Below are positions 1 to 64,000 of a stretch of DNA of 64,000 nt, piece after piece (within the stretch, counting starts at the first letter, position 1; every line of letters starts with the position of its first letter). This stretch comes from Escherichia phage vB_EcoM-Ro121c4YLVW. The notes beneath the pieces are model-generated. The model made no database searches. It was not told the origin of the DNA and saw only the letters and a list, made by a program, of their open reading frames with translations. The translations under genes were made by a program, and so were the position numbers. The DNA lies in sequence record NC_052654.1. One strand, 5' to 3'.

Positions 1-1
1 A

Positions 2-145
2 CCTAAACATAGTCCTTTAGCTTGGATGGAAAAATGGTTGAATCCTGATTTGATTCAGTCAGCAGCCCAAGAGATTCAGTTAACTAATTACAAATTGAAT
101 TCAGCTAACAAAGATCTCTCTGATGATGAGGAGCTTGACTTCTAA
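2..145 (+). CDS. 3' end of upstream gene (partial), hypothetical
   Basis: Open frame from window edge to TAA at 143-145, overlapping next ATG (taATG). Confidence 0.4.
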   Translation, partial: PKHSPLAWMEKWLNPDLIQSAAQEIQLTNYKLNSANKDLSDDEELDF

Positions 146-354
146 TGATTTTGAGATGTGTTGGTATAATCGACACATTCAAAGACGTTTTTGATAAAGG
201 GGCTTCTTATGAAGCCTCTGAAATGAAGAATGGTTTTTGTGATGTATTCGGTAAACGCCTGAAGAAAAACGGCGATCCTTGGCTAGGAGTTATGTCTTGT
301 GGTCATATTATTGTAAATGGTGTTGCCAAATTTGAAATAATTAAGGAGGAATAG
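145..354 (+). CDS. hypothetical protein
   Basis: ORF track 69 aa; co-oriented and translationally coupled. Confidence 0.45.
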   Translation: MILRCVGIIDTFKDVFDKGASYEASEMKNGFCDVFGKRLKKNGDPWLGVMSCGHIIVNGVAKFEIIKEE

Positions 355-506
355 TGGCTGAAAAACTTATTTTTTGTCCTGTGTGCGGTGGGACGGGACA
401 GATGGAAGTGGAAATTATGGTAACATTTCCTTGCCTGAATTGTCATGGTGAGGGGCGAGTAGTAGTCTTTGAAAAAGAAGGGTTGGAGGTAGAAGATGGA
501 GAGTGA
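354..506 (+). CDS. small zinc-ribbon protein (CxxCGGxG...CxxCHGxG)
   Basis: GTG start after AAGGAGG; 50 aa with two CxxC pairs; not in ORF track (<60 aa). Confidence 0.4.
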   Translation: MAEKLIFCPVCGGTGQMEVEIMVTFPCLNCHGEGRVVVFEKEGLEVEDGE

Positions 507-660
507 AAAAGAGTATGTCCGCATTCCACGAGAATTAACAGATCACATTGCAGAAGCAATAGCTTTCGAAGCTAGATGTTGTGGAGGTATTGCTTACGAT
601 ATTTATGAAGCAATTATTAAAGCTGCTCAAGAAGAGGAGGAGATGAATAATGGGTATTGA
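496..660 (+). CDS. hypothetical small acidic protein
   Basis: ATG after GGAGG; 54 aa; overlaps neighbours by a few nt. Confidence 0.35.
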   Translation: MESEKEYVRIPRELTDHIAEAIAFEARCCGGIAYDIYEAIIKAAQEEEEMNNGY

Positions 661-976
661 TATCGAATGGCGTATGTTACAGGGTGCACCATATGATAAA
701 TGGAAAGAAATATTTGGAGACGACCCACAAGTTGAAGACCAGTTCGATGGGGACTTTAATTGGTTTCTCTGCGAAGGTTTGGGCTTGGAAAACATTTCCC
801 CGTGGTACGATGCAGATCCTGAAGATTGTGTCTTCGGTGTCAAGCTGTGTAGCGGCTGTGGTGCTTGTGCCATAGACCTCACAAGCTTAAATAAAAAAGC
901 GAATGAGATCTATTTTGAACTGCTTAATAAGTATAATATTGAAACTGAAACATTAGTATCACAAAACGTCTGGTAA
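650..976 (+). CDS. hypothetical protein
   Basis: ORF track 108 aa; RBS GAGGAGGAG upstream. Confidence 0.5.
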   Translation: MGIDIEWRMLQGAPYDKWKEIFGDDPQVEDQFDGDFNWFLCEGLGLENISPWYDADPEDCVFGVKLCSGCGACAIDLTSLNKKANEIYFELLNKYNIETETLVSQNVW

Positions 977-985
977 GGAGAACTG

Positions 986-1978
986 ATGCGCTATCTGGTA
1001 ACAGGTGGTCTTGGTTTTATTGGGAGTGCCGTGGTGCGCTCTCTTTGTCAAGATCCTAATAACGAAGTTTTTGTCGTTGATAAGATGAGCTATGCAGCAG
1101 ATATTGAGAATGTAGGCGATATCACTCACGTTAAACTAAGCATGACAGATTTGGCAAACGAAGCCCAAGTAAAAAGTTTAGTAGTAGAGTGCAATCCCGA
1201 TTTCATCATTCACTTAGCGGCAGAGAGTCATGTGGATAATTCTATCAAGAATCCACGAGTTTTCATCGACTCCAATATTATTGGTACATACAATTTATTG
1301 GAAGCTGCAAGGCTCCTCCCAAAGAATAAACTGAAGATGTTCGTACACGTCTCCACAGACGAAGTGTACGGCGATATGGCAGACTCTGGCGTTCCCTTTA
1401 CCGAAGAGACAGCTTATGCCCCTTCAAGCCCATACAGTGCGTCTAAGGCAGCATCTGACCATCTTGTGAAAGCTTGGCACCGTACCTACGATTTGCCTGT
1501 TGTGATAACCAACTGCTCCAATAACTTTGGACCTTATCAACATCCAGAAAAGCTGATCCCAAAAATCATCACAAGTATTTTGACGAATAAAGAGATTCCG
1601 GTGTATGGTAAAGGCGATCAGGTGCGAGACTGGCTTTTTGTTGAGGATCATGCGAGAGCTATTCTTCAAGTGGCAACAGGTGGAGAACCAGGCCAAACGT
1701 ATAACGTTGGAACACGTAATCCCAAAACCAATATGGAGATCATCTATATGGTTTGTGACTACATGGATGCTGTACATCCAGAAGCAGGAACCTACCCTTC
1801 TTCCAACTTGATAACTTTTGTTGAAGATCGTAAAGGACATGACTTGCGTTATGAAATCAATCCTTCTAAGATAGAGTCTGAACTGGGTTGGAGTGCAAAC
1901 TCTACATTTGAACAAGATCTCTACTCAACGATTGAATGGTACTTAAACAACCCTCAATGGTGGAGTGAGAAGATTTAA
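986..1978 (+). CDS. rfbB: dTDP-glucose 4,6-dehydratase
   Basis: N-terminal TGGxGFIGS Rossmann motif, STDEVYG and YSASK (YxxxK) motifs typical of RmlB. Confidence 0.85.
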
Positions 1979-1986
1979 GGAGGGCT

Positions 1987-2865
1987 ATGAAAGGTATTAT
2001 TTTGGCTGGAGGAAGTGGAACCCGCCTTCATCCGGTAACACGCAGCGTGAGCAAGCAATTGCTCCCTGTGTATGACAAACCCATGATCTACTACCCTTTA
2101 TCGGTATTGATGTTGGCTGACATTAAGGATATCTTAATCATCACCACACCAGGCGATCAGGAAGACTTTGAGTATCTTCTCGGAGATGGGTCTATGTTTG
2201 GGATAAAACTCACTTACGCAATCCAATCCGAGCCACGAGGTCTTGCGGACGCTTTCATCATCGGTAAAGATTTTATCGGAGAAGACTCTGTTGCTCTTAT
2301 TTTAGGTGACAACCTATTCTTCGGACAAAGCTTTGGTAAACTACTGATTAACGCCAGTGAGATGGTAGATGTTTGGGGCGGAGCTTGTATCTTCGGGTAT
2401 TTGGTGAAAGATCCTGAACGATTCGGTGTGGTTGAATTTGGGAGTAATCGTCAAGCTATTTCTATTGAAGAGAAACCTGAAAATCCTAAATCAGATTACG
2501 CTGTCACAGGTTTGTATTTCTATGATAACTCTGTTGTTCAACGTGCATTAGAAGTAACCCCTTCCGCGCGTGGAGAACTGGAGATCACAGATATCAATCG
2601 CAGCTACCTCGAAGACAGGAAGTTACAAGTGGAAGTTCTCGGACGAGGATTTACTTGGCTTGACACAGGAACACACGCCAGTCTGATGGAAGCTGGTCAA
2701 TTCGTGCAGACTATTGAGAACCGGCAAGGATTGAAGATTGCGTGCCTGGAAGAAATTGCTTTCAAAAAAGGGTGGATTTCTTTAGAGACTTTGGTGTATC
2801 ATGGAAACTCACTGAAGAAAACAGAATACGGGCAATACCTACTCAAATTAGCGGAGAGAAAATGA
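1987..2865 (+). CDS. rfbA: glucose-1-phosphate thymidylyltransferase
   Basis: [16 protein letters not shown]...[17 protein letters not shown]-terminus typical of RmlA. Confidence 0.85.
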
Positions 2866-3428
2866 AAGTAGAAAAAACAAAAATTGAAGGTGCGGTAATT
2901 ATCAAACCAGACGTTTATAAAGATGATCGTGGTTTCTTTTTAGAAACATATAATGAACAAAAATACGAAGATATTATTGGTAGACAAACTTTCGTTCAAG
3001 ATAACATGTCTAAATCAAACTTCGGTGTTTTGCGAGGAATGCACTTTCAAACAAATAATCCGCAAGGTAAGCTTGTTCGTTGTGTAAGTGGGGAAGTATT
3101 GGATTTCGCTGTAGACCTACGTAAAGATAGTCCTACTTACGGTGCTTGGGACGGTGTTGTTCTTCGTGCACGACACCATACACAGTTCTGGCTTCCACCT
3201 GGTTTGGCACATGGTTTTATAGTGTTGAGTATGGATGCTATCTTCGAATACAAATGCACAACTCCATACGACCCTTCCAGCGAACAAAGTTTACGTTGGG
3301 ATGATCCTGATATAGGGATTGATTGGGGCTTCGATATGATTTTTGACGAAGATTTTAAACCTATCTTATCAACAAAAGATGCAATGGCTAAGTCTTTTCA
3401 ACAGCTACGTAGCGAGGGTGTATGCTAA
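2862..3428 (+). CDS. rfbC: dTDP-4-dehydrorhamnose 3,5-epimerase
   Basis: RmlC-like cupin with RGMHFQ motif; ATGA overlap with rfbA; start chosen at internal ATG after RBS. Confidence 0.8.
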
Positions 3429-4264
3429 CATATCTGGTATTGGGCGGTAATGGACAACTGGGACAAGCTTTACGTAAAGTGGCTCCTTCAAATGTATCTT
3501 TAATTTATCCTAAAGAACGTGTAGATATTACAAATTTTGAAGCTGTGCGAAACGCTATTGTTGAAGATTATGTAGATGGTGTTATTAATTGCGCTGCTTA
3601 TACGGCTGTAGATAAAGCAGAACATGATTTTGCTACTGCTTTGGCTGTTAATTCCTACGGCCCTGCAAACATTGCAGCAGTGTGCAGTAAACTTAAAATT
3701 GATTTTGTGCATATTTCTACAGACTATATTTTTAATTACTCTCATCCTATTTTTGAAGATACTACACCTAACCCAATAAACAATTATGGGTATACGAAAG
3801 AACTTGGTGAAAAAATGGTGCGAGGAGTTAACCCAAATGCATATATTATTCGAACAGCCTCGGTATATAGCGAATTTGGAAATAACTTTCTAAAAACCAT
3901 GTTGTCTCGCTATAATGATGGACAACGTGATTTTATTATTGTTGCTGATCAGTTCTCTTGTCCAACATATGCTCCAGATTTAGCAGAAGCTATTTTTGAA
4001 GTATTAAAAACAGGTTGGTCAAGGTCTGTTAAGACTTACCATTTTGCAGGAAGCCATCTTATTTCTTGGGCGGAGTTTGCGGAAAAGATCTTGACACAGA
4101 TGCCAGAACCTGTTAAGATATCGGCGGTATCAGCTTCAACCTATAATGCTCCAGCAGCACGTCCGGTGAAGTCACAATTAGTAACCAGTCACTATCTTAC
4201 AAAATCAGATTTAAATAAAGGTATTGAACGGTCTTTAGCAGTATTACTTAATAAGGAGAGGTAA
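3422..4264 (+). CDS. rfbD: dTDP-4-dehydrorhamnose reductase
   Basis: LGGNGQLG N-terminal Rossmann motif, length and position after rfbC. Confidence 0.75.
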   Translation: MLTYLVLGGNGQLGQALRKVAPSNVSLIYPKERVDITNFEAVRNAIVEDYVDGVINCAAYTAVDKAEHDFATALAVNSYGPANIAAVCSKLKIDFVHISTDYIFNYSHPIFEDTTPNPINNYGYTKELGEKMVRGVNPNAYIIRTASVYSEFGNNFLKTMLSRYNDGQRDFIIVADQFSCPTYAPDLAEAIFEVLKTGWSRSVKTYHFAGSHLISWAEFAEKILTQMPEPVKISAVSASTYNAPAARPVKSQLVTSHYLTKSDLNKGIERSLAVLLNKER

Positions 4265-4524
4265 TGGAATTTGTAATTTTTGGTAAACCTAACTGTCAAT
4301 TTTGCGAAATGTCAAAACAACTATTAACCATGCGCAATAAACAGTTTGAATATTTAAGTCTTGACCAAGACTACGATTTAGAATCAATGACTAAAACAGT
4401 TGTTGATCTTACCGGAGTTCCTCCACGCACATTTCCACAAATTCTGTCTGAAGTGAACGGGGAGGTAACATACGTAGGCGGTTTTACCGAACTGCGTGAT
4501 CTCATGGCTCAAATTGCGGAGTAA
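4264..4524 (+). CDS. glutaredoxin/NrdC-like thiol-disulfide protein
   Basis: CQFC redox motif near N-terminus, about 86 aa, similar architecture to T4 NrdC. Confidence 0.55.
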   Translation: MEFVIFGKPNCQFCEMSKQLLTMRNKQFEYLSLDQDYDLESMTKTVVDLTGVPPRTFPQILSEVNGEVTYVGGFTELRDLMAQIAE

Positions 4525-4529
4525 CACTT

Positions 4530-4679
4530 ATGAAAAGTAAACAGAAACGTAAGATCTTTTCTCGTGCTTTGGCAAATGAGCTGAAGTCCAACATAAAGAA
4601 AACGAAACCAAAACGTGAAACTTCTCCAGAACATCTGTTGTTTAATGAGTTGGATCACGGAGTAGGAGACGACGAATAG
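4530..4679 (+). CDS. hypothetical small basic protein
   Basis: 49-aa ORF filling gap between glutaredoxin and lysozyme genes. Confidence 0.3.
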   Translation: MKSKQKRKIFSRALANELKSNIKKTKPKRETSPEHLLFNELDHGVGDDE

Positions 4680-4686
4680 GAAGTAA

Positions 4687-5187
4687 ATGGCTAAAGTAGT
4701 AGATGAGTTTGATATGCTACGAGTCGATGAAGGACTGAAGCTTACTGTTTATCAAGACCATCTTGGTTATTGGACAGTCGGCATAGGACACCTTCTGACT
4801 AAAATAAAAGATAAAGCAAAGGCTATTCAAATCTTAGATAATCTCCTTGGTCGTAAGACCAATGGAGTTATCACAGAAAAAGAAGCCCGTCAAATCTTTG
4901 CTGACGATGTTGCAAAAGTGAAGAGAGACATAAAAAACAGTGCTATCTTATCACCAATCTATGATAAGGTGAGTGATACTCGTAAATTGGGAATAATCAA
5001 CATGGTTTTCCAGTTGGGGTTAAAAGGTGCTGAAGGGTTTAAAAATAGCTTGACTTTAATCAGCAATGCATATTATACTCAAGCAGGTAAAAACATGCGT
5101 AAAAGCCGATGGTATAGCCAGACGCCAAACCGTGCTGAACGAGTAATTAAAGTTCTGACTTCTGGAACTTTAGATGCTTACAACTAA
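4687..5187 (+). CDS. T4-type lysozyme (endolysin)
   Basis: DEGLKLTVYQD...GYWTVGIGHLLTK...NMVFQLG...AKSRWYSQTPNRAERV closely parallels T4 gene e lysozyme. Confidence 0.9.
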   Translation: MAKVVDEFDMLRVDEGLKLTVYQDHLGYWTVGIGHLLTKIKDKAKAIQILDNLLGRKTNGVITEKEARQIFADDVAKVKRDIKNSAILSPIYDKVSDTRKLGIINMVFQLGLKGAEGFKNSLTLISNAYYTQAGKNMRKSRWYSQTPNRAERVIKVLTSGTLDAYN

Positions 5188-5190
5188 TAA

Positions 5191-5206
5191 AGGGGCTTCG
5201 GCCCCT
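5191..5206 (+). other. GC hairpin (tetraloop TTCG) between lysozyme and phoH; possible attenuator/stabiliser
   Basis: aggggcttcggcccct, no strong T-run. Confidence 0.3.
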
Positions 5207-5224
5207 TCTAAAAGGAGTGCTACT

Positions 5225-5983
5225 ATGGGAAATAAAACCGCAGCTAAAACACAACGGCAGAAACTGGCTAATTCAGCAAAGATTGAAAGCCGTTATGCAG
5301 CAAAAGCGGTAGGTAATGACGATTACCGTTTAGATGAATTTATGCCTGAAGGGGACCAAAATAAGATTGTTCAAAGCATGATTTGGAATGATCTGACTGT
5401 TGTAAATGCTCCGGCAGGGACTGGTAAAACCTCTGTTGCTTTATGGAAAGCTTTGCAGATGCTTCGTTCAGGAGACTTCCGTAAACTACTTTTTATCAAG
5501 AACCCTACTGAAGTCGGAGATGACCAGATTGGTTTCTTGTCTGGGGATAAAACAGATAAACTAGCAGCACACTATGAATCTACAAAACGTATTTTCCAGC
5601 AATTCATGACAGCCAACAAATTGGAAAACGATATTGGATCAGGTAAGATCGAATTGAATATTCCTAACTATTTGTTGGGGGCTACCCTGGATAATACAAT
5701 CGTCATTATTGACGAAGCACAACTCATGTCAACAGAAACACTTAAACTTCTTATTGAACGTGCAGGTATTAATACGCATGTTATTGTATTAGGCGATGTT
5801 CGCCAGACATATGCAATTAAAAAACGTAGCAATGGTCTGCATCAAATTTTGGAACTTTTATATCCAGAAAATGAAGAAGGTGTTCGTGAGCCAATTGTAG
5901 ATTTTATTGGATACGTTGAACTGACAACGGACGATAATAAACGTGGACGTTTGTCTAAACTGATTACTGAAGTGTTTATTTAA
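5225..5983 (+). CDS. phoH: PhoH-like ATPase
   Basis: Walker A APAGTGKTS, Walker B IIDEAQ; start chosen at ATG after AAAGGAG (alternative 5174). Confidence 0.8.
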   Translation: MGNKTAAKTQRQKLANSAKIESRYAAKAVGNDDYRLDEFMPEGDQNKIVQSMIWNDLTVVNAPAGTGKTSVALWKALQMLRSGDFRKLLFIKNPTEVGDDQIGFLSGDKTDKLAAHYESTKRIFQQFMTANKLENDIGSGKIELNIPNYLLGATLDNTIVIIDEAQLMSTETLKLLIERAGINTHVIVLGDVRQTYAIKKRSNGLHQILELLYPENEEGVREPIVDFIGYVELTTDDNKRGRLSKLITEVFI

Positions 5984-6018
5984 TAATGTGGCAGGGAAGC
6001 CATTTATAAGGAGGATTG

Positions 6019-6519
6019 ATGGGTGTAGCAACAATAGCTATCGGAAGAAGCGGTATAGATGAGTGCTATCAAACGGGACTCGTAAAACCTAACGAATTTC
6101 GTCAAATTTGTGTAAACCATATTGAAAAAGAGATTGCTCTTACTTTAGAGAATATGACCCTCCGAGATAAACTGGAAATGTTTAAATGTTGGTGTCTAGG
6201 AGAAGATTGGCTTTTAAACCATTTTCAAGAACTTTCTGATAGTAAAGAAAGCTTGTTTGATTGTATAATAGGAATAGCTGGCTCCGATCCTAGCCTTCTG
6301 CACATAACAGAAGAAGAGGCGAAGTTACTGTTCTTAAGTAATTTGTTTAATAAGAAAGCACTGCTTGTTCGTGATTGTAGTGATCTTCTTAATAACCCGC
6401 TCGCAACGTCTGATCAAATTTTTGTTGACAAAGAGACACTACGTGCGATAGAATACATCTGCAAATATGTGAATGGCGGGAAAGCGGTTCTTAAAACATT
6501 AACAGAGGAGGAAGAATAG
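6019..6519 (+). CDS. hypothetical protein
   Basis: ORF track 167 aa; RBS AAGGAGG. Confidence 0.5.
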   Translation: MGVATIAIGRSGIDECYQTGLVKPNEFRQICVNHIEKEIALTLENMTLRDKLEMFKCWCLGEDWLLNHFQELSDSKESLFDCIIGIAGSDPSLLHITEEEAKLLFLSNLFNKKALLVRDCSDLLNNPLATSDQIFVDKETLRAIEYICKYVNGGKAVLKTLTEEEE

Positions 6520-7211
6520 TGACGACAATTATTGCAACCAAAAATAAGATTTTGAGTGACGGTAAGGTAACTTTTGGTGGACGTGTAGATTCTATTAATT
6601 TCAAAAAGGTCCGAAAAATTGGAGATTACCTTGTAGGTGGTGCTGGTCGTCTGACCTCCGTGCTTTCTTTCTTTCAATGGTTTGAACAAAATCTACAGTG
6701 CGAAGCAGCACGTGATGCTGTCCCTGGTTTGATGATTCACTCTGATCCAGATAAAGAAGATGAAGAGTTTATTGCACTTGTTGTTCATCCAGACGGACGT
6801 ATTTTCCTGCACGAAGGTAATAACCCAACACGTGCATATCCGATTGATGAAGAATATTATGCGGTAGGAAGCGGGTCAGACTTTGCTTTAGCTGCTCTTG
6901 ATGCAGGGGCAACACCAGAACAGGCTATGGAAGTAGCTAAAAAGCGAGATGCTTTTTCTGGTGGTGAAACATTTATTGAAGAACAAGACGAGATTATTGA
7001 ATTAACAGATGATGATTTAGAAAACTTCTCCAAAGAAGAATTGATCAATCTTTTGAAATTCGGTAATCCCTACGGTGAAGAAGAACCTCGTAACGTGGCA
7101 GGTAACGAGGCGGATACTGAAGAAAAATCTGTTGCAGAAAACAACTTGACTTCTAAATCTGAAAATATTAATCTCGTAAATGTGGCGGATTTCGAAGGAA
7201 CCGCTATTTAA
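6519..7211 (+). CDS. HslV-like (proteasome beta-like, Ntn-hydrolase) peptidase with acidic C-terminal extension
   Basis: N-terminal MTTI (Thr after Met), GGAG and AVGSGSDFALAAL motifs as in HslV; GTG start after GGAGG. Confidence 0.65.
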   Translation: MTTIIATKNKILSDGKVTFGGRVDSINFKKVRKIGDYLVGGAGRLTSVLSFFQWFEQNLQCEAARDAVPGLMIHSDPDKEDEEFIALVVHPDGRIFLHEGNNPTRAYPIDEEYYAVGSGSDFALAALDAGATPEQAMEVAKKRDAFSGGETFIEEQDEIIELTDDDLENFSKEELINLLKFGNPYGEEEPRNVAGNEADTEEKSVAENNLTSKSENINLVNVADFEGTAI

Positions 7212-7214
7212 CAA

Positions 7215-7239
7215 ACTGCCCCTTCGGGGGCATTTCTTA
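7215..7239 (+). terminator. Rho-independent terminator
   Basis: tgccccttcgggggca hairpin followed by tttctt. Confidence 0.5.
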
Positions 7240-7256
7240 AACATAGGAGATTAATA

Positions 7257-7691
7257 ATGTTACAAGTTCCTGCTAAGTTTGTTGAAGGCGCTATCCACTC
7301 TTACCGTCAAACATGTAAGAGGGCAAGAAACTGTTTAGATGGTCTGGTGGCAAAAACCTATACTGTTGAAAAGAAGAAACGTTGGTTTGGCAAAGATGTT
7401 TACGAAGTTAATATTTTTGGTGAACATAAACTAAACCACGATACTCCTGAAAACATGTTAGAAATATTTCTAAGAGATGACAAAATATCTCCTATGGATT
7501 ACCAACTTTTAAAATTTTATGATTCTTCTTTGGCTATTGATAAGTTTGTTGAAGATATTCTGTCTAGAAAAACAGATAAAAACACTTATCCTCTAGAGGC
7601 TGATCAAATAGGATTATTAAACGAGATTTCATCCTTTAAAGAGTTGGATAATATTACAAAAGAGGAGATTTTAGATGGCATTAGATTATGA
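7257..7691 (+). CDS. hypothetical protein
   Basis: ORF track 144 aa. Confidence 0.5.
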   Translation: MLQVPAKFVEGAIHSYRQTCKRARNCLDGLVAKTYTVEKKKRWFGKDVYEVNIFGEHKLNHDTPENMLEIFLRDDKISPMDYQLLKFYDSSLAIDKFVEDILSRKTDKNTYPLEADQIGLLNEISSFKELDNITKEEILDGIRL

Positions 7692-8184
7692 TCGCCCAAC
7701 GAGCGATTATTATCCGACACCGCAAAAAGCAATCAATAGTTTGTTTAGTGTTATAGATTTCAAAAATCTAAAGGAAGAAGGTTGGGTTTTTGCAGAACCT
7801 TGCAGAGGTGAAGCTGAAGCGATTTATCGCCATTTTCCTGAAGGTTCAGAATATTGCGAACTTGAAGAAGGTAAAGATTATTTTAGTCATGAATGGGAAA
7901 ATCGTCCCGACATTATAATCACAAATCCTCCATTTAAGTTAGCAATGGAGTTCTTGGAAAAGAGCTTAAAAGAGGCGGATGTTTGTATTTATCTTCTTCG
8001 GTTGGGCTTCTTGGAGTCAAAGAAACGACGAGAGTTCCATCAAAAGAATCCACCAACAAACCTTATAGTCCTTTCAGAACGGCCTTCGTTTGTTGCAGGT
8101 GGAACAGATAAGACAGCATACGCTTGGTATGTATACGACCCAAAGAATCGTTTGGGCCTCTCTCAACCATTTTATTTTGTTTAA
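7675..8184 (+). CDS. SAM-dependent methyltransferase, N6-adenine DNA MTase-like
   Basis: DYYPTP and catalytic NPPF motifs. Confidence 0.5.
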   Translation: MALDYDRPTSDYYPTPQKAINSLFSVIDFKNLKEEGWVFAEPCRGEAEAIYRHFPEGSEYCELEEGKDYFSHEWENRPDIIITNPPFKLAMEFLEKSLKEADVCIYLLRLGFLESKKRREFHQKNPPTNLIVLSERPSFVAGGTDKTAYAWYVYDPKNRLGLSQPFYFV

Positions 8185-8196
8185 GGAGTGTGAACT

Positions 8197-8433
8197 ATGG
8201 GTAAACTAATTATGACAGTGGCTATTGATTTTGATGAAGTAGATGAAAGCCTCAACCTTTCACTTTCTACTGACGTAGATGGCGAAATGGATAATATTGA
8301 AGCAGCTACTGCTCTTTTCTTCAAAAAAGCCATTGAAGTTTATGCCGAACATGCTGCAAATCAGGCAGTAGATTACGGTGGTATCGTGCGAGCTTTAGTT
8401 CACTCTACCGAGGGCAATGACTGGGAAGATTAA
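8197..8433 (+). CDS. hypothetical protein
   Basis: ORF track 78 aa. Confidence 0.4.
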   Translation: MGKLIMTVAIDFDEVDESLNLSLSTDVDGEMDNIEAATALFFKKAIEVYAEHAANQAVDYGGIVRALVHSTEGNDWED

Positions 8434-8636
8434 TGGCTTACAATTATTACTGCATTTATGCACATGAAAAGAAAAAAGGTGACACTGGGACTAACGTTTA
8501 TGCAGAGTCCGAATCTCATGCAAAAGAGATTGGTGCTATCCTTTTATCACGCTGGACTGGAAATAATTACAGTGCAGAAGATATGTTTGCAGAAGTGGAT
8601 TCTAGTATCCAAGAAGACAACATAACAACTACGTGA
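8433..8636 (+). CDS. hypothetical protein
   Basis: ORF track 67 aa, ATG overlapping previous stop. Confidence 0.4.
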   Translation: MAYNYYCIYAHEKKKGDTGTNVYAESESHAKEIGAILLSRWTGNNYSAEDMFAEVDSSIQEDNITTT

Positions 8637-8646
8637 TATACTTATA

Positions 8647-8668
8647 CTCCCTTTTCGGAGGGAGTATT
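8647..8668 (+). terminator. Rho-independent terminator
   Basis: actcccttttcggagggagt hairpin plus atttt. Confidence 0.45.
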
Positions 8669-8681
8669 TTAAGGAGGGATT

Positions 8682-8876
8682 ATGCAGAGCGGAGAAGAAC
8701 TTTTAGAGAAACAATTCTCAACGCGTCAACAAGCTTTAAGTTATATGGTTTTTCTAAGCAATCTTGATGTGAATGAGATACTTTTACGGCGCGAAGGTAA
8801 TTTCTGGAGCGTTAAATATCATGCAACAAGGTCTGTAATCTACCTGGAAGAGGCGGAATTCTCTTTGGTAGAATGA
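8682..8876 (+). CDS. hypothetical protein
   Basis: ORF track 64 aa; RBS AAGGAGGG. Confidence 0.4.
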   Translation: MQSGEELLEKQFSTRQQALSYMVFLSNLDVNEILLRREGNFWSVKYHATRSVIYLEEAEFSLVE

Positions 8877-8890
8877 TCCGAGGAGTAGTT

Positions 8891-9463
8891 ATGCGTTCAA
8901 CTTTCACTGGCAAAATAAATGCTGGTTTGATTTTTACAGCAGTAAGCATTCTTAGCAAAAAGTTTAAAGTTGTTAACTTACCTGTGTGTGTCGATTTCGA
9001 TCATGTTTTTGATCCTTCGAACCCCACTCGTTGCATAGTAAGGAGTAATGTTGAAAACCCAACAGAAAATCTTTTTTATGTAACAAAACCATCTCAAAGC
9101 ATACTTAACCAGGTTGAGGCGAAATTGATACCTAACGGTAAATATTACTCCTTTTTACCTTGTAAGTCGGTTGAAGTAGAGAATAGCAATACTTTCGCTA
9201 ATAACTTGTCTGTATTCGTTTTCTTTGTTTCACAGGAAGACGAAACAGATGAAATGGTAGCAACAGTGAGATCACTTTATGACTCTTTAGGGGTTGTTTA
9301 TAGTCAACAGGTGTGCGAAAATAATAAATCCTGTGTAGATTTCATTATCAACGGTATTTGTGTTTGTAGAGTAGAATCTTTTTGGCTGCACGATACATAT
9401 GTGACTGTAGCAGAGGTTATATCTGAACCAAGATTTAGTCATGCGGTTTCGTTAATAATTTGA
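8891..9463 (+). CDS. hypothetical protein
   Basis: Start moved to ATG after GAGGAG; 190 aa. Confidence 0.45.
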   Translation: MRSTFTGKINAGLIFTAVSILSKKFKVVNLPVCVDFDHVFDPSNPTRCIVRSNVENPTENLFYVTKPSQSILNQVEAKLIPNGKYYSFLPCKSVEVENSNTFANNLSVFVFFVSQEDETDEMVATVRSLYDSLGVVYSQQVCENNKSCVDFIINGICVCRVESFWLHDTYVTVAEVISEPRFSHAVSLII

Positions 9464-9473
9464 GGAGGAAGGA

Positions 9474-9803
9474 ATGGAAATTACTACAGAACAAGCCCTT
9501 ATCGACGAGGGTCGTAAAATCTTAGAAAAGTATTTAGGGGAGATTCATAAAACCCCTGGCTATTTGGGTTGGAGAATTGTTGAAGCTGTAGATTTCCTTC
9601 CTCGTAACAGTAAAAGCGTCGAAATGCGATCTCTTTTCTTATTAGTAAAGGTGGACGGGGATACACCTTTTAAAGATGCCGCAGAACATATTGAAAAAGT
9701 TGAAGAGAAAGCTTATGCAGAATTTGCCGATCTTGTTTTAGAACAAGAGATTGAAGGAAAGGTGAATATTTTTATTTTCTTAGATTTTGAGGAGGATAAG
9801 TGA
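9474..9803 (+). CDS. hypothetical protein
   Basis: ORF track 109 aa; RBS GGAGGAAGG. Confidence 0.45.
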   Translation: MEITTEQALIDEGRKILEKYLGEIHKTPGYLGWRIVEAVDFLPRNSKSVEMRSLFLLVKVDGDTPFKDAAEHIEKVEEKAYAEFADLVLEQEIEGKVNIFIFLDFEEDK

Positions 9804-10543
9804 TCATACACAGAGAAATTACTGTTAAAAGCGATCAAGATCTTTTTATAATTGGAGATCTACACGGTTGTTATAATTTGTATGAAAAAGGAAAGGCAAA
9901 GTTAGGTATCCGAGATACAGATGTGGTTGTATCTCTAGGAGATCTTACTGACCGTGGAAAGCAAAACTTTCGTTGTGTTTTAGAATTTACTCGTAAACAC
10001 AATCGCTACGCTATTCGTGGCAATCATGAAGACATGATGATTAAAGGTATGCTGGAAGGAGATCGTAGCTACTACGAGTGTTGGTATCAAAATGGAGGAT
10101 ATACGGTCTTTGAAGAATGTGGTGAAGAAGGAGCTACAGCCTTAGCAATGATGACAGAAGATTTACCTGTTGTTCTCATTGTTAACTACAGAGGCATGAA
10201 ACTTGCGTTTATTCATGGTGGGTATCCATCTTCTTTGGAATATCTCCCTGTAACAGATATTCCAGAATACATTTCGAAGATGACAAAAACACAGGAAAAC
10301 CGTTTTGCTGAAGCACTTATGTGGGACAGAGATATGGTAGACTGTGCTAAAGAGGGAATGAAACTTCCTGTTGTGATGGGTGTGGATTATGTGTTTCATG
10401 GACACTCTTATGTAAAAACACCTATTATCAATGCGAATCGTGTTTATATGGATACTGGATCTGTGTTCAATAATAACTTAACATTTGCTTATTTCGATAT
10501 GGACGGTGGTCTTCAATTTTATTCAACTCTTGAGGAGGATTAA
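9800..10543 (+). CDS. Ser/Thr protein phosphatase (calcineurin-like metallophosphoesterase)
   Basis: GDLHG, GDLTDRG and GNHE metallophosphatase motifs in canonical order. Confidence 0.75.
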   Translation: MIIHREITVKSDQDLFIIGDLHGCYNLYEKGKAKLGIRDTDVVVSLGDLTDRGKQNFRCVLEFTRKHNRYAIRGNHEDMMIKGMLEGDRSYYECWYQNGGYTVFEECGEEGATALAMMTEDLPVVLIVNYRGMKLAFIHGGYPSSLEYLPVTDIPEYISKMTKTQENRFAEALMWDRDMVDCAKEGMKLPVVMGVDYVFHGHSYVKTPIINANRVYMDTGSVFNNNLTFAYFDMDGGLQFYSTLEED

Positions 10544-10851
10544 TGTATAAGATTACAATTATTCAAAGTGTAGGTAATATCCGTAAAGAAGTTATCTTAG
10601 AAACAGAAGATGTTAATCTTGTTCGTGAGATTGTTCTTAAGGAAGATAACCTGCAAGCTGTAGAATCAGATGCACCGAATCTTATGGTGGATCAAGAATA
10701 TTCTGAACTTCGTCGTATTTTTGAAGAGATTCAGAAGAAAGAAACACAACCTACCATAAAACCTTTTGGCCCTTATGATCCGAGCAATCCTAGCAGTCCT
10801 TGGATCATGAGAAATACGGAACCCTATACACCTTTTGAAATTACTTGTTGA
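10543..10851 (+). CDS. hypothetical protein
   Basis: ORF track 102 aa. Confidence 0.4.
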   Translation: MYKITIIQSVGNIRKEVILETEDVNLVREIVLKEDNLQAVESDAPNLMVDQEYSELRRIFEEIQKKETQPTIKPFGPYDPSNPSSPWIMRNTEPYTPFEITC

Positions 10852-10858
10852 GGTGATT

Positions 10859-11440
10859 ATGGCAGAACTGTTCTATACGGGAGTTGGAAGTAGAGACATA
10901 TCCGAAGAAGAGTGGGCTTTGATGGTAGGCATAGGGAAATGGCTTTCAAACCTTGGGTTTAAATTAAGGTCTGGGAAGGCAGAGGGTAGTGATTCTGCTT
11001 TTGAAACAGGTGTCCAAGAGTCTGAAAATCCTACTAACAAGGAGATTTATGTTCCTTGGGAAAATTTCAAAGGTAATCAGATTCCAGGGGATGTTATTGT
11101 TCTTGCAAAACCAGATACAATGAACTATGCTATCTCTGTGCAATGGATCAAAGATGTTCACCCAGCCTATGAAAAGCTTAAGCAGGGTGCTAGAAAATTG
11201 CACCAACGTAATGTGCATCAAGTGTTAGGTAGAGATTTGGAGAATCCTGCTCCATCATGTTTCTTGTTGGCTTGTGCTAATACTGATAAACATGGAGATG
11301 CAAAAGGTGGAACAGCTACGGCTTGGAAGATAGCTAAAGCCAATAATGTTCCTTGTTTAAACATTCGTGGGAAAACAAAACAAGAGATTTACGATTTTCT
11401 ACGACCTTTGGTAATGAGGGCAATAACAAGTGATTCCTAA
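10859..11440 (+). CDS. DprA/Smf-like Rossmann-fold (SLOG superfamily) protein
   Basis: GVGSR...SGKAEGSDSAFETG...QRNVHQVLG...GGTATAW pattern resembles the DprA core (GSR, SGxAxGxD, RNR); start at ATG after GAGGTGA. Confidence 0.45.
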   Translation: MAELFYTGVGSRDISEEEWALMVGIGKWLSNLGFKLRSGKAEGSDSAFETGVQESENPTNKEIYVPWENFKGNQIPGDVIVLAKPDTMNYAISVQWIKDVHPAYEKLKQGARKLHQRNVHQVLGRDLENPAPSCFLLACANTDKHGDAKGGTATAWKIAKANNVPCLNIRGKTKQEIYDFLRPLVMRAITSDS

Positions 11441-11942
11441 ACGTAAACGTGGTGAACAAAGAACAAACTTGGCAGAAATCTTAGATTACAACATGGTTAA
11501 TGATGTGACAAAAGAAATTCTGCCTGTTGTAGAAGATATTCTTCAAAGAGGGTTACGATTCTGCTCGGATCGGGTGCATTTCATGTGGACACATAAAAGT
11601 GACTCCGCTTTGAATTTCTATCCTTTGGATTATACTCTGAACAATACAGAGATGAAAGATATCAACAAATACTTAATGGGATATAAAGATATAACCGAAA
11701 CCGTTCTTGGAGAATTGGCAGAAATCTTGGCTAACGATATCCTTAGAAATATTAATAAGGCTCTTGACAGAAGCCCAGCAGGAGTAGTAGTATCTTTTGC
11801 TGTGCCAGATATGGTTAAATATGAGTCTACAATACCTAATAAAGCTTATGCCTTTCTTCGGAGAGACGTTCGTGGAAATGTGTTGGAGATGGAGTCAAAC
11901 TACAAGATTGAGGAGGTTTTATGGCAGAGTTCGGATCAGTAA
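11430..11942 (+). CDS. hypothetical protein
   Basis: ORF track 170 aa. Confidence 0.4.
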   Translation: MIPKRKRGEQRTNLAEILDYNMVNDVTKEILPVVEDILQRGLRFCSDRVHFMWTHKSDSALNFYPLDYTLNNTEMKDINKYLMGYKDITETVLGELAEILANDILRNINKALDRSPAGVVVSFAVPDMVKYESTIPNKAYAFLRRDVRGNVLEMESNYKIEEVLWQSSDQ

Positions 11943-12211
11943 CAAGTTTTGAAAGTAACTTCGTTACCGCTTGGGAAGCTTGGGATGAAATGGGTGTTGG
12001 GGAACTTTATTTTTACAATGTAACACTACGTCCAGAGTATGCTTACCTGGTACCAGAAGGAACAGTTCAAATTGGCATGTATCTGTCTTCTCAAGACGGT
12101 GTTGTTCAATTTGAGTTTTATTCAAACACAACGGACAACGAATTTACATATCGTGCATTTCATGTCAACATGTCTTTAGGAGAGGAGAAATTTTATGACG
12201 ACCAAGTTTAA
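11921..12211 (+). CDS. hypothetical protein
   Basis: ORF track 96 aa; RBS GAGGAGG. Confidence 0.4.
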   Translation: MAEFGSVTSFESNFVTAWEAWDEMGVGELYFYNVTLRPEYAYLVPEGTVQIGMYLSSQDGVVQFEFYSNTTDNEFTYRAFHVNMSLGEEKFYDDQV

Positions 12212-12392
12212 AACAGTAGAAGAAGCCGTAAAAGCAGCTTATGAGGCTTTAGCGGAAGCAGAGCAGTTAGCAGATGAGACTGGTAAAGGTTTCCGTTTCT
12301 CCCCTGAATATGGGATGGGTGGCTATTATGATCCAGAAGATGAAAATGAGAATACTGGAACAAATTGGCATCCATCTTCTTTAAGTTGTTAA
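12195..12392 (+). CDS. small acidic protein, C-terminal W-x-SSxSC motif (family member 1)
   Basis: 65 aa ending NWHPSSLSC. Confidence 0.45.
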   Translation: MTTKFKTVEEAVKAAYEALAEAEQLADETGKGFRFSPEYGMGGYYDPEDENENTGTNWHPSSLSC

Positions 12393-12403
12393 TAGGAGGT
12401 AGA

Positions 12404-12679
12404 GTGGGAATCGAAGATATCAAAGGTTATAAGGCGCATACTGACGATAAGATTGGCAAGGTTAACGCTATTAAAGATGCAGAAGAGCGTTTAGGTTTAA
12501 TCTTCAAAGCTTTAGAGGAAGAGTATTGTGAAGCATATCATGGGTCTTTTGACGGCACAGAAAAAGAATTAGGTCTTGCATACGAACGTATTGATCAAAT
12601 CCGTTGTGCTATTAGACATTTAAAAGAAGCTAGTATGTGGGCTTGTCGTTCAGTTTTCCAACCAGAGGAGAAATACTAA
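12404..12679 (+). CDS. hypothetical protein
   Basis: GTG after TAGGAGGTAGA; 91 aa. Confidence 0.4.
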   Translation: MGIEDIKGYKAHTDDKIGKVNAIKDAEERLGLIFKALEEEYCEAYHGSFDGTEKELGLAYERIDQIRCAIRHLKEASMWACRSVFQPEEKY

Positions 12680-12897
12680 TGAGTGATCGTAATGTTGAAG
12701 AATTAACTGAAAAAGCCCAAGCTATTATGGCTTTAGTGGACGAACTTACAAAAGAAGCTGAAGATGCTGGTTTTGGTCTTAGTTTAGAAAATGACGCAAT
12801 CTGTTTTGAAGATTGGCAATCCTCTTCTTGTTATGGTGAAGGTGATGATGGTTTCGTCGTTAATTCTCAAGGTGTTTGGCACAGTAGTAGCTGTTAA
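12679..12897 (+). CDS. small acidic protein, C-terminal W-x-SSSC motif (family member 2)
   Basis: 72 aa; internal DWQSSSC and terminal VWHSSSC. Confidence 0.45.
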   Translation: MSDRNVEELTEKAQAIMALVDELTKEAEDAGFGLSLENDAICFEDWQSSSCYGEGDDGFVVNSQGVWHSSSC

Positions 12898-12906
12898 GGA
12901 GAGATT

Positions 12907-13179
12907 GTGGAGTCTGAAGGCGAACTGCTGATAAAAAAGAAAGTTAAAGAGATGGAACAAGCACAAAGAAAGTTTCGTAAGGAGATTGAAGAACTTTGTG
13001 AACAGTTTCAGGAACAAGCTTGGATAGGTGACTACGGTAACGGAGAAACTTATTACCCTACAGGAACGCCAGCCGCAGATCACTATATTGATTTCATTTG
13101 TGAAGATTATGGTGTAGAGTTGGATGAAAATGGTTTAACCACAAGAGGTGTTTGGATCTCTTCTTCCTCAATGTGTTAG
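12907..13179 (+). CDS. small acidic protein, C-terminal W-x-SSSSMC motif (family member 3)
   Basis: GTG start after TAAGGAGAG; 90 aa ending GVWISSSSMC. Confidence 0.45.
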   Translation: MESEGELLIKKKVKEMEQAQRKFRKEIEELCEQFQEQAWIGDYGNGETYYPTGTPAADHYIDFICEDYGVELDENGLTTRGVWISSSSMC

Positions 13180-13186
13180 TAAATAA

Positions 13187-13211
13187 TAACCCGCTTCGGC
13201 GGGTTTTTTAT
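13187..13211 (+). terminator. Rho-independent terminator
   Basis: aacccgcttcggcgggtt hairpin plus ttttatt. Confidence 0.7.
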
Positions 13212-13269
13212 TGACAGGAATCTGGAAGCTTGATAAACTTAACCTATCAACCAATAGAGGAGAAATATT

Positions 13270-14211
13270 ATGGTGTTAATTGGTAGCCGTGCATTGCAAA
13301 TTCATGCTATGGACATGGGAAAAGACTTGTATCGCCCTTGTGTAGATTTAGATTACCTGTGTACAGAACAAGAGTGGGAAGAATTATCAAAAATGTTCTC
13401 TCAAGAGGAGTTTGTTGAACTTGTAGAACGTAAAGGAAACAAAGGCCATGTCAAAATGATAGCTGGTGCACATTTGGAATACGATATTGCTTCTCAAGGA
13501 GATAGCACAGAAGCTTTGATTAGTTATTGTGAAGATTCTGATGATGTTCGTCGAACTTACGCTGGACATGTTGTTGCTCCTTTAGATGTGCTCTACCTTC
13601 TTAAAATGAGTCATCGTTTTAAAAAGGATAGTCCTCACTTCTTTAAAACTATGAAAGATATTCATTTCATGCGGTCACTGGGCGCAAAGATCCCAGAAAA
13701 TCTTAAGAGTATTTATGAGTTGCGTGAGAAAGAAACATACACTTACTCTCATCCGAACTTAAACGTAAAAAGTAAAGACTTTTTTAAAGGTGATGAGGTT
13801 CCGTATGTTTATGATCATGATTCTATCCATGAAGCAATCGCGGTAATGGATGCTCCGGCATATAAATCTTATATGAAAGATGGAAGTGAAGTTATGACCA
13901 GCAAAGAAAAGTTTTTTGCTCAACCAAAACATGTGCGCCTGTTAGGTGTTTATGAAGAAGCGTGTGTTTTGGCTTTGGAACGTTCACAAATTCCTTTCGG
14001 TGGAGAGATCGGAGGTCCAACCCCTAAGCAAAGTTTTATAATGGCTTTATCTAAAGTCTGCACATCCATCACTAGTGGTTGGTTTAGGGAATATGCTTGG
14101 GAAAACTTTTATGTTGTTATTAAGCTATATGAAAACATGGGCGAAAACGACTATGTTGAACGTTTTAAAGCTAATCAACATGTAGTAAAGCCTTTTGAAG
14201 GAGGTTATTAA
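13270..14211 (+). CDS. hypothetical protein, possibly Pol-beta-type nucleotidyltransferase fold
   Basis: N-terminal GSRAL...DLD resembles the GS...DxD NTase signature (weak); 313 aa. Confidence 0.45.
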   Translation: MVLIGSRALQIHAMDMGKDLYRPCVDLDYLCTEQEWEELSKMFSQEEFVELVERKGNKGHVKMIAGAHLEYDIASQGDSTEALISYCEDSDDVRRTYAGHVVAPLDVLYLLKMSHRFKKDSPHFFKTMKDIHFMRSLGAKIPENLKSIYELREKETYTYSHPNLNVKSKDFFKGDEVPYVYDHDSIHEAIAVMDAPAYKSYMKDGSEVMTSKEKFFAQPKHVRLLGVYEEACVLALERSQIPFGGEIGGPTPKQSFIMALSKVCTSITSGWFREYAWENFYVVIKLYENMGENDYVERFKANQHVVKPFEGGY

Positions 14212-14212
14212 T

Positions 14213-14608
14213 ATGTGTGGATATCTTTCAGAAAGTTATTTCAAAGTGACGCACGAGGATTTAGAAAAAGCACGATTGAAACTGACAGCTATTATTGAAT
14301 ACTCTAATACTGTTGATCACAGATTAAAGACTACTAAAGTATCTGTTCCTTGTTGGTTAGGTTTACGGCATAAAATAATGTCTCAACATGACCATGTTGT
14401 TCGAGAGATGCATGGTTGGTGTTGGTTTCACGATGTGGCTCTGCATTTTGGTTATATTACAGAAGAAGAGCATAGATTCTGTGAACTAACATATCGTATT
14501 CCAACCCTTCACGATTTAGATTTGTGGAAGAAAGCAAACGAGATTTTTCTTACAGAAAGTGATTGGCGTAAAGTTATGGCTTGTCTTGAATGGAGGGGTA
14601 ATGAGTAA
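14213..14608 (+). CDS. hypothetical protein
   Basis: ATG after AAGGAGG; 131 aa. Confidence 0.45.
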   Translation: MCGYLSESYFKVTHEDLEKARLKLTAIIEYSNTVDHRLKTTKVSVPCWLGLRHKIMSQHDHVVREMHGWCWFHDVALHFGYITEEEHRFCELTYRIPTLHDLDLWKKANEIFLTESDWRKVMACLEWRGNE

Positions 14609-15284
14609 AACAGTTTTGTCTATGTTTGACGGATCTGGGATCATGGTGTTACGTTATGCCGAAGCAGGTCACAAGTGTTTTTGTGTAAACGCTGATGAAG
14701 GGGATCACGGTAAATACGAGGTTAGGATGGAGCACCCAAACATAACCTATGTGAATGCCTGGATAGATTCTACATTCAACCCTGAAGATCATGGGATACC
14801 TAAACCCGATATTATTTTTGGATTTCCACCTTGCACTATGTTAGCAGGTAGTGGTAGCAAACACGAACGCAGCACAGAGGAATTGGATGAAGCTTTAGCT
14901 AATATTCGTGTAGTGGAAGCTTTGGGTAACAAATATAATGTTCCTTGGATGATTGAGAACCCAGTAGGTAAACTTTCAACCTTATGGCGTAAACCCGATT
15001 TTTACTTTGATCCTTATGAGTATGGTGGGTATTTGTTTGAAGAGGAAGGAAGCTTTCATCCTAAAATGCCTACCCGTGATGGGTATACAAAGAAAACTTG
15101 TATTTGGCACGGCAATGGTTTTGTTCAACCAGTGAAGAAACCAGTAGATCATATAGGCTGCTTCTGGGGTTGGAAAAGCTTAGGTGGAGCTAGTGCAAAA
15201 ACAAAACAACTTAGATCACTAACCGCACGTGGTTTTGCTCGTGCAGTGTTTTTGTCTAACAATCTTCTAGATAAGGAGAAATAA
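14601..15284 (+). CDS. C5-cytosine DNA methyltransferase-like
   Basis: Motif I LSMFDGSG, motif IV FGFPPC, motif VI ENP; start after GGAGGGG. Confidence 0.6.
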   Translation: MSKTVLSMFDGSGIMVLRYAEAGHKCFCVNADEGDHGKYEVRMEHPNITYVNAWIDSTFNPEDHGIPKPDIIFGFPPCTMLAGSGSKHERSTEELDEALANIRVVEALGNKYNVPWMIENPVGKLSTLWRKPDFYFDPYEYGGYLFEEEGSFHPKMPTRDGYTKKTCIWHGNGFVQPVKKPVDHIGCFWGWKSLGGASAKTKQLRSLTARGFARAVFLSNNLLDKEK

Positions 15285-15937
15285 TGTTAAATTCAAAACC
15301 AGTGGTTGCTTATCAAGTAGATCGTAATGATGGTGAAGGAAGTGTTGTTATTTTCAGTACACACGGTCTTGAGGCTCGTCGAAAAGGTGCATATCGTTTA
15401 GAATGTGAGTTTGAAGACTGCACAAGCCACCGTGTCAAACAATTCGATCAATATGCTGATAAAGGCTTCGTCCCTATCAAAGCGTTACTGGAAGATGGTT
15501 GGTGGGTATATTCTGCTTTTGATTACTCAAAACTGGAGGAGTCAGCTTCGTGCGCCTCCGAGATCGAATATGATGATTACTATGACACTCTATACCTTCC
15601 AGAATGGCTTGTCTTTTCTCCTGATGAGAGAAGTGTCTGGAAAACGTGGGAAGAAATGGAGAGACATGCGTATAGCATCAATGAAGCTTTAGATCGTAAA
15701 ACTTGGTTTATTGAGGCAGTAAAGGCGGCATACCCCCAATTCTCATTCTGTGATTTCACTGGCGGCCCAGGATACATTACACATACAGCCTCTTTTGAGT
15801 TTCCTGGTTCACGTTATAAGGGTAATGTTTATTGGGACTGGGATGAAAATAAACAACCTTCGGCTCAAGACTTCCGTTGCTATGTTTGTCAAGGCGATCA
15901 AGAAGCCCTTGACAAATACCTACAAAATCTGGTATAG
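15284..15937 (+). CDS. hypothetical protein
   Basis: ORF track 217 aa, coupled to MTase gene. Confidence 0.45.
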   Translation: MLNSKPVVAYQVDRNDGEGSVVIFSTHGLEARRKGAYRLECEFEDCTSHRVKQFDQYADKGFVPIKALLEDGWWVYSAFDYSKLEESASCASEIEYDDYYDTLYLPEWLVFSPDERSVWKTWEEMERHAYSINEALDRKTWFIEAVKAAYPQFSFCDFTGGPGYITHTASFEFPGSRYKGNVYWDWDENKQPSAQDFRCYVCQGDQEALDKYLQNLV

Positions 15938-15954
15938 TGCCAGCATCTGAACAA

Positions 15955-15984
15955 AGCCTCCTGTTTCAGGGGGCTTTTCTTTTA
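15955..15984 (+). terminator. Rho-independent terminator
   Basis: gcctcctgtttcagggggc hairpin plus ttttctttt. Confidence 0.55.
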
Positions 15985-15995
15985 TAGGAGGGAAT

Positions 15996-16481
15996 ATGTT
16001 TCAAGTAAATGTCAATGTGCATAATAGTTACTCTGATTGTGAAACGTGTGGCTATAATTCATCTAATGTTATTCGTATTAGTGGCGATTTAGGAGAAGCT
16101 TCTTTTGGAGAAGAAGCAAGTTGCTTTAGTGGTATGGATGCAGAATGGAATGATATTGCACATTGGTTAGTGAGCAAACTAAAAGAAAAAGAGAAACCAT
16201 TTCCTACTCTGCTTGATCGTTCTCTTGTGGAAGATGCAGGTAAAGCATATGCAGACTATGCGTATGCAGACGGGAAATATTTGGAAGATGATAAGGCTAA
16301 CCATTTGCTTTATGTTTACTATGAAGCTGAATCTGCCTACGATAATTATTACAGCATGTCTAACATCCTACGTCTGTTTGCAGAGTTTGATATTTATTTC
16401 GAAGTAGAATTTTCAGAAGATGATACTTACGAGTACAATTCTTATGATCCATTTGAGGAGGAAGAATGCCAAGACGAGTGA
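15996..16481 (+). CDS. highly acidic protein (possible DNA mimic)
   Basis: 161 aa, D/E/Y-rich C-terminal half; overlaps Sir2-like start by 16 nt. Confidence 0.45.
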   Translation: MFQVNVNVHNSYSDCETCGYNSSNVIRISGDLGEASFGEEASCFSGMDAEWNDIAHWLVSKLKEKEKPFPTLLDRSLVEDAGKAYADYAYADGKYLEDDKANHLLYVYYEAESAYDNYYSMSNILRLFAEFDIYFEVEFSEDDTYEYNSYDPFEEEECQDE

Positions 16482-17281
16482 TTTTTGTAAGCGGTGCAGG
16501 TTTAAGTGCAGACAGTGGGATTCGAACATTTAGAACAGACACAGATAGTGGTCGTGCTTTATGGGAAGAATATGATTTAGAAGAGGTCTGCGATATTGGA
16601 GCTTTCCAAGCAGGTTATCGTGTTAGAACATCTCCAGATCTTCCAGTGGTCGGTGGTGTAGACGAGAACGGTATGGATTTGTATGCCAAAACACACGAAT
16701 TTTATAACAAAAGACGTGTTGAGCTTAAAGATGTACAACCTAATGCTGCACATATTCAAATAGCAAAGTGGTTTAAGGAATATCCTAACCAAATAGTAAA
16801 CTTGACAACAAACGTTGATGATCTACTAGAGCGAGCAGGTGTAGACAGAGATTCTGTTATTCACGTACACGGATATCTTCCTGAAGTAGTTTACCGTATG
16901 CATCCCGGAGATTACAAAACACTGGTAGATATTGGTTACAATAGTATAAACATAGATGATTATAACTGGGTGAAGCCTAATGTTGTATTTTTTGGTGAGG
17001 CTGCACCTTTGTATGCAGATATGGCTCACTTGTTCGATACTTTGACCATGCAAGATTTGGTTGTAGTAGTAGGATGTTCAAACCAAGTTATCAATTTTAA
17101 TTGGGAATTATTTCCTGCACTTAGTATGGGTACAAAAATGGTTGTAGTTAACCCTGGAGTTAATTACGAAGAAACACTTCTCTATGAAGATCGTGGAGTT
17201 TTTGTTTACCGAGAAAAAGCTGCAACAGCCTTCAGCAATGAAGGTTTCATTAAAATGGTCGAAGACCACTTAAACAAATAA
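16466..17281 (+). CDS. Sir2-like (sirtuin-family) NAD-dependent protein
   Basis: GAGLSADSGIRTFR NAD-binding motif, HVHG and VVVGCS motifs. Confidence 0.65.
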   Translation: MPRRVIFVSGAGLSADSGIRTFRTDTDSGRALWEEYDLEEVCDIGAFQAGYRVRTSPDLPVVGGVDENGMDLYAKTHEFYNKRRVELKDVQPNAAHIQIAKWFKEYPNQIVNLTTNVDDLLERAGVDRDSVIHVHGYLPEVVYRMHPGDYKTLVDIGYNSINIDDYNWVKPNVVFFGEAAPLYADMAHLFDTLTMQDLVVVVGCSNQVINFNWELFPALSMGTKMVVVNPGVNYEETLLYEDRGVFVYREKAATAFSNEGFIKMVEDHLNK

Positions 17282-17288
17282 ACCACTC

Positions 17289-17312
17289 AAGGGGCTTCGG
17301 CCCCTTTCTTAT
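17289..17312 (+). terminator. Rho-independent terminator
   Basis: aaggggcttcggcccctt plus tcttatt. Confidence 0.6.
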
Positions 17313-17324
17313 TAGGAGAATAAA

Positions 17325-17597
17325 ATGACTGAAGAAATCCGTGATTACTACCTTGCACATTACGTTTACTACTTTGCCAATGCTACACAAAAAGGGGAAG
17401 GTAATCTTTACTTGGCAACAGGACATGGAACAGGCGTTAGGAAATCAAATATTGATAATGCCTTGGCTCAAGTGGCTGCGGGGCTAGAAGATAAACTTCA
17501 AACACCTGTAGTTGTAGTGATGCAAAATATAAATTACCTAGCAAGTTGTACTGAAACCGAATTTAACGCGTCTGAGACGCAATCTAACGAAGAATAA
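17325..17597 (+). CDS. hypothetical protein
   Basis: ORF track 90 aa; RBS AGGAGAA. Confidence 0.45.
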   Translation: MTEEIRDYYLAHYVYYFANATQKGEGNLYLATGHGTGVRKSNIDNALAQVAAGLEDKLQTPVVVVMQNINYLASCTETEFNASETQSNEE

Positions 17598-17598
17598 A

Positions 17599-17630
17599 AC
17601 AAAGGCACCCAAGTGGGTGCCTTTTCTATT
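17599..17630. terminator. bidirectional terminator at convergence of + and - blocks
   Basis: aaaggcacccaagtgggtgcctttt hairpin with A/T runs on both sides. Confidence 0.6.
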
Positions 17631-17666
17631 TTAGAGCGTCTCTGTTCGATTTAGGTGGGTTCTAGC

Positions 17667-17897
17667 TTACTTGTGTAGTGCTCTCTCGTATAACTCAATG
17701 ATCAATTCATCCTCTACTGTAATACGCGCCATTTGATCCGTCTTAAGTATTGTTGGTTGGTAGTGGTGCATTTCACTATTGATACTACAATCCCATTCGT
17801 CATAACCTAAATACTCTCCTACATGGACCTTAACCATAAAGGGAAACGGGTTATCTACCAAAAATGCCATACAACCTTCTTCGATTTTATTTAACAC
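17667..17897 (-). CDS. hypothetical protein
   Basis: ORF track 76 aa. Confidence 0.4.
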   Translation of the reverse strand: MLNKIEEGCMAFLVDNPFPFMVKVHVGEYLGYDEWDCSINSEMHHYQPTILKTDQMARITVEDELIIELYERALHK

Positions 17898-17923
17898 ACG
17901 ACCTCCTATTGCTACAGATATGA

Positions 17924-17945
17924 AAAAACCCGCCGAAGCGGGTTC
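17924..17945 (-). terminator. Rho-independent terminator (minus strand)
   Basis: cccgccgaagcggg hairpin; T-run on minus strand. Confidence 0.5.
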
Positions 17946-17988
17946 TATTGCTACGATAGGATCACTATCCTATAGTATTGTTTCTGTG

Positions 17989-18270
17989 TCAAGCCTTAGC
18001 GTAGAAAAACTTCTCATATTCAGATTTTGTTACGATTGTGGGGCAATCTTTTGTTCCATCCTCGATAACAGGGGCTTCTACCATTCTGGTGTTGAATAAG
18101 CAATAAGTTCCACGCATGTAAATACCCAGTTTTGTTTCTACGATGTGCTCTTTACTTACGCTTGAAAACTTAATCTCACCATCGGAGTCTCTTATAGCAA
18201 TAAGCGCATGTTCGGGCCAATCTTTTCCTTTTGCTCCTAAAGCATTATACAATTCTTGAACGAGTTCCAT
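17989..18270 (-). CDS. hypothetical protein
   Basis: ORF track 93 aa; RBS AAGGAGG. Confidence 0.45.
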   Translation of the reverse strand: MELVQELYNALGAKGKDWPEHALIAIRDSDGEIKFSSVSKEHIVETKLGIYMRGTYCLFNTRMVEAPVIEDGTKDCPTIVTKSEYEKFFYAKA

Positions 18271-18282
18271 ATGACCTCCTTA

Positions 18283-18456
18283 TTAAATAACAAATTTTTC
18301 TTCTTCTGGCTTATCGTAATCTGGAGAATAAACATGTGCGGGATTAAAACCTTTAAAATTTCCGCGACCTTTACGTGGACAGTTGAATGTGCGAGCTTGA
18401 TGATCCCCAAAAGATTTCCCACAATGCATACATTTAAAATCAGTGCGTTTAGTCAT
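18283..18456 (-). CDS. small Cys/His-rich (zinc-binding-like) protein
   Basis: Start moved to ATG after AAAGGAGA; CMHCGK...HQARTFNCPRKG. Confidence 0.4.
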   Translation of the reverse strand: MTKRTDFKCMHCGKSFGDHQARTFNCPRKGRGNFKGFNPAHVYSPDYDKPEEEKFVI

Positions 18457-18508
18457 GCCATATCTCCTTTTAAAAGGCTGCACCTATTGAAGATGCAGCT
18501 TTGATAGA

Positions 18509-18610
18509 TTATTTAGATGAGTCTAAAATGTCTTTTACTTTTGCCGTGATAACGTCTTGATATTTGTTAATAAGATAGCCTACAACTACACCTACGATAA
18601 ATGAAACCAT
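18509..18610 (-). CDS. 33-aa hydrophobic membrane peptide
   Basis: GGAGAAATA RBS then ATG; single TM-like segment; below ORF-track cutoff. Confidence 0.35.
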   Translation of the reverse strand: MVSFIVGVVVGYLINKYQDVITAKVKDILDSSK

Positions 18611-18619
18611 TATTTCTCC

Positions 18620-19228
18620 TTATTTAAGTGGTGAGAGAACAATCTCTCGGTTTTTTAAGAACCAAAGCACGTCATCTTGATCATAGTCTGATCCCTCTGT
18701 AGTAGAATTTTTGATAGAATCAAAAAACCAACGAGGTATACCAAAACAACTTCCAGATGACTGCATGTCTTTCTGCGACATTTTAAATGTGATTGGAAAA
18801 TCACAATTATCAATCTCTCGGATATCTGCTGAAGATAAGATTGTAACTTCAACCAGTTCGTCGTTAGATGTAGTATCGTTGTCTTCCTGAATAATGTCAA
18901 ATGCTTTTTGCACATCTTTTGCATCTAATGTTAAACCTGTGGCTTTCTGAAAAGCCGAAACAAAAATTAGAGCTTCTTCAGAGCAAGGGGCTTCCAGCAA
19001 ATGAGCCATAATAGGTGACAAGCAAATGTTAAGATCTTTGTCATACCAACGAACAATCCACACAGGCGTTGCTCCGTTTTGTTTGTCACGAGCCAAAATT
19101 GTAACGTGCTGACCTTCTTCTGGTATATGATACAAACCAGAAAAACCAGGACCTGTAGTAGATTTTTTGACACGCGCTACGTGTCCAACTTCTAAAGGAT
19201 CTTTACCATCCCAAATCTTCTCTTCCAT
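18620..19228 (-). CDS. hypothetical protein
   Basis: ORF track 202 aa; RBS GGAGG. Confidence 0.5.
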   Translation of the reverse strand: MEEKIWDGKDPLEVGHVARVKKSTTGPGFSGLYHIPEEGQHVTILARDKQNGATPVWIVRWYDKDLNICLSPIMAHLLEAPCSEEALIFVSAFQKATGLTLDAKDVQKAFDIIQEDNDTTSNDELVEVTILSSADIREIDNCDFPITFKMSQKDMQSSGSCFGIPRWFFDSIKNSTTEGSDYDQDDVLWFLKNREIVLSPLK

Positions 19229-19236
19229 ATAACCTC

Positions 19237-19500
19237 CTAAATAACATCTTTGAAATAGTGAATCACTTCAATATTATGGTACAAAGTGCTTCGCTCTTTT
19301 GTGTACTCTGTTTTAGTAACAAACACTTTTGCAATACCGTACTTATGCGCTGGTAGGCTTGGATTGGTTTGCATAATTTCTTTCACTACACTTATAGTTT
19401 CGTGCTCGGATTCCCAATAAGTGAAGTAACCCTCACCATCAACGATTAAAGACTCGTTTTCAAGATCTACAAAACAGAAAAATATTGACGGATGGCTCAT
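19237..19500 (-). CDS. hypothetical protein
   Basis: ORF track 87 aa. Confidence 0.45.
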   Translation of the reverse strand: MSHPSIFFCFVDLENESLIVDGEGYFTYWESEHETISVVKEIMQTNPSLPAHKYGIAKVFVTKTEYTKERSTLYHNIEVIHYFKDVI

Positions 19501-19664
19501 TCTTTTTCTTCAACCTTCCTCAAAGCTTTTTGATCGAATATGGCGTGTTGCAATTCCCCGTTTTCATCGAACCAAGTTACTTTACAAGATTCACCATAAC
19601 TTTCTATTACTGTCATTTGTTTGTTTGCACCTTTAAGGCAAACCACATCACCTACTTGCATCAT
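19497..19664 (-). CDS. YodC/DUF2158-like small protein
   Basis: 55 aa MMQVGDVVCLKGANKQMTV... pattern; ATGA-coupled to downstream gene. Confidence 0.4.
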   Translation of the reverse strand: MMQVGDVVCLKGANKQMTVIESYGESCKVTWFDENGELQHAIFDQKALRKVEEKE

Positions 19665-20110
19665 GATTGAGTTCCTTTTTGTTTTTCAATAGCTGCACGA
19701 ATTTCTGCTAAAGGTTCTGCTACCAAGTCTTCAACTTCTTGGATTTGTTCATTCATCACATCACGAACCATTTGAATACGCTCTTCAAGGGAAACAGCAA
19801 GTTCATCTGCATAAGCCATATTAAGAACGTGGTAGAAATTTTCTTGTGCACTTAAAGCACCAGATAACAAATAATCCTGATCTTCCTCTGGTAAAAGCAT
19901 GTGTTGCTCATATTCAGCAAAAGTGTTTTTGTTAATCTCAAGCAAAGCACCCATCATAACATCATACTGATAATCTTTATGACCAGGGTTGTTTAAAATA
20001 ACATCTTCAAAAATATTAAGAAGAATCTTAGTAACAAAAGCATTGTTTTCGGCACCTTCCATCTGACGGATTACCGTGATTACTTCTTTTTCTTTAGCGT
20101 TTTGGCTCAT
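19661..20110 (-). CDS. hypothetical protein
   Basis: ORF track 149 aa. Confidence 0.5.
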   Translation of the reverse strand: MSQNAKEKEVITVIRQMEGAENNAFVTKILLNIFEDVILNNPGHKDYQYDVMMGALLEINKNTFAEYEQHMLLPEEDQDYLLSGALSAQENFYHVLNMAYADELAVSLEERIQMVRDVMNEQIQEVEDLVAEPLAEIRAAIEKQKGTQS

Positions 20111-20300
20111 AGTGTTTCTCCTCTGATTCTATTTGGATATAACCTGTGGTTTTGCACGGGTTACACTCGTAAATTTGACCTACGTCCGCCATAACATATC
20201 CTGCACCACCACAATAGGGGCAAGGCATAGGAGGACAAGGTATGGACGTAGTGATTGTTACGACATTATCAATTTCCAACATTTTCGCCATTACTACCAT
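20094..20300 (-). CDS. small zinc-ribbon protein (CPxCGGxG...CxxCxxxG)
   Basis: 68 aa with DnaJ-type CxxCxGxG-like motifs. Confidence 0.4.
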   Translation of the reverse strand: MVVMAKMLEIDNVVTITTSIPCPPMPCPYCGGAGYVMADVGQIYECNPCKTTGYIQIESEEKHYEPKR

Positions 20301-20542
20301 TCCGCTATTAACGTCAAACCAAGTGCATCGTTAAAACGCTCAACATTTGAGTATAGGTATGGAGGGGTTATTTGCTCTAAAATTTGTGCTGCTTCCACTT
20401 GGTGTTCTATGTTTTGAGAAGTTCGGGCATAAACTAAGACACCCATTTTATTCAAAATAAAAACAGAATCAGACCCATCCAGCTTATCAACGGCTGCATA
20501 CATTTTAGTCATATTTTCTCCTGGATTACCATTCAGCAACAA
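20294..20542 (-). CDS. hypothetical protein (C-terminal ...LIAEW)
   Basis: ORF track 82 aa. Confidence 0.4.
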   Translation of the reverse strand: MLLNGNPGENMTKMYAAVDKLDGSDSVFILNKMGVLVYARTSQNIEHQVEAAQILEQITPPYLYSNVERFNDALGLTLIAEW

Positions 20543-20741
20543 GACTAGGATTCATAGCAAAAGCTTTGAAAGTTGTTATGTCATGACTAACATTAAAACT
20601 AACACCTTTTACTTTCTCTAGTATTTGAACTTTTGTCTCTCCGTCCCACGGTAGGATGATAACACCATCTCCTGTGATCAACCACCAATGGTTCTCTCCA
20701 TCTCGTGAATCTTTTGCTTTGTATAGAAAATTGGAACTCAT
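20526..20741 (-). CDS. hypothetical protein (C-terminal ...LVAEW)
   Basis: ORF track 71 aa; RBS AGGAGGAAG. Confidence 0.4.
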   Translation of the reverse strand: MSSNFLYKAKDSRDGENHWWLITGDGVIILPWDGETKVQILEKVKGVSFNVSHDITTFKAFAMNPSLVAEW

Positions 20742-20934
20742 TCTTCCTCCTGTTCGGTATTATTCACCTGTGAGACACAATGTAACACAAGCTTTGTGAG
20801 TTTGTCAAGGATCTAATTACATTCTACAGAAGAAGAGGGTTAATAACTATAGGAATAGTCTTACTATAGGTGCAATACTAGTTAAGACTTAGATTGATAG
20901 GTAAGACTTATCTTAAACAGATAATTGATAGGTG

Positions 20935-21010
20935 AATCAGCATTGACTTTTTCAAAAAAATATGGTACCCTAAACATATGTTTACGAGCGATAGCGAGTA
21001 GTAGATTTCT
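20935..21010 (+). promoter_or_regulatory. promoter-like conserved element, copy A (TTGACT..TACCCT..CGAGCGATAGCGAGTA)
   Basis: About 60 bp nearly identical to 55716-55790. Confidence 0.35.
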
Positions 21011-21101
21011 ATATAATAATGTTTCATGTTACTCACGATAGTGAGGTATGAAACGTAAGTGAAGGTAGATAAACTATGATCATCTATCTACCATCTATTA
21101 A

Positions 21102-21311
21102 TCAGTATAGATCCAATGTTAGACTAACAGTTATCCAACAAACAATAACAGTCCATATAACAAGTAATGATCTACAAACTACATCCCATTCAAATACATT
21201 GTATGTTAACCATTCTCCCATCACAACACAAGAACCTAACCAACATCCAACAATAACTATAATCCAATAAAAGAATCCTACAGTAGAGTATATAGCAAAA
21301 GCTTTTAACAT
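21102..21311 (-). CDS. hydrophobic membrane protein
   Basis: 69 aa, strong GGAGGAAAG RBS; antisense + ORF 21076-21270 also has an RBS. Confidence 0.4.
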   Translation of the reverse strand: MLKAFAIYSTVGFFYWIIVIVGCWLGSCVVMGEWLTYNVFEWDVVCRSLLVIWTVIVCWITVSLTLDLY

Positions 21312-21724
21312 CTTTCCTCCAGAAGTTGTTCAACAGTTTGACGAGTATGATTGTCCCAGTAAACCTTAGTGAAGTCAAGAGTCCCTTGTTCGTTTCTCTT
21401 AGTTTCGAAGAAGTATCCGCCTTCTCTTTCTACTCTGTCTCTAATGTGCTCTATAAGGTGCTTTTTACAAGATGCTGATAAACAATAGTCATACTCCCCA
21501 CGAAGCAATGCTATAGCTGCAAGCCTGTTATCACCAACTTGAGATATTGTCCAAGAAAGCATACTACCTTTTATACCTAAAGGTGTTTGTCGAATGGAAT
21601 ATCCACCATGCCGACTGATAGAAATTATGGCAAGTGGTTCTCCTGTTAGGGATCTTCCTAATGCACCTTCTGTTGGACTTCCTTCAATAACACGTTTGAA
21701 AAAAGCTTTGATCTTACCTAACAT
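21305..21724 (-). CDS. hypothetical protein
   Basis: ORF track 139 aa. Confidence 0.45.
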   Translation of the reverse strand: MLGKIKAFFKRVIEGSPTEGALGRSLTGEPLAIISISRHGGYSIRQTPLGIKGSMLSWTISQVGDNRLAAIALLRGEYDYCLSASCKKHLIEHIRDRVEREGGYFFETKRNEQGTLDFTKVYWDNHTRQTVEQLLEERC

Positions 21725-21741
21725 AAGTCCCCCTTAAAAAC

Positions 21742-21876
21742 TTACTTGTTTAAAGTATCTCTTACTTGTTCTGCTTGACGTTTAGTAATAAAAGTCCCAA
21801 CCGAAACGTTAAATTCATTGACTACAGAGAACGATCCATCACGATTCTCACGAATATTAAACAATTTCTTACTCAT
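21742..21876 (-). CDS. 44-aa hypothetical protein
   Basis: GGAGG RBS then ATG; below ORF-track cutoff. Confidence 0.35.
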   Translation of the reverse strand: MSKKLFNIRENRDGSFSVVNEFNVSVGTFITKRQAEQVRDTLNK

Positions 21877-22072
21877 TTCTACCTCCTTCGATGCTTTGTG
21901 CCGTACCATCCCAAGCCATTAGAATATTTGCCAATAGTTCACGAGGCTCTTTAAACCAAACTTCCATTTCATCAAGAATCTCGTCCGTGTCGTAAGTATA
22001 ACCTGGAACACCAAGTTCGCATTTCTTAAGATAGCTTTCTAACCAGCGGTGATAATTCTTAACCCCATTCAT
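21869..22072 (-). CDS. hypothetical protein
   Basis: ORF track 67 aa. Confidence 0.4.
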   Translation of the reverse strand: MNGVKNYHRWLESYLKKCELGVPGYTYDTDEILDEMEVWFKEPRELLANILMAWDGTAQSIEGGRNE

Positions 22073-22397
22073 ACTGTGCTACCTTTTCTTTTACCCAATC
22101 TACACGATCTTTATCATAATGTTGAGTGCCAAGGAAAAGACCATTGTGGAAACTTTCCTCACCGAAAGGATAAATCGGATCTAAACCATCTTCTTCAAAT
22201 AACATTTTTAGTCTCTGTGATGTAGATTTCTTAGTTTCTGAGTTGTAGTTTGTGGTTATAAGCCAATCTTCCAAACAACGACACAAACCTTGACGAGAAT
22301 CCCAAGGAAAAACACAATCTCCGACAGGAGCTTGTTCAGCCCATTTCAACCAGCCTTTAAAAAAGTTATACAGTATGTAGTCTTCAGTGTAATACAT
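22059..22397 (-). CDS. paralog-family protein F (FY..W..GLC..PF..R..WV motif family)
   Basis: Shares motif pattern with five other genes; start at ATG after AAGGAGGAG. Confidence 0.5.
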   Translation of the reverse strand: MYYTEDYILYNFFKGWLKWAEQAPVGDCVFPWDSRQGLCRCLEDWLITTNYNSETKKSTSQRLKMLFEEDGLDPIYPFGEESFHNGLFLGTQHYDKDRVDWVKEKVAQYEWG

Positions 22398-22448
22398 TAT
22401 CTCCTCCTTTACGTATACAATAACACCCCGAAGAACGGGGTGCAACTG

Positions 22449-23060
22449 TTATTTAATCTGTTTGAAAATTTCGTTTGGAACGGTACCGTTTAAAATACCT
22501 TCTACGATCTCCTGTGCAGACGTGTAAGAGAGTCCAAAAGAAGCTACGCCTAAAATTGCCTCCTTCAAAGGATCTGGCAGGGGTTCAAAATTACCTGCAA
22601 CAAAGCCACCTGCACAAGCAGCGCCTTCATCATCCCAGAAAACAACTGCTACATCGTTACCATGCGAAGTTGTGCGATGTGCAATAACTTCAACTTCTGT
22701 TCCTTCTTTAGGAACAGAATAAGAACTGTCCCAAGAATATCTTTCCAAATCAGGAACAAAGATAACCTTTTCACCTACTGGCGGCAGTTCACAACGATAA
22801 TACCAAGAATTTTTTTCGTTCATTGTTTTATTTTCCTCCACGTCTTCAAAAGTAACGATCCAATCGTAGCCGTAAGAAAACGGATATTTTAGATCTAAAG
22901 AATAAGTTTGACCTAGATCGTCCTCAACAAGAACCATCCTGTCAAAGTTTGCGATGTTAGGATTATGTTTAATGATAGGGTATGTTTCCCCTACAGTAAA
23001 TTGCCCCAAATGGTAAAGTTCATCTCTCCAAGTAATTTGGATATGAGTGCATTGAATCAT
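22449..23060 (-). CDS. hypothetical protein
   Basis: ORF track 203 aa. Confidence 0.5.
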   Translation of the reverse strand: MIQCTHIQITWRDELYHLGQFTVGETYPIIKHNPNIANFDRMVLVEDDLGQTYSLDLKYPFSYGYDWIVTFEDVEENKTMNEKNSWYYRCELPPVGEKVIFVPDLERYSWDSSYSVPKEGTEVEVIAHRTTSHGNDVAVVFWDDEGAACAGGFVAGNFEPLPDPLKEAILGVASFGLSYTSAQEIVEGILNGTVPNEIFKQIK

Positions 23061-23064
23061 AAAA

Positions 23065-23337
23065 TCACCCCCAAGAAATATTTATATATCTTACAATGTT
23101 TGCACTGTCTAAAGCCATGTTTGCACCACACCCACGCTCGCGCCAGTAACTAACAATACCTTCACAGATACTCTCTTGTATCTTCTTATCACTTGGCATT
23201 TCTAGTATAAGACTTGGATTGTGGATGTTTATGTTATAATATCCTTCCTCTGCGGCTTGAGCTACCAATTTACTTACTTTTTCAAAGTACGGGGAATTAG
23301 TGGCATCTGCCATTGTTTTTAAGGTTTGTCTATCCAT
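23065..23337 (-). CDS. hypothetical protein
   Basis: ORF track 90 aa. Confidence 0.45.
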   Translation of the reverse strand: MDRQTLKTMADATNSPYFEKVSKLVAQAAEEGYYNINIHNPSLILEMPSDKKIQESICEGIVSYWRERGCGANMALDSANIVRYINISWG

Positions 23338-23702
23338 TATTCTGCCTCATCATAGAAGAAATCCAACTCTTGTTCCAGTTGTTTAACTCGATCCTTAACC
23401 CACTGTACACGTTTTTCATTAAACATGCAACGTTTTTCCTTACACTCTTGCTCAAAAGATTTTGCTGTGTTAAACGGGAAAGTTGTATCTAAACCAGCAT
23501 TTTCAAAACTGGCTAATTGCATACCATAAACAGAATATGCTAAAGAATGATCGGCTCGAAATTCATCACTTATATACATACGTAGACCTCGGCATAAGCC
23601 AACATCAGCGTAACCACTTTCTCGTGGAAAGAGACGGAGGTGTTCTAACCAATTATTATAGAAATCTAAAAGAATCCTCTTACACTTCAAATCAATTGTC
23701 AT
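23337..23702 (-). CDS. paralog-family protein E
   Basis: DFYNNWL...GLCRGL...FPFN...RVQWVKDRV; start after GAAGGAG. Confidence 0.5.
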   Translation of the reverse strand: MTIDLKCKRILLDFYNNWLEHLRLFPRESGYADVGLCRGLRMYISDEFRADHSLAYSVYGMQLASFENAGLDTTFPFNTAKSFEQECKEKRCMFNEKRVQWVKDRVKQLEQELDFFYDEAE

Positions 23703-24102
23703 AAAAAGTTTCTCCTTCATCGAACAAGTTGGCAAGATTGTTCACCGCAATTTGGGTGGAAAGAAGACAACTGTTTGCAGACACATAAGCACGGGCTATT
23801 TTGTAAACATAAGCTTTCGTATTGCAATCTTCTAAAATCGGAAGACTTTCATCGATAGCATCTATAACACTAAACATTACATCTAAAACTTTAATGGTGA
23901 GTGTTGTATTTGTATCTTCGTAACCTTTTTCAATCCGACCTGAATAGAAAGTATAGTCCTCAACAGTTCGTCGTTTAAATTGGCGCATAAAATCAGAACC
24001 ATCTGTAGCAGAATTGAACAAATTTTCAAAAAATACCTCCCATCCGGCAAAAAGGGCTGACAGCATGATTAAGTGGTCTACAGATTCATTTTCTTGTTTC
24101 AT
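23692..24102 (-). CDS. hypothetical protein
   Basis: ORF track 136 aa. Confidence 0.45.
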   Translation of the reverse strand: MKQENESVDHLIMLSALFAGWEVFFENLFNSATDGSDFMRQFKRRTVEDYTFYSGRIEKGYEDTNTTLTIKVLDVMFSVIDAIDESLPILEDCNTKAYVYKIARAYVSANSCLLSTQIAVNNLANLFDEGETFYDN

Positions 24103-24110
24103 ATCCTCTC

Positions 24111-24782
24111 CTATTTAATGTTCAATCTAGCACACAAGCGAGAAACAGTTTTAGCATCCCACTTACCACCACGTGCTGTTGCGATTTTCTTACTATTGAA
24201 TTTTTCAGCAATAGTTTTGTAAGGTGTATTTAAATCTCTAAGGATCTCCAAGCGTTCACGGAATGTCTCTGCAAAAGCGTCTGCTTTAACAGAATTGTAT
24301 TCCATTTTTCCTTTTCTACGTGCAGCGGCAGTTTTAGGATTAGCACTGCCTAATAAAACACCTTTGCTTTTTGCTACAGCAAGACCCTTTTTAATACGAT
24401 CAGCAATACCTCTGACTTCTTGTTCAGCCAGAACAGACAGAAGCTGTATAACCATTTTATCTGCATCTGGCATGATGGCTATCTTAACATCGATCATTTC
24501 TAGAAGAGTTGCTACGGAGGCGTTGTTACGACCCAAGCGGTCAACTTTAGCTACCAATAAAGTTGCTCCGGTAGCTTTACACATTTCAACCGCTTTGACC
24601 AGTTCCTTACGTTGCTTCCAATCGCCCTTACCCGAATAGTATTCAGAAAATTGACCAATAACTTCAGCATCAGGCACAGAGTCTAAGAAGTAACGGATAT
24701 CGTTCTCTTGGCTCTCCATACCATATTGTGCCTCACCTTTTTTCTGTTTAGAAAGACGACTGTAAACAACAAACTTTTTCAT
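24111..24782 (-). CDS. serine recombinase (resolvase/invertase family)
   Basis: N-terminal YSRLS catalytic motif and LLVAKVDRLGRN motif; C-terminal HTH-like region. Confidence 0.65.
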   Translation of the reverse strand: MKKFVVYSRLSKQKKGEAQYGMESQENDIRYFLDSVPDAEVIGQFSEYYSGKGDWKQRKELVKAVEMCKATGATLLVAKVDRLGRNNASVATLLEMIDVKIAIMPDADKMVIQLLSVLAEQEVRGIADRIKKGLAVAKSKGVLLGSANPKTAAARRKGKMEYNSVKADAFAETFRERLEILRDLNTPYKTIAEKFNSKKIATARGGKWDAKTVSRLCARLNIK

Positions 24783-24852
24783 AACCACTCCTAAACCATT
24801 GCTGTATTCTCACTTTACAAAACGAATAAACACTTGTCAAGGTATTTATTAT

Positions 24853-25065
24853 TTACAGCCATTCTACTTTTAAGCAGTATTCTTCGACATGTTGTTTACG
24901 CTTGTTTTTGTCTATGTAAGTGTATTCAACAAATGTCCCAAGATAATCCTTGTCCACATTGTGTTGGCTATTAATTGGACATTTAGTACGACAAACCCGT
25001 TGCCACTGACGAAGAATTACGGCTTTGTTTTTAGGATCAAAGGGATGAGGGTAATGTGCCTTCAT
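24853..25065 (-). CDS. hypothetical protein
   Basis: ORF track 70 aa. Confidence 0.4.
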   Translation of the reverse strand: MKAHYPHPFDPKNKAVILRQWQRVCRTKCPINSQHNVDKDYLGTFVEYTYIDKNKRKQHVEEYCLKVEWL

Positions 25066-25389
25066 TCACGCCTCCTGTTTTAGTCGAAAAATATTTTGAA
25101 TAACTAGAGATGTATAGTTATCACTTAGTCCCATAAGTTCTACTTCCAAGTTTCGAATATCTTCCACCGTAGGAGGATATGTTGGTAAAAATGCTTGAGC
25201 ATTGCCAGATCCGACCTCATTGCTGTAAGCAGTTGTAAAATTGTAAGATACAAAACATGAAACACCTTTTTGTCGGTACCCGATTAATCGACGAATACAC
25301 CAGATAAGAGCCAAACCTATGAGAACACCTCCTAAACCAGCCAACAAGAAGGATAAGTTCATAATAGCTTCGTTAACAACTGCTTGCAT
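25066..25389 (-). CDS. hypothetical membrane-anchored protein
   Basis: 107 aa, N-terminal hydrophobic helix. Confidence 0.4.
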   Translation of the reverse strand: MQAVVNEAIMNLSFLLAGLGGVLIGLALIWCIRRLIGYRQKGVSCFVSYNFTTAYSNEVGSGNAQAFLPTYPPTVEDIRNLEVELMGLSDNYTSLVIQNIFRLKQEA

Positions 25390-25399
25390 TCTTTTCTCC

Positions 25400-25699
25400 T
25401 TAGTTATGTAAACCCAAATGTGCTACAACTTCTCTACGATAAGATAACTGCATAGCGATTTTATAGCCAGGATGAAAACCATTTACATCAATGTCATCAA
25501 ACCAAACCTCAAACGAACCGTGCTTAAGGGTCATTAAGTTGATATACCATTCGATAGTATAATGATCGTTAGCAATACCTTCGATGTAAAACTCTCGGCA
25601 ACAATGAGATAAATCTTCACTTGTTTCACGTTTCCAGTCTTTGATAGCACCCTTCTCTTTAGCTTTATTCAGAATGTGGATCAGGTCTTCAACTTGCAT
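25400..25699 (-). CDS. hypothetical protein
   Basis: Start at ATG after AAAGGAGAG; 99 aa. Confidence 0.45.
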   Translation of the reverse strand: MQVEDLIHILNKAKEKGAIKDWKRETSEDLSHCCREFYIEGIANDHYTIEWYINLMTLKHGSFEVWFDDIDVNGFHPGYKIAMQLSYRREVVAHLGLHN

Positions 25700-25709
25700 A
25701 TTCTCTCCT

Positions 25710-26264
25710 TTAGTTCCAACTAATAACGATGTGTTTGATAATCCCAAAAATACTGTGCTCTGCGGTTGCCAATGTTACATCCAAACCTTTTGCACGTAGC
25801 ATTGTAGCTACAACATTTGCCCCTCTTTTCTGTTCACTTATCTGTTCATAAGAAGAAGGGTTATTGCACAAACCAAAACTGGAAGGTTCAAAGTATTTTT
25901 CAAACTTCCCTTGTTCTGCACAATCTTCAATCTCTAATAGAACGGCGTCTACCATTTCAGTAAAATGGGAATTTGCTTGCAGTGCTTTATTACGCAGTTT
26001 ATCACGTAAACTTCCCGTAGATTCTTCCTGCTCTTCTGTCTGTCCATCTTCACAGAAAGGATGAAGTTCAGCCCAGTCCCAAGCATCTCCTTCTAAAGCA
26101 AATGGAGTGTTGTAATTGAAGAAAGTGCAGCGCGGATATTCCCCGTTGAAAGAATCTTTCAGCAGAATATATTTCTTACCGTTTGCATGGAAGAGTTCTC
26201 CTTTGATAACCTTACCTACAAGGATATCACTGTTAGTGGAACGGGTGCAAATAAATTTTTTCAT
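25710..26264 (-). CDS. hypothetical protein
   Basis: ORF track 184 aa; RBS AGGAGAA. Confidence 0.5.
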   Translation of the reverse strand: MKKFICTRSTNSDILVGKVIKGELFHANGKKYILLKDSFNGEYPRCTFFNYNTPFALEGDAWDWAELHPFCEDGQTEEQEESTGSLRDKLRNKALQANSHFTEMVDAVLLEIEDCAEQGKFEKYFEPSSFGLCNNPSSYEQISEQKRGANVVATMLRAKGLDVTLATAEHSIFGIIKHIVISWN

Positions 26265-26326
26265 GATTTTCTCCTCTTTGTTTCGATGAGATGATTATGA
26301 CAAAGACAGATCCTTCTGTCAACTAT

Positions 26327-26548
26327 TTATTTCCATTCCCCTTGGTGTTCTTTGATCTCATAAGAGTAGTATTCGAACATGCTCATACAAACCACACCAG
26401 ACATTTCTAAACAAAGAGGTTTACTATTATAAAAGGCACTTATCATTCTTCCAGCTTTATCTGCTGACTCTTTAGTATCACATCCGCAAACTGTTCTCAC
26501 CCAAGGATTAGGGCCATCATACTTAAGACGCACAATCCACATGATCAT
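26327..26548 (-). CDS. hypothetical protein
   Basis: ORF track 73 aa. Confidence 0.4.
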   Translation of the reverse strand: MIMWIVRLKYDGPNPWVRTVCGCDTKESADKAGRMISAFYNSKPLCLEMSGVVCMSMFEYYSYEIKEHQGEWK

Positions 26549-26772
26549 TCTTCCATCTCAAACCATTCAGGGAACACTTTGCGGAAGACCCGCGTGTTTT
26601 CTAAGAGAAATTCCAACTCTTTTTCCAAATCTGCGTTCCAACCGTTTATTTTAACACGGATTGCCAATGCACTTGCACGGCGACTCAATTCTTGACAGAT
26701 TGGATCACGCAGAACTATTGAGTCATAAAACTGACAAACAGCCTCAAGTTCATACCAGTTATAATCCGACAT
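26545..26772 (-). CDS. hypothetical protein
   Basis: ORF track 75 aa. Confidence 0.4.
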   Translation of the reverse strand: MSDYNWYELEAVCQFYDSIVLRDPICQELSRRASALAIRVKINGWNADLEKELEFLLENTRVFRKVFPEWFEMEE

Positions 26773-27098
26773 TATTCATCCTCCTCTGCAATACGATCTC
26801 TTACCCAATTAATCCTGTCCACGTTCAGGTGACATACCTCTGCATCTGATTCTAAGATATATGCATCGTAGTTCTCATTGAAAGGGAGTGCTTGACTCAA
26901 CCCTTTGTGGTAAAACTGTGCGTGCATTTCATCTGACAAGATTGTTATAATGGGGTTGTAATTACCTCTGTGCACATAATCGAACAAGTTGGCACACAAA
27001 CCACAATCCCGCCGAAAAGGTTTACCATCAGGAGCACCAACATCAATCCATGCTAGATAAATTTTATAAAACTCCATCAACCTTGTGCTTGTTTTCAT
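26772..27098 (-). CDS. paralog-family protein D
   Basis: EFYKIYLAWI...GLCANL...LPFN...RINWVRDRI. Confidence 0.5.
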   Translation of the reverse strand: MKTSTRLMEFYKIYLAWIDVGAPDGKPFRRDCGLCANLFDYVHRGNYNPIITILSDEMHAQFYHKGLSQALPFNENYDAYILESDAEVCHLNVDRINWVRDRIAEEDE

Positions 27099-27336
27099 TT
27101 AGCCACCTCGTTAGTTTTTCTTGCTCTTTGTTTGCGCGTTCTAAGCTTCTGAACTTTAAACAGAGGGAACGAGAATCCCTACCCATGCACAAGCTTTCAT
27201 CTAAGCTGTGCTCCCCAACCAACCAAAGAGAGTATGTTTGAACATCTAACCCATAGTTTCTGTCTTTCCATAATCTCACCCCAAGAACATCAAAAGGAGC
27301 TTCCGCGACTAAAGAAAGAAACCGATCTTTATTCAT
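27064..27336 (-). CDS. hypothetical protein
   Basis: ORF track 90 aa. Confidence 0.35.
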   Translation of the reverse strand: MNKDRFLSLVAEAPFDVLGVRLWKDRNYGLDVQTYSLWLVGEHSLDESLCMGRDSRSLCLKFRSLERANKEQEKLTRWLNENKHKVDGVL

Positions 27337-27398
27337 ATTACACCACCTTGCTCACGTTGATAATGTATGTATACCATACATAAAATAAATGTCAAGGC

Positions 27399-27599
27399 TT
27401 ATCGACACAGATAGTTGTAACGATCTGCTTTATCCTCGGCTTCAGCAAAGTCAGCAATCAAGGAAGTTTTGAGTTCTTCCAACTCTTTCACCCAAGAGTC
27501 GTAATCGTTCTGTGTTTCTCCAATAGTTTGGAGAAAACAATCGTCGTAGCCAATAGACATGGCTAACTCGATAATACGTTCCAGTTTTTCTTCCATCAC
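27399..27599 (-). CDS. hypothetical protein
   Basis: ORF track 66 aa. Confidence 0.4.
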   Translation of the reverse strand: MMEEKLERIIELAMSIGYDDCFLQTIGETQNDYDSWVKELEELKTSLIADFAEAEDKADRYNYLCR

Positions 27600-27958
27600 T
27601 TCTCTCCTTCTACAGACTTCTGTTTAACATAAAAGTAAGCACCACGAGCAAGATACAAATCATGTTCAATATCGCTCACAGGAAAACCATCTGGATTTTT
27701 AAAACCGTCTTCTACAGCCAAAATGAGAGATCGTAAACTGATAGCTAACAACTCCATTTGATCTTGTAGTTTTCTATTTTCTGCATAAAGGTTTTTGCAT
27801 TTTTGTTCTGCATTTTTCCATTGTTCTAATGCATGATCATAGTTTCGCATAAGGATAGCTTTTTCTTGTTCACGTTTAAAAGTTTCTTCACAAATGAAAC
27901 CCGTGCCTAAACCAGTTTCTTCATCTTTGACAAACACTTCAACAAAATCTTTAGACAT
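27596..27958 (-). CDS. hypothetical coiled-coil protein
   Basis: Start at ATG after AGGAGATAA; about 120 aa. Confidence 0.45.
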   Translation of the reverse strand: MSKDFVEVFVKDEETGLGTGFICEETFKREQEKAILMRNYDHALEQWKNAEQKCKNLYAENRKLQDQMELLAISLRSLILAVEDGFKNPDGFPVSDIEHDLYLARGAYFYVKQKSVEGEK

Positions 27959-27959
27959 A

Positions 27960-28223
27960 TTATCTCCTATTTGCTTTTGGATACTCCCAACCCTCTGGGA
28001 GATCTTCTTTACACATCCACTCAAAAGGCCAGCGACAATAACTGTGCCACTTTCCATCGAGATACAAGCAATCTTCATCCACTGGTCCACAAGGGTTGAT
28101 AACTACAACACACCCTTTTGCTCGCCAATATTGAACTATTTCAGGGTAAAAACAAGAAACGTCGGTCCACTCCCAAATACGTTCATCATTCAAACGGTAT
28201 GCTGCTGGCAATGTCTCTTTCAT
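27960..28223 (-). CDS. hypothetical Trp/Cys-rich protein
   Basis: ORF track 87 aa. Confidence 0.4.
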   Translation of the reverse strand: MKETLPAAYRLNDERIWEWTDVSCFYPEIVQYWRAKGCVVVINPCGPVDEDCLYLDGKWHSYCRWPFEWMCKEDLPEGWEYPKANRR

Positions 28224-28227
28224 ATTA

Positions 28228-28674
28228 TTAAACCTCTGTCAAAGAGAAACGCCAATCCTTACTACTACCTACACCAAGGAAGATATAGTCTCCGGTACTA
28301 ACGGAATATCTCCAAGCGGGAATCCAATCAGGAATCTCTGGCTTATGGCTGTAGCCATAACGCTCGCCACTCGAATCTGTTGCAATATAATTAACAAATT
28401 CAGGAACCTCTAAAGTTTCACCTTGATACTCTACACGCTTGAAGCCATCTTCCACTTCTTTCTCACCTTCTACCAGAAGGGCAAGAAATTTGATGTGAGG
28501 GCAAGTGAAATCTTGTCCTGGATAACGTGAACGGATATCTGTTAACAATGCGACTACAGCATCCGATAACTCTTTATAATCCTCATATCTTACAAATGTG
28601 CCTTCTGTCGGATCATCAGGACACAAACGCCAAACATCGTTGCAGTTTACAGCGTAATGTCTCATTTTAGTCAT
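28228..28674 (-). CDS. hypothetical protein
   Basis: ORF track 148 aa. Confidence 0.5.
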   Translation of the reverse strand: MTKMRHYAVNCNDVWRLCPDDPTEGTFVRYEDYKELSDAVVALLTDIRSRYPGQDFTCPHIKFLALLVEGEKEVEDGFKRVEYQGETLEVPEFVNYIATDSSGERYGYSHKPEIPDWIPAWRYSVSTGDYIFLGVGSSKDWRFSLTEV

Positions 28675-28683
28675 AAATCCCCC

Positions 28684-29082
28684 TTATCGTTGCGTACAAT
28701 CAGCTTCTAGAGTAAGAACATTCGTTATTGTTTTATCATTTTTTAGAAATGCAAACCAAGCCAAAGTGTCTCGATACTCTGTGCGCATCATTACTACTTC
28801 AGTAGTGCCAATAAATTGTTGTGAACCGTACATAGCACTACCATCTTTACTTTTTTCTCCTGTGTATTGCAGAATGCCACTCATCAAAGCACCACCTGAA
28901 TTTTTAAGGATAAAGGAGTTATCTTTATTAATGACAACAGAAGCCATTTTCTTAGGACCAGAAATCACTTCACCTTTCAGATTTTTAACAACCACATCTG
29001 ACACACACTCATAAACTTGAGACGCATTTGCTGTTCCAAGTGATGCAACGAGTAGCAATAAACCTACAATGATCTTTTTCAT
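28684..29082 (-). CDS. secreted/periplasmic protein (signal peptide)
   Basis: MKKIIVGLLLLVASLGTANA-SQ signal-peptide-like N-terminus. Confidence 0.5.
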   Translation of the reverse strand: MKKIIVGLLLLVASLGTANASQVYECVSDVVVKNLKGEVISGPKKMASVVINKDNSFILKNSGGALMSGILQYTGEKSKDGSAMYGSQQFIGTTEVVMMRTEYRDTLAWFAFLKNDKTITNVLTLEADCTQR

Positions 29083-29177
29083 ATAAACTCTCCTCTTTAT
29101 TTACCCGACGCGCCCCTGTTGGGCGGAAAGGGTTGTACGCAAAATTTTTAGCTCCAATCGTCGGGTGTCCCGACTCC

Positions 29178-29384
29178 TTACGCTTTTAATGTTTTAACAG
29201 AATGACAAGCTTTGCAAACCATAACCGGAACAAGTTCATCTCCATTATCCGCATAAATCACTGTTTTCTTCATTCTGCCACCGCATGAACAATACTCTGT
29301 ATGATCCGCAGGAATATTAAATATTCCGTAATCACTTTCATACTGTTTCTTACATATGGACACTGCTTTCGTAAAACAAGACAT
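29178..29384 (-). CDS. small zinc-ribbon protein
   Basis: CSCGG...CKAC pairs; 68 aa. Confidence 0.4.
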   Translation of the reverse strand: MSCFTKAVSICKKQYESDYGIFNIPADHTEYCSCGGRMKKTVIYADNGDELVPVMVCKACHSVKTLKA

Positions 29385-29386
29385 GC

Positions 29387-29608
29387 CTACTCCGCAAGAA
29401 CCTTCACTTCGTCAGAGAAGAATACGTAATCACAACCTTCCCAAACATCTTCTTCAAACCACTCCCATCCCTCGACTTTGGACATTTCTTCTATCGTAAC
29501 AAAGAATGTTGTCATATCCTCACTAACAAGATGTGCTTCAACAACAAAAGGAATCTGAACATTCTCAAAACCAACATAACCCAATACATCACAAACTCTA
29601 ATTTTCAT
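29387..29608 (-). CDS. hypothetical protein (DYVFF pair, member 1)
   Basis: 73 aa; shares W..E.....EG.DYVFF motif with 32900-33130. Confidence 0.4.
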   Translation of the reverse strand: MKIRVCDVLGYVGFENVQIPFVVEAHLVSEDMTTFFVTIEEMSKVEGWEWFEEDVWEGCDYVFFSDEVKVLAE

Positions 29609-29609
29609 A

Positions 29610-29810
29610 TTATGCTCCTTTGTAGATTATGTTGGTGCGTTCACACTCTGCCACCAGCAAGCGATTAGCAATGTTGTCCATAGGAACATCAATCTCTACG
29701 CTCCAAGCGTTGATATACACTTCTTCAATCTTTGCTCCAAGCATTTGTGCGATCAGAGCAACAGCGCCAGCATACTCAAGTTTAATCTCAATTACCATTT
29801 TGCACCTCAA
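29610..29810 (-). CDS. hypothetical protein
   Basis: ORF track 66 aa. Confidence 0.4.
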   Translation of the reverse strand: MRCKMVIEIKLEYAGAVALIAQMLGAKIEEVYINAWSVEIDVPMDNIANRLLVAECERTNIIYKGA

Positions 29811-29812
29811 GG

Positions 29813-30013
29813 TTATTTGTCTTGCTTGTATCTTACAAGGCGATCACACTCCAGGTCAAGAAATTTCTCCGCATTTCGTTCATGTTTGAGCACAATACAT
29901 TGTTCTTTCCAGTCTGTAGCTCTTTGCTGCGCTGCTCCTGGGTCAAAATCCCAAAGCCATGCCGCGAAAAGAACAACCATAACAATTACCAAGAAACTAA
30001 ACACTATTGGCAT
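29813..30013 (-). CDS. small membrane protein
   Basis: Start at ATG after CAGGAGGA; one TM helix. Confidence 0.4.
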   Translation of the reverse strand: MPIVFSFLVIVMVVLFAAWLWDFDPGAAQQRATDWKEQCIVLKHERNAEKFLDLECDRLVRYKQDK

Positions 30014-30318
30014 TGCACATCCTCCTGTGTAGCATGATCTTTTACCCATTTTATACGGGCAGCATTCAAATGCAATAGCCCGTTTCTTTGTGCAAAATCA
30101 TATTTAAACCAGTCTCCGTCATCAAACGGGTATTCTTCAGACAATCCTGCTTCTCGAAATTGCATTTGCATTTCATAATTTAGGTCATCATAACCACCAG
30201 ACCAAAGATAGAGGCAACTGCACAAACCTTTATCGTGCCAGAAAGGATTATTATCTGGAGCACCAGCTAACAGCCAATTATGATAGGCTTGATAAAATTC
30301 TTTAAGTTCTTCTGACAT
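30004..30318 (-). CDS. paralog-family protein C
   Basis: EFYQAYHNWL...GLCSCL...YPFD...RIKWVKDH. Confidence 0.5.
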   Translation of the reverse strand: MSEELKEFYQAYHNWLLAGAPDNNPFWHDKGLCSCLYLWSGGYDDLNYEMQMQFREAGLSEEYPFDDGDWFKYDFAQRNGLLHLNAARIKWVKDHATQEDVQCQ

Positions 30319-30516
30319 TTAACCCCCTGTGTACAGTGTTGAAAGATACACAGCAAAAGCATTCTCGGCTGTTTTAACCTCCTCTTCAAGATCTTCACGC
30401 TCTGCTGGCGTTAGCGCATTTCGCACAGCAGCGTCTGCTTCTCGGATTTTTCTTACTAAACGTGAAACATCTTTCAGTTGTTGAAAAGTAGCCATAATCT
30501 TCCTCCTTTTAGTCAA
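30319..30516 (-). CDS. hypothetical protein
   Basis: ORF track 65 aa. Confidence 0.4.
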   Translation of the reverse strand: MTKRRKIMATFQQLKDVSRLVRKIREADAAVRNALTPAEREDLEEEVKTAENAFAVYLSTLYTGG

Positions 30517-30742
30517 ACCAGTTGTATTCGGAAGGGTAACGAGCGTAGTTTGGCTTGTACCCCAGTCTTTTCATCTTAACAGACATACGAGTGAAGCCAA
30601 AGGTTGTTTTGCCCTTAGACATAAACTTCTTCCCACTCTTCATTGGCTTCTTAGGGTTTTTGATCGTCTGGTGTAACGCTCGCGCAAGCCACAAAGTGTA
30701 TGCGCTCGGCACTTGATTAACTTTCATCTTGTTACCTTTCAT
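30509..30742 (-). CDS. small basic protein (possible nucleic-acid binding)
   Basis: Start at ATG after TGAGGAGG; Lys/Arg-rich, 77 aa. Confidence 0.4.
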   Translation of the reverse strand: MKGNKMKVNQVPSAYTLWLARALHQTIKNPKKPMKSGKKFMSKGKTTFGFTRMSVKMKRLGYKPNYARYPSEYNWFD

Positions 30743-30752
30743 CGAAACCTCC

Positions 30753-30980
30753 TCAGTGAACTTCGTGCCAAGTGCCAAACTCTTCTGCTGATACTTTAGG
30801 AACGGCATGAGTTTCTCGGTATTTGTTTAAAGCTTTCTCAATGGCTGTAGCAAAAACATCTTGTGATTTATAAGGCATATAATAAGAGCGTCCCATGTAT
30901 GCCACTGCATCACGTAATTCTTCTGCTTGCTCTTGTGTAACTGTCAATGTGATAGTAACCATTATTTCACCTCCGACCAA
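30753..30980 (-). CDS. hypothetical protein
   Basis: ORF track 75 aa. Confidence 0.4.
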   Translation of the reverse strand: MVGGEIMVTITLTVTQEQAEELRDAVAYMGRSYYMPYKSQDVFATAIEKALNKYRETHAVPKVSAEEFGTWHEVH

Positions 30981-31261
30981 TCAATAGTGATCCACTCGTA
31001 TGCCCCGTTCAGATCCATTTCTTTATAAACAATAAGCCCACGCTCACGAAGAATTGCTACTGCTTCATCCATCCACTTCACCTGATTGTAGATCTCCCCT
31101 GGGTGGGTAGGGGAATTATCCAGACCAAAATCAGATGGCGTGAAATTTCTTGAAGAGTTTCCCGCTCGTGCTTCAGCAAAACATGTCTCGATCACTTCTT
31201 CAACAGGGAAGTTGAAGGAAGCTTCTTTTGCAATACGGCGTAACTGTTCGGTCAGATTCAT
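30962..31261 (-). CDS. hypothetical protein
   Basis: ORF track 99 aa. Confidence 0.45.
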   Translation of the reverse strand: MNLTEQLRRIAKEASFNFPVEEVIETCFAEARAGNSSRNFTPSDFGLDNSPTHPGEIYNQVKWMDEAVAILRERGLIVYKEMDLNGAYEWITIDWSEVK

Positions 31262-31288
31262 TTTATTCTCCTTTCGTTGTGCGAAACA

Positions 31289-31726
31289 TTACAGCAGATC
31301 TAATGCTTTCAACTCTTCTTTCAATGATTCAGGCAGGTCACATTCAATGTCAATCAGAGATAACAAGTGACCAACAATGCCTTCCAGATGTTGATACTCA
31401 CTATAACTTATAAATTCAGAATTGTAAACAGAAACATCCTTAGTTTCTTTCACAACTTCCCCCGCAGACACGCACATAAAAAAGTTACGCTCTCCGCGAG
31501 CTAACAATATCTCCCAACTTCTGAACGGATACTGTCCAGCTTCAATAATATCTCCGCTGTCCAATAAGGTCAATGAGCAAACAGACCCTGATTCACTAAC
31601 ATCTTCGACGCGGAAACAAGACCCTTCAATCAAAGCTGCCATTTTGAAATTTTCATCAGAGATCATAGAGAAAGCTTCACATGCAGCTTTGCTTTTGAAA
31701 CAGTAAACAGCATTAATTTTAAACAT
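31289..31726 (-). CDS. hypothetical protein
   Basis: ORF track 145 aa. Confidence 0.5.
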   Translation of the reverse strand: MFKINAVYCFKSKAACEAFSMISDENFKMAALIEGSCFRVEDVSESGSVCSLTLLDSGDIIEAGQYPFRSWEILLARGERNFFMCVSAGEVVKETKDVSVYNSEFISYSEYQHLEGIVGHLLSLIDIECDLPESLKEELKALDLL

Positions 31727-31738
31727 AACATTCTCCTT

Positions 31739-32197
31739 TTAAACAAAAGATACGCCGATGGTAGCAACAACCAAACGTTTATAAACTTCAACCTCTTCTG
31801 TAGGATTAGCCATTTTATGCTCCGCTGCTTCTTTCAAAGCTTCTTCATAATTTTGAGATCCAGAAATACAGGTGTCACCAGTCATTACAACATACCACTC
31901 TTCTTTTGTTGTATCAACAGGTTCTTCTTGGGGTTTTCCACGACCACCACGAACACCACCGTCAACAAAATAATCTATATGAGCAGAATTGATTATGTAA
32001 CGATCCCCATCACCAGCAGTGATAATACCATCTCTCATACCTATTACAACCATTGACAAGATATTACCATTTGCATCAGTGCTCAACACCTCGAAAAAAT
32101 TCTCTCCAATGATAGCCGCAATACTGTTATCAAAGGTAGAATATAGTCGCATATAATCCTCATCCTGGAAACGGTAGACATGACCTTCTTTAAACAT
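31739..32197 (-). CDS. hypothetical protein
   Basis: ORF track 152 aa. Confidence 0.5.
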   Translation of the reverse strand: MFKEGHVYRFQDEDYMRLYSTFDNSIAAIIGENFFEVLSTDANGNILSMVVIGMRDGIITAGDGDRYIINSAHIDYFVDGGVRGGRGKPQEEPVDTTKEEWYVVMTGDTCISGSQNYEEALKEAAEHKMANPTEEVEVYKRLVVATIGVSFV

Positions 32198-32651
32198 TGC
32201 TCTCTCCTCCTAGTTCATCATACCATTTCAAAGCGTCTTTTGGAAGCATACCAAAATCTTCTTTTAGCTCTTTTTCAATCTCTTCTTGCATTTCCATCAG
32301 CATTTTCAATTGACGGACTTTTTTGTGCATAGCCACATTCCTTTCATTAAGGTTTGTCACTACATTATTTGCACGACTCGGTGGAAACGACAAAGGTTTC
32401 ACGGGAAGATAATCTTCGATATTATCTAGTGCGTTACGAAAATTATGATCCAAGAAACGCACATCTACACGATTGTAATCGGCAGCTACAACAGTGAACA
32501 CTTTAAACGGCACATTGGATAAAGTATGTTGCACACAGACAGTACCCATATTACCTTCAATTTTACTGGTAACTTCCAGCACACCTGTATGAGCACTAAC
32601 ATAATCGTGAACACATTGCACATAGGCTGCCAGTATAGTGAATTGTCTCAT
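32190..32651 (-). CDS. hypothetical protein
   Basis: ORF track 153 aa. Confidence 0.5.
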   Translation of the reverse strand: MRQFTILAAYVQCVHDYVSAHTGVLEVTSKIEGNMGTVCVQHTLSNVPFKVFTVVAADYNRVDVRFLDHNFRNALDNIEDYLPVKPLSFPPSRANNVVTNLNERNVAMHKKVRQLKMLMEMQEEIEKELKEDFGMLPKDALKWYDELGGESNV

Positions 32652-32896
32652 TTTCTACCTCCCCATAATGCTAACATTTTATTGAAAATGGAAACGCGTC
32701 GTGCGCGAGATGCCATATCATAATTCATTCTTTCCGTCTCTGCAAGAAATTGATCTACGGTAATCAACGCTTTTGTCTTCTCTTTCAGAGTTTGCATATT
32801 CATCCATTCACATTCAGAGTACCAATTATCGAAATACAAACTATCGAGAAGATCCATTGCTGCTTCATTCTGTTGTGGTGTGATCATTGCACACAA
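32648..32896 (-). CDS. hypothetical protein
   Basis: ORF track 82 aa. Confidence 0.4.
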   Translation of the reverse strand: MCAMITPQQNEAAMDLLDSLYFDNWYSECEWMNMQTLKEKTKALITVDQFLAETERMNYDMASRARRVSIFNKMLALWGGRK

Positions 32897-32899
32897 CCC

Positions 32900-33130
32900 T
32901 TAATAGACAATTTCATATTCGTGAGGAAAGAAAACATAATCTTCCCCTTCTCGTGCATCTATCTCGTCCCAAAACCATTCCTGCACTTCCATCATCTTCG
33001 AGAATCGCACATGAGCAAGCCCACTGTATTCCACCGTAGCTTCCAACACAAGTGGGAATTTTGCACGGGTAAGTCCTTTATAACCACCATCATTCTCAAT
33101 ACGAATTTTCATGCGTTTCATGTTATGCAT
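32900..33130 (-). CDS. hypothetical protein (DYVFF pair, member 2)
   Basis: 76 aa; W.WDEIDAREGEDYVFF. Confidence 0.4.
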   Translation of the reverse strand: MHNMKRMKIRIENDGGYKGLTRAKFPLVLEATVEYSGLAHVRFSKMMEVQEWFWDEIDAREGEDYVFFPHEYEIVY

Positions 33131-33332
33131 CCTTCAGACCCTTAATAAAGTAACGACCAACCGGATTCCCTCGGAAGTATTCGTTAATGAAATCGATAAC
33201 ACACGTTTCACTGCCTGTCACAACGGACGGCTTAAAGTTTTGGAATTCTACAGCTACACGGCTGGCTTTAGCCAGTGCTTGCACACGTGTAGGATCAGTC
33301 AAGAACATTGTGACAGTTTTCAAATTCTTCAT
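33123..33332 (-). CDS. hypothetical protein
   Basis: ORF track 69 aa. Confidence 0.4.
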   Translation of the reverse strand: MKNLKTVTMFLTDPTRVQALAKASRVAVEFQNFKPSVVTGSETCVIDFINEYFRGNPVGRYFIKGLKDA

Positions 33333-33381
33333 TTCATCTCCTCATTGGCTATCTGCTATGTCATCCATTATACAAACATCT

Positions 33382-33750
33382 TTATTCAATGCAAGCATTA
33401 TTTGCATCTTCAATGCGATCTTTCACCCATTGCACACGAAACTTGTTGGTATGACACGCTAAAGCTATACACTCTGAAAGGTAATCCATGCAATCTGCAT
33501 TGAACGGAAGATTGTAGTCCAGCCCTGCACATGTAAATTGTTTCCTCATTTCATATTTCAAACGGTCTAACAAATGATCACGCCATCTTCTATCTTCTTC
33601 TCTAGTTGTCTCACCAACAAAATCATCTACATAGTCTACCAGACAACCACATAAGCCACTCGTTGTGCGATTCATTGCAGGATAGTTGGCAATCCATGCT
33701 TTATAGAAGCGAAGCAATGTTGCACTACTCAACGGAATACTATTTGTCAT
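33382..33750 (-). CDS. paralog-family protein B
   Basis: RFYKAWI...GLCGCL...LPFN...RVQWVKDRI; start after AAGGAGAGAA. Confidence 0.5.
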   Translation of the reverse strand: MTNSIPLSSATLLRFYKAWIANYPAMNRTTSGLCGCLVDYVDDFVGETTREEDRRWRDHLLDRLKYEMRKQFTCAGLDYNLPFNADCMDYLSECIALACHTNKFRVQWVKDRIEDANNACIE

Positions 33751-34084
33751 TTTTCTCTCCTTCATAATCTTGAATTCTATCTAGCACCCATTGTATACGA
33801 TGTTTGTTTTTATGGCAAATATGTTTTTTATGTTCGAAGGTGTATTCCTCATAACCACCTTCATTAAACGGGAAATTGTAATCCAATCCTGCACCAATAA
33901 ACTGTGATTTCATCTCCTGTTGTAGACGAGGTAACAGTTCATCAGGATATGTTCCCTCTACATACTTAATCAAACATATGCACAAACCACTCGTTGTGTG
34001 ACCTTCTACCTCACCAGCAAGCCAAGCTTTGTAAAACTTCATTAGACGTAAACTGCTCAACGGAACATTTTTACTCTTTTGCAT
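33740..34084 (-). CDS. paralog-family protein A
   Basis: KFYKAWL...GLCICL...FPFN...RIQWVLDRI. Confidence 0.5.
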   Translation of the reverse strand: MQKSKNVPLSSLRLMKFYKAWLAGEVEGHTTSGLCICLIKYVEGTYPDELLPRLQQEMKSQFIGAGLDYNFPFNEGGYEEYTFEHKKHICHKNKHRIQWVLDRIQDYEGEKNDK

Positions 34085-34089
34085 GACAA

Positions 34090-35640
34090 TCTCCTCTCAT
34101 CGTTAGCCATCTTTCATGGCAATCATCAATCACCAACATCATACGATCAATCTTAGGGAATTACAATCGAATTATCATAGGGGATTCCTATCAATTATCC
34201 CATATATACCGATTATTTTTGACACCCCACTCTTGTATAAAAAGTAACCCAAAATATCTACGGGGAGAGATTATTTCGGGACACCCTGTTTCATAGCAAT
34301 CATGGCAAGAATATCTAATAGAATCAATATGATATGGCAAAAATCATGGCGCATACGTAAGAAGTGCTTAACGCGAATTTTCGGGCCGTCAGGTCCACGC
34401 AGCGACAATTCCCAAATATCATGCGAATGAGAATAATTATCATTCGTATTCAATGACTTATGCAAGGCTCATGCCAACATAGCGACAAGGTGGGCCACTT
34501 GATTATAAATCACACAAACACTTATTTATCAATGGTTTGGCAACTTCATCATATGACGGAACAATGTCAACTGATCCCGCTCATGACAAGCAGACTATTA
34601 TTTATATGAGAATGATTATTATTTAAACGTTTATTAACATATAAACTAAAATAAATCAAGAATTTTCTGATTTTATTTACGTTTAAGAGAAGGTGCTCAA
34701 CATATCGCTACGCGATAGTATTCGCCCCCAAAAGATTAGCCTTTATTTTCTTGTATGTTTATACACTGCGTGTACATCTATGTGCACACTATGCAACCTG
34801 TCGCTATTCGCTCATGTTGCTACGTGCAATTATTCATCTTGCTAATGATTTCATATTGTAACTATTACAATGACTATTGTTATTGCGCTAATGTTATGAT
34901 CTTGGTAATTACATATAATGCTAATAATAAGCCAGCGCAATAAGTGTAAGCGTCATTACGCTTGCAATTATTGCAAGCTACGCAGTAACAAGAAATAACC
35001 GTCACCGATGGTTATGATTGTTGGGGTGTAGTTGGCTTATTATTAGCTCGCTATGTGTCCGGCATAGCGTGCTAATGATGACTCTGTGAATGATTCGTTT
35101 TGTAATGATTTCATTCAGGCACTATTTTGCTAATAGTTATTATTTTAATGGTTTCGTTTGTTATTGTTCGTTAGTTGGTTGTTTTGTCGTGTTATCGTTA
35201 TCTTGCTTAGTATTCATCATGGTTTGATTGTTTGTCATTATCAATCATCTTGCTATTATTCCTTTGATTATGATTAGTTTGCTTATTGTTTTAGGTTGTT
35301 GGTTGGTTAGTTGTTGCGAACTATTATCAACATTATAGTTATGCACTTATATTGCATAGATAAACATGGATAGATGATAATGGTTATCATTGCACCAGAA
35401 AGGAGGTAAAAGGGTGTTTTTGATGGTTTGTTGTTGGTTGTTGATCGATTTTAACCGCTTTAAATGGCTCTCTAACAGCCTGTTACCCTGGGAGGTATGG
35501 TTATTCATTTAATGGTTGATTAGCTTGATACCACTATTTATTCAGTTTTGTTCTGTGTCGGTTTTCCATAGGCGGAATCTATCAACATTGTTCGGGCAAA
35601 AAGAAAGGGCGCTTGGTGCGCCCCTTGTTTTGTTGTCGAT
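34090..35640. other. about 1.5 kb non-coding region with strand-skewed composition, palindromes and Fur-box-like motifs
   Basis: No ATG ORF with RBS; T/G-rich top strand; palindrome at 34936-34975; motifs at 34421-34441 and 34601-34620. Confidence 0.5.
35606..35630. terminator. bidirectional terminator
   Basis: agggcgcttggtgcgccc hairpin flanked by A-run upstream and T-run downstream. Confidence 0.55.
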
Positions 35641-36059
35641 TATAACGCTTCATAGATTGAGTAGATCCGGTTTGCCAGGTCATTACGAAAGCGGAATTTT
35701 TCATCACGTTTAATCATCAGATCCTTAAAACCGCATTCTTTCAAGGCTTCATTAACTTTATGGCGGCAAACGTTCATATTATCCTGCGCGTCACCAATAA
35801 ACTTATTACTGTGATGCATTGCTTTGATCTCTTCCTCTAATACCAGGGCAACTACACGGACCGGATCAAGCTGATATGCGGTAACATCCATGCGGCATTG
35901 TAAACGGCTTTTAACATCGTTTACAGGATACACTGCAACCTCTTCCCCGTCAACGTTCACGATAACCAATTTACCATCGATTTCGAAGCCTTTGGCGGCG
36001 CTACCGTGACAAAAAGCGTTATCGAAGGAGTAAGCTGGATTATTTGATTTAATGTTCAT
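35640..36059 (-). CDS. hypothetical protein (first gene of small-gene array)
   Basis: ORF track 139 aa. Confidence 0.5.
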   Translation of the reverse strand: MNIKSNNPAYSFDNAFCHGSAAKGFEIDGKLVIVNVDGEEVAVYPVNDVKSRLQCRMDVTAYQLDPVRVVALVLEEEIKAMHHSNKFIGDAQDNMNVCRHKVNEALKECGFKDLMIKRDEKFRFRNDLANRIYSIYEAL

Positions 36060-36198
36060 GATGTTGTCCTTTGTTTCGTTTCGTTGTTTGCTGCCAGTAA
36101 GTTAAATATAATATAACGCCGATCCCCTGTCAATAGGGGATAGCGCATTATTTACATTTCTTTACGTTAAAGGGCGCTTAGTGCGCCCTTGTATAATC

Positions 36199-36567
36199 TT
36201 ACTTTGTGCTGTTGTAAACGTTATCGCGTTCAACCATCAGGGCAAGGCGGATCAGTTGATCAGTTGTATCGCTTAAGCTTTTAGGCCATGTTTTACTGTT
36301 CCAGCTATCAAGATTAGATTGAATATATGTATCAATGGCTTGATCCATGTTGTCAAACAAGTTTTCTTCTAAGCTCTCGGCTGTTTCACACTGGAAAGCA
36401 TTAGCCACACTATTAATCAGTAAGCAAGCCAGTAAATCAGCGTTACGCCAATTTTTACGGATAGTTTCATCTGTCAGATAACCAACGAGATTAACCTTTG
36501 CGCCAGTGGTGGACGTTGCGATCACTTCTTGCGCTTTTTCAACTGCTTTAATTGCTGATTTGCTCAT
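36199..36567 (-). CDS. hypothetical protein
   Basis: Start at ATG after AGAGGAAAATAAA; 122 aa. Confidence 0.45.
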   Translation of the reverse strand: MSKSAIKAVEKAQEVIATSTTGAKVNLVGYLTDETIRKNWRNADLLACLLINSVANAFQCETAESLEENLFDNMDQAIDTYIQSNLDSWNSKTWPKSLSDTTDQLIRLALMVERDNVYNSTK

Positions 36568-36819
36568 TTTATTTTCCTCTTTGTGGGCTTGCTGTATTGC
36601 TTGCCCTACGAGATAAATAATAATATAAGGGTGATCCGGTGTCAATAGGTAGAATTGTAAAGATTCGATAGTTTATCTCTTTGATGTTTTGTTGTTTGAT
36701 AGGTGTTAGCTATCAATATATAGCGGGGTCGTCCGGTGATTATCTTCCCTGTTGCCAGTGCCGCCCGTTCAATAAGCATAACAAAAAACAGGACAAAAAC
36801 AAGCCCTGTTTTGTAAAGA

Positions 36820-37023
36820 TTAGATGATCTGCATATCCTCCACGATAATTTCTAATTTCCAAACAAGATGATCTAAGCTCCCTGATAAAAATGATTCCGA
36901 TACATAACCGCCATCGGATACCGTAGCAAGGATCTCGCCATTTGCTTGCTCTTTGATTTGAACATCCAGGCGGTTAGCCTTTGCTTTATTCAGGACGGCG
37001 ATCAGGCGGTTAGCTGTAGTCAT
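36820..37023 (-). CDS. hypothetical small protein
   Basis: Start at ATG after GGAAGGAAA; upstream part of track ORF is the translated leader hairpin. Confidence 0.45.
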   Translation of the reverse strand: MTTANRLIAVLNKAKANRLDVQIKEQANGEILATVSDGGYVSESFLSGSLDHLVWKLEIIVEDMQII

Positions 37024-37040
37024 GGTGTTTCCTTCCAGTG

Positions 37041-37100
37041 GTGAGCGGCACCATTGCCGCCCTACAAAACACATCTTACACTATCCGGCACATTGTGCAA
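37041..37100 (-). promoter_or_regulatory. array promoter unit (TTGCAC-N16-TAAGAT, TAGGGCGG, hairpin GCGGCAATGGTGCCGC)
   Basis: Read on minus strand upstream of 36820-37023. Confidence 0.55.
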
Positions 37101-37106
37101 GCTATT

Positions 37107-37298
37107 TTAAATCTTATCGCCAATATAATCTGATCTGTTCTTCTCTGTCATGCGCTTTAATAATTCTTGCATATTGCTTATAGCTTGCAAGGTGTCTTCT
37201 TCCAGACTTGAATCAACATAATCAGGATCATTCTTCACCTTGCTATAGTTGTGATAGCGTAACGCTGCTAATACCTTTCTAACTTGTTCCACGTTCAT
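37107..37298 (-). CDS. hypothetical protein
   Basis: ORF track 63 aa. Confidence 0.4.
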   Translation of the reverse strand: MNVEQVRKVLAALRYHNYSKVKNDPDYVDSSLEEDTLQAISNMQELLKRMTEKNRSDYIGDKI

Positions 37299-37307
37299 AA
37301 TGTACCC

Positions 37308-37442
37308 TTAAAATAGTGTGCCGATGGAAGATAGCAGGTCACTAACAACTAAAACCAGATCTACTATCACATATCTAATCAGGAAGGGGATAAGCGCCAG
37401 CGTCGCTACTATGATCCCCATTGTGATGATCACCTTTCTCAT
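37308..37442 (-). CDS. 44-aa hydrophobic membrane peptide
   Basis: ATG 3 nt after upstream stop; no clear SD. Confidence 0.3.
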   Translation of the reverse strand: MRKVIITMGIIVATLALIPFLIRYVIVDLVLVVSDLLSSIGTLF

Positions 37443-37444
37443 CG

Positions 37445-37729
37445 TTAGCGGCTTACGTAGGCTTTACCGTTTACGGTCATCGGTATGGCTTCAAGGTCTG
37501 GATCTTCCTTAAGGTCGCGTGCAAGCTCACCGCAGCGGATACCCTCGAATCCGTGATATTCTGTTACACCGTCGTTAAATGTTTTAGCGGCAAGGCATAG
37601 GCGATAATTAACGCCGATCCGGTTTATTGCGTTGATATCGGTTAGCGTGATGGATTCTGGCAACTCATTAGCCAGTACAGGCGCGTTAATACCAACAACC
37701 AGGGCAACTACTGCGATCATCTTTTTCAT
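37445..37729 (-). CDS. secreted small protein (signal peptide)
   Basis: MKKMIAVVALVVGINAPVLA-NE; RBS AGGAAGAGGA. Confidence 0.5.
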   Translation of the reverse strand: MKKMIAVVALVVGINAPVLANELPESITLTDINAINRIGVNYRLCLAAKTFNDGVTEYHGFEGIRCGELARDLKEDPDLEAIPMTVNGKAYVSR

Positions 37730-37783
37730 GTGTCTATCCTCTTCCTATTGCGTTTAATGGGGCGTTACCGCCCCGCTTATGGT

Positions 37784-38020
37784 TTATTGATTGATGTTAT
37801 GATGAAAGTTATTTTCTTCAATAGCTTTTAAAATAAAAGCCGTGATCGCTTTCGTGTCTACTTGTTCGAACGTATCAGAATAAGCCCAATAATAATCATC
37901 CCCTACTTTCGGCGGGTAAACCTGGACAAGGAGATCGCCACCTGGTTGATCTATAAGCTCAACATGCAAGCCGGATGATTCAGCGGTTTTAACGGCGTTT
38001 AATACTGTTGCAATACTCAT
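37784..38020 (-). CDS. hypothetical protein
   Basis: ORF track 78 aa. Confidence 0.45.
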   Translation of the reverse strand: MSIATVLNAVKTAESSGLHVELIDQPGGDLLVQVYPPKVGDDYYWAYSDTFEQVDTKAITAFILKAIEENNFHHNINQ

Positions 38021-38064
38021 AATCTTTCCCTTTCTGATGTGGGGCGTTGCCGCCCCTTTGTTGA

Positions 38065-38364
38065 TTAGATCGCTGTTTCCAGTAGTTCGGCTAACGTCTT
38101 ACCGCCTGATAGTTGGTCTAACGTTTGCTCTTCTGGCAAGAAATTAGCTGATATTAATCCGACTTGATTTCCTTTGTGCCAATTAGCTTGACGGATGATT
38201 CCATCCTTTAAAGATTTTACCGCCATTGTGCAACCGTCGCCAAATGATTCATTTTTATGATCCATTACTTCATAAGCGCCCAGCTTGCTGCTGTTAGGCA
38301 CCATTAATGCGAATACATCACCAACAACCAGTTTTTCTACGGTAACAATAGCGATAGTTTCCAT
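38065..38364 (-). CDS. hypothetical protein
   Basis: ORF track 99 aa; RBS GAGGAAAG. Confidence 0.45.
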   Translation of the reverse strand: METIAIVTVEKLVVGDVFALMVPNSSKLGAYEVMDHKNESFGDGCTMAVKSLKDGIIRQANWHKGNQVGLISANFLPEEQTLDQLSGGKTLAELLETAI

Positions 38365-38382
38365 TTTACTTTCCTCATTATC

Positions 38383-38439
38383 GGCGGCACCATTGCCGCC
38401 CTACGTGGTAAATATTAGCACACTGGCGATCTGTGTCAA
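38383..38439 (-). promoter_or_regulatory. array promoter unit (TTGACA-N16-TAATAT, GTAGGGCGG, hairpin)
   Basis: ggcggcaccattgccgccctacgtggtaaatatta...tgtcaa on + strand. Confidence 0.6.
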
Positions 38440-38445
38440 TACTTT

Positions 38446-38832
38446 TTATTCAATATAAATCAAATTATCTTCACCAATGTAAGCCGACACGTTCGGCATA
38501 AACTTAGCTGCATTGGTTAGGCGGTTCGCCGTGTTAGTGGTGTATATTTCAGGGCGATCCCAAAAGCCTACGCCGTGACTGTTACGGGTAAAATGTAAAT
38601 CATTCCCGATCTGGTTGGCTGTTGCGCCGTCGCTCATTGCCTCAGAGATAGCGGCATTATTGGCATCACAAAACGCCGCCACGTCACGTATGATCCGCTG
38701 ATGGGCTTGATCTGAAAATTCATAATCAGTCATGTCATCTATAAAATTACCTTCATGATCCCTTGCGGATTCAGCAAAAATAAAGGCTTCTTTATAACCG
38801 TTGATGATTTCAATAATGATTTCTGTTTTCAT
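38446..38832 (-). CDS. hypothetical protein
   Basis: ORF track 128 aa. Confidence 0.45.
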   Translation of the reverse strand: MKTEIIIEIINGYKEAFIFAESARDHEGNFIDDMTDYEFSDQAHQRIIRDVAAFCDANNAAISEAMSDGATANQIGNDLHFTRNSHGVGFWDRPEIYTTNTANRLTNAAKFMPNVSAYIGEDNLIYIE

Positions 38833-39053
38833 GCTGTACGCTCGACAATAATAATGGTTTGCGGTATCTCGTTTTCTACTACTAATAAGGCTTTTTTCTG
38901 CGTGATAGATATTTTAACACGTTGTAAAGTAGCGGTAAAATCTTTCATTTCATTATGCGCGGATTTAGTGCAATGCCAGATCTCAGGCTTACCTATTTGC
39001 AAGCCGCGTAAAAATTCTGTTTTACCTGTCTTATTCGTGATCATTTGATTCAC
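38829..39053 (-). CDS. hypothetical protein
   Basis: ORF track 74 aa. Confidence 0.4.
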   Translation of the reverse strand: MNQMITNKTGKTEFLRGLQIGKPEIWHCTKSAHNEMKDFTATLQRVKISITQKKALLVVENEIPQTIIIVERTA

Positions 39054-39054
39054 C

Positions 39055-39159
39055 TTAACCGATACCGTGGGAAGATAGGATCATATTAGCCATAGTTGCA
39101 ACCACTCCAACCGATAACGCCAGGCCCACTATTACAACCGTGAAAATTTTCTCTAACAT
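39055..39159 (-). CDS. 34-aa hydrophobic membrane peptide
   Basis: Own promoter/hairpin unit upstream, RBS GAGGG; below ORF-track cutoff. Confidence 0.4.
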   Translation of the reverse strand: MLEKIFTVVIVGLALSVGVVATMANMILSSHGIG

Positions 39160-39426
39160 GATTCTACCCTCATTAATGGGCGTTGCCTTATTGCCCCGCC
39201 CTACGAAATACATTCTATCAGATAACAAATTATCGTCAAGATTTATTTTTTACTTCCCAAACGGAAAATTCGCTGCCTGTTGGGATCATCTTTTTAATCT
39301 TGTTTGCTGCCGCTACCAGGTCAACGGCTTGCACTGTAATAATATAACCAATTGTCGAGGCTGTTGCGTTGAAAGTTTTCATTATATTACCCTTTAATAC
39401 AGGCGGGATTAATCCCGCCTTGTTGA

Positions 39427-39597
39427 TTACTCTTCATCGTCGCCGTTATAGTATTCAATGCCATTTTCATCGGTTACGGTGATGTTAACGCCACCGATAG
39501 CAACACGATCACGGGCAAACGTCATGGCTTCATTTAAATCTTCAGACCAAAAAATATTGTGACCTTTGCGCGATACATAAAACATAGTCGGGATCAT
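39427..39597 (-). CDS. hypothetical small protein
   Basis: Start at ATG after AGAAGAGAAA; upstream part of track ORF is leader hairpin. Confidence 0.45.
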   Translation of the reverse strand: MIPTMFYVSRKGHNIFWSEDLNEAMTFARDRVAIGGVNITVTDENGIEYYNGDDEE

Positions 39598-39618
39598 GAT
39601 TTGTTTCTCTTCTGTTGT

Positions 39619-39681
39619 GAGCGGTGGACCATTCCGCCGCCCTATGTGGTAAACTTTACTACGTTGTTTGCGTGCTGTCAA
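39619..39681 (-). promoter_or_regulatory. array promoter unit (TTGACA-N17-TAAAGT, ATAGGGCGG, hairpin GGCGGAATGGTCCACCGC)
   Basis: Hairpin stem differs from other copies but stays self-complementary. Confidence 0.6.
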
Positions 39682-39682
39682 A

Positions 39683-39967
39683 TTATTTTTTAATGTTTTG
39701 CCCTACAAAATTAATCATTTCCTTAAGCTGTCTCTCTGTCATGATCGTACCTGGTAACTCTTCTTTAATTTCTTCCGGTAAATAAATATTACCGCGCCAG
39801 GTTAACAAACAACCGTTTTGATCTTCGCAGATAGAATAGGAAAACATCCACTCGCAATCATTTTCAAGCTCCCAAAAACACAAAAAGTCTTCTTTCCCTA
39901 AGTTTTCAACGGTTAAACATAATCCGCGACGTGCTGCATAATTAGTTAGGCTTTTTGTGATTTTCAT
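39683..39967 (-). CDS. hypothetical protein
   Basis: Start at internal ATG (MKITKS...), 94 aa. Confidence 0.45.
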   Translation of the reverse strand: MKITKSLTNYAARRGLCLTVENLGKEDFLCFWELENDCEWMFSYSICEDQNGCLLTWRGNIYLPEEIKEELPGTIMTERQLKEMINFVGQNIKK

Positions 39968-39986
39968 GATTTTTCTCTCTTCTTGT

Positions 39987-40044
39987 GAGCGGCACCATTG
40001 CCGCCCTACAAGATACATATTACCAGACTAAGCCGACTTGTCAA
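39987..40044 (-). promoter_or_regulatory. array promoter unit
   Basis: gagcggcaccattgccgccctacaagatacatatta...tgtcaa. Confidence 0.6.
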
Positions 40045-40165
40045 ACTATTTTTTCTTTTTCTTTGCTTCCAACCGTCTAAGGTTACGGCTTGACTTATTG
40101 CGCAAGGCGCTTAGATCGTCGTACCCTTTCCATGCTTGCATATCTTTCGGATTCATGTTATCCCC

Positions 40166-40327
40166 TTACTTGTTAGCCGGATTATATGCCAGGACCGCGC
40201 CGCTTGCTTTCACGCTTTCCGCTTCATAGTTGCGCAGATCGTTTTCTGTAAGGTTGAGCGCGATCACTTCCTCGATCTCAACGTCAGCGGCAAGGGCGAT
40301 CTCTTTGATAATGTCTGCTGTTTTCAT
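40166..40327 (-). CDS. hypothetical small protein
   Basis: Start at ATG after AAGGTG; 53 aa. Confidence 0.4.
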   Translation of the reverse strand: MKTADIIKEIALAADVEIEEVIALNLTENDLRNYEAESVKASGAVLAYNPANK

Positions 40328-40337
40328 AGTATGCACC

Positions 40338-40457
40338 TTATAAGATGATTGATAAGATAGTGACAACGAAAGCGATTATACTGATGGCAAATGTTATCTT
40401 TTTACCTTCGGATACTGCCGGATTTTTTGCCGTGTATTCTACTATGTACTTGCTCAT
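40338..40457 (-). CDS. 39-aa membrane peptide (C-terminal TM helix)
   Basis: Promoter unit upstream, RBS GAGAGGA; below ORF-track cutoff. Confidence 0.4.
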   Translation of the reverse strand: MSKYIVEYTAKNPAVSEGKKITFAISIIAFVVTILSIIL

Positions 40458-40480
40458 CGTGTAATCCTCTCATTTGCCTT

Positions 40481-40540
40481 GGGAACTATTCCCGCCGCCC
40501 TATGAATTAAATATACACTATCTCAAAAAGATTGCAAGCC
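40481..40540 (-). promoter_or_regulatory. array promoter unit (hairpin variant GGGAATAGTTCCC)
   Basis: gggaactattcccgccgccctatgaatt...tgcaag. Confidence 0.55.
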
Positions 40541-40555
40541 TTTTTCTGAATTATT

Positions 40556-40840
40556 TTATGCAGTAAACAAACCATCATTTACAACGGCGGCGATGATCTC
40601 CCGTGCCATTGATTCAGGGAAAGGGGCGCTATAGTCCTGGCTTGTCTCGTCGGTGTCAGTGATACAATGATAAGCTAACGAGTAAAAGCCTTTACTAACT
40701 GTTTTCAGTGAGATGATGATCACTCGGTCAAGCTTATTGGTGAATGTTGCCGTTAATGTGTTACCCTCCTGCGTCATATTGGACAAGTAAGCGGCATTAT
40801 TAATCAGGGAAAACATTAGCACGGTGTTAGCTTTACTCAT
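40556..40840 (-). CDS. hypothetical protein
   Basis: Start at internal ATG after GAGGATG; 94 aa. Confidence 0.45.
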   Translation of the reverse strand: MSKANTVLMFSLINNAAYLSNMTQEGNTLTATFTNKLDRVIIISLKTVSKGFYSLAYHCITDTDETSQDYSAPFPESMAREIIAAVVNDGLFTA

Positions 40841-40856
40841 GATTGCATCCTCAAAG

Positions 40857-40916
40857 GGGCGCGGCACCATTGCCGCCCTACACGATAACTATAACACAAT
40901 ATAAAACAGGATCAAC
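40857..40916 (-). promoter_or_regulatory. array promoter unit
   Basis: gcgcggcaccattgccgccctacacgat...gatcaa. Confidence 0.55.
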
Positions 40917-41124
40917 CTTTATTTTTCCACGGTGTCAGTTTGTTAATCATTGGTGATAAATAGCGTTTACCAACGTAAAACAGTACGCCAACTGATGCAA
41001 CGGCGGCGATCTCATGTAAGGAGGAAGGTCGCGCGGTGTCATAGTAGGTACCAATAATAGCAATAGCGGCTACTGCGGCAATGTCTGTAATAATTTTTTC
41101 TTGTTTTGTTGTGATAGTGGTCAT
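40912..41124 (-). CDS. small membrane protein (two hydrophobic segments)
   Basis: ORF track 70 aa. Confidence 0.45.
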   Translation of the reverse strand: MTTITTKQEKIITDIAAVAAIAIIGTYYDTARPSSLHEIAAVASVGVLFYVGKRYLSPMINKLTPWKNKG

Positions 41125-41145
41125 AATGTTTTTCTCTTTTATGTG

Positions 41146-41203
41146 GTCGGGAACTATTCCCGCCCTACGTGATACATCTTATCATACTTGGTTATGCTGT
41201 CAA
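41146..41203 (-). promoter_or_regulatory. array promoter unit (TTGACA-N16-TAAGAT)
   Basis: ggtcgggaactattcccgccctacgtgatacatctta...tgtcaa. Confidence 0.6.
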
Positions 41204-41209
41204 CCGTTT

Positions 41210-41395
41210 TTAAAGATATTTTATGCTAATGACGTTTTCAGGTTTAACCTTGTTGTGATGTGCATCAACATAGATCAAACCATCGTCAGAAAAGCCCAGG
41301 ATCACGCCCTGCGCGATAAAACCGTACGCATCACGGTAACGCACGGCTATTTTTAATGTTGCGTTGTAGGCTGTTTTAAGCTCGTTTAAAGTCAT
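41210..41395 (-). CDS. hypothetical protein
   Basis: ORF track 61 aa. Confidence 0.4.
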   Translation of the reverse strand: MTLNELKTAYNATLKIAVRYRDAYGFIAQGVILGFSDDGLIYVDAHHNKVKPENVISIKYL

Positions 41396-41450
41396 TTTTG
41401 TTTATCCTCTACATGTAAAAAGAAAGGGCGCTTGATGCGCCCTTGTTATG

Positions 41451-41597
41451 TTAATCCTCTAAATCCATCCAATTATATTTGTCACTCTTCCCGCGCTTTG
41501 TTTTATTGCGCTTGTCGCCTTTGCGGATCACTTCCTCGTTCCAGGCCTTGCGGATCTTGGAAGATTGAATTTTTTCTGCGCGATTAGATGTATTCAT
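41451..41597 (-). CDS. 48-aa basic protein
   Basis: Promoter/hairpin variant upstream, RBS GAGGAAACAAA; below ORF-track cutoff. Confidence 0.4.
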   Translation of the reverse strand: MNTSNRAEKIQSSKIRKAWNEEVIRKGDKRNKTKRGKSDKYNWMDLED

Positions 41598-41676
41598 TTT
41601 GTTTCCTCTTCATATGAGCGGCACCATTGCCGCTATATTGTTAATTTAAACTGTTTTGTAAAATTGTCAAGGTTTA

Positions 41677-42030
41677 TCATTCATAAGAGCAAGCAAGGAT
41701 CACGCCTGCAATATAAAGCCAATAATTTTCCCTTTCTCGTTGGATTTTATCATCGCTGCTATTCTCTTTAATGTATCCCCAGGATGTTAACAGGCGATCA
41801 ATTTCCCAATATTCGAAAGCGATATTGATATCTGATGGCAAGCCTTGTAACCATGATGCAAGTGCTTTAACAATACTATAATTAAAACGTGATTGGTTAT
41901 CAGGGTACCAGTACTCGGAATTAAAACGGCGCATCAATTCCGCGATCTTCTCTTTTTCGGTTGTAATACCGTAATCATTAAAATCGATAGCGGCAAGGAT
42001 GTACTCTTTAATTGCATTTTGTGCTTTCAT
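41677..42030 (-). CDS. hypothetical protein
   Basis: ORF track 117 aa. Confidence 0.5.
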   Translation of the reverse strand: MKAQNAIKEYILAAIDFNDYGITTEKEKIAELMRRFNSEYWYPDNQSRFNYSIVKALASWLQGLPSDINIAFEYWEIDRLLTSWGYIKENSSDDKIQRERENYWLYIAGVILACSYE

Positions 42031-42047
42031 GGTCTTTCTCTCTTTTT

Positions 42048-42106
42048 GAGCGGGAACTATTCCCGCCCTACGTGTAACAGTTTACTAAAAATTAAATCGG
42101 TGTCAA
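42048..42106 (-). promoter_or_regulatory. array promoter unit
   Basis: gagcgggaactattcccgccctacgtgtaac...tgtcaa. Confidence 0.6.
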
Positions 42107-42109
42107 GCT

Positions 42110-42331
42110 TTATTTTGTTACTACCATTTGGTACCCTGCTTCAATGTTAGTAAATACTGTTATTCCGTCCTGGCGTTCACTCATTAGCATACAAGGCGCT
42201 AACATCCTTTCTACTGCCTTGCACTCATTGTAAACGGCGGTTATATCTCCTGCGGCCTTGTCTTCTGTGGTGAATGTATCGTTTACGTAAACTTGACCAG
42301 CAACAACGGCGACAATAGCGAAAGTGATCAT
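42110..42331 (-). CDS. small protein with N-terminal hydrophobic segment
   Basis: Start at ATG (MITFAIVAVVAG...). Confidence 0.4.
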   Translation of the reverse strand: MITFAIVAVVAGQVYVNDTFTTEDKAAGDITAVYNECKAVERMLAPCMLMSERQDGITVFTNIEAGYQMVVTK

Positions 42332-42410
42332 AATGTTTTTTCTCTTTATGTGTTTCGTTTCAATTAGTTGATAATACAGCAATTTGCAGATTAGTCTTTA
42401 GCAATTCATG

Positions 42411-42629
42411 CTATTTACTCACAACAATATCGAAAACAAATTTTTCTTTGTTGTCTAAGCTCACGTATCCGATTCGACCACGCAATCCGAGAGTAGTGCC
42501 GTATTCGTAACCATCAAGACCTTTAACCTTCCAATCCATGCCCATTAAAACCGCATTATATTTCTGACCAACTACAAAAGCGCCACCAGTTGATTCAATG
42601 CAAACAACTTTAATTTTACGGATTGCCAT
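42411..42629 (-). CDS. hypothetical protein
   Basis: ORF track 72 aa; promoter TTGACT-N17-TATAAT with palindrome flanking -10. Confidence 0.45.
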   Translation of the reverse strand: MAIRKIKVVCIESTGGAFVVGQKYNAVLMGMDWKVKGLDGYEYGTTLGLRGRIGYVSLDNKEKFVFDIVVSK

Positions 42630-42707
42630 TTTCTTTCTCTCTTTCTGGTGATTGGTTTCTCTTCTCTATAGCGCCCATTATAAGGCGCTATAACGAAAAG
42701 TCAACGA

Positions 42708-42875
42708 TTATTTTTTAAGGCTTAAAGTACCTAACTTGTCAGCATGACGTAGACCAGGGAAGATCCATTTTCCTGATTCATCTTTTACAGGGGCTTTAAG
42801 CGTAGCGCCCAGGTTGGCGGCGTTAACTTTACGTGCAACGTTGCGAGCGGCTTCACGGGTAGCGAAAGTGATCAT
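42708..42875 (-). CDS. 55-aa hypothetical protein
   Basis: Promoter unit upstream, RBS AGAGGAAAA; below ORF-track cutoff. Confidence 0.4.
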   Translation of the reverse strand: MITFATREAARNVARKVNAANLGATLKAPVKDESGKWIFPGLRHADKLGTLSLKK

Positions 42876-42966
42876 AATATTTTCCTCTTCTCTTTGTTAG
42901 GCGGTGGACCATTCCGCCGCCTTGATGTAATACAGTTTACTTTATTTTTGCAGTATTGCAAGCGTT

Positions 42967-43179
42967 TTATGAAATAATCGTCAAAGTAAAATTGTAATCA
43001 CCTGATTGGTACAATACTTTATCACCGAACGTTCCAACACGTTTAACATTGCAATATATACCCATAACACTTTTTACATCTTTGATATTCTTCACGCCTG
43101 TAATATCTTTATTAAAATGATCGTGATCAGAAAATAAAACTTGACTTGCATTTTTTAACAGTGTGCGGATATTAGCCAT
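42967..43179 (-). CDS. hypothetical protein
   Basis: ORF track 70 aa. Confidence 0.45.
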   Translation of the reverse strand: MANIRTLLKNASQVLFSDHDHFNKDITGVKNIKDVKSVMGIYCNVKRVGTFGDKVLYQSGDYNFTLTIIS

Positions 43180-43212
43180 CGTGATAATCTCTCTTCTGTT
43201 GTGAGCGGCACT

Positions 43213-43270
43213 ATTGCCGCCCTACGTAATACAGTTTACTCTTTTTCTTTCCCGTGTCAACAATCTTTTT
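43213..43270 (-). promoter_or_regulatory. array promoter unit
   Basis: gagcggcactattgccgccctacgtaatac...tgtcaa. Confidence 0.6.
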
Positions 43271-43497
43271 CAGATTAATTCATCCAGGCATAACAGGCGA
43301 TCAACGTTGAGATCGGTCAGGCTGATGGTTGGCACCTGGTAGGATTCGATGTACTCAACGCTTGCATATTCCCCAAAATTAGCAATAGCCCACTTATTCA
43401 AGATCTCACATACATCATTAATCTTTTTGTTTGTTACAACTGCAATAACCTGGGAAGTGCCAACGGTGCCGGATACGCGAACAATATTGATAGCCAT
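43270..43497 (-). CDS. hypothetical protein
   Basis: ORF track 75 aa. Confidence 0.45.
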   Translation of the reverse strand: MAINIVRVSGTVGTSQVIAVVTNKKINDVCEILNKWAIANFGEYASVEYIESYQVPTISLTDLNVDRLLCLDELI

Positions 43498-43519
43498 AAT
43501 CTTTAATCTCTCTGCTGTT

Positions 43520-43579
43520 GGCGGGAAACCACTTCCCGCCCTATGTGATACATCTTACACTAATTTTAAACGTTGTCAA
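43520..43579 (-). promoter_or_regulatory. array promoter unit (hairpin variant GGCGGGAAGTGGTTTCCCGCC)
   Basis: ggcgggaaaccacttcccgccctatgtgatacatctta...tgtcaa. Confidence 0.6.
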
Positions 43580-43588
43580 CTGTTTTTA

Positions 43589-43828
43589 TTACATTCCAAC
43601 CATCGCGGCGCGGATCGCTGTAGTGCTATACTTGAAACCGTCTGGAGTTTTATCTTGTCCAGTTTGTTCCAGGAATAACATCATATCACGGGCAGCATCA
43701 TTACGATTAGTATTAGCGGCGATAAATTCTTTCGCCAACCGATATAATGATTCGTCGTTATTAATCCAAAGGCTTACATTCCAGTGAGTTTTGTTTTTGT
43801 GACCGTTGTAAGTTTTAGTAATAGCCAT
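43589..43828 (-). CDS. hypothetical protein
   Basis: ORF track 79 aa. Confidence 0.45.
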   Translation of the reverse strand: MAITKTYNGHKNKTHWNVSLWINNDESLYRLAKEFIAANTNRNDAARDMMLFLEQTGQDKTPDGFKYSTTAIRAAMVGM

Positions 43829-43849
43829 GATGATAATCTCTCTTTGAAT

Positions 43850-43911
43850 GAGGCGGGAACTATTCCCGCTCTCTATGTAATACAGTTTACTCTTTTTATT
43901 CGTGCTGTCAA
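43850..43911 (-). promoter_or_regulatory. array promoter unit (degenerate TAGAGAGCGG)
   Basis: gaggcgggaactattcccgctctctatgtaatac...tgtcaa. Confidence 0.5.
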
Positions 43912-43917
43912 TGCTTT

Positions 43918-44283
43918 TTATAAATCTTTTTTACGTTTTACATCGCTTGCATGACTGTATACAGTGATCCCATTGTCACGGCAAAAACGGGAAAGATACG
44001 CGCCGCGTGAAAATTCCTTGCCCTCAAGGTTGATAACCTTGCTAAATTCTTCCAGGGCGACGGTATCAAAATGATCACCATAGCCATATTGAAACGGAAC
44101 GTTAACCACCTCGATCAGTTTACCGCCGATCTCAACGTCAACCATTAAAGAAAAATATGTGTTACCGTAGGACTGTTGAAACCAGCGACGGGCGCTAATA
44201 TGCACCGCCTCAATGCTGGATAATTCAATTTTAGCCGTGTTAGCCAGGGTAGCATAAGCGGAAACATTGATATTAATAGCCAT
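43918..44283 (-). CDS. hypothetical protein
   Basis: ORF track 121 aa. Confidence 0.5.
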   Translation of the reverse strand: MAININVSAYATLANTAKIELSSIEAVHISARRWFQQSYGNTYFSLMVDVEIGGKLIEVVNVPFQYGYGDHFDTVALEEFSKVINLEGKEFSRGAYLSRFCRDNGITVYSHASDVKRKKDL

Positions 44284-44380
44284 GGTGTCACTCTCTCTTT
44301 TTGGTTAGTGGGAAGTATTCCCGATAAAAGTTATTATGCTTATACTATCACTCATTGTCAATAGTATAAGACTAAAACTT

Positions 44381-44560
44381 TTAACGATAATCATTATAGG
44401 CTTTATTGACCTGGCGAATGTAACATTCGAAAGCAAGATCAATGTATTCGTATTCACGCACATAATCACCATAGGTCACTACATACATTTTTAAAGTTTC
44501 CTCATAAGCCAGGAGGATCGAATCTAAACCTATAATCTCAGTTTTTGCAATGATAGCCAT
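44381..44560 (-). CDS. 59-aa hypothetical protein
   Basis: Promoter unit upstream; below ORF-track cutoff. Confidence 0.4.
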   Translation of the reverse strand: MAIIAKTEIIGLDSILLAYEETLKMYVVTYGDYVREYEYIDLAFECYIRQVNKAYNDYR

Positions 44561-44580
44561 GATGTTAACCTTTTATTGTT

Positions 44581-44637
44581 GGCGGCACCATTGCCGCCCT
44601 ACGTGATAAACTATACCAGAAGTTTAAACAGTGTCAA
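44581..44637 (-). promoter_or_regulatory. array promoter unit
   Basis: ggcggcaccattgccgccctacgtgataaacta...tgtcaa. Confidence 0.6.
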
Positions 44638-44643
44638 CCGTTT

Positions 44644-45006
44644 TTATTCGTAAATTTTACCGCTTTCGGCCCATACCATAACGCGGCGCATACTATCCCA
44701 AGTGTTTTGATCCAGGTTTAAGCCGTGCAACTCTTCGGTACTTCCCAGACCAGGTACCGCTTTGTTGTAAGTCGCATATAAGCGCCCTTGATACTCATAC
44801 GCCAGAGTAAGATCCTTTTGAATCATCTTTTTAAGCATAGCATTAAGCATCATATTAGCGGCATGTTGATCACGTTTTAGCGGTAACATGTCAATAAGGG
44901 CGCGATAAGCTGAAACATGAATATCAACCGTTTCACGTGGTAAATTTTTCATATCATTGCGGAAAGATACCAGATTAAACATGATAGTATTGATTTGCTT
45001 GCTCAT
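44644..45006 (-). CDS. hypothetical protein
   Basis: ORF track 120 aa. Confidence 0.5.
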   Translation of the reverse strand: MSKQINTIMFNLVSFRNDMKNLPRETVDIHVSAYRALIDMLPLKRDQHAANMMLNAMLKKMIQKDLTLAYEYQGRLYATYNKAVPGLGSTEELHGLNLDQNTWDSMRRVMVWAESGKIYE

Positions 45007-45027
45007 TGTGTTACCCTTTTTTGTTTT

Positions 45028-45088
45028 GGCTGGGAAGTATTCCGCCGCCCTATGTGATACATCTTATCAGATTAAAAAACGTTGTCAA
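45028..45088 (-). promoter_or_regulatory. array promoter unit
   Basis: ggctgggaagtattccgccgccctatgtgatacatctta...tgtcaa. Confidence 0.6.
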
Positions 45089-45096
45089 GAATATTT

Positions 45097-45192
45097 TTAG
45101 AAAATAATAGCCGCTACTACAATCCAAAATGGAACGGCTAGAATGATAGCGTTAATCGTTCCAACCGTCAAGCTATTTTCTTTATTAATCAT
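45097..45192 (-). CDS. 31-aa hydrophobic membrane peptide
   Basis: Promoter unit upstream; below ORF-track cutoff. Confidence 0.35.
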   Translation of the reverse strand: MINKENSLTVGTINAIILAVPFWIVVAAIIF

Positions 45193-45219
45193 TGTAAGCC
45201 TCTTGCATAATTTCACTAT

Positions 45220-45278
45220 GAGCGGCACCATTGCCGCCCTACGTGGTAAATATTATGCCAGTGGCGGCGATATGTCAA
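45220..45278 (-). promoter_or_regulatory. array promoter unit
   Basis: gagcggcaccattgccgccctacgtggtaaatatta...tgtcaa. Confidence 0.6.
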
Positions 45279-45841
45279 AGACTATTTTCAAAGTTTTCTA
45301 GTGCGATCCTTTTTTCTTCCTCTGTCGGCTGATAATCAGGAAAAGCATCAACACACAACAACGGCGGGATCTCTTCGTACTCTTCCTCTTCCGTTGTCTC
45401 CTCGTCTTCCTCCTGGGCTATGGCTGCAATTTTGGCTAATTTTCTTTCAGCTTGAATCAATTTACCATCAAGTACGTTTTTTGCCATGTTGTAAGCGGTC
45501 CAGGTGATGCGCTTACTTTCCAGGGCCTGATCGAGCGCCGCTATCTTGCTGGGGTATTCATCCAGGACACGAAAAGCCGGATCAACTTTGTACAAAGGAT
45601 TATCTTTCGCGCCGTCGCTCGCATCTTCCGCACTGGATAAATCAGCGTTACCATTTGCCAGCCAGCCAGGGCGCACATAACGCGCTTTTACGTTGCCGTT
45701 ACTACGTGCTAATCTGTTACCTATTTGCTCACCACTATATCCCGTGGATTCATCGATAAGATGATCGGGAATGATGCGCGGATCATCTGCTTCATGTTTT
45801 ACCCAAGACTGGATCACATATTCGCGGCCCATATTAACCAC
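45275..45841 (-). CDS. hypothetical protein with acidic C-terminal region
   Basis: ORF track 188 aa. Confidence 0.5.
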   Translation of the reverse strand: MVNMGREYVIQSWVKHEADDPRIIPDHLIDESTGYSGEQIGNRLARSNGNVKARYVRPGWLANGNADLSSAEDASDGAKDNPLYKVDPAFRVLDEYPSKIAALDQALESKRITWTAYNMAKNVLDGKLIQAERKLAKIAAIAQEEDEETTEEEEYEEIPPLLCVDAFPDYQPTEEEKRIALENFENSL

Positions 45842-46091
45842 CTTTTTTCAACAATTGGCATACTTTAAAAAGACTTGCTGAATCCTTGCAAGGGTAGAAA
45901 GATGTACGATAATCACGTACGCCAACCTTGCGGATCTCGATGTTCTCGCATGTTGTTTGATCAAAGATATTTATTTCATCACGCCCCCTTATATAAACAT
46001 AGTGGGGATGTATTAACGCATATTTTGCTAATCTGTAAAAAGCGTTATCTTTGAACGCGATCACGTGACCTTTTAATTTGATGTAAAACAT
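45834..46091 (-). CDS. hypothetical protein
   Basis: ORF track 85 aa; promoter unit at 46109-46164. Confidence 0.45.
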   Translation of the reverse strand: MFYIKLKGHVIAFKDNAFYRLAKYALIHPHYVYIRGRDEINIFDQTTCENIEIRKVGVRDYRTSFYPCKDSASLFKVCQLLKKGG

Positions 46092-46167
46092 TCTACCACC
46101 TTACAAATAGCGGGAACTATTCCCGCTTTATGTAACATATTAACAAATTATTCGTTAATGTCAAGCC

Positions 46168-46440
46168 TTAAAGCAAAAACGCTACATCTTGCGCTTTTAG
46201 TGTAGTATCAACCATTTTCGGGCTTTTATAATCAACAAAGCGCGCGGTTTTTTCAATAGCGAAACCGAGATAATCTTGCTTGTTGAAATTACATTCTTTC
46301 TTAAATGTTTCCCGTGCAATAGTGATCGCTGCGTCCAGGGATAAACGCCCGTCAATATTGATATTAGCGAAAGATCCGCCACCGCTCATAGGTTTACCAG
46401 TGGTGCCAGCTACGATCATTGTTGCGCTATATGATGCCAT
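46168..46440 (-). CDS. hypothetical protein
   Basis: ORF track 90 aa. Confidence 0.45.
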   Translation of the reverse strand: MASYSATMIVAGTTGKPMSGGGSFANINIDGRLSLDAAITIARETFKKECNFNKQDYLGFAIEKTARFVDYKSPKMVDTTLKAQDVAFLL

Positions 46441-46464
46441 GATGATAATCTCTCTTCTGTTGTG

Positions 46465-46525
46465 AGCGGTGGACCATTCCGCCGCCCTATGTGATACATC
46501 TTATCAGGTTGTTGTTTGTTGTCAA
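46465..46525 (-). promoter_or_regulatory. array promoter unit
   Basis: gagcggtggaccattccgccgccctatgtgatacatctta...tgtcaa. Confidence 0.6.
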
Positions 46526-46531
46526 TACTTT

Positions 46532-46729
46532 TTATTCTATTCCTGCAATTTGATTAACGCGCTTGCATTTTGTAGCGTGCTGGTCTTCTGTAATGACTCC
46601 CATTTCTAACAGGGAATCAATGAAAGATAAAACCGTTTCATGATCATCCTGGGGGTGACTGAACTCAGTAAAACCGTTTACCACTACGTTGATTTGTCCA
46701 GCTTTCGCCACAATGTGCAATGTTGCCAT
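46532..46729 (-). CDS. hypothetical small protein
   Basis: Start at internal ATG (MATLHIVAK...). Confidence 0.45.
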   Translation of the reverse strand: MATLHIVAKAGQINVVVNGFTEFSHPQDDHETVLSFIDSLLEMGVITEDQHATKCKRVNQIAGIE

Positions 46730-46748
46730 GATTTTAACTCCAAATAAT

Positions 46749-46807
46749 GAGCGGCACCATTGCCGCCCTACGTGGTAAATATTATGCCGCCACCTGGCGA
46801 ACGTCAA
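46749..46807 (-). promoter_or_regulatory. array promoter unit (last copy)
   Basis: gagcggcaccattgccgccctacgtggtaaatatta...cgtcaa. Confidence 0.6.
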
Positions 46808-46916
46808 TCACTTTTTCAATCTTTTTTATTTTCTTTTTGCTTGCTATATATAAAAGAAAGGGCTATCATCTTTCTACCGCGCCAACCAGGGCGCACATCA
46901 AAGAAAGGGCGATACC

Positions 46917-47120
46917 ATGACAACTACATTACACCTTATGCACTCATTGGGCTGGCAAGGCGGCACGGTGCACCAGGTAGCAAGTGCAACGGGCTTAAAG
47001 GTTGAAACCGTTCTCAACCTGGGCGATCATAAGGTGGAAGAGATAGATCATTTTGATACGTTCGCAAATGGTTATCTATGGGCTTGCAGTGGCGGCGGGG
47101 CGATATGTATTTTTGGTTAG
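46917..47120 (+). CDS. hypothetical small protein (only + strand gene within the leftward block)
   Basis: ORF track 67 aa; weak RBS. Confidence 0.35.
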   Translation: MTTTLHLMHSLGWQGGTVHQVASATGLKVETVLNLGDHKVEEIDHFDTFANGYLWACSGGGAICIFG

Positions 47121-47154
47121 GTGTCCTATCCTGGCAAGAAAACAAAAAATAATC

Positions 47155-47183
47155 TTGACAAGCCCAGGGATCGGGCTTATACT
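47155..47183 (+). promoter_or_regulatory. sigma70-type promoter with no ORF downstream
   Basis: TTGACA-N17-TATACT; palindromic spacer. Confidence 0.5.
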
Positions 47184-47189
47184 GTTTTA

Positions 47190-47290
47190 CATACAGAAGA
47201 GGAAGCGCCACCCCACGGCGTAAAGGCGGGGCTAACATACCAGGGGGCACTGGTTGGAAGGTTGATCGCCGGTAGGCTGGGCGCTATATA
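47190..47290 (+). ncRNA. candidate small non-coding RNA
   Basis: GC-rich segment with local hairpins just downstream of the promoter, ends near an A/T-rich stretch; no ORF. Confidence 0.25.
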
Positions 47291-47537
47291 TTTGTAAAGA
47301 AATGTAAAGATAAAATAATCGCTTGCTTTCCTGGCTGGATCTGTTATTCTTATTACATGGCGAGGGGACACGGGAGCGCGAGACAAACACCACCCCTGCG
47401 CGTCATTCTCTAAATGAGAATGATTATCATTTACCTTATCAAATAAGAATCAATCTCATTTATAAACCTAAATGCGAATCATTATCATTTGCATTTCCAT
47501 ATGAGAACTCTTCTCATTCCCATCTGCATAAATTTTT

Positions 47538-47740
47538 GTAAACTTTAAATTTTGCTTTTGTACTTTCATTTTTGTAAAAGCAAAAAAACTTTAAATACTG
47601 TGGGCGCGCAAAATTTTTAAAATTTTCCTTGACTTTTGAGTTTTGTTTTGTATCTGACATTTTAAGATAATTTTCCTAAACTTTAAATTTTGGTTTTCAA
47701 CTTTCACTTTTGTAAATTCTTAAAAAGTTTAAATAATTTG
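47538..47740. repeat. two about 63-bp direct repeats rich in A-tracts plus short TTTGAGATAA repeats (iteron-like)
   Basis: Copies at about 47538-47600 and 47677-47740. Confidence 0.55.
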
Positions 47741-47958
47741 AGGGATTTTTGAGATAATGGATAGTGGGAATTTGAGATAACCTTTAATCTTATTGGCAGA
47801 CCTTCAGGAAGCCACTTAGATCGAATCCTAGCAATGCAAACTGAAAAAGACAAGTGTTTGTATAGGACAAAATAATAGGCTCTCTACGGTGCTGTAGGAG
47901 CCTTATTTCTGTGCTACAAAGTGACACCTTTGTTCTAAAAATGAAAAAAGTTAAAATA

Positions 47959-48501
47959 TCACAAATATCGTCTTTGCGGTATTTTGTCTGGGAAAAGTAT
48001 TTCGATCAGTTTATTATGATATTTGCCTAAAAGATTCTGCCCTTTCCAGGTGGCAGGGTTTAGCACCCCTGGTTCATACATCCCCATTCCAATTCCGTAA
48101 ACCTTATCGTAGGGGCTTGCTTCAACAAACGTTTTGTATTGGTAAAGGTGTAAGTCTGCATACAAATCTGGATTCTGTACATATTTCAAGCATAAACCTC
48201 GCATAACAATACGCTCACGGTTCTCTTCCCACATATCATTATTAAAACCAGATACCGCTCGACCCATACGTTTGTAGTATGCTTGTTTCCTCTCGTTGTC
48301 ACGTATAGTCGAGTGATCAAGGATAGCTGCTGCAATCGCATGATCCTTGAACAGCAAAGCCTTACGCCACATCATATATTGCTCAACACAACAGAAAGTC
48401 TCATTGTAACCTGGTTCAGTTTCTGTAAAGGGTGCAATATACCAATTACTAAACACATCTTTATGTGAAAAGAAGAATACATATTCATCAGTTATTCTCA
48501 T
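47959..48501 (-). CDS. NADAR (YbiA-like) domain protein
   Basis: FFFS...FSNW, CVEQYMMWRKA, KRMGR, FVEASPYDKVYGIG match the NADAR signature. Confidence 0.7.
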   Translation of the reverse strand: MRITDEYVFFFSHKDVFSNWYIAPFTETEPGYNETFCCVEQYMMWRKALLFKDHAIAAAILDHSTIRDNERKQAYYKRMGRAVSGFNNDMWEENRERIVMRGLCLKYVQNPDLYADLHLYQYKTFVEASPYDKVYGIGMGMYEPGVLNPATWKGQNLLGKYHNKLIEILFPDKIPQRRYL

Positions 48502-48676
48502 TTTTCATGCCTTCTAAAACTTTAGCTTGCCCGTCTTGAAAAGCTTTCATCAGAACTATCTTAAGATTGACTTCCAAACGTTCTTCATCCTCTCTATAAC
48601 AATCCAACACTGCTTTAAGTTCATCATAGTGGCTCAGAATAGGTTTAAAGATTTCATGATCTGCTAAACGTGTCAT
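48488..48676 (-). CDS. hypothetical small protein
   Basis: Start at ATG after AAGGAGAAA. Confidence 0.4.
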   Translation of the reverse strand: MTRLADHEIFKPILSHYDELKAVLDCYREDEERLEVNLKIVLMKAFQDGQAKVLEGMKNENN

Positions 48677-48689
48677 AGTTTCTCCTTTG

Positions 48690-49055
48690 TTAATCCATCC
48701 ACCAGTAGCCATAAACTGCGTCTGCGTCGATGAGTTTGTGTTTGTTGTTCCGCATGTAGTCTAAGATAAGTAGACGTTTATTGTATCTGGAGAGATTATG
48801 ACCCTCTTTTCCGCCATAGTCAAAATATTTTGCAAGATCTTTACACTCAAACAAAATCAGTTCGGGAGTTTCTTCACACTGGTCTGTCTGGTACACTTGA
48901 CGAATGATCATGTATACATCGTCGTCTTCCGCTAAATGCTCTACTGGTCCACATCCAGCAGGAACAAATTCATAGTCCCATCTGATCAGATGTTTCTCTA
49001 CTGCTTCAAAGAAATCCATCCTTTCGTTGCGCATAATTTGAACGTCAACTAACAT
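48690..49055 (-). CDS. hypothetical protein
   Basis: ORF track 121 aa. Confidence 0.45.
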   Translation of the reverse strand: MLVDVQIMRNERMDFFEAVEKHLIRWDYEFVPAGCGPVEHLAEDDDVYMIIRQVYQTDQCEETPELILFECKDLAKYFDYGGKEGHNLSRYNKRLLILDYMRNNKHKLIDADAVYGYWWMD

Positions 49056-50251
49056 GTTTCCTCCTGTAATGTTCCACCATAAAGTTTATAAATGTTTTGT
49101 ATTGAGGCCATGCAAGATAACTCTACTGTTTCTGTGTAGCCATCTGGCATAGAATATTTGCTCACTGCTTCCGTGTGAAGGACACGCTTACAACGCTTTT
49201 CTGCATCTTTGCATTGCTTCACAGTAGGGAAGTGCCACACTTGGACCTGTTTCATAGTAAACACATTACGACTATTTTGTTTTTTGATACGGCGATCACT
49301 ATTATTGGCAATTCCAAATTTCAAAGCACAGAGAATACCTTGTTCATCATGAATGTGGTTAATGTAACATTGTTGTTGTGTCTGGTTAGCACATTGCGGA
49401 CAACCAGTGCCATGATTTAACAAACCACTGGCACGTCCTATTTGTACCCCATGTTTCTTACATCCATATTTAAACTTACCTAATCTTACAGACGGTTTCC
49501 CGATCCAACCTACCCAGATATACCCTTTCCTTTCTACTGCCTTTTTTACCCTATAGGTAATCTGTGCTTCTGTGTAATGACAGTTAGTTGCACAACGGCA
49601 AGGAATCTTCCCTTGTTTAAGGTCATTCCCTGCGACATAAAACTTACCATCACACACCCCAGCTTGCACATACTCATCGTGAGAGCAGGCAGGACACTCT
49701 ACACACCATAAAGAATCGCGGCCTCGTTTTTTATCTGTTTTAGTGAAGATTGTACCCTCTTTAAACTTTCCTGTATTAATGAAGTCTTGTATGTGCTGAT
49801 CGTCTGGAAGTATTTTAGAATTCCTAGATCTTTTGTTACCGCATTTAGGACAACCACTACCACCCTTAAGATTATGAAATGTTAATGTTCGCCATTCCCC
49901 GTGCTCAGGACAAAGGTTGATCATCTTTGTATGTACACCTATAAACTCTCCATTAATGCCTAAAATCTTGATTCCCTTAGCTTCAGCAATAGGCTTACAT
50001 TCCGAAAGGTAATAATCTAGGTTTTTACTGTTGTCTTGTCTTGCTTTCTCATTTTTGCACCTAGGGCAACCAGACTTACCACGTTTAAAATTGGCAAATG
50101 TGGATGTTCTCCACTCCCCATGATTAGGGCAGAAGTTGATCATCTTCGTGTGCACACCTTTAAATGGCTCTACAATCCCTATAATCTCATATCCTTTAGC
50201 TTCCGCTATTGGTTTACATTCTCCTATATACTGTTCTAACGTCTTCGCCAT
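49049..50251 (-). CDS. multi-zinc-ribbon protein with internal tandem duplication; possible nuclease-like C-terminal domain
   Basis: Two about 80-aa repeats ending CPxHGEWRT..F.N.K.G.SGCPxC; further CxxC pairs; C-terminal FGIANNSDRRIKKQNS region. Confidence 0.5.
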   Translation of the reverse strand: MAKTLEQYIGECKPIAEAKGYEIIGIVEPFKGVHTKMINFCPNHGEWRTSTFANFKRGKSGCPRCKNEKARQDNSKNLDYYLSECKPIAEAKGIKILGINGEFIGVHTKMINLCPEHGEWRTLTFHNLKGGSGCPKCGNKRSRNSKILPDDQHIQDFINTGKFKEGTIFTKTDKKRGRDSLWCVECPACSHDEYVQAGVCDGKFYVAGNDLKQGKIPCRCATNCHYTEAQITYRVKKAVERKGYIWVGWIGKPSVRLGKFKYGCKKHGVQIGRASGLLNHGTGCPQCANQTQQQCYINHIHDEQGILCALKFGIANNSDRRIKKQNSRNVFTMKQVQVWHFPTVKQCKDAEKRCKRVLHTEAVSKYSMPDGYTETVELSCMASIQNIYKLYGGTLQEETC

Positions 50252-50293
50252 CTTTATCTATCCTCTCTCCCTATAATCTGAAGTCAATATAAC

Positions 50294-50314
50294 AAAACCC
50301 GCCGAAGCGGGTTT
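50294..50314 (-). terminator. Rho-independent terminator (minus strand)
   Basis: cccgccgaagcggg hairpin then T-run on minus strand. Confidence 0.55.
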
Positions 50315-50330
50315 AGTTATTTGTGCTGTA

Positions 50331-51470
50331 TCAGAACACGCTACCCAGTGTAGTGGAACGTTGTGTTACAGGCTCCAGCACCACTCGCAGAGTGTTTCCT
50401 GGTGTAGTGCTCATCACCAGAATCTTACCACCTTCAATCAGATCACAAGTTAGACCATCAGCAGTTGCACACAGATCAATATGTGGATCGCCATCTTCAT
50501 CCAGGATAACATAACTGTTGGTTTCCATTGCTTCCACTTCATCATCTTTCAAACTTTGCAGATAGATGTTCAGGGAACAAGCACCCGACAAAAACTTAGT
50601 AGGGGTGAAGTCGTGCCAGTTATTGATCCAATTCACCTTCAGGGTTTTGCCATTAGCTACGATAGAAGCCACATTCCATTTAGCATCGTTGCCTAAAGAA
50701 ATACCCATCATTTCCAGACATTCTTTAAAAGTCATTTTTGGATAGAAATTCAATTCTTCTACAATACCTTGAATAACATCAAAAGACAACTCTGTACTAA
50801 CATCCCATAAACGTTGGAAGTTATCTACGTGCTTTTTATTTACCAAGTTCTTATCCAAGTAATCTAACATAGTTTCACTAGACAGTTTATCGTAATTGAA
50901 ACTGTAATAGATACGACTAGGACGGTTTACAAAATATTCCGAGATATAACCACTATTTTTAGTGAGGATGTAAAGTTTATTCCCACTTCCTGTTCCATCC
51001 AACAAGGTCAACAGTGCTTCCTGATCTTCTTTCTTAGCGTACACTTTATCAAATTCGTCAAATAAAACAACAGCACGATCTGTAATTTTACTCATAAATT
51101 CTAAGAAGCCAGCATCTGTGTAAGGCTGTGTAACCAAAATGGTTGGAATACCTAAACCTTCTGTGGACATTAGAGACATGCTAATCAGTTTAGCTAACAT
51201 CGTCTTACCACTGCCCTTTGTCCCTGTCAGTAACACCCCAGTATTTTTACCTTCTTTACTACGACGAGCAAATGTTTTAATAACATGTGCGGCGCGGTCT
51301 TTAGTTTCCCCATAAAGAGTGTTCGGAAGAGAGAAACTTTCGCCACGCACTAAAGAGTAGTTACCGTGCGGATCGCAGTTGACAACCCAAACTCCAGCAG
51401 GAAGTTTATTAGCTTCAACGCCATATTCCTTATTTACAACCGCTACATCTCCAAAAATAGTGTATTTCAT
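50331..51470 (-). CDS. AAA+ ATPase
   Basis: Walker A GTKGSGKT, Walker B VVLFDEFD; 379 aa. Confidence 0.65.
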   Translation of the reverse strand: MKYTIFGDVAVVNKEYGVEANKLPAGVWVVNCDPHGNYSLVRGESFSLPNTLYGETKDRAAHVIKTFARRSKEGKNTGVLLTGTKGSGKTMLAKLISMSLMSTEGLGIPTILVTQPYTDAGFLEFMSKITDRAVVLFDEFDKVYAKKEDQEALLTLLDGTGSGNKLYILTKNSGYISEYFVNRPSRIYYSFNYDKLSSETMLDYLDKNLVNKKHVDNFQRLWDVSTELSFDVIQGIVEELNFYPKMTFKECLEMMGISLGNDAKWNVASIVANGKTLKVNWINNWHDFTPTKFLSGACSLNIYLQSLKDDEVEAMETNSYVILDEDGDPHIDLCATADGLTCDLIEGGKILVMSTTPGNTLRVVLEPVTQRSTTLGSVF

Positions 51471-51826
51471 TAGAACGTTTCTCCTTTTAAAATAATTACT
51501 GTAAACTTTGCAGTTTTTTCACTCTTAATATTCTTGACTAATAAGTATTCTCCTCCAGGGGCATCTTTATATTGTTTAATAGCTACTATTTCATTTTTGC
51601 AAGTAGCTATAATCGAATAAAAAGGACGTTCCGTGTTATCTTCTTTTCCTGTATATGCCTCAACATCTTTGCACTGTTCTAGAACACCATTCCCAGGTGT
51701 ATAGTAAAACTTGTTGCCTGTGATCACAACATCTTTACCAATATCTGTTTTAACTGCTACAAATTTTTGAGCGTAAGTGGTGAAGCTTACGGTAGCCAGC
51801 AATGTGGCTAAGATTAGTTTTTTCAT
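51470..51826 (-). CDS. secreted small protein (signal peptide)
   Basis: MKKLILATLLATVSFTTYA-QK; start at internal ATG. Confidence 0.5.
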   Translation of the reverse strand: MKKLILATLLATVSFTTYAQKFVAVKTDIGKDVVITGNKFYYTPGNGVLEQCKDVEAYTGKEDNTERPFYSIIATCKNEIVAIKQYKDAPGGEYLLVKNIKSEKTAKFTVIILKGETF

Positions 51827-51837
51827 AAACTTCCCTC

Positions 51838-52002
51838 CTATTCCCACAACATACAAATCGCAGCGACAAACATATTAGCAATAGCCGCACCAAGAACTAT
51901 AAACATCGCCAGTTCAGAACAATATTCACCAACCAGAGGGGATACTATTGCACAGAGTAATCCCAATGTCAAACACAAGTTGATGATGAAGTTTAAAATC
52001 AT
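51838..52002 (-). CDS. 54-aa membrane protein
   Basis: GGAGAGAAT RBS then ATG; two hydrophobic segments; below ORF-track cutoff. Confidence 0.4.
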   Translation of the reverse strand: MILNFIINLCLTLGLLCAIVSPLVGEYCSELAMFIVLGAAIANMFVAAICMLWE

Positions 52003-52011
52003 ATTCTCTCC

Positions 52012-52203
52012 TTACAACCAACCTTTTGCCTGATAGCCTTTAGAAAATCCATCTTCCCATTCTTCGAATTCCTTTTTGTGTGTCATTGGACAATATGGAT
52101 TTACTTTATTAAACATACCAAACTTGAACCCTGCGGTATACCCCTTCTTAAAAGCTATTGATTCTAAAGAGATCATATTCTTTCTCCTCTTAGAACTCGA
52201 CAA
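52012..52203 (-). CDS. hypothetical protein
   Basis: ORF track 63 aa. Confidence 0.4.
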   Translation of the reverse strand: MSSSKRRKNMISLESIAFKKGYTAGFKFGMFNKVNPYCPMTHKKEFEEWEDGFSKGYQAKGWL

Positions 52204-52441
52204 TGATTTTGTCTAAGTGTTCTGCTTCAACTTGGGATAATGTTAACACCTGCACCAAACCTCTGTCAATACCAATTTTAATGACTTGCAAATAATCACC
52301 AAAAAGATCTGATAAAGAAATAGCATGTTCCGTAACTACAATAACTTCATTACCTTTAGTGTATTCTTTCCACACCCGACCACATTTATAAATGTAATCT
52401 TTTTGATCTTCAGTAATCATTTTAGGTTTGATACTTAACAT
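52190..52441 (-). CDS. hypothetical protein
   Basis: ORF track 83 aa. Confidence 0.45.
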   Translation of the reverse strand: MLSIKPKMITEDQKDYIYKCGRVWKEYTKGNEVIVVTEHAISLSDLFGDYLQVIKIGIDRGLVQVLTLSQVEAEHLDKIIVEF

Positions 52442-52779
52442 TACATACTCCCGTATTCTGGTTCAATATTATGTTTACGACAAATGGTATCCCAACGTTC
52501 ATTACCAAAACTTCTTCCATGTAGAGCGTTAAATGCGAAATGCTCTGCCAACCACAATACTACATCATCAGGATCTGTGTCAAGAGGAATTCTAAACTCT
52601 CGATCATAACGCATACGCAGAATAAAATCCTTATCATCTTCAAGGAGATACATGTGACTTTTAGCCCGTGATGCCAAATCAAAGAAAGGAGGCTCATCTT
52701 TCCAAACGTGACGCTCAACTTCAACACCATGATCTACTACCAGAGTAGCGATCACCTCTCTCATTTCTTTACTAAACAT
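52441..52779 (-). CDS. hypothetical protein
   Basis: Start at ATG after AATGGAGGTAAT. Confidence 0.45.
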   Translation of the reverse strand: MFSKEMREVIATLVVDHGVEVERHVWKDEPPFFDLASRAKSHMYLLEDDKDFILRMRYDREFRIPLDTDPDDVVLWLAEHFAFNALHGRSFGNERWDTICRKHNIEPEYGSM

Positions 52780-52789
52780 ATTACCTCCA

Positions 52790-52978
52790 TTAACCAATGA
52801 GTTCAACTGCTTTGCAGATGTAGATCCAAACCGGAGTGAGCATAAGAGCTATACCGAATGCACAATTCCACTTAATTCCCATTTCCTCTATTAGAGACAT
52901 GATTAAGCCAACAGCACTAATAATCAGATAGATCCCTAAGAAAGCCATTGTGAAGAATTCAGACATATTTAGCTCCAA
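52790..52978 (-). CDS. small membrane protein
   Basis: 62 aa, two hydrophobic helices. Confidence 0.4.
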   Translation of the reverse strand: MELNMSEFFTMAFLGIYLIISAVGLIMSLIEEMGIKWNCAFGIALMLTPVWIYICKAVELIG

Positions 52979-53325
52979 AGATTATCAAAATAACTAGCGA
53001 ATAAAAGACGGCCCTCTAACCGTGCCTTCCTTTGATCTTCAGCATACACGATTTCTGGATTACCACTATCAATAAAAGCATTCTCCATCTTTTCTAAAAT
53101 ATTTAACCACTCTCTTCTACCTGTCTCCTCTTCTTCATCTGTATACGGCGCACTTCTATTTGGATACAAAACACGCATCAGTTTAGTGGGGATCATGACA
53201 AACGTGCTATTGTTTGCCTTCTCGCGGAAGGCTTTAATTCCTGCATAGATTACCTTCCCCAAAGCTGCATCCAAATCCATCAGGTCACTTTCTTCTATTT
53301 GAATTTCATCGTGTACAATTTTCAT
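52969..53325 (-). CDS. hypothetical protein
   Basis: ORF track 118 aa. Confidence 0.45.
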   Translation of the reverse strand: MKIVHDEIQIEESDLMDLDAALGKVIYAGIKAFREKANNSTFVMIPTKLMRVLYPNRSAPYTDEEEETGRREWLNILEKMENAFIDSGNPEIVYAEDQRKARLEGRLLFASYFDNLWS

Positions 53326-53609
53326 CGTGCCTTCTCCCGATCTGCGTCCAATTTCAACAAGAAGGTTGCATACTCTTCTGAGCCTTGATGCAAGAACATA
53401 CGATAAGAACTTACCAGTTTCTTGGTCGTTGTATAACGTTCCATTTCCCCAACAACACCTCCACCCAGGGTGTAGAGCACAACACCCTCAAACCCAACAT
53501 GAGTTACTACTTCAACCAAGTCTGTGTTATCCCAATGGTAGTTAGGTGACACAATAAGATCGCCAACTGCCAGTTTAATGTTTGCTACTTCATTTTGTGA
53601 ATAATACAT
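53322..53609 (-). CDS. hypothetical protein
   Basis: ORF track 95 aa. Confidence 0.45.
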   Translation of the reverse strand: MYYSQNEVANIKLAVGDLIVSPNYHWDNTDLVEVVTHVGFEGVVLYTLGGGVVGEMERYTTTKKLVSSYRMFLHQGSEEYATFLLKLDADREKAR

Positions 53610-53621
53610 TTGGTTCTCCTC

Positions 53622-53915
53622 TCACATTAAGACACGTTTTGTATCGATGGGTGCATTATCAAACATGTTAAGAACATTGTCAAGCAGTTTTACTAATTCA
53701 TTTGTAATTTGTTCTTTTGAACGGGAGGAAGTGAGCACTTTGCTTTCACCAACGATATGCATAACTTTTATAGGAGCATCTAAAATAATGTTGTGCTGAC
53801 GATCCTCTTCAAAAGAAGCCAACCATTTCTCGTTGTTACCGTGTAAGGCTACAATGACACCAAAACCGTTAATTGTCTCAGAAATATTCTTAGTTGCTAA
53901 AGTAATGTTCATCAT
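53622..53915 (-). CDS. hypothetical protein (first gene of leftward block)
   Basis: ORF track 97 aa. Confidence 0.45.
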   Translation of the reverse strand: MMNITLATKNISETINGFGVIVALHGNNEKWLASFEEDRQHNIILDAPIKVMHIVGESKVLTSSRSKEQITNELVKLLDNVLNMFDNAPIDTKRVLM

Positions 53916-53929
53916 CTACCTCTCTTGTT

Positions 53930-53995
53930 AATGTTCATATATGATACCTGAAAATAATTTCAGATCAAGTATTGACATGCTTTTTAGTCCTGTTA
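53930..53995. promoter_or_regulatory. divergent promoter hub
   Basis: Rightward TTGACA-N16-TAAGAT (53964-53991); leftward TTGATC-N16-TATCAT on opposite strand. Confidence 0.5.
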
Positions 53996-54029
53996 AGATC
54001 AACTCATACAAAACAAGAGGAGAAAACAA

Positions 54030-54464
54030 ATGCAAAACATCAAACTAACTTGGACCGAAGCTAAAGAAGCAATGAAGGAAGGTAGACGTGTTGAGCACAG
54101 TTATTTTTGCGGTGGTGAATGGTTTGAGATGCGAGATGGTGTTATTCTCGACGAACAAGGTTATAACATGGAAACTTGGTTCAGAGGGGAAGCTTGGCAG
54201 GAAGAGGGTTGGTCTGTAATTGAAAAAGAAGACAGTAAGGAAGAAGGCGTGTTGTCTAATGTAGAACGCAAGATGAGGGAAACAAAGATACCTGCTTTGG
54301 ATTTTGTATACCTGGAAGAACTTGTGGCAGCATCTTTTGTAGCAGGAAATCTTTGGAATACACCTGTTAGCCGACTGGAGAACCAAAATAACCCATCTGC
54401 TCGTAATCACAAGCTTTATAAGGGTAAAGGTCACAACAAATTAAAGAAAGGAAAGAAGAAATGA
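54030..54464 (+). CDS. hypothetical protein with basic C-terminus
   Basis: ORF track 144 aa; RBS AAGAGGAGAA. Confidence 0.5.
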   Translation: MQNIKLTWTEAKEAMKEGRRVEHSYFCGGEWFEMRDGVILDEQGYNMETWFRGEAWQEEGWSVIEKEDSKEEGVLSNVERKMRETKIPALDFVYLEELVAASFVAGNLWNTPVSRLENQNNPSARNHKLYKGKGHNKLKKGKKK

Positions 54465-54607
54465 TCTACAAAAACAAGTTCACTGGTTGTCTCCGTAAAT
54501 TTATCGATAAGAAAGGGTATGTTTCTCTTGACAACGGGGTTACATGGACAGAGAATGGCACTTCAGAACAGCTGATCAAAGCTTTGCCTTACTACGAGGA
54601 GGTTTAA
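54461..54607 (+). CDS. 48-aa hypothetical protein
   Basis: ATGA-coupled; fills gap; below ORF-track cutoff. Confidence 0.35.
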   Translation: MIYKNKFTGCLRKFIDKKGYVSLDNGVTWTENGTSEQLIKALPYYEEV

Positions 54608-54931
54608 ATGTCAAACAGTTTGTTTAGCGTGTCAATTGCACCACGTGTCAACATCCGTTGTCAGTTTGTTACTTTACCTGGTGTAACGCATATCACATTA
54701 GAATACGATCCTCGCTCACGAGACAACCCAATCACAGGGAAAATTGATTGTGCTTATGGAGACTTTGTTATGGATCACCAAACCCTCTTATGCTGTGTGC
54801 AACGCTTACAGGCAGGATCTTTATACATCTTTAAGAAAACAGTGTTCCAAGAGATTGCTCAAGCAGTTGAAAGCGGTATGGAGACTCTTAACGTTATGAT
54901 TGAAGCAGCCAACCAGAAGGAGGTTTTATGA
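54608..54931 (+). CDS. hypothetical protein
   Basis: ORF track 107 aa; RBS GAGGAGG. Confidence 0.45.
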   Translation: MSNSLFSVSIAPRVNIRCQFVTLPGVTHITLEYDPRSRDNPITGKIDCAYGDFVMDHQTLLCCVQRLQAGSLYIFKKTVFQEIAQAVESGMETLNVMIEAANQKEVL

Positions 54932-55185
54932 CACTTTATCACGTAACCACTGAAGGCGATACCGAAGGTCGTACTACGAAAGATTTAGGGTATGTTGAAG
55001 CAGATTCCCCTGAACACGCAATTAAGTATTTGCATTCCATCGGTAAATATGCGACTTATGAATATACTATCTACAAGGTTGAAGTTAGCCCTATACAAGT
55101 GGCAACTCCTATGGTAGAGTTGAAACATCTTAAGGCAAAAGTAAGACCTGGTATAGTGTCCGATTACAAAGGGGGAGTAAAGTGA
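54928..55185 (+). CDS. hypothetical protein
   Basis: ORF track 85 aa. Confidence 0.45.
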   Translation: MTLYHVTTEGDTEGRTTKDLGYVEADSPEHAIKYLHSIGKYATYEYTIYKVEVSPIQVATPMVELKHLKAKVRPGIVSDYKGGVK

Positions 55186-55394
55186 GTGGATGGATTAAAG
55201 TATCTGGTACCGAGGATGTTCCTATCGGAGAGTGGCTTGTAATCATGGCAAACGGCAAGAAGGGATTCTGTGAAGTTAACAAAACACGCAATGGCACGAT
55301 AGCTGTTATCAATGGTCATTTTTATTTTGACTTGGCACCTGTGATCGCATACCATGCACTACCAACATATGAAGAGGAGATTAACAATGGCTAA
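55182..55394 (+). CDS. hypothetical protein
   Basis: ORF track 70 aa. Confidence 0.4.
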   Translation: MSGWIKVSGTEDVPIGEWLVIMANGKKGFCEVNKTRNGTIAVINGHFYFDLAPVIAYHALPTYEEEINNG

Positions 55395-55710
55395 CAAAGA
55401 ACCACATGTATACACTGCACTGGTAAAGCACTTGAACAAAGAACGTAACAAGATCATTGCAGATTATCGTAAATTTAAACGTAGTAGTCTAAATCGTAAA
55501 TACATGCCACATGCAGCTTTTGACGCTACACGTGCAGTGTTTCGTGCAAAGATTGCAGAAATGGATAATCTGCTTAAGCTTGCACGATTATCTATTCAGG
55601 CATCCAAAGTAACAGGAGTCACTCACTTCTTTGACTTCGATACTAAAGCACTATATGCACCAGAAGCAGGTGAACAATTGATTTATCTACTTACCAAAAA
55701 TAAGTGTTGA
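55387..55710 (+). CDS. hypothetical protein
   Basis: Start at ATG after GAGGAGATTAAC. Confidence 0.45.
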   Translation: MANKEPHVYTALVKHLNKERNKIIADYRKFKRSSLNRKYMPHAAFDATRAVFRAKIAEMDNLLKLARLSIQASKVTGVTHFFDFDTKALYAPEAGEQLIYLLTKNKC

Positions 55711-55715
55711 CTTTT

Positions 55716-55790
55716 TTCAAAAAATATGCTACCCTAACCCCGAAGGGTCGAGCGATAGCGAGTATAGATTATGTAATAGATTAATCTCTA
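55716..55790 (+). promoter_or_regulatory. promoter-like conserved element, copy B
   Basis: TTGACTTTTTTCAAAAAATATGCTACCCTAA...CGAGCGATAGCGAGTA, homologous to 20935-21010. Confidence 0.4.
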
Positions 55791-55879
55791 TCGTTAGATG
55801 TTCGAAGAACAGAGATTTAAGTACTTGTTCTTATCGGTAGATGATCGTAAGATCAAGAACAATAATAGGAGAGTGTGTT

Positions 55880-56077
55880 ATGTTAGTCAGTGAAATACTA
55901 CCTGACTCTAATGGTAATCAGATCACTATTGATTGGTTTCCTGGTACTGGTACACTAGATCTAACTGCTGAATGGTCTGGTGATATTTATGGAGAAGGTG
56001 TATTATCATTGTCTACAGAACAAATGATCATCCTTCGTGACTTCTTAATTAGTTTAGATCTAGGAGAAAACAAATGA
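55880..56077 (+). CDS. hypothetical protein
   Basis: Start at ATG after AGGAGAGTG. Confidence 0.45.
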   Translation: MLVSEILPDSNGNQITIDWFPGTGTLDLTAEWSGDIYGEGVLSLSTEQMIILRDFLISLDLGENK

Positions 56078-56343
56078 GTAAAACTTCTGTTGAGTTTATC
56101 GAGAAATCCCCTGTTCCAAAGTTATACCGTTTATCTGAAATTGAACCTATGTCTGTTTTCTATTACTACAACTCAGAAGTAAATGAACAAGAACGGGACT
56201 ACTACTTAGCTACAGATACAGGTGCAGTTTGCTTAACAGGTTCTCGTGCAGGAGAATACATTGCAAATAGTCGTTTTAATGAAGCAGATTCCTGTTGGGC
56301 TAAGGTTGAAACTAAGATCGTCATCAACATCATCAATCATTAA
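56074..56343 (+). CDS. hypothetical protein
   Basis: ORF track 89 aa. Confidence 0.45.
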   Translation: MSKTSVEFIEKSPVPKLYRLSEIEPMSVFYYYNSEVNEQERDYYLATDTGAVCLTGSRAGEYIANSRFNEADSCWAKVETKIVINIINH

Positions 56344-56425
56344 GATTAATCTCACAAAGAGTTACTTGACATGTGCAAAGCTCTTTGTGTAGAATAAAGA
56401 TTCACTTACTAAGGAGACTTTATAA

Positions 56426-56623
56426 ATGGCTACAAAGAAACAGAAAATGAAATGTCTTACTCTTACTGAACTGGGTCAAGCTTCCAACTGCGTTACTGTT
56501 GGTAAGATTTATTCTACAGTTCTTGATAAAGACAACAACAGTTTTACTTTCAAAGATGATAACGGAAACCCTCAAGTTGGAATCTACCCTTCCTGTGCTT
56601 TTGGTACTTGGGAAAAAGTGTAA
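56426..56623 (+). CDS. hypothetical protein
   Basis: ORF track 65 aa; RBS AAGGAGA; promoter TTGACA-N18-TAGAAT upstream. Confidence 0.45.
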   Translation: MATKKQKMKCLTLTELGQASNCVTVGKIYSTVLDKDNNSFTFKDDNGNPQVGIYPSCAFGTWEKV

Positions 56624-56666
56624 CTAATTAGAGGGTATACTTGTAAACAAGATTAAGGAGGCATTT

Positions 56667-56840
56667 ATGGGAGATAAACAAAGTAACATCCGTTACGCGC
56701 TTTATGGAAGAATGGGTGCAGATTGTGAATGGATGCTTCTGTCGCAACGTATACCCTCTTACAAAGAGGCTCTTGAAAAAAGAGACTATTATAAACAAAC
56801 ATGGCGTTTTGTCATTTGTAAACACTATTTGGAGGCGTGA
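56667..56840 (+). CDS. 57-aa hypothetical protein
   Basis: Strong RBS TTAAGGAGG; preferred over antisense track ORF 56628-56855. Confidence 0.4.
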   Translation: MGDKQSNIRYALYGRMGADCEWMLLSQRIPSYKEALEKRDYYKQTWRFVICKHYLEA

Positions 56841-57148
56841 TGAGTACATTATCATTAGCAGTTATGGTACATCAACAGTATGAAGAAGCTGTGAAAGATT
56901 CAGAAAACCCTTCTACATTGGTGTTTGAAGATCGGACTGGTCTTAAATGGGTAGAATCTTGTGGTGAACTTTACTTTTGGTATCCACAAGGTTGCACAAG
57001 TAATTCTAATCTGTATAGTTATGAATTGGAGTATCGTGCGCCTGTAGACGAAGATGATAATTACATCATGTATTATGTTAATAATGGTTGCGGTGAAATG
57101 TTTAATGTAGTATTCTCTAAAGCCTTGAAGTCCGACGAGGAGATGTGA
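56840..57148 (+). CDS. hypothetical protein
   Basis: ORF track 103 aa. Confidence 0.45.
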   Translation: MSTLSLAVMVHQQYEEAVKDSENPSTLVFEDRTGLKWVESCGELYFWYPQGCTSNSNLYSYELEYRAPVDEDDNYIMYYVNNGCGEMFNVVFSKALKSDEEM

Positions 57149-57507
57149 TGAGAAAAGTGCTGTTTGCCTTGCTGTTATTAGCCTCTACTGGTGTTTTTGC
57201 TCGTGACGGCTTTAAGGTTGGGGCAGATCGCACTAAATTCTTCACATGGTTCGGAGGTGAAGCACTTTACCAAGACGGTAAAGATAAAATAAAATGTAAG
57301 TATGTAGAAACATTAAAAGGTGTGGATGATTGGGGCGATGCTTATCAAGCAACAGGCTTCTCTTGTAAGAAACACCTTTACATTGTAGTAAAAGAGTTTC
57401 AAGATATAAATAAACAACTTTTTATTTTAGTAGATCCTAGTAAATTTAATGAACGGGCAGCTTATGAAGTTGACATGTTCTTAGAATACAAGAAGGAGGA
57501 AAAATGA
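57145..57507 (+). CDS. secreted small protein (signal peptide)
   Basis: MMRKVLFALLLLASTGVFA-RD. Confidence 0.5.
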   Translation: MMRKVLFALLLLASTGVFARDGFKVGADRTKFFTWFGGEALYQDGKDKIKCKYVETLKGVDDWGDAYQATGFSCKKHLYIVVKEFQDINKQLFILVDPSKFNERAAYEVDMFLEYKKEEK

Positions 57508-57866
57508 GAGAAACGATTGTAGATGTTGTTATTAATGGTCAACGTTATGTGCCTGTTGTAGATAAAGCTGAACCAGATGCTTTAGATGTTGTTTTTGAAG
57601 ACGATGATCTTGGCACTGTTACTGTGCGTGAATATTTCAGACGACTGCTCTCTACACTTTGGGAAGAAGAAGACAGTTTCAGTGGAAAACGTCCTTTCGG
57701 TAATTCTTGTTGGCAGTTCGATTTGATTATTGGTTTGATCGATGCTGGGTACTTGGAAGGTAAAGTTTATCGTGACGAAGATGGTGGTATAGAAGATACC
57801 GACTATGATCGAGAAGAAGCAGATAAACTAATTCAAGGTCTGATCGCACGTATGTGTTTAGGTTAA
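57504..57866 (+). CDS. hypothetical acidic protein
   Basis: ORF track 120 aa. Confidence 0.45.
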   Translation: MRETIVDVVINGQRYVPVVDKAEPDALDVVFEDDDLGTVTVREYFRRLLSTLWEEEDSFSGKRPFGNSCWQFDLIIGLIDAGYLEGKVYRDEDGGIEDTDYDREEADKLIQGLIARMCLG

Positions 57867-57867
57867 T

Positions 57868-58236
57868 ATGAAGGTATTAAACTTTTACCATTTAGGCAAA
57901 ACAATCCCAGAAGGTGCTGTTTATATTGGTAGAGCAATGCCACACATGGGACTAAAAGCCTCCAAGTTTGCGAATCCTTTTAAGTTAAAAGATGATGAAC
58001 CACGAGGATCAACCATACAAAGGTATAAAGAGTGGTTGTGGGAGCAAATTCGTTGTGGTAAGATCACTCTTGAAGATTTATTAGAGTTAGAAGGGAAAGA
58101 TTTAGTTTGCTTCTGCTCACCTCAACCTTGTCATGGAGATGTATTGGTAGCAGCCGTAGCTTGGGCTAGAAAAGAGTGGGACAAAAAGCATCCTACTTAT
58201 GTAGACAATTATTGGATTTGGGAGGAGAATTTTTGA
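57868..58236 (+). CDS. hypothetical protein
   Basis: ORF track 122 aa. Confidence 0.45.
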   Translation: MKVLNFYHLGKTIPEGAVYIGRAMPHMGLKASKFANPFKLKDDEPRGSTIQRYKEWLWEQIRCGKITLEDLLELEGKDLVCFCSPQPCHGDVLVAAVAWARKEWDKKHPTYVDNYWIWEENF

Positions 58237-58586
58237 AAAATATTATTGATGTAGATGTGTTTGGTATCACAACACTACAAGACAAACAAGCAACATTGTA
58301 TTATCATAAAAAAGAGGACCAAGCTTACATCTACATCGGGGCAGAAAAGTTTGGTGTCGGAGATATGGTTTTAAATGTTGAAGGAGATCTTCCTTTAGAA
58401 CAAAAGTTGAAAGTTTTTCGTTTCACAGGAGATGTTAAACTAGACGGCGTTATCGCAATCCTACAAGAAGACCATTATTACATGGTAACTTTCGTTACTC
58501 CTGCTTTCTCTGGCCTTAATGGAGAAGAAGCTCTTAACGACGTTATTATCTTAAAGATTGGTAATGCTCTAAACGATGTAAACTAA
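58232..58586 (+). CDS. hypothetical protein (start uncertain)
   Basis: Frame open across previous stop; possible TTG start after GGGAGGAGAA. Confidence 0.35.
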
Positions 58587-58599
58587 AGGGGGAGTGAGT

Positions 58600-59109
58600 A
58601 TGTTCTTTGATGCAAATTCTCTTTTTGTATCTACAGCAGGGCAGTCTGCTGTTAATGCAGAATTTGAGGAAAGAGAAGAATGGATTGATAATCACAACTA
58701 CGATCCAAGTAATTTAAACTGGTGCAGTTTGGATGTTGGTAATCTTAGTCGAGATAATGCACTTAGAGCATACTACTCTGTATATACTGTTGACAATCTT
58801 TATCAATACTACGTGTTTCGTAGTCTTATTGTTAATCTTAATTTAGCTGGACGTTTAAAGAACAATAAGGCATTCACATTGGGACATTATATTCCCTTCC
58901 GTAAAGGTGGTGTGCATTTTCCATGTAATTGGATTATTCAAACACGAAAAGAAAACAGTTTAGCAGGAGACACCATGCCAAGATTTAAAGATAAGTGGAC
59001 ATGGGAAAAACAAATGGGATACATTAATGCACATTTGCCACCTAATCTAAAAGAACCTTACGCCAGCAGAGCTAAGGAAATGATGAGGATTGTCAAGAGT
59101 TTTTATTAA
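58600..59109 (+). CDS. hypothetical protein
   Basis: ATG after GGGGGAGTGAGT; 169 aa. Confidence 0.45.
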   Translation: MFFDANSLFVSTAGQSAVNAEFEEREEWIDNHNYDPSNLNWCSLDVGNLSRDNALRAYYSVYTVDNLYQYYVFRSLIVNLNLAGRLKNNKAFTLGHYIPFRKGGVHFPCNWIIQTRKENSLAGDTMPRFKDKWTWEKQMGYINAHLPPNLKEPYASRAKEMMRIVKSFY

Positions 59110-59123
59110 GAGAGGAGAAATAC

Positions 59124-60716
59124 GTGTCTACACAATTGAGTTTTACACCTACCGATGAACAATACGCTATTGAAAGTGGGTATCAAGAAAATCGTTTCGT
59201 TACAATTCAAGCTAAATCTGGATCAGGTAAAACGTCAACACTGTATATGTTGGCTAATGGCACAAATGATAGTATTCTATACTTGGCGTTTAACAAAAGT
59301 ATGGCAGAGGAAGCTCGACGTAAAATGCCGCCTAATGTTATGTGCCGAACGCTACATTCAATCTGTTACCAGCGTCTTCCACAAAACCTTCGACACAAAT
59401 TGTCTCGTCCAGAAGGTCAATATGTTAACGTAGCTGGAACTGGTAGTGAGATTGCCAAAAAATTCAAGATTCAGAACTTGATTGATAAGAATGGTAAAGT
59501 GCTACTGACTCGTGCAATGATCGGGTTAATGGTAAAACAAACTTTAGCTAAATATGAGTTTTCTGACGATGAACATATTGGACATAAACATTTTCCTAAA
59601 GTGCATATGTCAGATCTTAAACGTAAGAACATCAACGAACAAAAACTTATTAACGAAGTTGTTAAATATGCGAAGCAACTTTGGCGTGAGCGTATTGATC
59701 CTAAATCAGAAACCATTATGACTCATGACACCTATGTGAAACTCTTTGAATTGAGTAAAGAAGATTTAGGATACGATATTATTTTTGGAGATGAATTCCA
59801 GGATGTTAACCCTGCATTCCTGTCTATCCTTCGCAATGCTAAATCGGCTAAACGTATTGTTGTTGTGGGTGATGAATTTCAGAGTATTTATCAGTTCCGT
59901 GGAAGCCAGAACATGATGAAGCAAACGGCTAAATATGGGGTTGAGTTGCCTCTGACAGCTTGTTTTCGCTTTGGTCCTAAAGTTGCGGACATTGCTAATG
60001 CGATCCTTTCTGATCGCTCACCTCTGAAGCATCCGCTGGTAGGCAAAGGTTATGATACTGTCACTGGAAGTTTTCATTCTGATGTGGTAGATTATAGTAA
60101 ACCTTACACCATTATTTTCCGTAAGAATTTGACCCTGTTGCTCGAAGCTATGGATCGAATCGCTAACGGAGAAGAGATTATTATTAACGTAGATACCAAA
60201 GATTTCATTTCTATGGTTGATAGTGTTAATGCTTTACGTAGAGGTGATTTGGACAAAGTTAAGCATGAGACAGTTCTACCTTACACTTCTTGGGAAGAAT
60301 TTGTAGAGTGTGCAGAATCAGATCCTGATGCAAAACGACTTTTAAACATCGTTGTTTCTGGTAAAGCTAATAATATTGCATACACTTTACGTATGCACCG
60401 TAACTCTCCAACGGCTAAAGTTACTTTAACTACAGCCCACAAATCAAAAGGTTTGGAGTGGGATCAGGTTATTGTTGCAAATGACTTCCCTTCCAATTAT
60501 GATAAGAAGGGTGAGTGGGTAGGTCTTGAAGAATCAGAACGAAATCTTCTGTATGTTGCACATACACGTTGTATTAAATGTCTGCAATGGAACCGAACTG
60601 TTCAAGAGATTTTAGACATGCATCGTTTAGGTAAGAGCACGGCTCCTGTATCTGAAGAAGATAAGCTTATAGCTGCCCTTGCTCGTAAGATTAATCAAAT
60701 CAGAGAGGATCGTTAA
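59124..60716 (+). CDS. UvrD/Rep-family (SF1) DNA helicase-like protein
   Basis: Walker A AKSGSGKTS, motif II GDEFQD, C-terminal TTAHKSKGLEWDQVIV; GTG start after AGAGGAGAAA. Confidence 0.65.
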   Translation: MSTQLSFTPTDEQYAIESGYQENRFVTIQAKSGSGKTSTLYMLANGTNDSILYLAFNKSMAEEARRKMPPNVMCRTLHSICYQRLPQNLRHKLSRPEGQYVNVAGTGSEIAKKFKIQNLIDKNGKVLLTRAMIGLMVKQTLAKYEFSDDEHIGHKHFPKVHMSDLKRKNINEQKLINEVVKYAKQLWRERIDPKSETIMTHDTYVKLFELSKEDLGYDIIFGDEFQDVNPAFLSILRNAKSAKRIVVVGDEFQSIYQFRGSQNMMKQTAKYGVELPLTACFRFGPKVADIANAILSDRSPLKHPLVGKGYDTVTGSFHSDVVDYSKPYTIIFRKNLTLLLEAMDRIANGEEIIINVDTKDFISMVDSVNALRRGDLDKVKHETVLPYTSWEEFVECAESDPDAKRLLNIVVSGKANNIAYTLRMHRNSPTAKVTLTTAHKSKGLEWDQVIVANDFPSNYDKKGEWVGLEESERNLLYVAHTRCIKCLQWNRTVQEILDMHRLGKSTAPVSEEDKLIAALARKINQIREDR

Positions 60717-60968
60717 ATGGCAGGGTATCACATAACAGACATTAAGAAACAACCTTATGGCAGCATAGAAAAGATTAAAGAGGAAGTAGAAGAACTTTTT
60801 GATGCTGTTGAGCAGGATTGCAAAATAATGCAACTTGTTGAATTATCAGATATTATAGGTGCTGTCGAGGGAGTTTTAGAACAACAGTTCCCAGATATGA
60901 CTTTACAAGACTTAATCATTATGTCCAACATTACTAAACGCGCTTTCCGCACAGGAGGAAGATCATGA
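60717..60968 (+). CDS. small MazG-like nucleotide pyrophosphohydrolase (tentative)
   Basis: 83 aa with KIKEEVEELFDAVE...ELSDIIGAVEGVLE pattern. Confidence 0.35.
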   Translation: MAGYHITDIKKQPYGSIEKIKEEVEELFDAVEQDCKIMQLVELSDIIGAVEGVLEQQFPDMTLQDLIIMSNITKRAFRTGGRS

Positions 60969-61519
60969 ACGTAGCTGTTATTGCTCAAGCTATTGATTAC
61001 TACGGGCGATTTGCGGAGATGTTGGAAGTTCCTTATCTTGTAGATGCGGATATCCTTGCATATACATTACCAGAAGGTAAAGAGGATCGCCCCTTGGGGC
61101 ATCCTAATGGTAAGTTCTACGTAGCCAGTGCAGAGCAGTCTTTCCTCCAGATGGAGAAAGATGGGTTTGAATTTTCAACAGATCATCCTTATATGGCTCT
61201 AACACCTTGCTACCGAACAGAAGAAGAGTTGGATGATGCTCATTTTAACATTTTCTTAAAGTTGGAAATTATTGAGTTTTATCCAGGAGCGTCCGTAAAA
61301 GAATATGCCGAAACTATGCGCTATTTCTTTTGGACGTATTACAAAGTTCAAACTCAAATCATAGAGACAGATATTGGTCTTGACGTGGAAGATATGTATG
61401 GGTTAGAATTAGGTTCGTTTGGGATGAGAACTTCTCCACAAGGTCATCCGTATTTATACGCCACTGGTATCGCAGAGCCTAGGGCATCTATTGCAATAAA
61501 ACGAGGAGGGTTATTATGA
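60965..61519 (+). CDS. hypothetical protein
   Basis: ORF track 184 aa. Confidence 0.45.
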   Translation: MNVAVIAQAIDYYGRFAEMLEVPYLVDADILAYTLPEGKEDRPLGHPNGKFYVASAEQSFLQMEKDGFEFSTDHPYMALTPCYRTEEELDDAHFNIFLKLEIIEFYPGASVKEYAETMRYFFWTYYKVQTQIIETDIGLDVEDMYGLELGSFGMRTSPQGHPYLYATGIAEPRASIAIKRGGLL

Positions 61520-62862
61520 ATGTATATGCACATAAGCAAGATTTGGTAACAGCGGCAAACAATCGGGGCTTGTTCGATAGGCTTTGCAAAGCTATTGAAA
61601 TTGCATATGGTTGGACTAAAGAGACAGATCCTAAACTTACAGGACAATATGCTCTTTTACACGGTTGCACAAATTTTCCATACGTCTGTCACACAGTCGG
61701 GACCAATGAATTTTCTGGAGAGCCGACAGTAGGAGATAATGAACTACGTTTTACAGGAGATGCAATGTTAGATTTAATTCTTAAGAAAACTAAAATGCTA
61801 AAAATTGAAGATGTTTACACGGACACTAGTAACCTTTCTGAAGAAGAAATTGGAGAAATGATTACTACTTTCAATAATACAACAGGGAAGAGTTTTTGGA
61901 CTAAAAGCGATGCTTCCCGTCTTAAACGAGTAGACCCTGCTATTCCAGAAGACGGCAAGAAGTATCGAAAAGTTATCTTTTACGATAAAATGGCAGGTCT
62001 GGATGCTCTACATCTTGAGTGTGGAAGCCTTGTGCCTCCGGCTGTTAGAGAACATGAATTTGCAGTTGAGGTTGAAGCACAGGAGTTTAAAGATATGTTT
62101 TATACTAAGCATGTAAGAAAAGTGGAAGATGTGGAACAACAAAAAGAGACTTTTGAACCAGAAGACACAGAGCCTACCTATATTCCTAATACAGGTATTC
62201 AACCTTGTGAGGATTTTGTTCAAGTCCGTTACAAAAATGGTGTTTTAGAAGTATGCAAAGCCAACCACTTCGAATGGGAGAAATACGACAGTGAATGGCA
62301 GATTGAAGAATATTTTGTTCTCCCAAGAACAGCAAAATACCAAGCACACATCGGAGGTAGACGCCCTTGTGATGGTCCTGTTAATGTTCTTTTTCGAAAT
62401 GGGGACCAAGGAAAAGGTTTGGCAGAGACGTTTTATTGGAGCCACTCTGGAGATGGGTCAGATATTGTAGGTTATATTGAACTTAACCCGTCTCCACGTT
62501 ACCGCAAGCGTCGTCAGAAGCCGCCAGTAGGTAAGAAGAGTGTCGTTCGTGTCCTTTACACTACACAGCAGACATACACATTTAAAAATGTGGTAGACGT
62601 GCAAGTGACCGAGGAGCGAGTTTATATCCAATATGATCGTGAAGTTACAGAGGGTATTAAAGAATCGGTTACTACCGAAATTGAAAATAAGCTTGTTATG
62701 GCAATCATTGTGGAAGAAAGTAAAGTAGAGAACGGTAAAGCCTACACTGTTCGTGATAGCTTCTTGCGTAACATTGATGGAACTTGGGATTATAATGGAC
62801 ACGATGGGACCGCTGTAAAGAACGGTAAGATCATGGGAAGACAATTCCTCTCCAAACGATAA
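61516..62862 (+). CDS. hypothetical protein
   Basis: ORF track 448 aa. Confidence 0.5.
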   Translation: MNVYAHKQDLVTAANNRGLFDRLCKAIEIAYGWTKETDPKLTGQYALLHGCTNFPYVCHTVGTNEFSGEPTVGDNELRFTGDAMLDLILKKTKMLKIEDVYTDTSNLSEEEIGEMITTFNNTTGKSFWTKSDASRLKRVDPAIPEDGKKYRKVIFYDKMAGLDALHLECGSLVPPAVREHEFAVEVEAQEFKDMFYTKHVRKVEDVEQQKETFEPEDTEPTYIPNTGIQPCEDFVQVRYKNGVLEVCKANHFEWEKYDSEWQIEEYFVLPRTAKYQAHIGGRRPCDGPVNVLFRNGDQGKGLAETFYWSHSGDGSDIVGYIELNPSPRYRKRRQKPPVGKKSVVRVLYTTQQTYTFKNVVDVQVTEERVYIQYDREVTEGIKESVTTEIENKLVMAIIVEESKVENGKAYTVRDSFLRNIDGTWDYNGHDGTAVKNGKIMGRQFLSKR

Positions 62863-62867
62863 AACTT

Positions 62868-62892
62868 AAAGGCGCACTTTGCGCCTTTTTTG
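62868..62892 (+). terminator. Rho-independent terminator
   Basis: aaaggcgcactttgcgcctttttt. Confidence 0.7.
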
Positions 62893-62962
62893 ATTTTCCT
62901 CAAAGCTTTTTTCGGTTGGAAGAGGTAGAATAATAGTTCTACTCACAAAATAAGGATTAATA

Positions 62963-64000
62963 ATGAAAGATTTGTACCAAGATGTTTTTTCTTTTTTAGA
63001 TCGCACTTCAGAAACATACACTAGAGAGAATGCAAACAAACCTTCCCACCTCGTTAACACGCATAGGGATCTCTTGGCGGGGATTTTAAGCAAACATATG
63101 GCAATGACACAGATACTGCCAAAAAACTTGTCAGAGTGGCATACAGAAGGTTTTGGACATATTCACGACTTGGATTATCTACTCTCTCCTCTTACAAACT
63201 GTTGTCTTGTTAATTATCAAGATATGTTAGAGACTGGTTTTAAGATCGGAGCCGCACAGATAGAAAAACCAAAATCTATTGGGGTAGCTACCACAGTACT
63301 AACTCAAATTATCCAAGCTGTTGCCTCCAGTCAGTATGGAGGTCAGACGTGTGCGCACATTGATAAAGGTCTTAGTCCTTATGTTGAAGCTAGTTTCCTT
63401 AAAAACATGGAGATAACTAAACGTCGCTACGGTTGTTATGCAAGGAAAGAAGCCCTAGAAATGACCGAACAAGATGTATATGATGCTATGCAAACTCTCT
63501 TGTATCAGGTTAATACTTTAATGAGTGTTAATGGACAATCTCCTTTTATTACAATCAGTATGGGTCTGGATACCTCTGTTTTTGGCAGAATGATCACAGC
63601 TAACTATCTTAAAGTGCATAGTAACGGTCTAGGCAAAGATCATGTAACACCTGTATTCCCTAAAGTTATTTTCTTTTTACAAGAAGGTGTAAACATGAAA
63701 CCTAGTGATCCTAATTATGACCTTAAGCAACAAGCTTTGGCCTGTTGTGCTGATCGTATTTATCCAGATTTTATTTCTGTTCCTTTGAACAAAGAAGTTA
63801 CGGGATCAGCAGATGGTACTGTTACGAGTATGGGTTGTCGTTCCTTTTTGTCGTACTATGCCACCGAACAAGGAGAAAAATATGATGGACGATTCAACCT
63901 TGGAGTAGTTTCTATCAATTTACCTCTGATTGCTGCGGAAGCGAGAAGTAAAGGAGAATCTTTCACCGACCTCCTTAATAAACATATGGAGATAGCCTAC
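62963..64000 (+). CDS. nrdD: anaerobic ribonucleoside-triphosphate reductase (class III), 5' part; continues beyond window
   Basis: N-terminal region closely parallels T4 NrdD (NANK, RDLLAGI.SKH, HxHDLDY, TNCCLV, GFKIG.AQIEKPKSIGVAT, QYGGQT); no stop within window. Confidence 0.8.
   Translation, partial: MKDLYQDVFSFLDRTSETYTRENANKPSHLVNTHRDLLAGILSKHMAMTQILPKNLSEWHTEGFGHIHDLDYLLSPLTNCCLVNYQDMLETGFKIGAAQIEKPKSIGVATTVLTQIIQAVASSQYGGQTCAHIDKGLSPYVEASFLKNMEITKRRYGCYARKEALEMTEQDVYDAMQTLLYQVNTLMSVNGQSPFITISMGLDTSVFGRMITANYLKVHSNGLGKDHVTPVFPKVIFFLQEGVNMKPSDPNYDLKQQALACCADRIYPDFISVPLNKEVTGSADGTVTSMGCRSFLSYYATEQGEKYDGRFNLGVVSINLPLIAAEARSKGESFTDLLNKHMEIAY

Follow-up and report, generated by a model that had tools for sequence, protein, structure and literature searches.

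A gene-free region at the probable genome end of a phAPEC8-like coliphage, with a direct terminal repeat, Fur-box-like sites and a conserved four-helix element

The window analysed here is a stretch of 64,000 nucleotides from Escherichia phage vB_EcoM-Ro121c4YLVW (NC_052654.1), a phAPEC8-like coliphage (Phapecoctavirus). It includes a gene-free interval at positions 34085-35639, which is flanked by minus-strand genes at 33740-34084 and 35640-36059. The original prediction had called this region non-coding, and had noted that its one listed ORF (34271-34465) begins with TTG and passes through a palindrome, which we place at 34421-34449; both statements agree with our results. The longest ORFs inside the gap are no more than 65 aa, and a PHROG search with these ORFs matched no families. 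When 10 Phapecoctavirus genomes were aligned, no 3-base periodicity was evident in the variable columns, and just 6 of 35 distinct indels had a length that is a multiple of three, with the other 29 falling outside this pattern. Across 34085-35639, we therefore see no reading frame kept in relatives, no substitutions phased by codon and no preference for indels in multiples of three.

The same gap is left empty in phAPEC8, ASO2A and further records with careful annotation, and comparison with related phages, which had been proposed as a check, revealed equivalent gene-free gaps of 1.5-2 kb in Justusliebigvirus, Klebsiella Stephanstirmvirinae and Av-05. A scan of the window for tRNAs and tmRNA found none, and 34698-35640 exhibits no homology to E. 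coli genomes. The flanking proteins matched only families of unknown function in PHROGs and Pfam, and therefore they offer no hint of a binding protein.

Positions 34370-34697 (no strand assigned) correspond to a direct terminal repeat of 328 bp, which is present as a single copy in this assembly; the assembly reads through it. The repeats of Mt1B1_P17 (328 bp) and Schickermooser (329 bp) are 100% identical between both ends of their records (NC_052662 and NC_048196, both 95-98% identical to the window), and they map to 34370 (or 34369) through 34697. The repeat segment itself is 98% identical to that of Schickermooser, whose terminal repeat was published as 328 bp (PMC6563267). Close relatives thus carry the same sequence at both virion ends, and we extend this arrangement by homology to the present isolate. 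Given that the analysis had assembled sequence only, the ends of this isolate are placed through its 95-98% identical relatives, and copies at both ends would be expected in its virion DNA.

Short direct terminal repeats (DTRs) have been reported for other members of this broader group, including BME3 (342 bp) and FKP3 (317 bp), although the records for these two phages hold extra terminal-repeat copies and so the published lengths or positions are not clean. The 459-bp terminal repeat of LL12 is located in a non-coding region, and a box labelled ‘non-coding’ in rV5 matches the gene-free gap. The rV5 paper describes that genome as circularly permuted, which counts against a reading with fixed ends. 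The starting points of more than 10 GenBank records fall within the region, and they are inconsistent. Among the roles originally suggested for this DNA, that of a packaging site is essentially right given the repeat and the cut-site motif shared by its two boundaries, whereas a role as a recombination boundary holds only in the weak sense of mosaic breakpoints falling in the region.

The left cut-site motif, ACGTAAGAAGTGCTT/AACGCGAA (34356-34378, plus strand; a slash marks the boundary here and below), is where the record ends of Mt1B1_P17 and Schickermooser map, and the first base of the repeat is 34370 (or 34369). BME3, FKP3, Klebsiella phages and metagenome lineages carry a homologue, GAGGTGCTT/AACGCGATTTTC. 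The last base of the repeat, 34697, falls within a conserved right-end block, AATAAATCAAGAATTTTCTGATTTTATTTACGTTTAAGAGAAGGTGCT/CAACAT (34651-34703, plus strand), that includes a -10-like sequence (AAGAAT) and the right cut-site core GTGCT/CAAC. A core of GTGCT/YAAC is common to the left and right boundaries and is found in other genera too. With GTGCTT/AACGCG on the left and G(T)GCT/CAAC on the right, the boundaries recur in Phapecoctavirus, Justusliebigvirus (BME3), Klebsiella phages and metagenome lineages, and both motifs are present in 17 of the 17 lineages examined. The boundaries of BME3, which belongs to another genus and for which the ends were independently determined, are homologous (..AGAGGTGCTT/AACGCG.. 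and ..AGTAGGCT/CAACAA..). The two motifs are direct rather than inverted repeats, and therefore nicks on opposite strands are not explained by the motifs alone.

Adjoining the right cut site is a plus-strand module (34703-34729) composed of a boundary hairpin (TATCGC-tac-GCGATA, 34703-34717) followed by a C-run (CGCCCCC, 34723-34729). Among relatives the shape of this hairpin is kept and its sequence is changed, such that unrelated hairpins occupy the same position, for example CCGCC-ata-GGCGG, GCCCAC-ttc-GTGGGC and ATAACCCT-tagc-AGGGTTAT. In some lineages the whole module occurs in 2-3 tandem copies. Beyond it lies a variable, indel-rich plus-strand spacer (34730-34907) in which (T)GCTAAT is reiterated (34841, 34887). 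Reiteration of GCTAAT had been pointed out previously, and the counts bear this out, with 5 copies in 34841-35134 versus 0.28 expected. Every related lineage likewise carries same-strand reiterations, amounting to 56 copies in ~9.5 kb of homologous sequence, where the expectation per homologous locus is roughly 0.2-0.3. We considered whether GCTAAT serves as an extended -10 element, as in early promoters that carry TGCTAATAT, but the copies at this locus are probably not promoters because the T at -7 is missing. The hairpin and C-run module (1-3 copies) and the GCTAAT sequences all reside on one side of the repeat, and this arrangement is suggestive of a candidate terminase recognition array of the pac or cosB-like type.

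On the other side of the repeat, the region at 34085-34369 (minus strand) extends to the homologue of phAPEC8 gp18 (33740-34084). It contains an extended -10-like sequence on the minus strand (TGgGATAAT, 34202 to 34194) and a 24-bp tandem repeat (34150-34199), and the portion at 34085-34260 is 90% identical even in a phage of another genus (muut). These characteristics are consistent with a promoter and leader region serving the gene that comes first at this end of the genome.

Sequences resembling the operator of the host iron regulator Fur are located both within the repeat and to its right. Typical of E. coli Fur boxes is a match to the 19-bp consensus GATAATGATAATCATTATC, or an array of at least three NATWAT hexamers, in the form of overlapping sites offset by 3 or 6 bp. 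Cluster 1 (34413-34462, no strand assigned) includes the 29-bp palindrome at 34421-34449 and is formed by two overlapping consensus matches (15/19 and 14/19) with a 6-bp offset, which is the offset of overlapping sites in real Fur clusters (PMC2189734). Its 19-mer at 34426-34444 is identical in Justusliebigvirus, and its flanks (CAAATATCAATG...CATTCAATAACTTA) are kept in all lineages. Site 2 (ATGAGAATGATTATTATT; 34603-34626, no strand assigned) is ~180 bp from cluster 1 and still within the repeat. The equivalent position is Fur-like in most lineages, reaching 17/19 in Justusliebigvirus, with lineage L047 having no match of at least 14/19 there. Site 3 (35376-35394, 15/19) lies outside the repeat, ~230 bp ahead of a terminator, and overlaps a promoter-like sequence on the plus strand (TTGCAT-18-GATAAT; 35352-35394 together with the site). 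Other lineages have two Fur-like boxes ~58 bp apart at this position, and the site is also present in Av-05 (Vequintavirinae).

In total, 4 Fur-like clusters with matches of at least 14/19 are found in 1.55 kb, versus 0.22 expected, and as many were seen in 0 of 1000 shuffles. Relatives retain matches of 14-17/19 at conserved positions despite diverged sequence. The clusters probably bind host Fur, either for regulation or as a host factor with an architectural role. A literature search for Fur boxes in phages gave nothing relevant.

The right flank holds a C-depleted, T/G-rich spacer (35088-35340, plus strand) that carries reiterated GTTGGTT-type motifs and corresponds to the extreme skew of the original prediction. 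The plus strand at 35088-35375 is composed of 49% T, 19% G, 22% A and 10% C. The strand skew reported in the original prediction is real, but its position is further to the right than was proposed, being strong at ~34950-35600 (GC +0.19 to +0.30, AT -0.24 to -0.36) and weak at 34700-34950. Although the sequence of the spacer is unalignable between genera, C depletion of the plus strand (5-12% C) is kept in all lineages. GGTT versus AACC stands at 6 to 0 in 6/8 lineages sampled, and at 0:0 in two Klebsiella-phage lineages.

Further downstream is a conserved block, ..GATACCaCtATTTATTCAGTTTTGTTCTGTG..ATAGG..CTATCA..GGCAAAAAGAAA (35520-35603, no strand assigned), that is 73-79% identical in Justusliebigvirus, Klebsiella phages and Av-05. 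It lacks conserved secondary structure, as RNAalifold predicted nothing over this block besides the adjacent terminator. The latter (35604-35630, minus strand) is the intrinsic terminator of the upstream operon containing the gp17 homologue, and the records of phAPEC8, ASO2A and Schickermooser annotate it. A bidirectional terminator had been anticipated at this site, and the hairpin can indeed be read on both strands, but a good T-tract is kept across lineages on the minus side only.

Between the two spacers is a conserved four-helix structured element (34908-35087) in which the plus strand folds. Its core of ~150 nt (34920-35070) consists of P1 (34920-34934 with 35033-35047), P2 (34937-34974), P3 (34977-35032) and P4 (35049-35069). 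The palindrome noted previously at 34936-34975 is real, and corresponds to helix P2 of this larger structure. The predicted MFE is -81 kcal/mol (z -7.1) for the plus strand and -56.5 for the minus strand, and RNAalifold identified 15 compensatory pairs among 8 sequences. In an alignment of 24 distinct sequences made by MAFFT and not fitted to the structure, 94% of the cells for 61 pairs are paired, compared with 25-52% when the partners are slid, and 17 pairs are changed on both sides; 0 of 500 shuffles attained this. The element at 34920-35070 therefore exhibits conserved structure with compensatory changes. Its pairs include 143 G·T cells versus 2 A·C cells, and therefore the T/G-rich plus strand is the folding strand, and a symmetric double-stranded DNA cruciform is ruled out.

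A covariance model of the element found 28 loci. Its score of 14 bits in Av-05 is not significant, and of 27 metagenome pattern matches, most were chance matches to the palindromic pattern and only 9 contained the element. Searching for known RNA families, as had been recommended, gave no Rfam match at gathering thresholds in the 64 kb, and only chance-level matches (at most 23 bits) at E<=10 in 33900-35800. We infer that this is a folded element of RNA or of single-stranded DNA that has not been catalogued.

Taken together, these characteristics make it very likely that 34085-35639 is the control region at the genome end (concatemer junction) of a myovirus whose terminal repeats are short and direct. 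The identity of the terminal repeat is known biology, and we infer the functions of the internal elements as follows. A replicative concatemer would hold one copy of the repeat between neighbouring genome units, and the packaging nuclease would recognise the GTGCT/YAAC core that marks both of its boundaries. Cutting at the two boundaries, combined with copying of the intervening 328 bp, would yield a full repeat at each packaged end. The right-hand cut site would be backed by the hairpin and C-run module and the reiterated (T)GCTAAT, acting as the recognition array, and the gp18-side flank would supply promoter and leader sequences to the first gene of that end. The ~900-bp flank at 34698-35603 would serve as a gene-free buffer, closed by a terminator that keeps transcription of the upstream operon away from the junction. 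This buffer would also hold three further conserved cis elements, namely the Fur-box-like clusters, the four-helix element and the C-depleted spacer with its lineage-specific reiterated motifs.

What the right flank may do beyond its proposed role as a buffer can be read in several ways. One tentative but realistic possibility, compatible with the genome-end identity, is that 34698-35630 is mainly a plus-strand ncRNA gene, antisense to all of its neighbours, with the four-helix element as its folded core. Its transcript would start within the repeat or directly behind it, and/or from the Fur-box promoter (35352-35394), and end at the bidirectional hairpin, and host Fur would tie its expression to iron. 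The covariation of the four helices, the choice of the plus strand by the G·T excess and the 24 kcal/mol greater stability of the plus-strand fold all favour an RNA, although a single-stranded DNA form of the plus strand would explain the covariation equally. Similarly, -10-like hexamers are overlapped by Fur-like boxes, the would-be RNA strand carries a G>C skew, and the block directly upstream of the hairpin is conserved out to Av-05. Yet among 14 lineages no sigma-70 promoter precedes P1 at a conserved distance, no terminator follows P4, and the plus-strand T-tract behind the hairpin is poor in most lineages. The 260 nt ahead of the hairpin also have no conserved fold (z -0.44), and searching the literature for transcriptomes of these phages gave nothing relevant. 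The long structured ncRNA proposed in the original prediction is partly supported, through the ~150 nt of the covarying element on the T/G-rich strand, and the other ~500 nt are without a conserved fold.

A bolder proposal, which we regard as rather unlikely, is that the genome end of phi92/phAPEC8-like and partly of rV5-like phages is wired to host Fur. The protein would be bound within the terminal repeat and at the promoter in the gene-free flank, and this adjacent flank would yield a structured plus-strand RNA not catalogued so far, or an exposed folded single strand, that acts in replication or packaging of the end.

We find it improbable that the right flank is a replication origin, whether primed by an R-loop from a G>C-skewed plus-strand transcript or using the folded plus strand as a priming signal, with lineage-specific reiterated motifs as iterons. 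Downstream of the structured domain, strong C depletion marks the non-template strand in all lineages, structure is confined to one strand, and motifs are reiterated by lineage, as with four copies of AGGTTAGAT at ~100-bp steps in muut and three of GTTGGTT here; moreover, these phages have no known origin (rV5 paper). All of these points are circumstantial, however. DnaA boxes and GATC are not enriched (one DnaA-like box with 1 mismatch versus ~0.6 expected), no initiator gene is adjacent, and the flanking proteins lack a known family. When the skew was followed across the window, its extrema tracked gene orientation, with the sign of GC skew changing at ~18 kb and ~54 kb rather than in the gap, and the origin initially suggested for this locus thus gained no positive support.

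There is also little likelihood, in our estimation, that the skewed spacer is a minus-strand transcription insulator, from which read-through RNA would be untranslated, G-poor (C>G) and weakly structured. Rho loading on this RNA would ensure that transcription of the upstream operon never enters the terminal repeat. The spacer is directly downstream of the conserved minus-strand terminator, the minus-strand fold is weaker, and G depletion of this strand (5-12% G, C>G) persists in all lineages even though the sequence itself changes. Nevertheless, the minus strand is A-rich and not C-rich (C only 14-24%), and an insulator leaves the covarying plus-strand structure, the Fur boxes and the block at 35520-35603 unexplained.

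Finally, it is almost certainly not the case that the gap hides overlooked small protein genes, such as a 32-aa hydrophobic peptide (35414-35512) or the up to 8 small ORFs annotated by depositors in the ETEC-TG and EP57 records: despite a strong Shine-Dalgarno sequence (AAAGGAGGT) 6 nt upstream of the GTG at 35414, phiWec phages have lost start codons, ETEC-TG, phiWec188, phiWec179 and Schickermooser have an in-frame TAG, the equivalent site in other genera has no start codon, and the periodicity, indel and PHROG results given above speak against coding. The peptide had resembled a type I toxin, and this candidate was dropped because of the lost start codon and the in-frame stop in relatives.

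Recognition of 34085-35639 as a probable genome-end control region accounts for an interval that is left empty, or given spurious ORFs, in genome papers on a large group of coliphages and Klebsiella phages considered for therapy. A further gain is a precise, checkable rule for where these genomes start (GTGCTT/AACGCG ... GTGCT/CAAC), and a caution for engineering, in that the junction needs to stay intact in modified phages of this group. If the wiring to Fur were true, a virulent phage would link the maturation of its genome, or an ncRNA made early or late, to the iron status of its host. The covarying element absent from Rfam and the Fur-box clusters at fixed positions in two phage subfamilies are the leads that, if they prove real, would newly connect iron sensing by the host with the genome ends of a virulent phage.

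Several known systems offer instructive parallels. Transcript-primed origins include those of ColE1 (RNA II) and T4 (oriF and oriG), and the right flank resembles them in having a structured 5' domain followed by a G>C stretch on the non-template strand, but has no sequence or structural homology to them. Fur-repressed promoters of E. coli include ryhB, iucA and fhuF. As with E. coli Fur boxes, the sites described here match GATAATGATAATCATTATC at 14-17/19 and overlap at a 6-bp offset, and some overlap -10-like hexamers as in Fur-repressed promoters. Unlike their E. coli counterparts, these candidate sites reside in the terminal repeat and gene-free stretch of a virulent phage rather than before iron-uptake genes.

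Lambda cos comprises the cosN cut site, the terminase-binding repeats of cosB and a binding site for IHF, a host factor, and generates 12-nt cohesive ends. The junction described here likewise has a motif array to one side of a cut site, as well as a candidate host-protein site close to the cut, and by analogy the flank with the array would be packaged first. It differs in having 328-bp direct-repeat ends and in that the putative host factor is Fur rather than IHF. The T7 junction reportedly has a 160-bp repeat, flanking arrays of short repeats and a hairpin-linked duplication of the repeat. Shared characteristics are a short exact terminal repeat present once per junction, short reiterated motifs that adjoin it, an inverted repeat near one boundary, and the absence of genes from a junction that holds transcription signals. 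In contrast to T7, the phage examined here is a myovirus and relies on host RNA polymerase, its repeat is twice as long and carries Fur-like palindromes, and its four-helix element has no T7 counterpart; the two junctions also have no sequence similarity.

Published accounts of DTRs, in the literature searched, give the repeat length or an ORF-free gap only, and that literature did not yield any account of the boundary motif, of the module with the hairpin, of the Fur-like boxes or of the folded element. Four conserved features thus appear to be undescribed, namely the Fur-box-like clusters, the four-helix element, GCTAAT together with the C-depleted spacer, and the hairpin of the right cut site. 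The short DTRs of Stephanstirmvirinae and Vequintavirinae, represented by Schickermooser, BME3, FKP3, LL12 and the rV5 box, are the same element located in the same gene-free gap.

A megablast search with the 1,551-bp region matched 74 phage records. Fifty of these span 80% or more of the region with 92-98% identity, and almost all are Phapecoctavirus, the phAPEC8-like myoviruses of E. coli within the subfamily Stephanstirmvirinae. The phAPEC8 counterpart is an unannotated gap between gp17 and gp18, which together with all neighbouring genes lie on the minus strand of the window. A search of higher sensitivity revealed that many GenBank records start or stop within the region, and in two of these, Mt1B1_P17 and Schickermooser, the record opens and closes with an exact repeat, of 328 and 329 bp respectively, that corresponds to window positions 34370 (34369) to 34697. 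For Schickermooser, a terminal repeat (TR) of 328 bp was reported by Korf et al. (PMC6563267). We conclude that the region is a terminal-repeat junction, that is, a physical genome end, an assignment that presumably extends to the present isolate through relatives that are 95-98% identical. Given that the end repeats of the relatives map to 34370-34697, the window reads through a single TR copy, as expected if the assembly was circularised or represents the junction of a concatemer.

Both the TR and the gene-free gap have already been published for relatives. Short direct terminal repeats are known for BME3 (342 bp) and FKP3 (317 bp) and are stated in general terms for the subfamily, LL12 of the rV5 group has a TR of ~459 bp in a non-coding region with convergent transcripts on either side, and rV5 has a 'non-coding' box of 2.6 kb. 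Additional TR copies are present in PP239276 (BME3; a 788-bp duplication plus the repeat) and PP895363 (FKP3; repeat at 1-317 and a second copy at 501-817), and the FKP3 repeat is out of register with the homologous GTGCTT/AACGCG boundary (slash, boundary position). These extra copies probably arose when the records were assembled or re-ordered.

The original prediction that this stretch is non-coding is borne out. No ORF within 34085-35639 exceeds 65 aa or matches a PHROG family, and an alignment of ten Phapecoctavirus genomes exhibits no codon periodicity at variable columns, with 29 of 35 distinct indels not being multiples of three. A 32-aa hydrophobic ORF at 35414-35512 with a strong Shine-Dalgarno sequence was rejected, as its start codon is gone in phiWec phages and four relatives have gained an in-frame stop. 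There are no tRNA genes in the window, and an Rfam search, a check proposed with the original prediction, yielded no matches.

The two TR boundaries share a common core, reading AAGAAGTGCTT/AACGCGAATTTTC on the left and AAGAGAAGGTGCT/CAACAT on the right. The boundaries of BME3, a member of another genus, had been determined independently and are homologous (AGAGGTGCTT/AACGCG and AGTAGGCT/CAACAA). Both motifs were found in 17 of the 17 lineages that could be oriented, among them Klebsiella phages and contigs from metagenomes. Invariably, a small hairpin and then a C-run lie 6-10 bases right of the right boundary. The hairpin arms vary by lineage (TATCGC with GCGATA, CCGCC with GGCGG, GCCCAC with GTGGGC, ATAACCCT with AGGGTTAT, and others), and thus the hairpin shape is the conserved property. 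In some lineages, the module of GTGCTCAAC, hairpin and C-run occurs in two or three tandem copies. Farther right, each lineage has reiterated (T)GCTAAT motifs, all on the same strand (2-9 copies versus ~0.25 expected); the predicted GCTAAT reiteration in our phage amounts to five copies in the region against 0.28 expected. The boundary motif and the shape-conserved hairpin module appear to be undescribed, as we found no account of them in the literature searched.

A repeat family, ATGAGAATRATTATCATT, occurs at 34427, 34606 and 35374 and shares 14-15 of the 19 positions of the Fur consensus of E. coli, GATAATGATAATCATTATC. The matches overlap with a 6-bp offset, as has been reported for true Fur clusters (PMC2189734), and the region holds four clusters where dinucleotide shuffles predict 0.22 (0/1000). 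Fur-like sites (14-17/19) occupy the same three places in most related lineages, namely phiWec phages, Justusliebigvirus, Klebsiella phages and four lineages from metagenomes. Two places are inside the TR, one at ~55 bp from its left cut and the other at ~75-90 bp from its right cut, and the third, ~230 bp before the terminator, has a single site or a pair 58 bp apart. Site sequences diverge among lineages yet remain Fur-like, and one 19-mer is identical across genera. The third site, found even in Av-05 of the Vequintavirinae, overlaps a -10-like GATAAT with a conserved TTGCAT upstream. On this sequence evidence, Fur is predicted to bind the junction boxes. No paper on such binding, and no description of position-conserved Fur-like clusters within a TR, was found in the literature searched, and the clusters appear to be undescribed. 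Elsewhere, two very strong minus-strand Fur-like boxes (up to 16/19; AAATGATAATCATTCTCATTT and GCAAATGATAATGATTCGCATTT) at 47400-47500 immediately precede the start of the gene homologous to phAPEC8 gp257, in a gene-poor stretch (~46800-47958), with a GC-rich stretch after them and A-rich imperfect 67-bp repeats before. Their 58-bp spacing is that of the paired junction-flank boxes in other lineages.

Right of the TR, the plus strand of 34900-35100 has a folding energy of -81 kcal/mol (z = -7.1), compared with -56.5 for the minus strand. The fold comprises four helices, in which P1 (34920-34934 with 35033-35047) encloses P2 and P3, and P4 comes next; the imperfect palindrome noted originally, at 34936-34975, is helix P2. 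Fifteen compensatory pairs are evident among eight sequences from three clades, and a covariance model matches 28 loci. In a MAFFT alignment of 24 distinct sequences, made independently of the structure, 94% of cells pair, versus 25-52% with partners slid, and 17 pairs have changes on both sides; none of 500 shuffles reached the observed values. Given 143 G·T pairs against 2 A·C pairs, structure has been selected on the T/G-rich plus strand only, which rules out a symmetric DNA cruciform and implies RNA or plus-strand single-stranded DNA. No match was found in Rfam and no relative in E. coli genomes, and we encountered no description of this covarying element in the literature searched, such that it appears to be undescribed. 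Neither a promoter at a conserved upstream distance (14 lineages) nor a terminator just downstream was found, so any transcription of the element is putative. As for possible roles of Fur and of the folded plus-strand element, the data fit a Fur-controlled non-coding RNA, a priming or origin function, or an architectural host-factor role.

The strand skew recognized originally is real, but is concentrated at ~34950-35600, farther right than first placed. T, G and C make up 49%, 19% and 10% of the plus strand at 35088-35375. The spacer that runs from the folded element to the third Fur-like site defies alignment across genera, yet its plus strand is always depleted of C (5-12%). GGTT outnumbers AACC by 6:0 in most lineages (0:0 in both Klebsiella-phage lineages sampled), and each lineage has its own short reiterated motif, such as GTTGGTT in our phage or, in muut, four copies of AGGTTAGAT in ~100-bp steps. 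The final ~100 bp before the terminator retain their sequence as far as Av-05, with no conserved fold. The terminator itself is where it was predicted, and its T-tract is well conserved on the minus strand only, and thus it serves mainly to terminate the gp17 operon that lies upstream. Near-identical hairpin copies (35598-35628 and 41417-41452; 8068-8091 and 12991-13016 in record L001) reveal that this sequence recurs at several sites in the early-gene array.

That array consists of nine minus-strand copies of a 21-nt stem-loop, GTAGGGCGGCAATGGTGCCGC, at 37045-46771, each downstream of a sigma-70-type promoter that serves a small early gene. They are annotated as phage promoters (PHIRE) in the phAPEC8 record, but actually follow sigma-70 -35/-10 elements (TTGACA ... 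TGCTAATAT) and so look like 5'-leader hairpins of early transcription units. All genes of 18000-34000 and 36000-48000 are on the minus strand, and GC skew is about twice as strong in the former (-0.13 to -0.25), left of the junction, as in the latter (-0.03 to -0.12).

Window segments 33601-33737 and 34052-34237 are 94-99% identical to muut (L003 1340-1476 and 1463-1647), which belongs to a different genus and elsewhere in its junction flank is just ~70% identical. The phiWec phages are 89-95% identical right of the TR and 58-72% left of it. These opposite patterns indicate that mosaic breakpoints cluster at the genome end. Among 'Campylobacter phage' records (MG0656xx), B15 is 95% and A110a, C3 and A145 are ~72% identical to the junction region; all four belong to Phapecoctavirus or Justusliebigvirus, and thus the Campylobacter jejuni host label looks doubtful.

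Returning to the genome end, we propose that a packaging nuclease would cut at both GTGCT/YAAC sites, and that the 328 bp between the cuts would be copied to give a repeat at both ends of each genome. The terminator may keep transcription out of the junction, perhaps aided by the G-poor minus-strand spacer, and the left flank (34085-34369), whose conservation reaches 90% even across the genus boundary, may supply the promoter and leader of the gene that comes first at this end. Recognition would be guided by the right-hand hairpin modules and GCTAAT array. By analogy with cosB of phage lambda, we infer that this one-sided array marks the side on which the packaging site is recognized.

Follow-up and report, generated by a model that had tools for sequence, protein, structure and literature searches.

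Between positions 36060 and 46830 of the stretch of DNA analysed here (64,000 nucleotides of Escherichia phage vB_EcoM-Ro121c4YLVW, NC_052654.1; hereafter the window), small leftward genes alternate with near-copies of one short element, in which a promoter, a hairpin and a ribosome-binding site (RBS) follow one another. What such an element does for the genes behind it, and why it recurs so often, is the question raised by this locus. The phage is a Phapecoctavirus of the subfamily Stephanstirmvirinae, an rV5-like myovirus, and not the T4-type setting that a first-pass annotation had evoked. The reading that we favor, with a probability of roughly 0.6, is that the array represents the hypervariable early-gene region of a Phapecoctavirus, built of portable expression modules of ~82 bp in which a 5'-terminal hairpin would protect or insulate the mRNA, and whose repeats would serve as crossover points.

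A repeated promoter and leader-hairpin unit

Read on the minus strand, each unit opens with a promoter composed of an A-rich UP tract, TTGACA or a near variant, 16-17 bp, and a TAnnnT hexamer of the TAAGAT/TAATAT/TAAACT type. The -10 is followed by seven nucleotides (GTATCAC), a purine (R) that is the predicted start, and TAGGGCGG, which opens the stem of an 8-10 bp GC hairpin; a purine-rich RBS and the ATG come last. This order, as first described, is seen in every copy, and the hairpin core invariably begins 10-11 nt downstream of the -10 hexamer. The UP tract, -35 and -10 are present in the 22 units, their columns carrying 1.1-2 bits each in a set of 103 distinct copies, which come from three genera. 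Both the 5' arm (TAGGGCGG) and the GTATCAC discriminator are near-invariant (1.3-2 bits/column), whereas the 3' arm and inner stem vary. The units fill the intergenic gaps, in every spacer, and some extend into adjoining coding sequences.

The exact core is found 16 times in the 64-kb window, always on the minus strand and between 37057 and 46770, against 0.61 copies expected from shuffles (maximum 4). Six more copies are degenerate, with cores at 46131, 44326, 43875, 42925, 41636 and 36608, in agreement with the initial count of 16 plus about six. The suggested rescan with a motif model gave the same set: a covariance model built from the 22 units scores them at 44-78 bits, all of them between 36578 and 46823, with no other score in the window above 16.5 bits; because the units match the model by construction, the informative result is the empty score gap below them. 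The remaining 87.5 kb of one relative's genome hold just one further unit. The array is thus confirmed, and its units, all on the minus strand (-), are as follows.

Unit 1, 46741..46823 (-): exact TAGGGCGG; hairpin GGGCGGCA-ATGG-TGCCGCTC; gene 46532-46729 (65 aa)
Unit 2, 46458..46541 (-): exact core; hairpin GGGCGGCGGA-ATGG-TCCACCGCTC; gene 46168-46440 (90 aa)
Unit 3, 46101..46180 (-): degenerate core AAAGCGGG; hairpin GCGGGAA-TAG-TTCCCGC; gene 45834-46091 (85 aa) and, coupled to it, second gene 45275-45832 (-, 185 aa)
Unit 4, 45212..45294 (-): exact core; gene 45097-45192 (31-aa membrane peptide)
Unit 5, 45021..45104 (-): exact core; weakened hairpin, -7.8 kcal/mol; gene 44644-45006 (120 aa)
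Unit 6, 44572..44653 (-): exact core; top model score, 78 bits; gene 44381-44560 (59 aa)
Unit 7, 44299..44377 (-): degenerate; hairpin GGGAA-TAC-TTCCC only; gene 43918-44283 (121 aa)
Unit 8, 43844..43927 (-): degenerate core TAGAGAGCGGG; gene 43589-43828 (79 aa, DUF7249)
Unit 9, 43512..43595 (-): exact core; hairpin GGCGGGAA-GTGGT-TTCCCGCC; gene 43270-43497 (75 aa)
Unit 10, 43195..43276 (-): exact core; gene 42967-43179 (70 aa)
Unit 11, 42893..42977 (-): degenerate core TCAAGGCGG; -35 TTGCAA; gene 42708-42875 (55 aa)
Unit 12, 42041..42122 (-): exact core; hairpin GGGCGGGAA-TAG-TTCCCGCTC; gene 41677-42030 (117 aa)
Unit 13, 41608..41686 (-): degenerate core ATAGCGGC; gene 41451-41597 (48 aa)
Unit 14, 41138..41219 (-): exact core; gene 40912-41124 (70 aa, membrane)
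Unit 15, 40851..40931 (-): exact core; -35 TTGATC; gene 40556-40840 (94 aa)
Unit 16, 40470..40553 (-): exact core; -35 TTGCAA; weak hairpin; genes 40338-40457, 40166-40327, 40046-40156
Unit 17, 39979..40060 (-): exact core; gene 39683-39967 (94 aa)
Unit 18, 39613..39697 (-): exact core; gene 39427-39597 (56 aa)
Unit 19, 39172..39255 (-): exact core; hairpin GGGCG..GC/GC..CGCCC; genes 39055-39159, 38829-39044, 38446-38832
Unit 20, 38374..38455 (-): exact core; gene 38065-38364 (99 aa)
Unit 21, 37035..37116 (-): exact core; -35 TTGCAC; gene 36820-37023 (67 aa)
Unit 22, 36578..36661 (-): degenerate core TAGGGCAAGC; gene 36199-36567 (122 aa)

The array as a whole (36060..46830, minus strand) comprises 36 called leftward genes of 31-185 aa. 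The claim that nearly every one stands behind the repeat was too broad: the 22 units are present, but only 22 of the 36 genes are directly preceded by one, the other 14 being translationally coupled, or placed behind hairpin-only spacers or two differently designed promoters. These additional elements, with the terminators in or near the array, are listed below.

42677..42704 (-): differently designed promoter TTGACT-16-TATAAT; hairpin AGCGCC/GGCGCT straddles the -10 (PeSL-type geometry, see below); genes 42411-42629, 42110-42331
41424..41444 (-): canonical intrinsic terminator, GC stem then TCTTTTT, in contrast to the leader hairpins
39401..39420 (-): hairpin-only spacer without promoter; precedes gene 39236-39382
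38041..38056 (-): hairpin-only spacer GGGGCGGCAACGCCCC; precedes gene 37784-38020
37758..37775 (-): hairpin-only spacer CGGGGCGGTAACGCCCCA; precedes genes 37445-37729, 37308-37421, 37107-37298
36785..36812 (-): intrinsic terminator after gene 36820-37023
36105..36133 (-): promoter without leader hairpin, TTGACA-17-TATATT, CCCC/GGGG hairpin around the -35; gene 35640-36059
35604-35626: terminator closing the region after gene 35640-36059

The genes themselves look unrelated, as had been proposed: PHROG families were matched by 29 of 30 array proteins tested (the exception being the 31-aa g5), and no top family was common to two genes. The first-pass annotation suggested that genes for host takeover or against host defences might gather at such a locus. 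None of these families has a known function, apart from one labelled 'membrane protein'; one protein (79 aa, gene 43589-43828) matches DUF7249, and PADLOC returned nothing meaningful for the array proteins. The region is also GC-richer, at 41.1% versus at most 39.6% in any other window of equal size, an excess carried by the genes, the units being at 39%.

The leader hairpin and its proposed role

The hairpin folds in all 22 window units, at about -14 to -15 kcal/mol, and 78 distinct leaders from the window and relatives have a mean dG of -14.2 and a mean z of -3.7. Leaders of array promoters average -12.3 kcal/mol, compared to -2.4 at other strong sigma70-like promoters in the window (p=6e-5). 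The 38 different hairpin sequences retain ~97% canonical pairs, C-G to G-C swaps included, and their covariation score of 0.20 exceeds the 0.09-0.10 of shuffles (0/500), a statistic that overstates independence, since many copies are recent duplicates. Sliding the partner lowers covariation to <=0.08 in the 103-sequence alignment, while, with just the window's 22 units aligned, a single slid register, +3, equals the true one; structure-blind alignment (MAFFT and RNAalifold) recovered only 4 pairs. The sense strand is the more stable in 57 of 78 leaders, a transcribed-strand signal due to a recurrent G.U pair (GGGCGG/CCGCTC).

The unit probably drives and stabilises early messages. Host sigma70 RNA polymerase would initiate at the near-consensus promoter, a function suggested by its sequence; from promoter geometry, the start is predicted 7-8 nt past the -10, where a pyrimidine-purine step is conserved. 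Given the distance between hairpin and -10, the transcript made from a unit would then carry the hairpin at its 5' end, beginning (A/G)UAGGGCGG and folding from +3/+4, or from +1 in some G-starting units. Structures at the 5' end are stabilising because both RNase E and RppH require unpaired 5' termini (reviewed in PMC3997798). As the hairpin leaves hardly any unpaired nucleotides there, neither RppH nor the 5'-end sensor of RNase E should gain access, and short early mRNAs should be stabilised and standardised, as by the ompA and papA 5' hairpins; the hairpin should likewise protect fragments of transcripts reading through from upstream units, leaving the purine-rich RBS free 8-26 nt beyond. 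The structure has been computed, and its stabilising role is inferred by analogy.

A different function is described for promoter/stem-loop cassettes (promoter-early stem-loops, PeSLs) of the T4-like phages RB49/phi1, PST and nt-1 (Arbiol et al. 2010, PMC2839356; Comeau et al. 2014, PMC4122927). By analogy, the hairpin could act mainly as a terminator, attenuator or 3'-end barrier against transcription from the upstream unit, isolating each cassette transcriptionally, as RB49 PeSL stem-loops have been shown to do. Those of the G(n)-loop-C(n) type, which have no obvious U-tract, reduce lacZ read-through to the same extent as rrnB T1 (PMC2839356); hairpins are used without promoters in the three spacers between co-oriented genes; one GenBank record (H55) labels the hairpin site a terminator; and PeSL geometry exists at three promoters in or near the array (42704, 36133, and 47155 on the plus strand). 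Nevertheless, we consider this unlikely: a terminator at a fixed site past its own -10 and start would abort the unit's own transcripts, unless only polymerases coming from afar were affected; 21 of 22 hairpins lack a T-rich tail (that of the remaining one is weak), while bona fide T-run terminators are used at operon ends; and PeSL stem-loops lie within or upstream of the promoter, not downstream.

The strong conservation of the 5' arm and discriminator is not required by a purely structural role, and counts against it. Binding of GTATCAC-R-TAGGGCGG and the hairpin by a trans-acting factor, be it an RNA-binding protein or nuclease, of phage or host origin, or a shut-off repressor that binds the DNA at +1, could switch the whole early regulon together, and would fit this conservation, the frequent AAU(G/A)GU loop, the near-exclusive association of the unit with one gene class, and its presence also in Justusliebigvirus and Vequintavirus, the leader being kept across three genera of two subfamilies. 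Such a regulatory function seems quite improbable, as no candidate factor has been identified, 15 loop sequences occur among the 38 hairpins, the conserved segment is not itself dyad-symmetric at the DNA level, and gene conversion at a crossover hot spot would explain the 5'-arm conservation equally well.

The repeat had not gone unnoticed: GenBank record NC_020079 (phAPEC8) carries a 'putative promoter determined with PHIRE' on exactly the 20-mer GTAGGGCGGCAATGGTGCCG, the hairpin core. That this 20-mer is itself a phage-specific promoter is scarcely credible, considering that PHIRE reports over-represented 20-mers only, that it always lies 8 nt past a near-consensus sigma70 -10 and 8-26 nt ahead of an RBS, that its sequence changes compensate one another, as expected of a stem, and that rV5-like phages are described as having no RNA polymerase of their own (PMC7344957; PMC3606486).

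Cassette turnover among relatives

Comparison with nine relatives revealed ~20 cassette-level differences, and, as anticipated, they consist of entire cassettes gained, lost or replaced, the repeats containing the junctions. Units contain 18 of 42 breakpoints (19% expected, p=4e-4), a share inflated because BLAST blocks tend to extend into repeats common to both sequences; spacers or gene edges hold 26 of 42 (29% expected, p=1e-5), and 16 of 42 lie inside genes. The Unit 6 cassette (gene 44381-44560) is missing from anhysbys, ZCKP1, SKA64 and ECO340P2, that of Unit 21 (gene 36820-37023) from tuntematon, and the first cassette of promoter 42677..42704 (gene 42411-42629) from four relatives; gene 37784-38020 is absent in ZCKP1, with the junction in hairpins 38041-38056 and the next. 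At the Unit 20 site, SKA64 and ZCKP1 have two units and an extra gene, the crossover being inside the identical hairpin core. Unit 22 is a chimera that joins, in CGTAGGGC, the promoter of tuntematon's upstream unit to the hairpin and RBS of its downstream unit. More generally, a single promoter module occurs in combination with 5 types of hairpin, and promoters of 18 types share a single hairpin type.

This comparison shows that relatives have acquired or lost entire genes via recombination within units. Exchange between the direct repeats removes, adds or swaps single-gene cassettes and re-assorts promoter and hairpin halves, the TAGGGCGG core being a frequent crossover point. The hairpin repeat and core might instead be the dedicated substrate of a site- or structure-specific recombinase, in an integron-like cassette platform; in its favor are the organisation into single-gene cassettes with hairpin-forming repeats at their borders, two crossovers that fall cleanly at or within the conserved core, and the re-assorted halves. 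The integron core site is GTTRRRY, which the unit core GTAGGGC mismatches, and no integrase-like gene adjoins the array in annotated relatives. Crossovers are also found at the RBS/ATG, in the UP tract, in terminator hairpins and inside genes, which fits general recombination at short homologies, and a dedicated recombinase is thus very improbable.

Relation to known systems

The ompA and papA stabilisers (Emory, Bouvet and Belasco 1992, reviewed in PMC3997798) place a stable hairpin a few nucleotides from the 5' end, followed by an accessible RBS, as is the case here. In the array, however, the element is joined to a promoter and recurs 22 times as a standard part, and its 5'-terminal position and effect on half-life are predictions.

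Closer in lineage, repeated sigma70 early promoters with UP elements were reported for rV5 (PMC3606486), and the consensus AAAA(N3)TGTTGAC(N19)TATAAT, with 13 sites in a small-ORF region, for Certrevirus CB7 (PMC7344957); the literature searched contains no transcript data for the rV5-like/Phapecoctavirus group. These promoters and the MEME/PHIRE features of phAPEC8 share phage group, genomic region and promoter consensus with the array. In these sources the promoter is considered by itself, or else the hairpin is mistaken for a second promoter or for a terminator; none describes promoter, leader hairpin and RBS as a single unit, or its role in cassette turnover.

Integron attC arrays are likewise tandem single-gene cassettes with hairpin-forming repeats between them and high turnover; the array differs by the absence of an integrase-like gene beside it in annotated relatives, a promoter for each cassette, crossovers at multiple sites and a mismatched core motif.

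The resemblance to PeSLs noted in the first-pass annotation stands as regards composite promoter/stem-loop/RBS cassettes flanking orphan genes in a hypervariable region, and fails on stem-loop geometry. The PeSL stem-loop, inside or just upstream of the promoter, has a terminator role, whereas the array hairpin follows the predicted start at a fixed distance, has no terminator-like tail or U-tract, and opens its stem with an invariant 8-mer core, TAGGGCGG. Nonetheless, in T4-like phages as in this rV5-like one, composite repeats of ~100 bp (AT-rich tract, sigma70 promoter, stem-loop, SD and ATG) cluster in a hyperplastic region rich in orphan genes, where cassettes are inserted, deleted and replaced among relatives with junctions in the repeats.

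Organisation and confinement of the repeated unit

The array of small leftward genes at 36060-46830 holds 22 copies of a module of about 82 bp, and in every copy that carries the 8-mer TAGGGCGG the minus strand displays the same order of elements: an A-rich tract, a -35 element (TTGACA or a one-off variant), 16-17 bp of spacer, a -10 hexamer of the TAAGAT/TAATAT/TAAACT type (TAnnnT), seven bases (commonly GTATCAC), a purine, and TAGGGCGG merging into a GC-rich inverted repeat that is followed by a purine-rich Shine-Dalgarno sequence and ATG. The 8-mer occurs 16 times in the 64-kb window, always on the minus strand and between 37057 and 46770, where shuffled sequences predict 0.61 copies; in six further units it is damaged, while promoter and hairpin are kept, and the resulting 22 match the 16 exact and about six degenerate copies counted in the first-pass annotation. 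The TTGACA-like -35, the 16-17 bp spacer, the TAnnnT -10 and the A-tract are found in 22/22 units, the GGGCGG hairpin core opens 10-11 nt past the -10 hexamer, and in every unit the hairpin is followed at 8-26 nt by the Shine-Dalgarno sequence and ATG. A covariance model built from these units scores them at 44-78 bits, high values being expected by construction, and the rescan of the window then empties down to a best non-unit match of at most 16.5 bits, which restricts the composite unit to 36578-46823. The array is a real and strongly non-random feature, as had been claimed.

Within the array region, 36 minus-strand genes (31-185 aa) are called, corresponding to about 35 hypothetical proteins in the annotation of relatives. 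The proposal that a unit precedes nearly every small gene holds for the 22 genes directly behind one and fails for the other 14; genes lacking their own unit are translationally coupled, or follow either two differently designed promoters or GC-rich hairpins that have neither promoter nor U-tract:

Hairpin-only spacers between co-oriented genes
39401-39420: GC-rich hairpin
38041-38056: GC-rich hairpin
37758-37775: GC-rich hairpin
36170-36195: GC-rich hairpin

Read on the opposite strand, these spacers run into T-rich stretches, and they could serve to stop antisense transcription; in relatives, deletions have their junctions at two pairs of these spacers. A 61-aa gene (41210-41395) located directly after the strong terminator at 41424-41444 has a good ribosome-binding site (RBS) and no recognisable promoter.

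The genes themselves were described as unrelated small ORFs, and this is borne out by the protein searches: 29/30 array proteins tested have PHROG matches, the top family is never common to two genes, and among these 30 only the 31-aa protein g5 has no match. Apart from one labelled 'membrane protein', no matched PHROG has a known function, the sole domain recognised by Pfam is DUF7249, and a PADLOC search of the array proteins gave nothing meaningful (one sub-threshold match). Since they fall into distinct PHROGs of unknown function, the array genes are real, unrelated and orphan. The GC content of the region is also raised, as suspected: it is 41.1%, against at most 39.6% in any other stretch of equal length in the window, an excess that is carried by the genes and not by the units.

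Units fill the spacers between genes entirely. The median distance from the stop codon of the preceding gene to the -35 element is 6 nt, and the two overlap in some cases, so that the UP A-tract is encoded by Lys/Asn-rich C-termini, while many downstream genes open with ATGGCTAT (Met-Ala-Ile; many cassette proteins begin with Met-Ala-Ile/Asn), which indicates that the repeat extends into the first codons. As the repeat enters coding sequence at both gene ends, protein termini are constrained by regulatory repeats.

Two flanking regions deserve mention. At the head of the array, 47400-47750 is AT-rich and non-coding, is annotated as a repeat_region by relatives, and contains three to four 29-bp-spaced, CTAAATGAGAATGATTATCATTT-like repeats, one of which (47416-47434) matches the E. 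coli Fur-box consensus with no more than 3 mismatches, as well as two 72-nt repeats (47531-47602 and 47669-47740); a replication origin with iterons and a control region responding to iron are two possible readings of it. Immediately beyond the downstream end of the array, about 1.6 kb (approximately 34040-35640) has no annotated gene in tuntematon, Mt1B1_P17, phiWec179 or SKA64.

Distribution among phages and existing labels

Phapecoctavirus genomes (tuntematon, Mt1B1_P17, Ro121lw and others) match the array region at 95-98% identity, and the phage is not of the T4 type: the taxonomy is Stephanstirmvirinae, genus Phapecoctavirus, and relatives in this subfamily are E. coli myoviruses of about 150 kb within the wider rV5-like group. 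With the covariance model, the tuntematon array yields 23 units and eight further Phapecoctavirus genomes yield similar numbers; the Justusliebigvirus phage inny has 15, and an 18-kb stretch of Vequintavirus FV3 has 5. The remaining 87.5 kb of tuntematon hold one additional unit, before a TerC-like gene. Divergent cores (for example TAAGGCGGG, AAAGGCGGG and ATAGGCGGG) also occur, with the hairpin opened at an unchanged place.

In a pattern scan of IMG/VR, true units were found solely on rV5-like contigs of 137-153 kb. About 40 other matches, close to the chance expectation for a 17-base pattern, belong to one unrelated family of contigs of about 40 kb that carry TAGGGCGG without the hairpin, and one further match is the 5' end of a tRNA. 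Several unrelated contigs (L022, L036, L038, L039, L057/L058/L075, L073, L077) display a sigma70-like promoter, GTAGGGCGG and a GC hairpin of -10 to -17 kcal/mol, in two tandem copies on the 278-kb contig L039; such hairpins are more numerous than expected, and since the pattern required the 8-mer, these promoter-hairpin matches may be due to chance. An additional contig from the scan, L035, has two Twister-P5 ribozyme matches above gathering score (7707-7775 and 8685-8741), unrelated to the unit.

Parts of the motif have been seen by others: repeated sigma70 promoters with UP elements in a small-ORF early region were reported for rV5 (PMC3606486) and Certrevirus CB7 (PMC7344957), the GenBank record of phAPEC8 tags the sigma70 part as 'host dependent promoter (MEME)' and the hairpin core GTAGGGCGGCAATGGTGCCG as 'putative promoter determined with PHIRE', and another GenBank record tags a unit site as a terminator. 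A literature search on Phapecoctavirus, phi92 and rV5 phages for transcript maps or a description of the unit yielded promoter lists only, and no description was found that joins promoter, leader hairpin and RBS into one unit or gives it a role in cassette exchange. The composite unit offers one consistent reading of a motif that public records treat in three conflicting ways (as a host promoter plus 'PHIRE promoter', as a terminator, or left unlabelled); with this reading, start sites and early genes could be annotated in more than 100 therapeutic-candidate phage genomes of E. coli, Klebsiella and Salmonella. It should also guide the choice of orphan genes for host-takeover or anti-defence screens.

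The leader hairpin and its possible roles

Promoter geometry places the predicted start at a conserved pyrimidine-purine step 7-8 nt after the -10, where a sigma70 polymerase would initiate at the purine preceding TAGGGCGG to give an RNA that begins with (A/G)UAGGGCGG. Because of this predicted start, the hairpin would occupy the extreme 5' end of the transcript: it is located 3-4 nt from the start so defined, with the stem beginning at +3/+4, and in several G-starting units the first two bases pair as well. At least seven stem designs are present in the window, including the following:

Stem designs of leader hairpins in the window
GGGCGGCA/TGCCGCTC
GGGCGGCGGA/TCCACCGCTC
GGGCGGGAA/TTCCCGCTC
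GGCGGGAA/TTCCCGCC
GGGCG..GC/GC..CGCCC

Most window hairpins fold at -14 to -15 kcal/mol, and over 78 distinct leaders from the window and relatives the mean is -14.2 kcal/mol (z = -3.7). Leaders behind other strong sigma70-like promoters of the window are unstructured (-2.4 vs -12.3 kcal/mol behind array promoters, p = 6e-5). Across 38 distinct hairpins (window and relatives) about 97% of pairs are canonical, and these include C-G to G-C exchanges. When pairs are counted on model-guided alignments, covariation scores 0.20 vs 0.09-0.10 in shuffles (0/500), with the qualification that such alignments misplace the outer helix, whose register is lost because stem lengths differ, and leave 61-80% of cells paired. 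Sliding the partners lowers the score to at most 0.08 in the larger alignment, and in the 22-unit alignment a +3 slide equals the true register. Structure-blind alignment (MAFFT alone, and RNAalifold on 20 diverse leaders) recovers only 4 pairs, unequal stems being mis-registered; structure was therefore taken from per-sequence folds and an apex-anchored tally. Owing to a recurrent G.U pair, the sense strand is more stable than the antisense in 57/78 leaders, which points to selection acting on the transcript rather than on duplex DNA. An Rfam 15 scan of the whole window returned no match at gathering score, and a tRNA search of the window found none.

The repetition, the promoter-like elements, the conserved hairpin-forming segment at a fixed distance and the restriction to the array gene class are directly observed, and the unit is concluded to be a portable cassette for early-gene expression. 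By analogy with ompA and papA, for which the principle is established (PMC3997798), the 5' hairpin would stabilise or insulate short mRNAs by denying RppH and the 5' sensor of RNase E a single-stranded end. Two tuntematon proteins, a 'nucleotide pyrophosphohydrolase' (region L014, 109167-109892) and a tRNA nucleotidyltransferase/poly(A) polymerase-like protein (region L013, 58230-58823), have possible links to RNA 5'-/3'-end metabolism; should these links be real, 5'-hairpin protection of phage mRNAs would be meaningful. With its predicted function, the unit could provide a natural, compact and insulated expression part (UP element, promoter, 5' hairpin and RBS).

An intrinsic (Rho-independent) terminator was rejected, since 21/22 leader hairpins have no T-rich tail and the remaining one has a weak tail; clear T-runs are present at the three true terminators of the region (41424-41444, 36785-36812 and 35604-35626). 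Of the two main rivals to the stabiliser, one is a PeSL-like attenuator of transcripts arriving from upstream, and the other considers the unit as the binding site of a trans-acting regulator, an idea suggested by the much stronger conservation of the 5' arm and discriminator relative to the 3' arm, for which there is no explanation otherwise. The roles of stabiliser, attenuator and regulator site are not mutually exclusive and may coexist. Going further, the near-invariant (A/G)UAGGGCGG-hairpin leader might be a regulon-wide recognition handle for a dedicated phage or host factor, beyond a passive stabiliser, a proposal that we consider improbable; it could confer protection from phage-induced decay of host mRNA, or admit a timed nuclease or repressor that shuts off the early class. 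Were it true, leader conservation across Stephanstirmvirinae and Vequintavirinae would reflect interaction with the factor, and one 25-nt RNA tag, carried along with each gene when cassettes are exchanged, would place about 20 orphan early genes in every genome under common control. BoxA/boxB-like antitermination, sigma-dependent pausing, CsrA/Hfq sites and N4-type hairpin promoters were dropped as too weak because the motifs mismatch or the phage lacks the required polymerase.

Cassette exchange and comparison with known systems

Chained pairwise alignments against nine relatives reveal about 20 distinct insertions, deletions or replacements of single or few genes. Gains and losses of cassettes with breakpoints inside the repeats, anticipated in the first-pass annotation, are indeed found: 18/42 merged array breakpoints lie within units (19% expected, p = 4e-4) and 26/42 in spacers or at gene edges (29% expected, p = 1e-5), figures that are upper bounds because BLAST block ends drift into shared repeats, and chimeric units occur in addition. 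The unit at 36578-36661 joins the promoter half of the upstream tuntematon unit to the hairpin/RBS half of the downstream one, with the switch point inside CGTAGGGC, and the 77-aa gene between those two tuntematon units, present in six relatives, is absent here. The unit at 38374-38455 corresponds to two units and an additional gene in SKA64 and ZCKP1, the crossover lying inside an identical hairpin core of 21-32 bp, and the cassette at 44287-44553 is absent from four relatives, in which the join occurs at the common CATCATGGCTAT. Further events have their ends in a pair of terminator-like hairpins (35628/36169) or of hairpin-only spacers (37774/38041).

Judged from these genome alignments, the unit serves as a recombination junction; it also marks natural cassette boundaries that are of use for phage engineering. 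A single promoter-proximal module is combined with five different hairpin types and, conversely, a single hairpin type with 18 promoter types, a pattern suggestive of re-assortment between promoter and hairpin modules, and not proof of it, since a strict four-gamete test with fine type definitions gave no quartet. As crossovers are located at several positions, ordinary recombination between short repeats fits better than a site-specific system. An integron-type attC cassette array was likewise discarded, every unit having its own promoter and junctions occurring at several positions; no integrase is annotated beside the array in the nine relatives.

PeSLs of T4-like phages, to which the array had been likened, carry a stem-loop that sits in the -35/-10 spacer, overlaps the -10 or immediately precedes the promoter, and that acts as a terminator (PMC2839356, PMC4122927). 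The likeness is upheld by the strong sigma70-like early promoter that all 22 units carry downstream of an AT-rich tract, the Shine-Dalgarno sequence and start codon of the next gene at the 3' end of the element, and a hyperplastic orphan-gene region whose indels and replacements are bounded by the elements. It breaks down in that the stem-loop of the unit lies 10-11 nt downstream of the -10, and the phage belongs to Stephanstirmvirinae and is not a T4-like myovirus. PeSL geometry is found at three other promoters only, which coexist with the 22 leader-hairpin units:

Strong promoters with a GC hairpin over the -10, around the -35 or in the spacer
42677-42704, minus strand: PeSL-geometry promoter
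36105-36133, minus strand: PeSL-geometry promoter
47155-47183, plus strand: PeSL-geometry promoter

Because the defining geometry fails and the lineage differs, the units are classed as PeSL-like in genome plasticity and not as members of that class. PeSLs are nevertheless the closest concept in terms of common parts, genomic ecology and shuffling, and the array extends modular shuffling by promoter/stem-loop elements from T4-like phages to unrelated large virulent phages, which suggests a general route by which such phages turn over their accessory genes.
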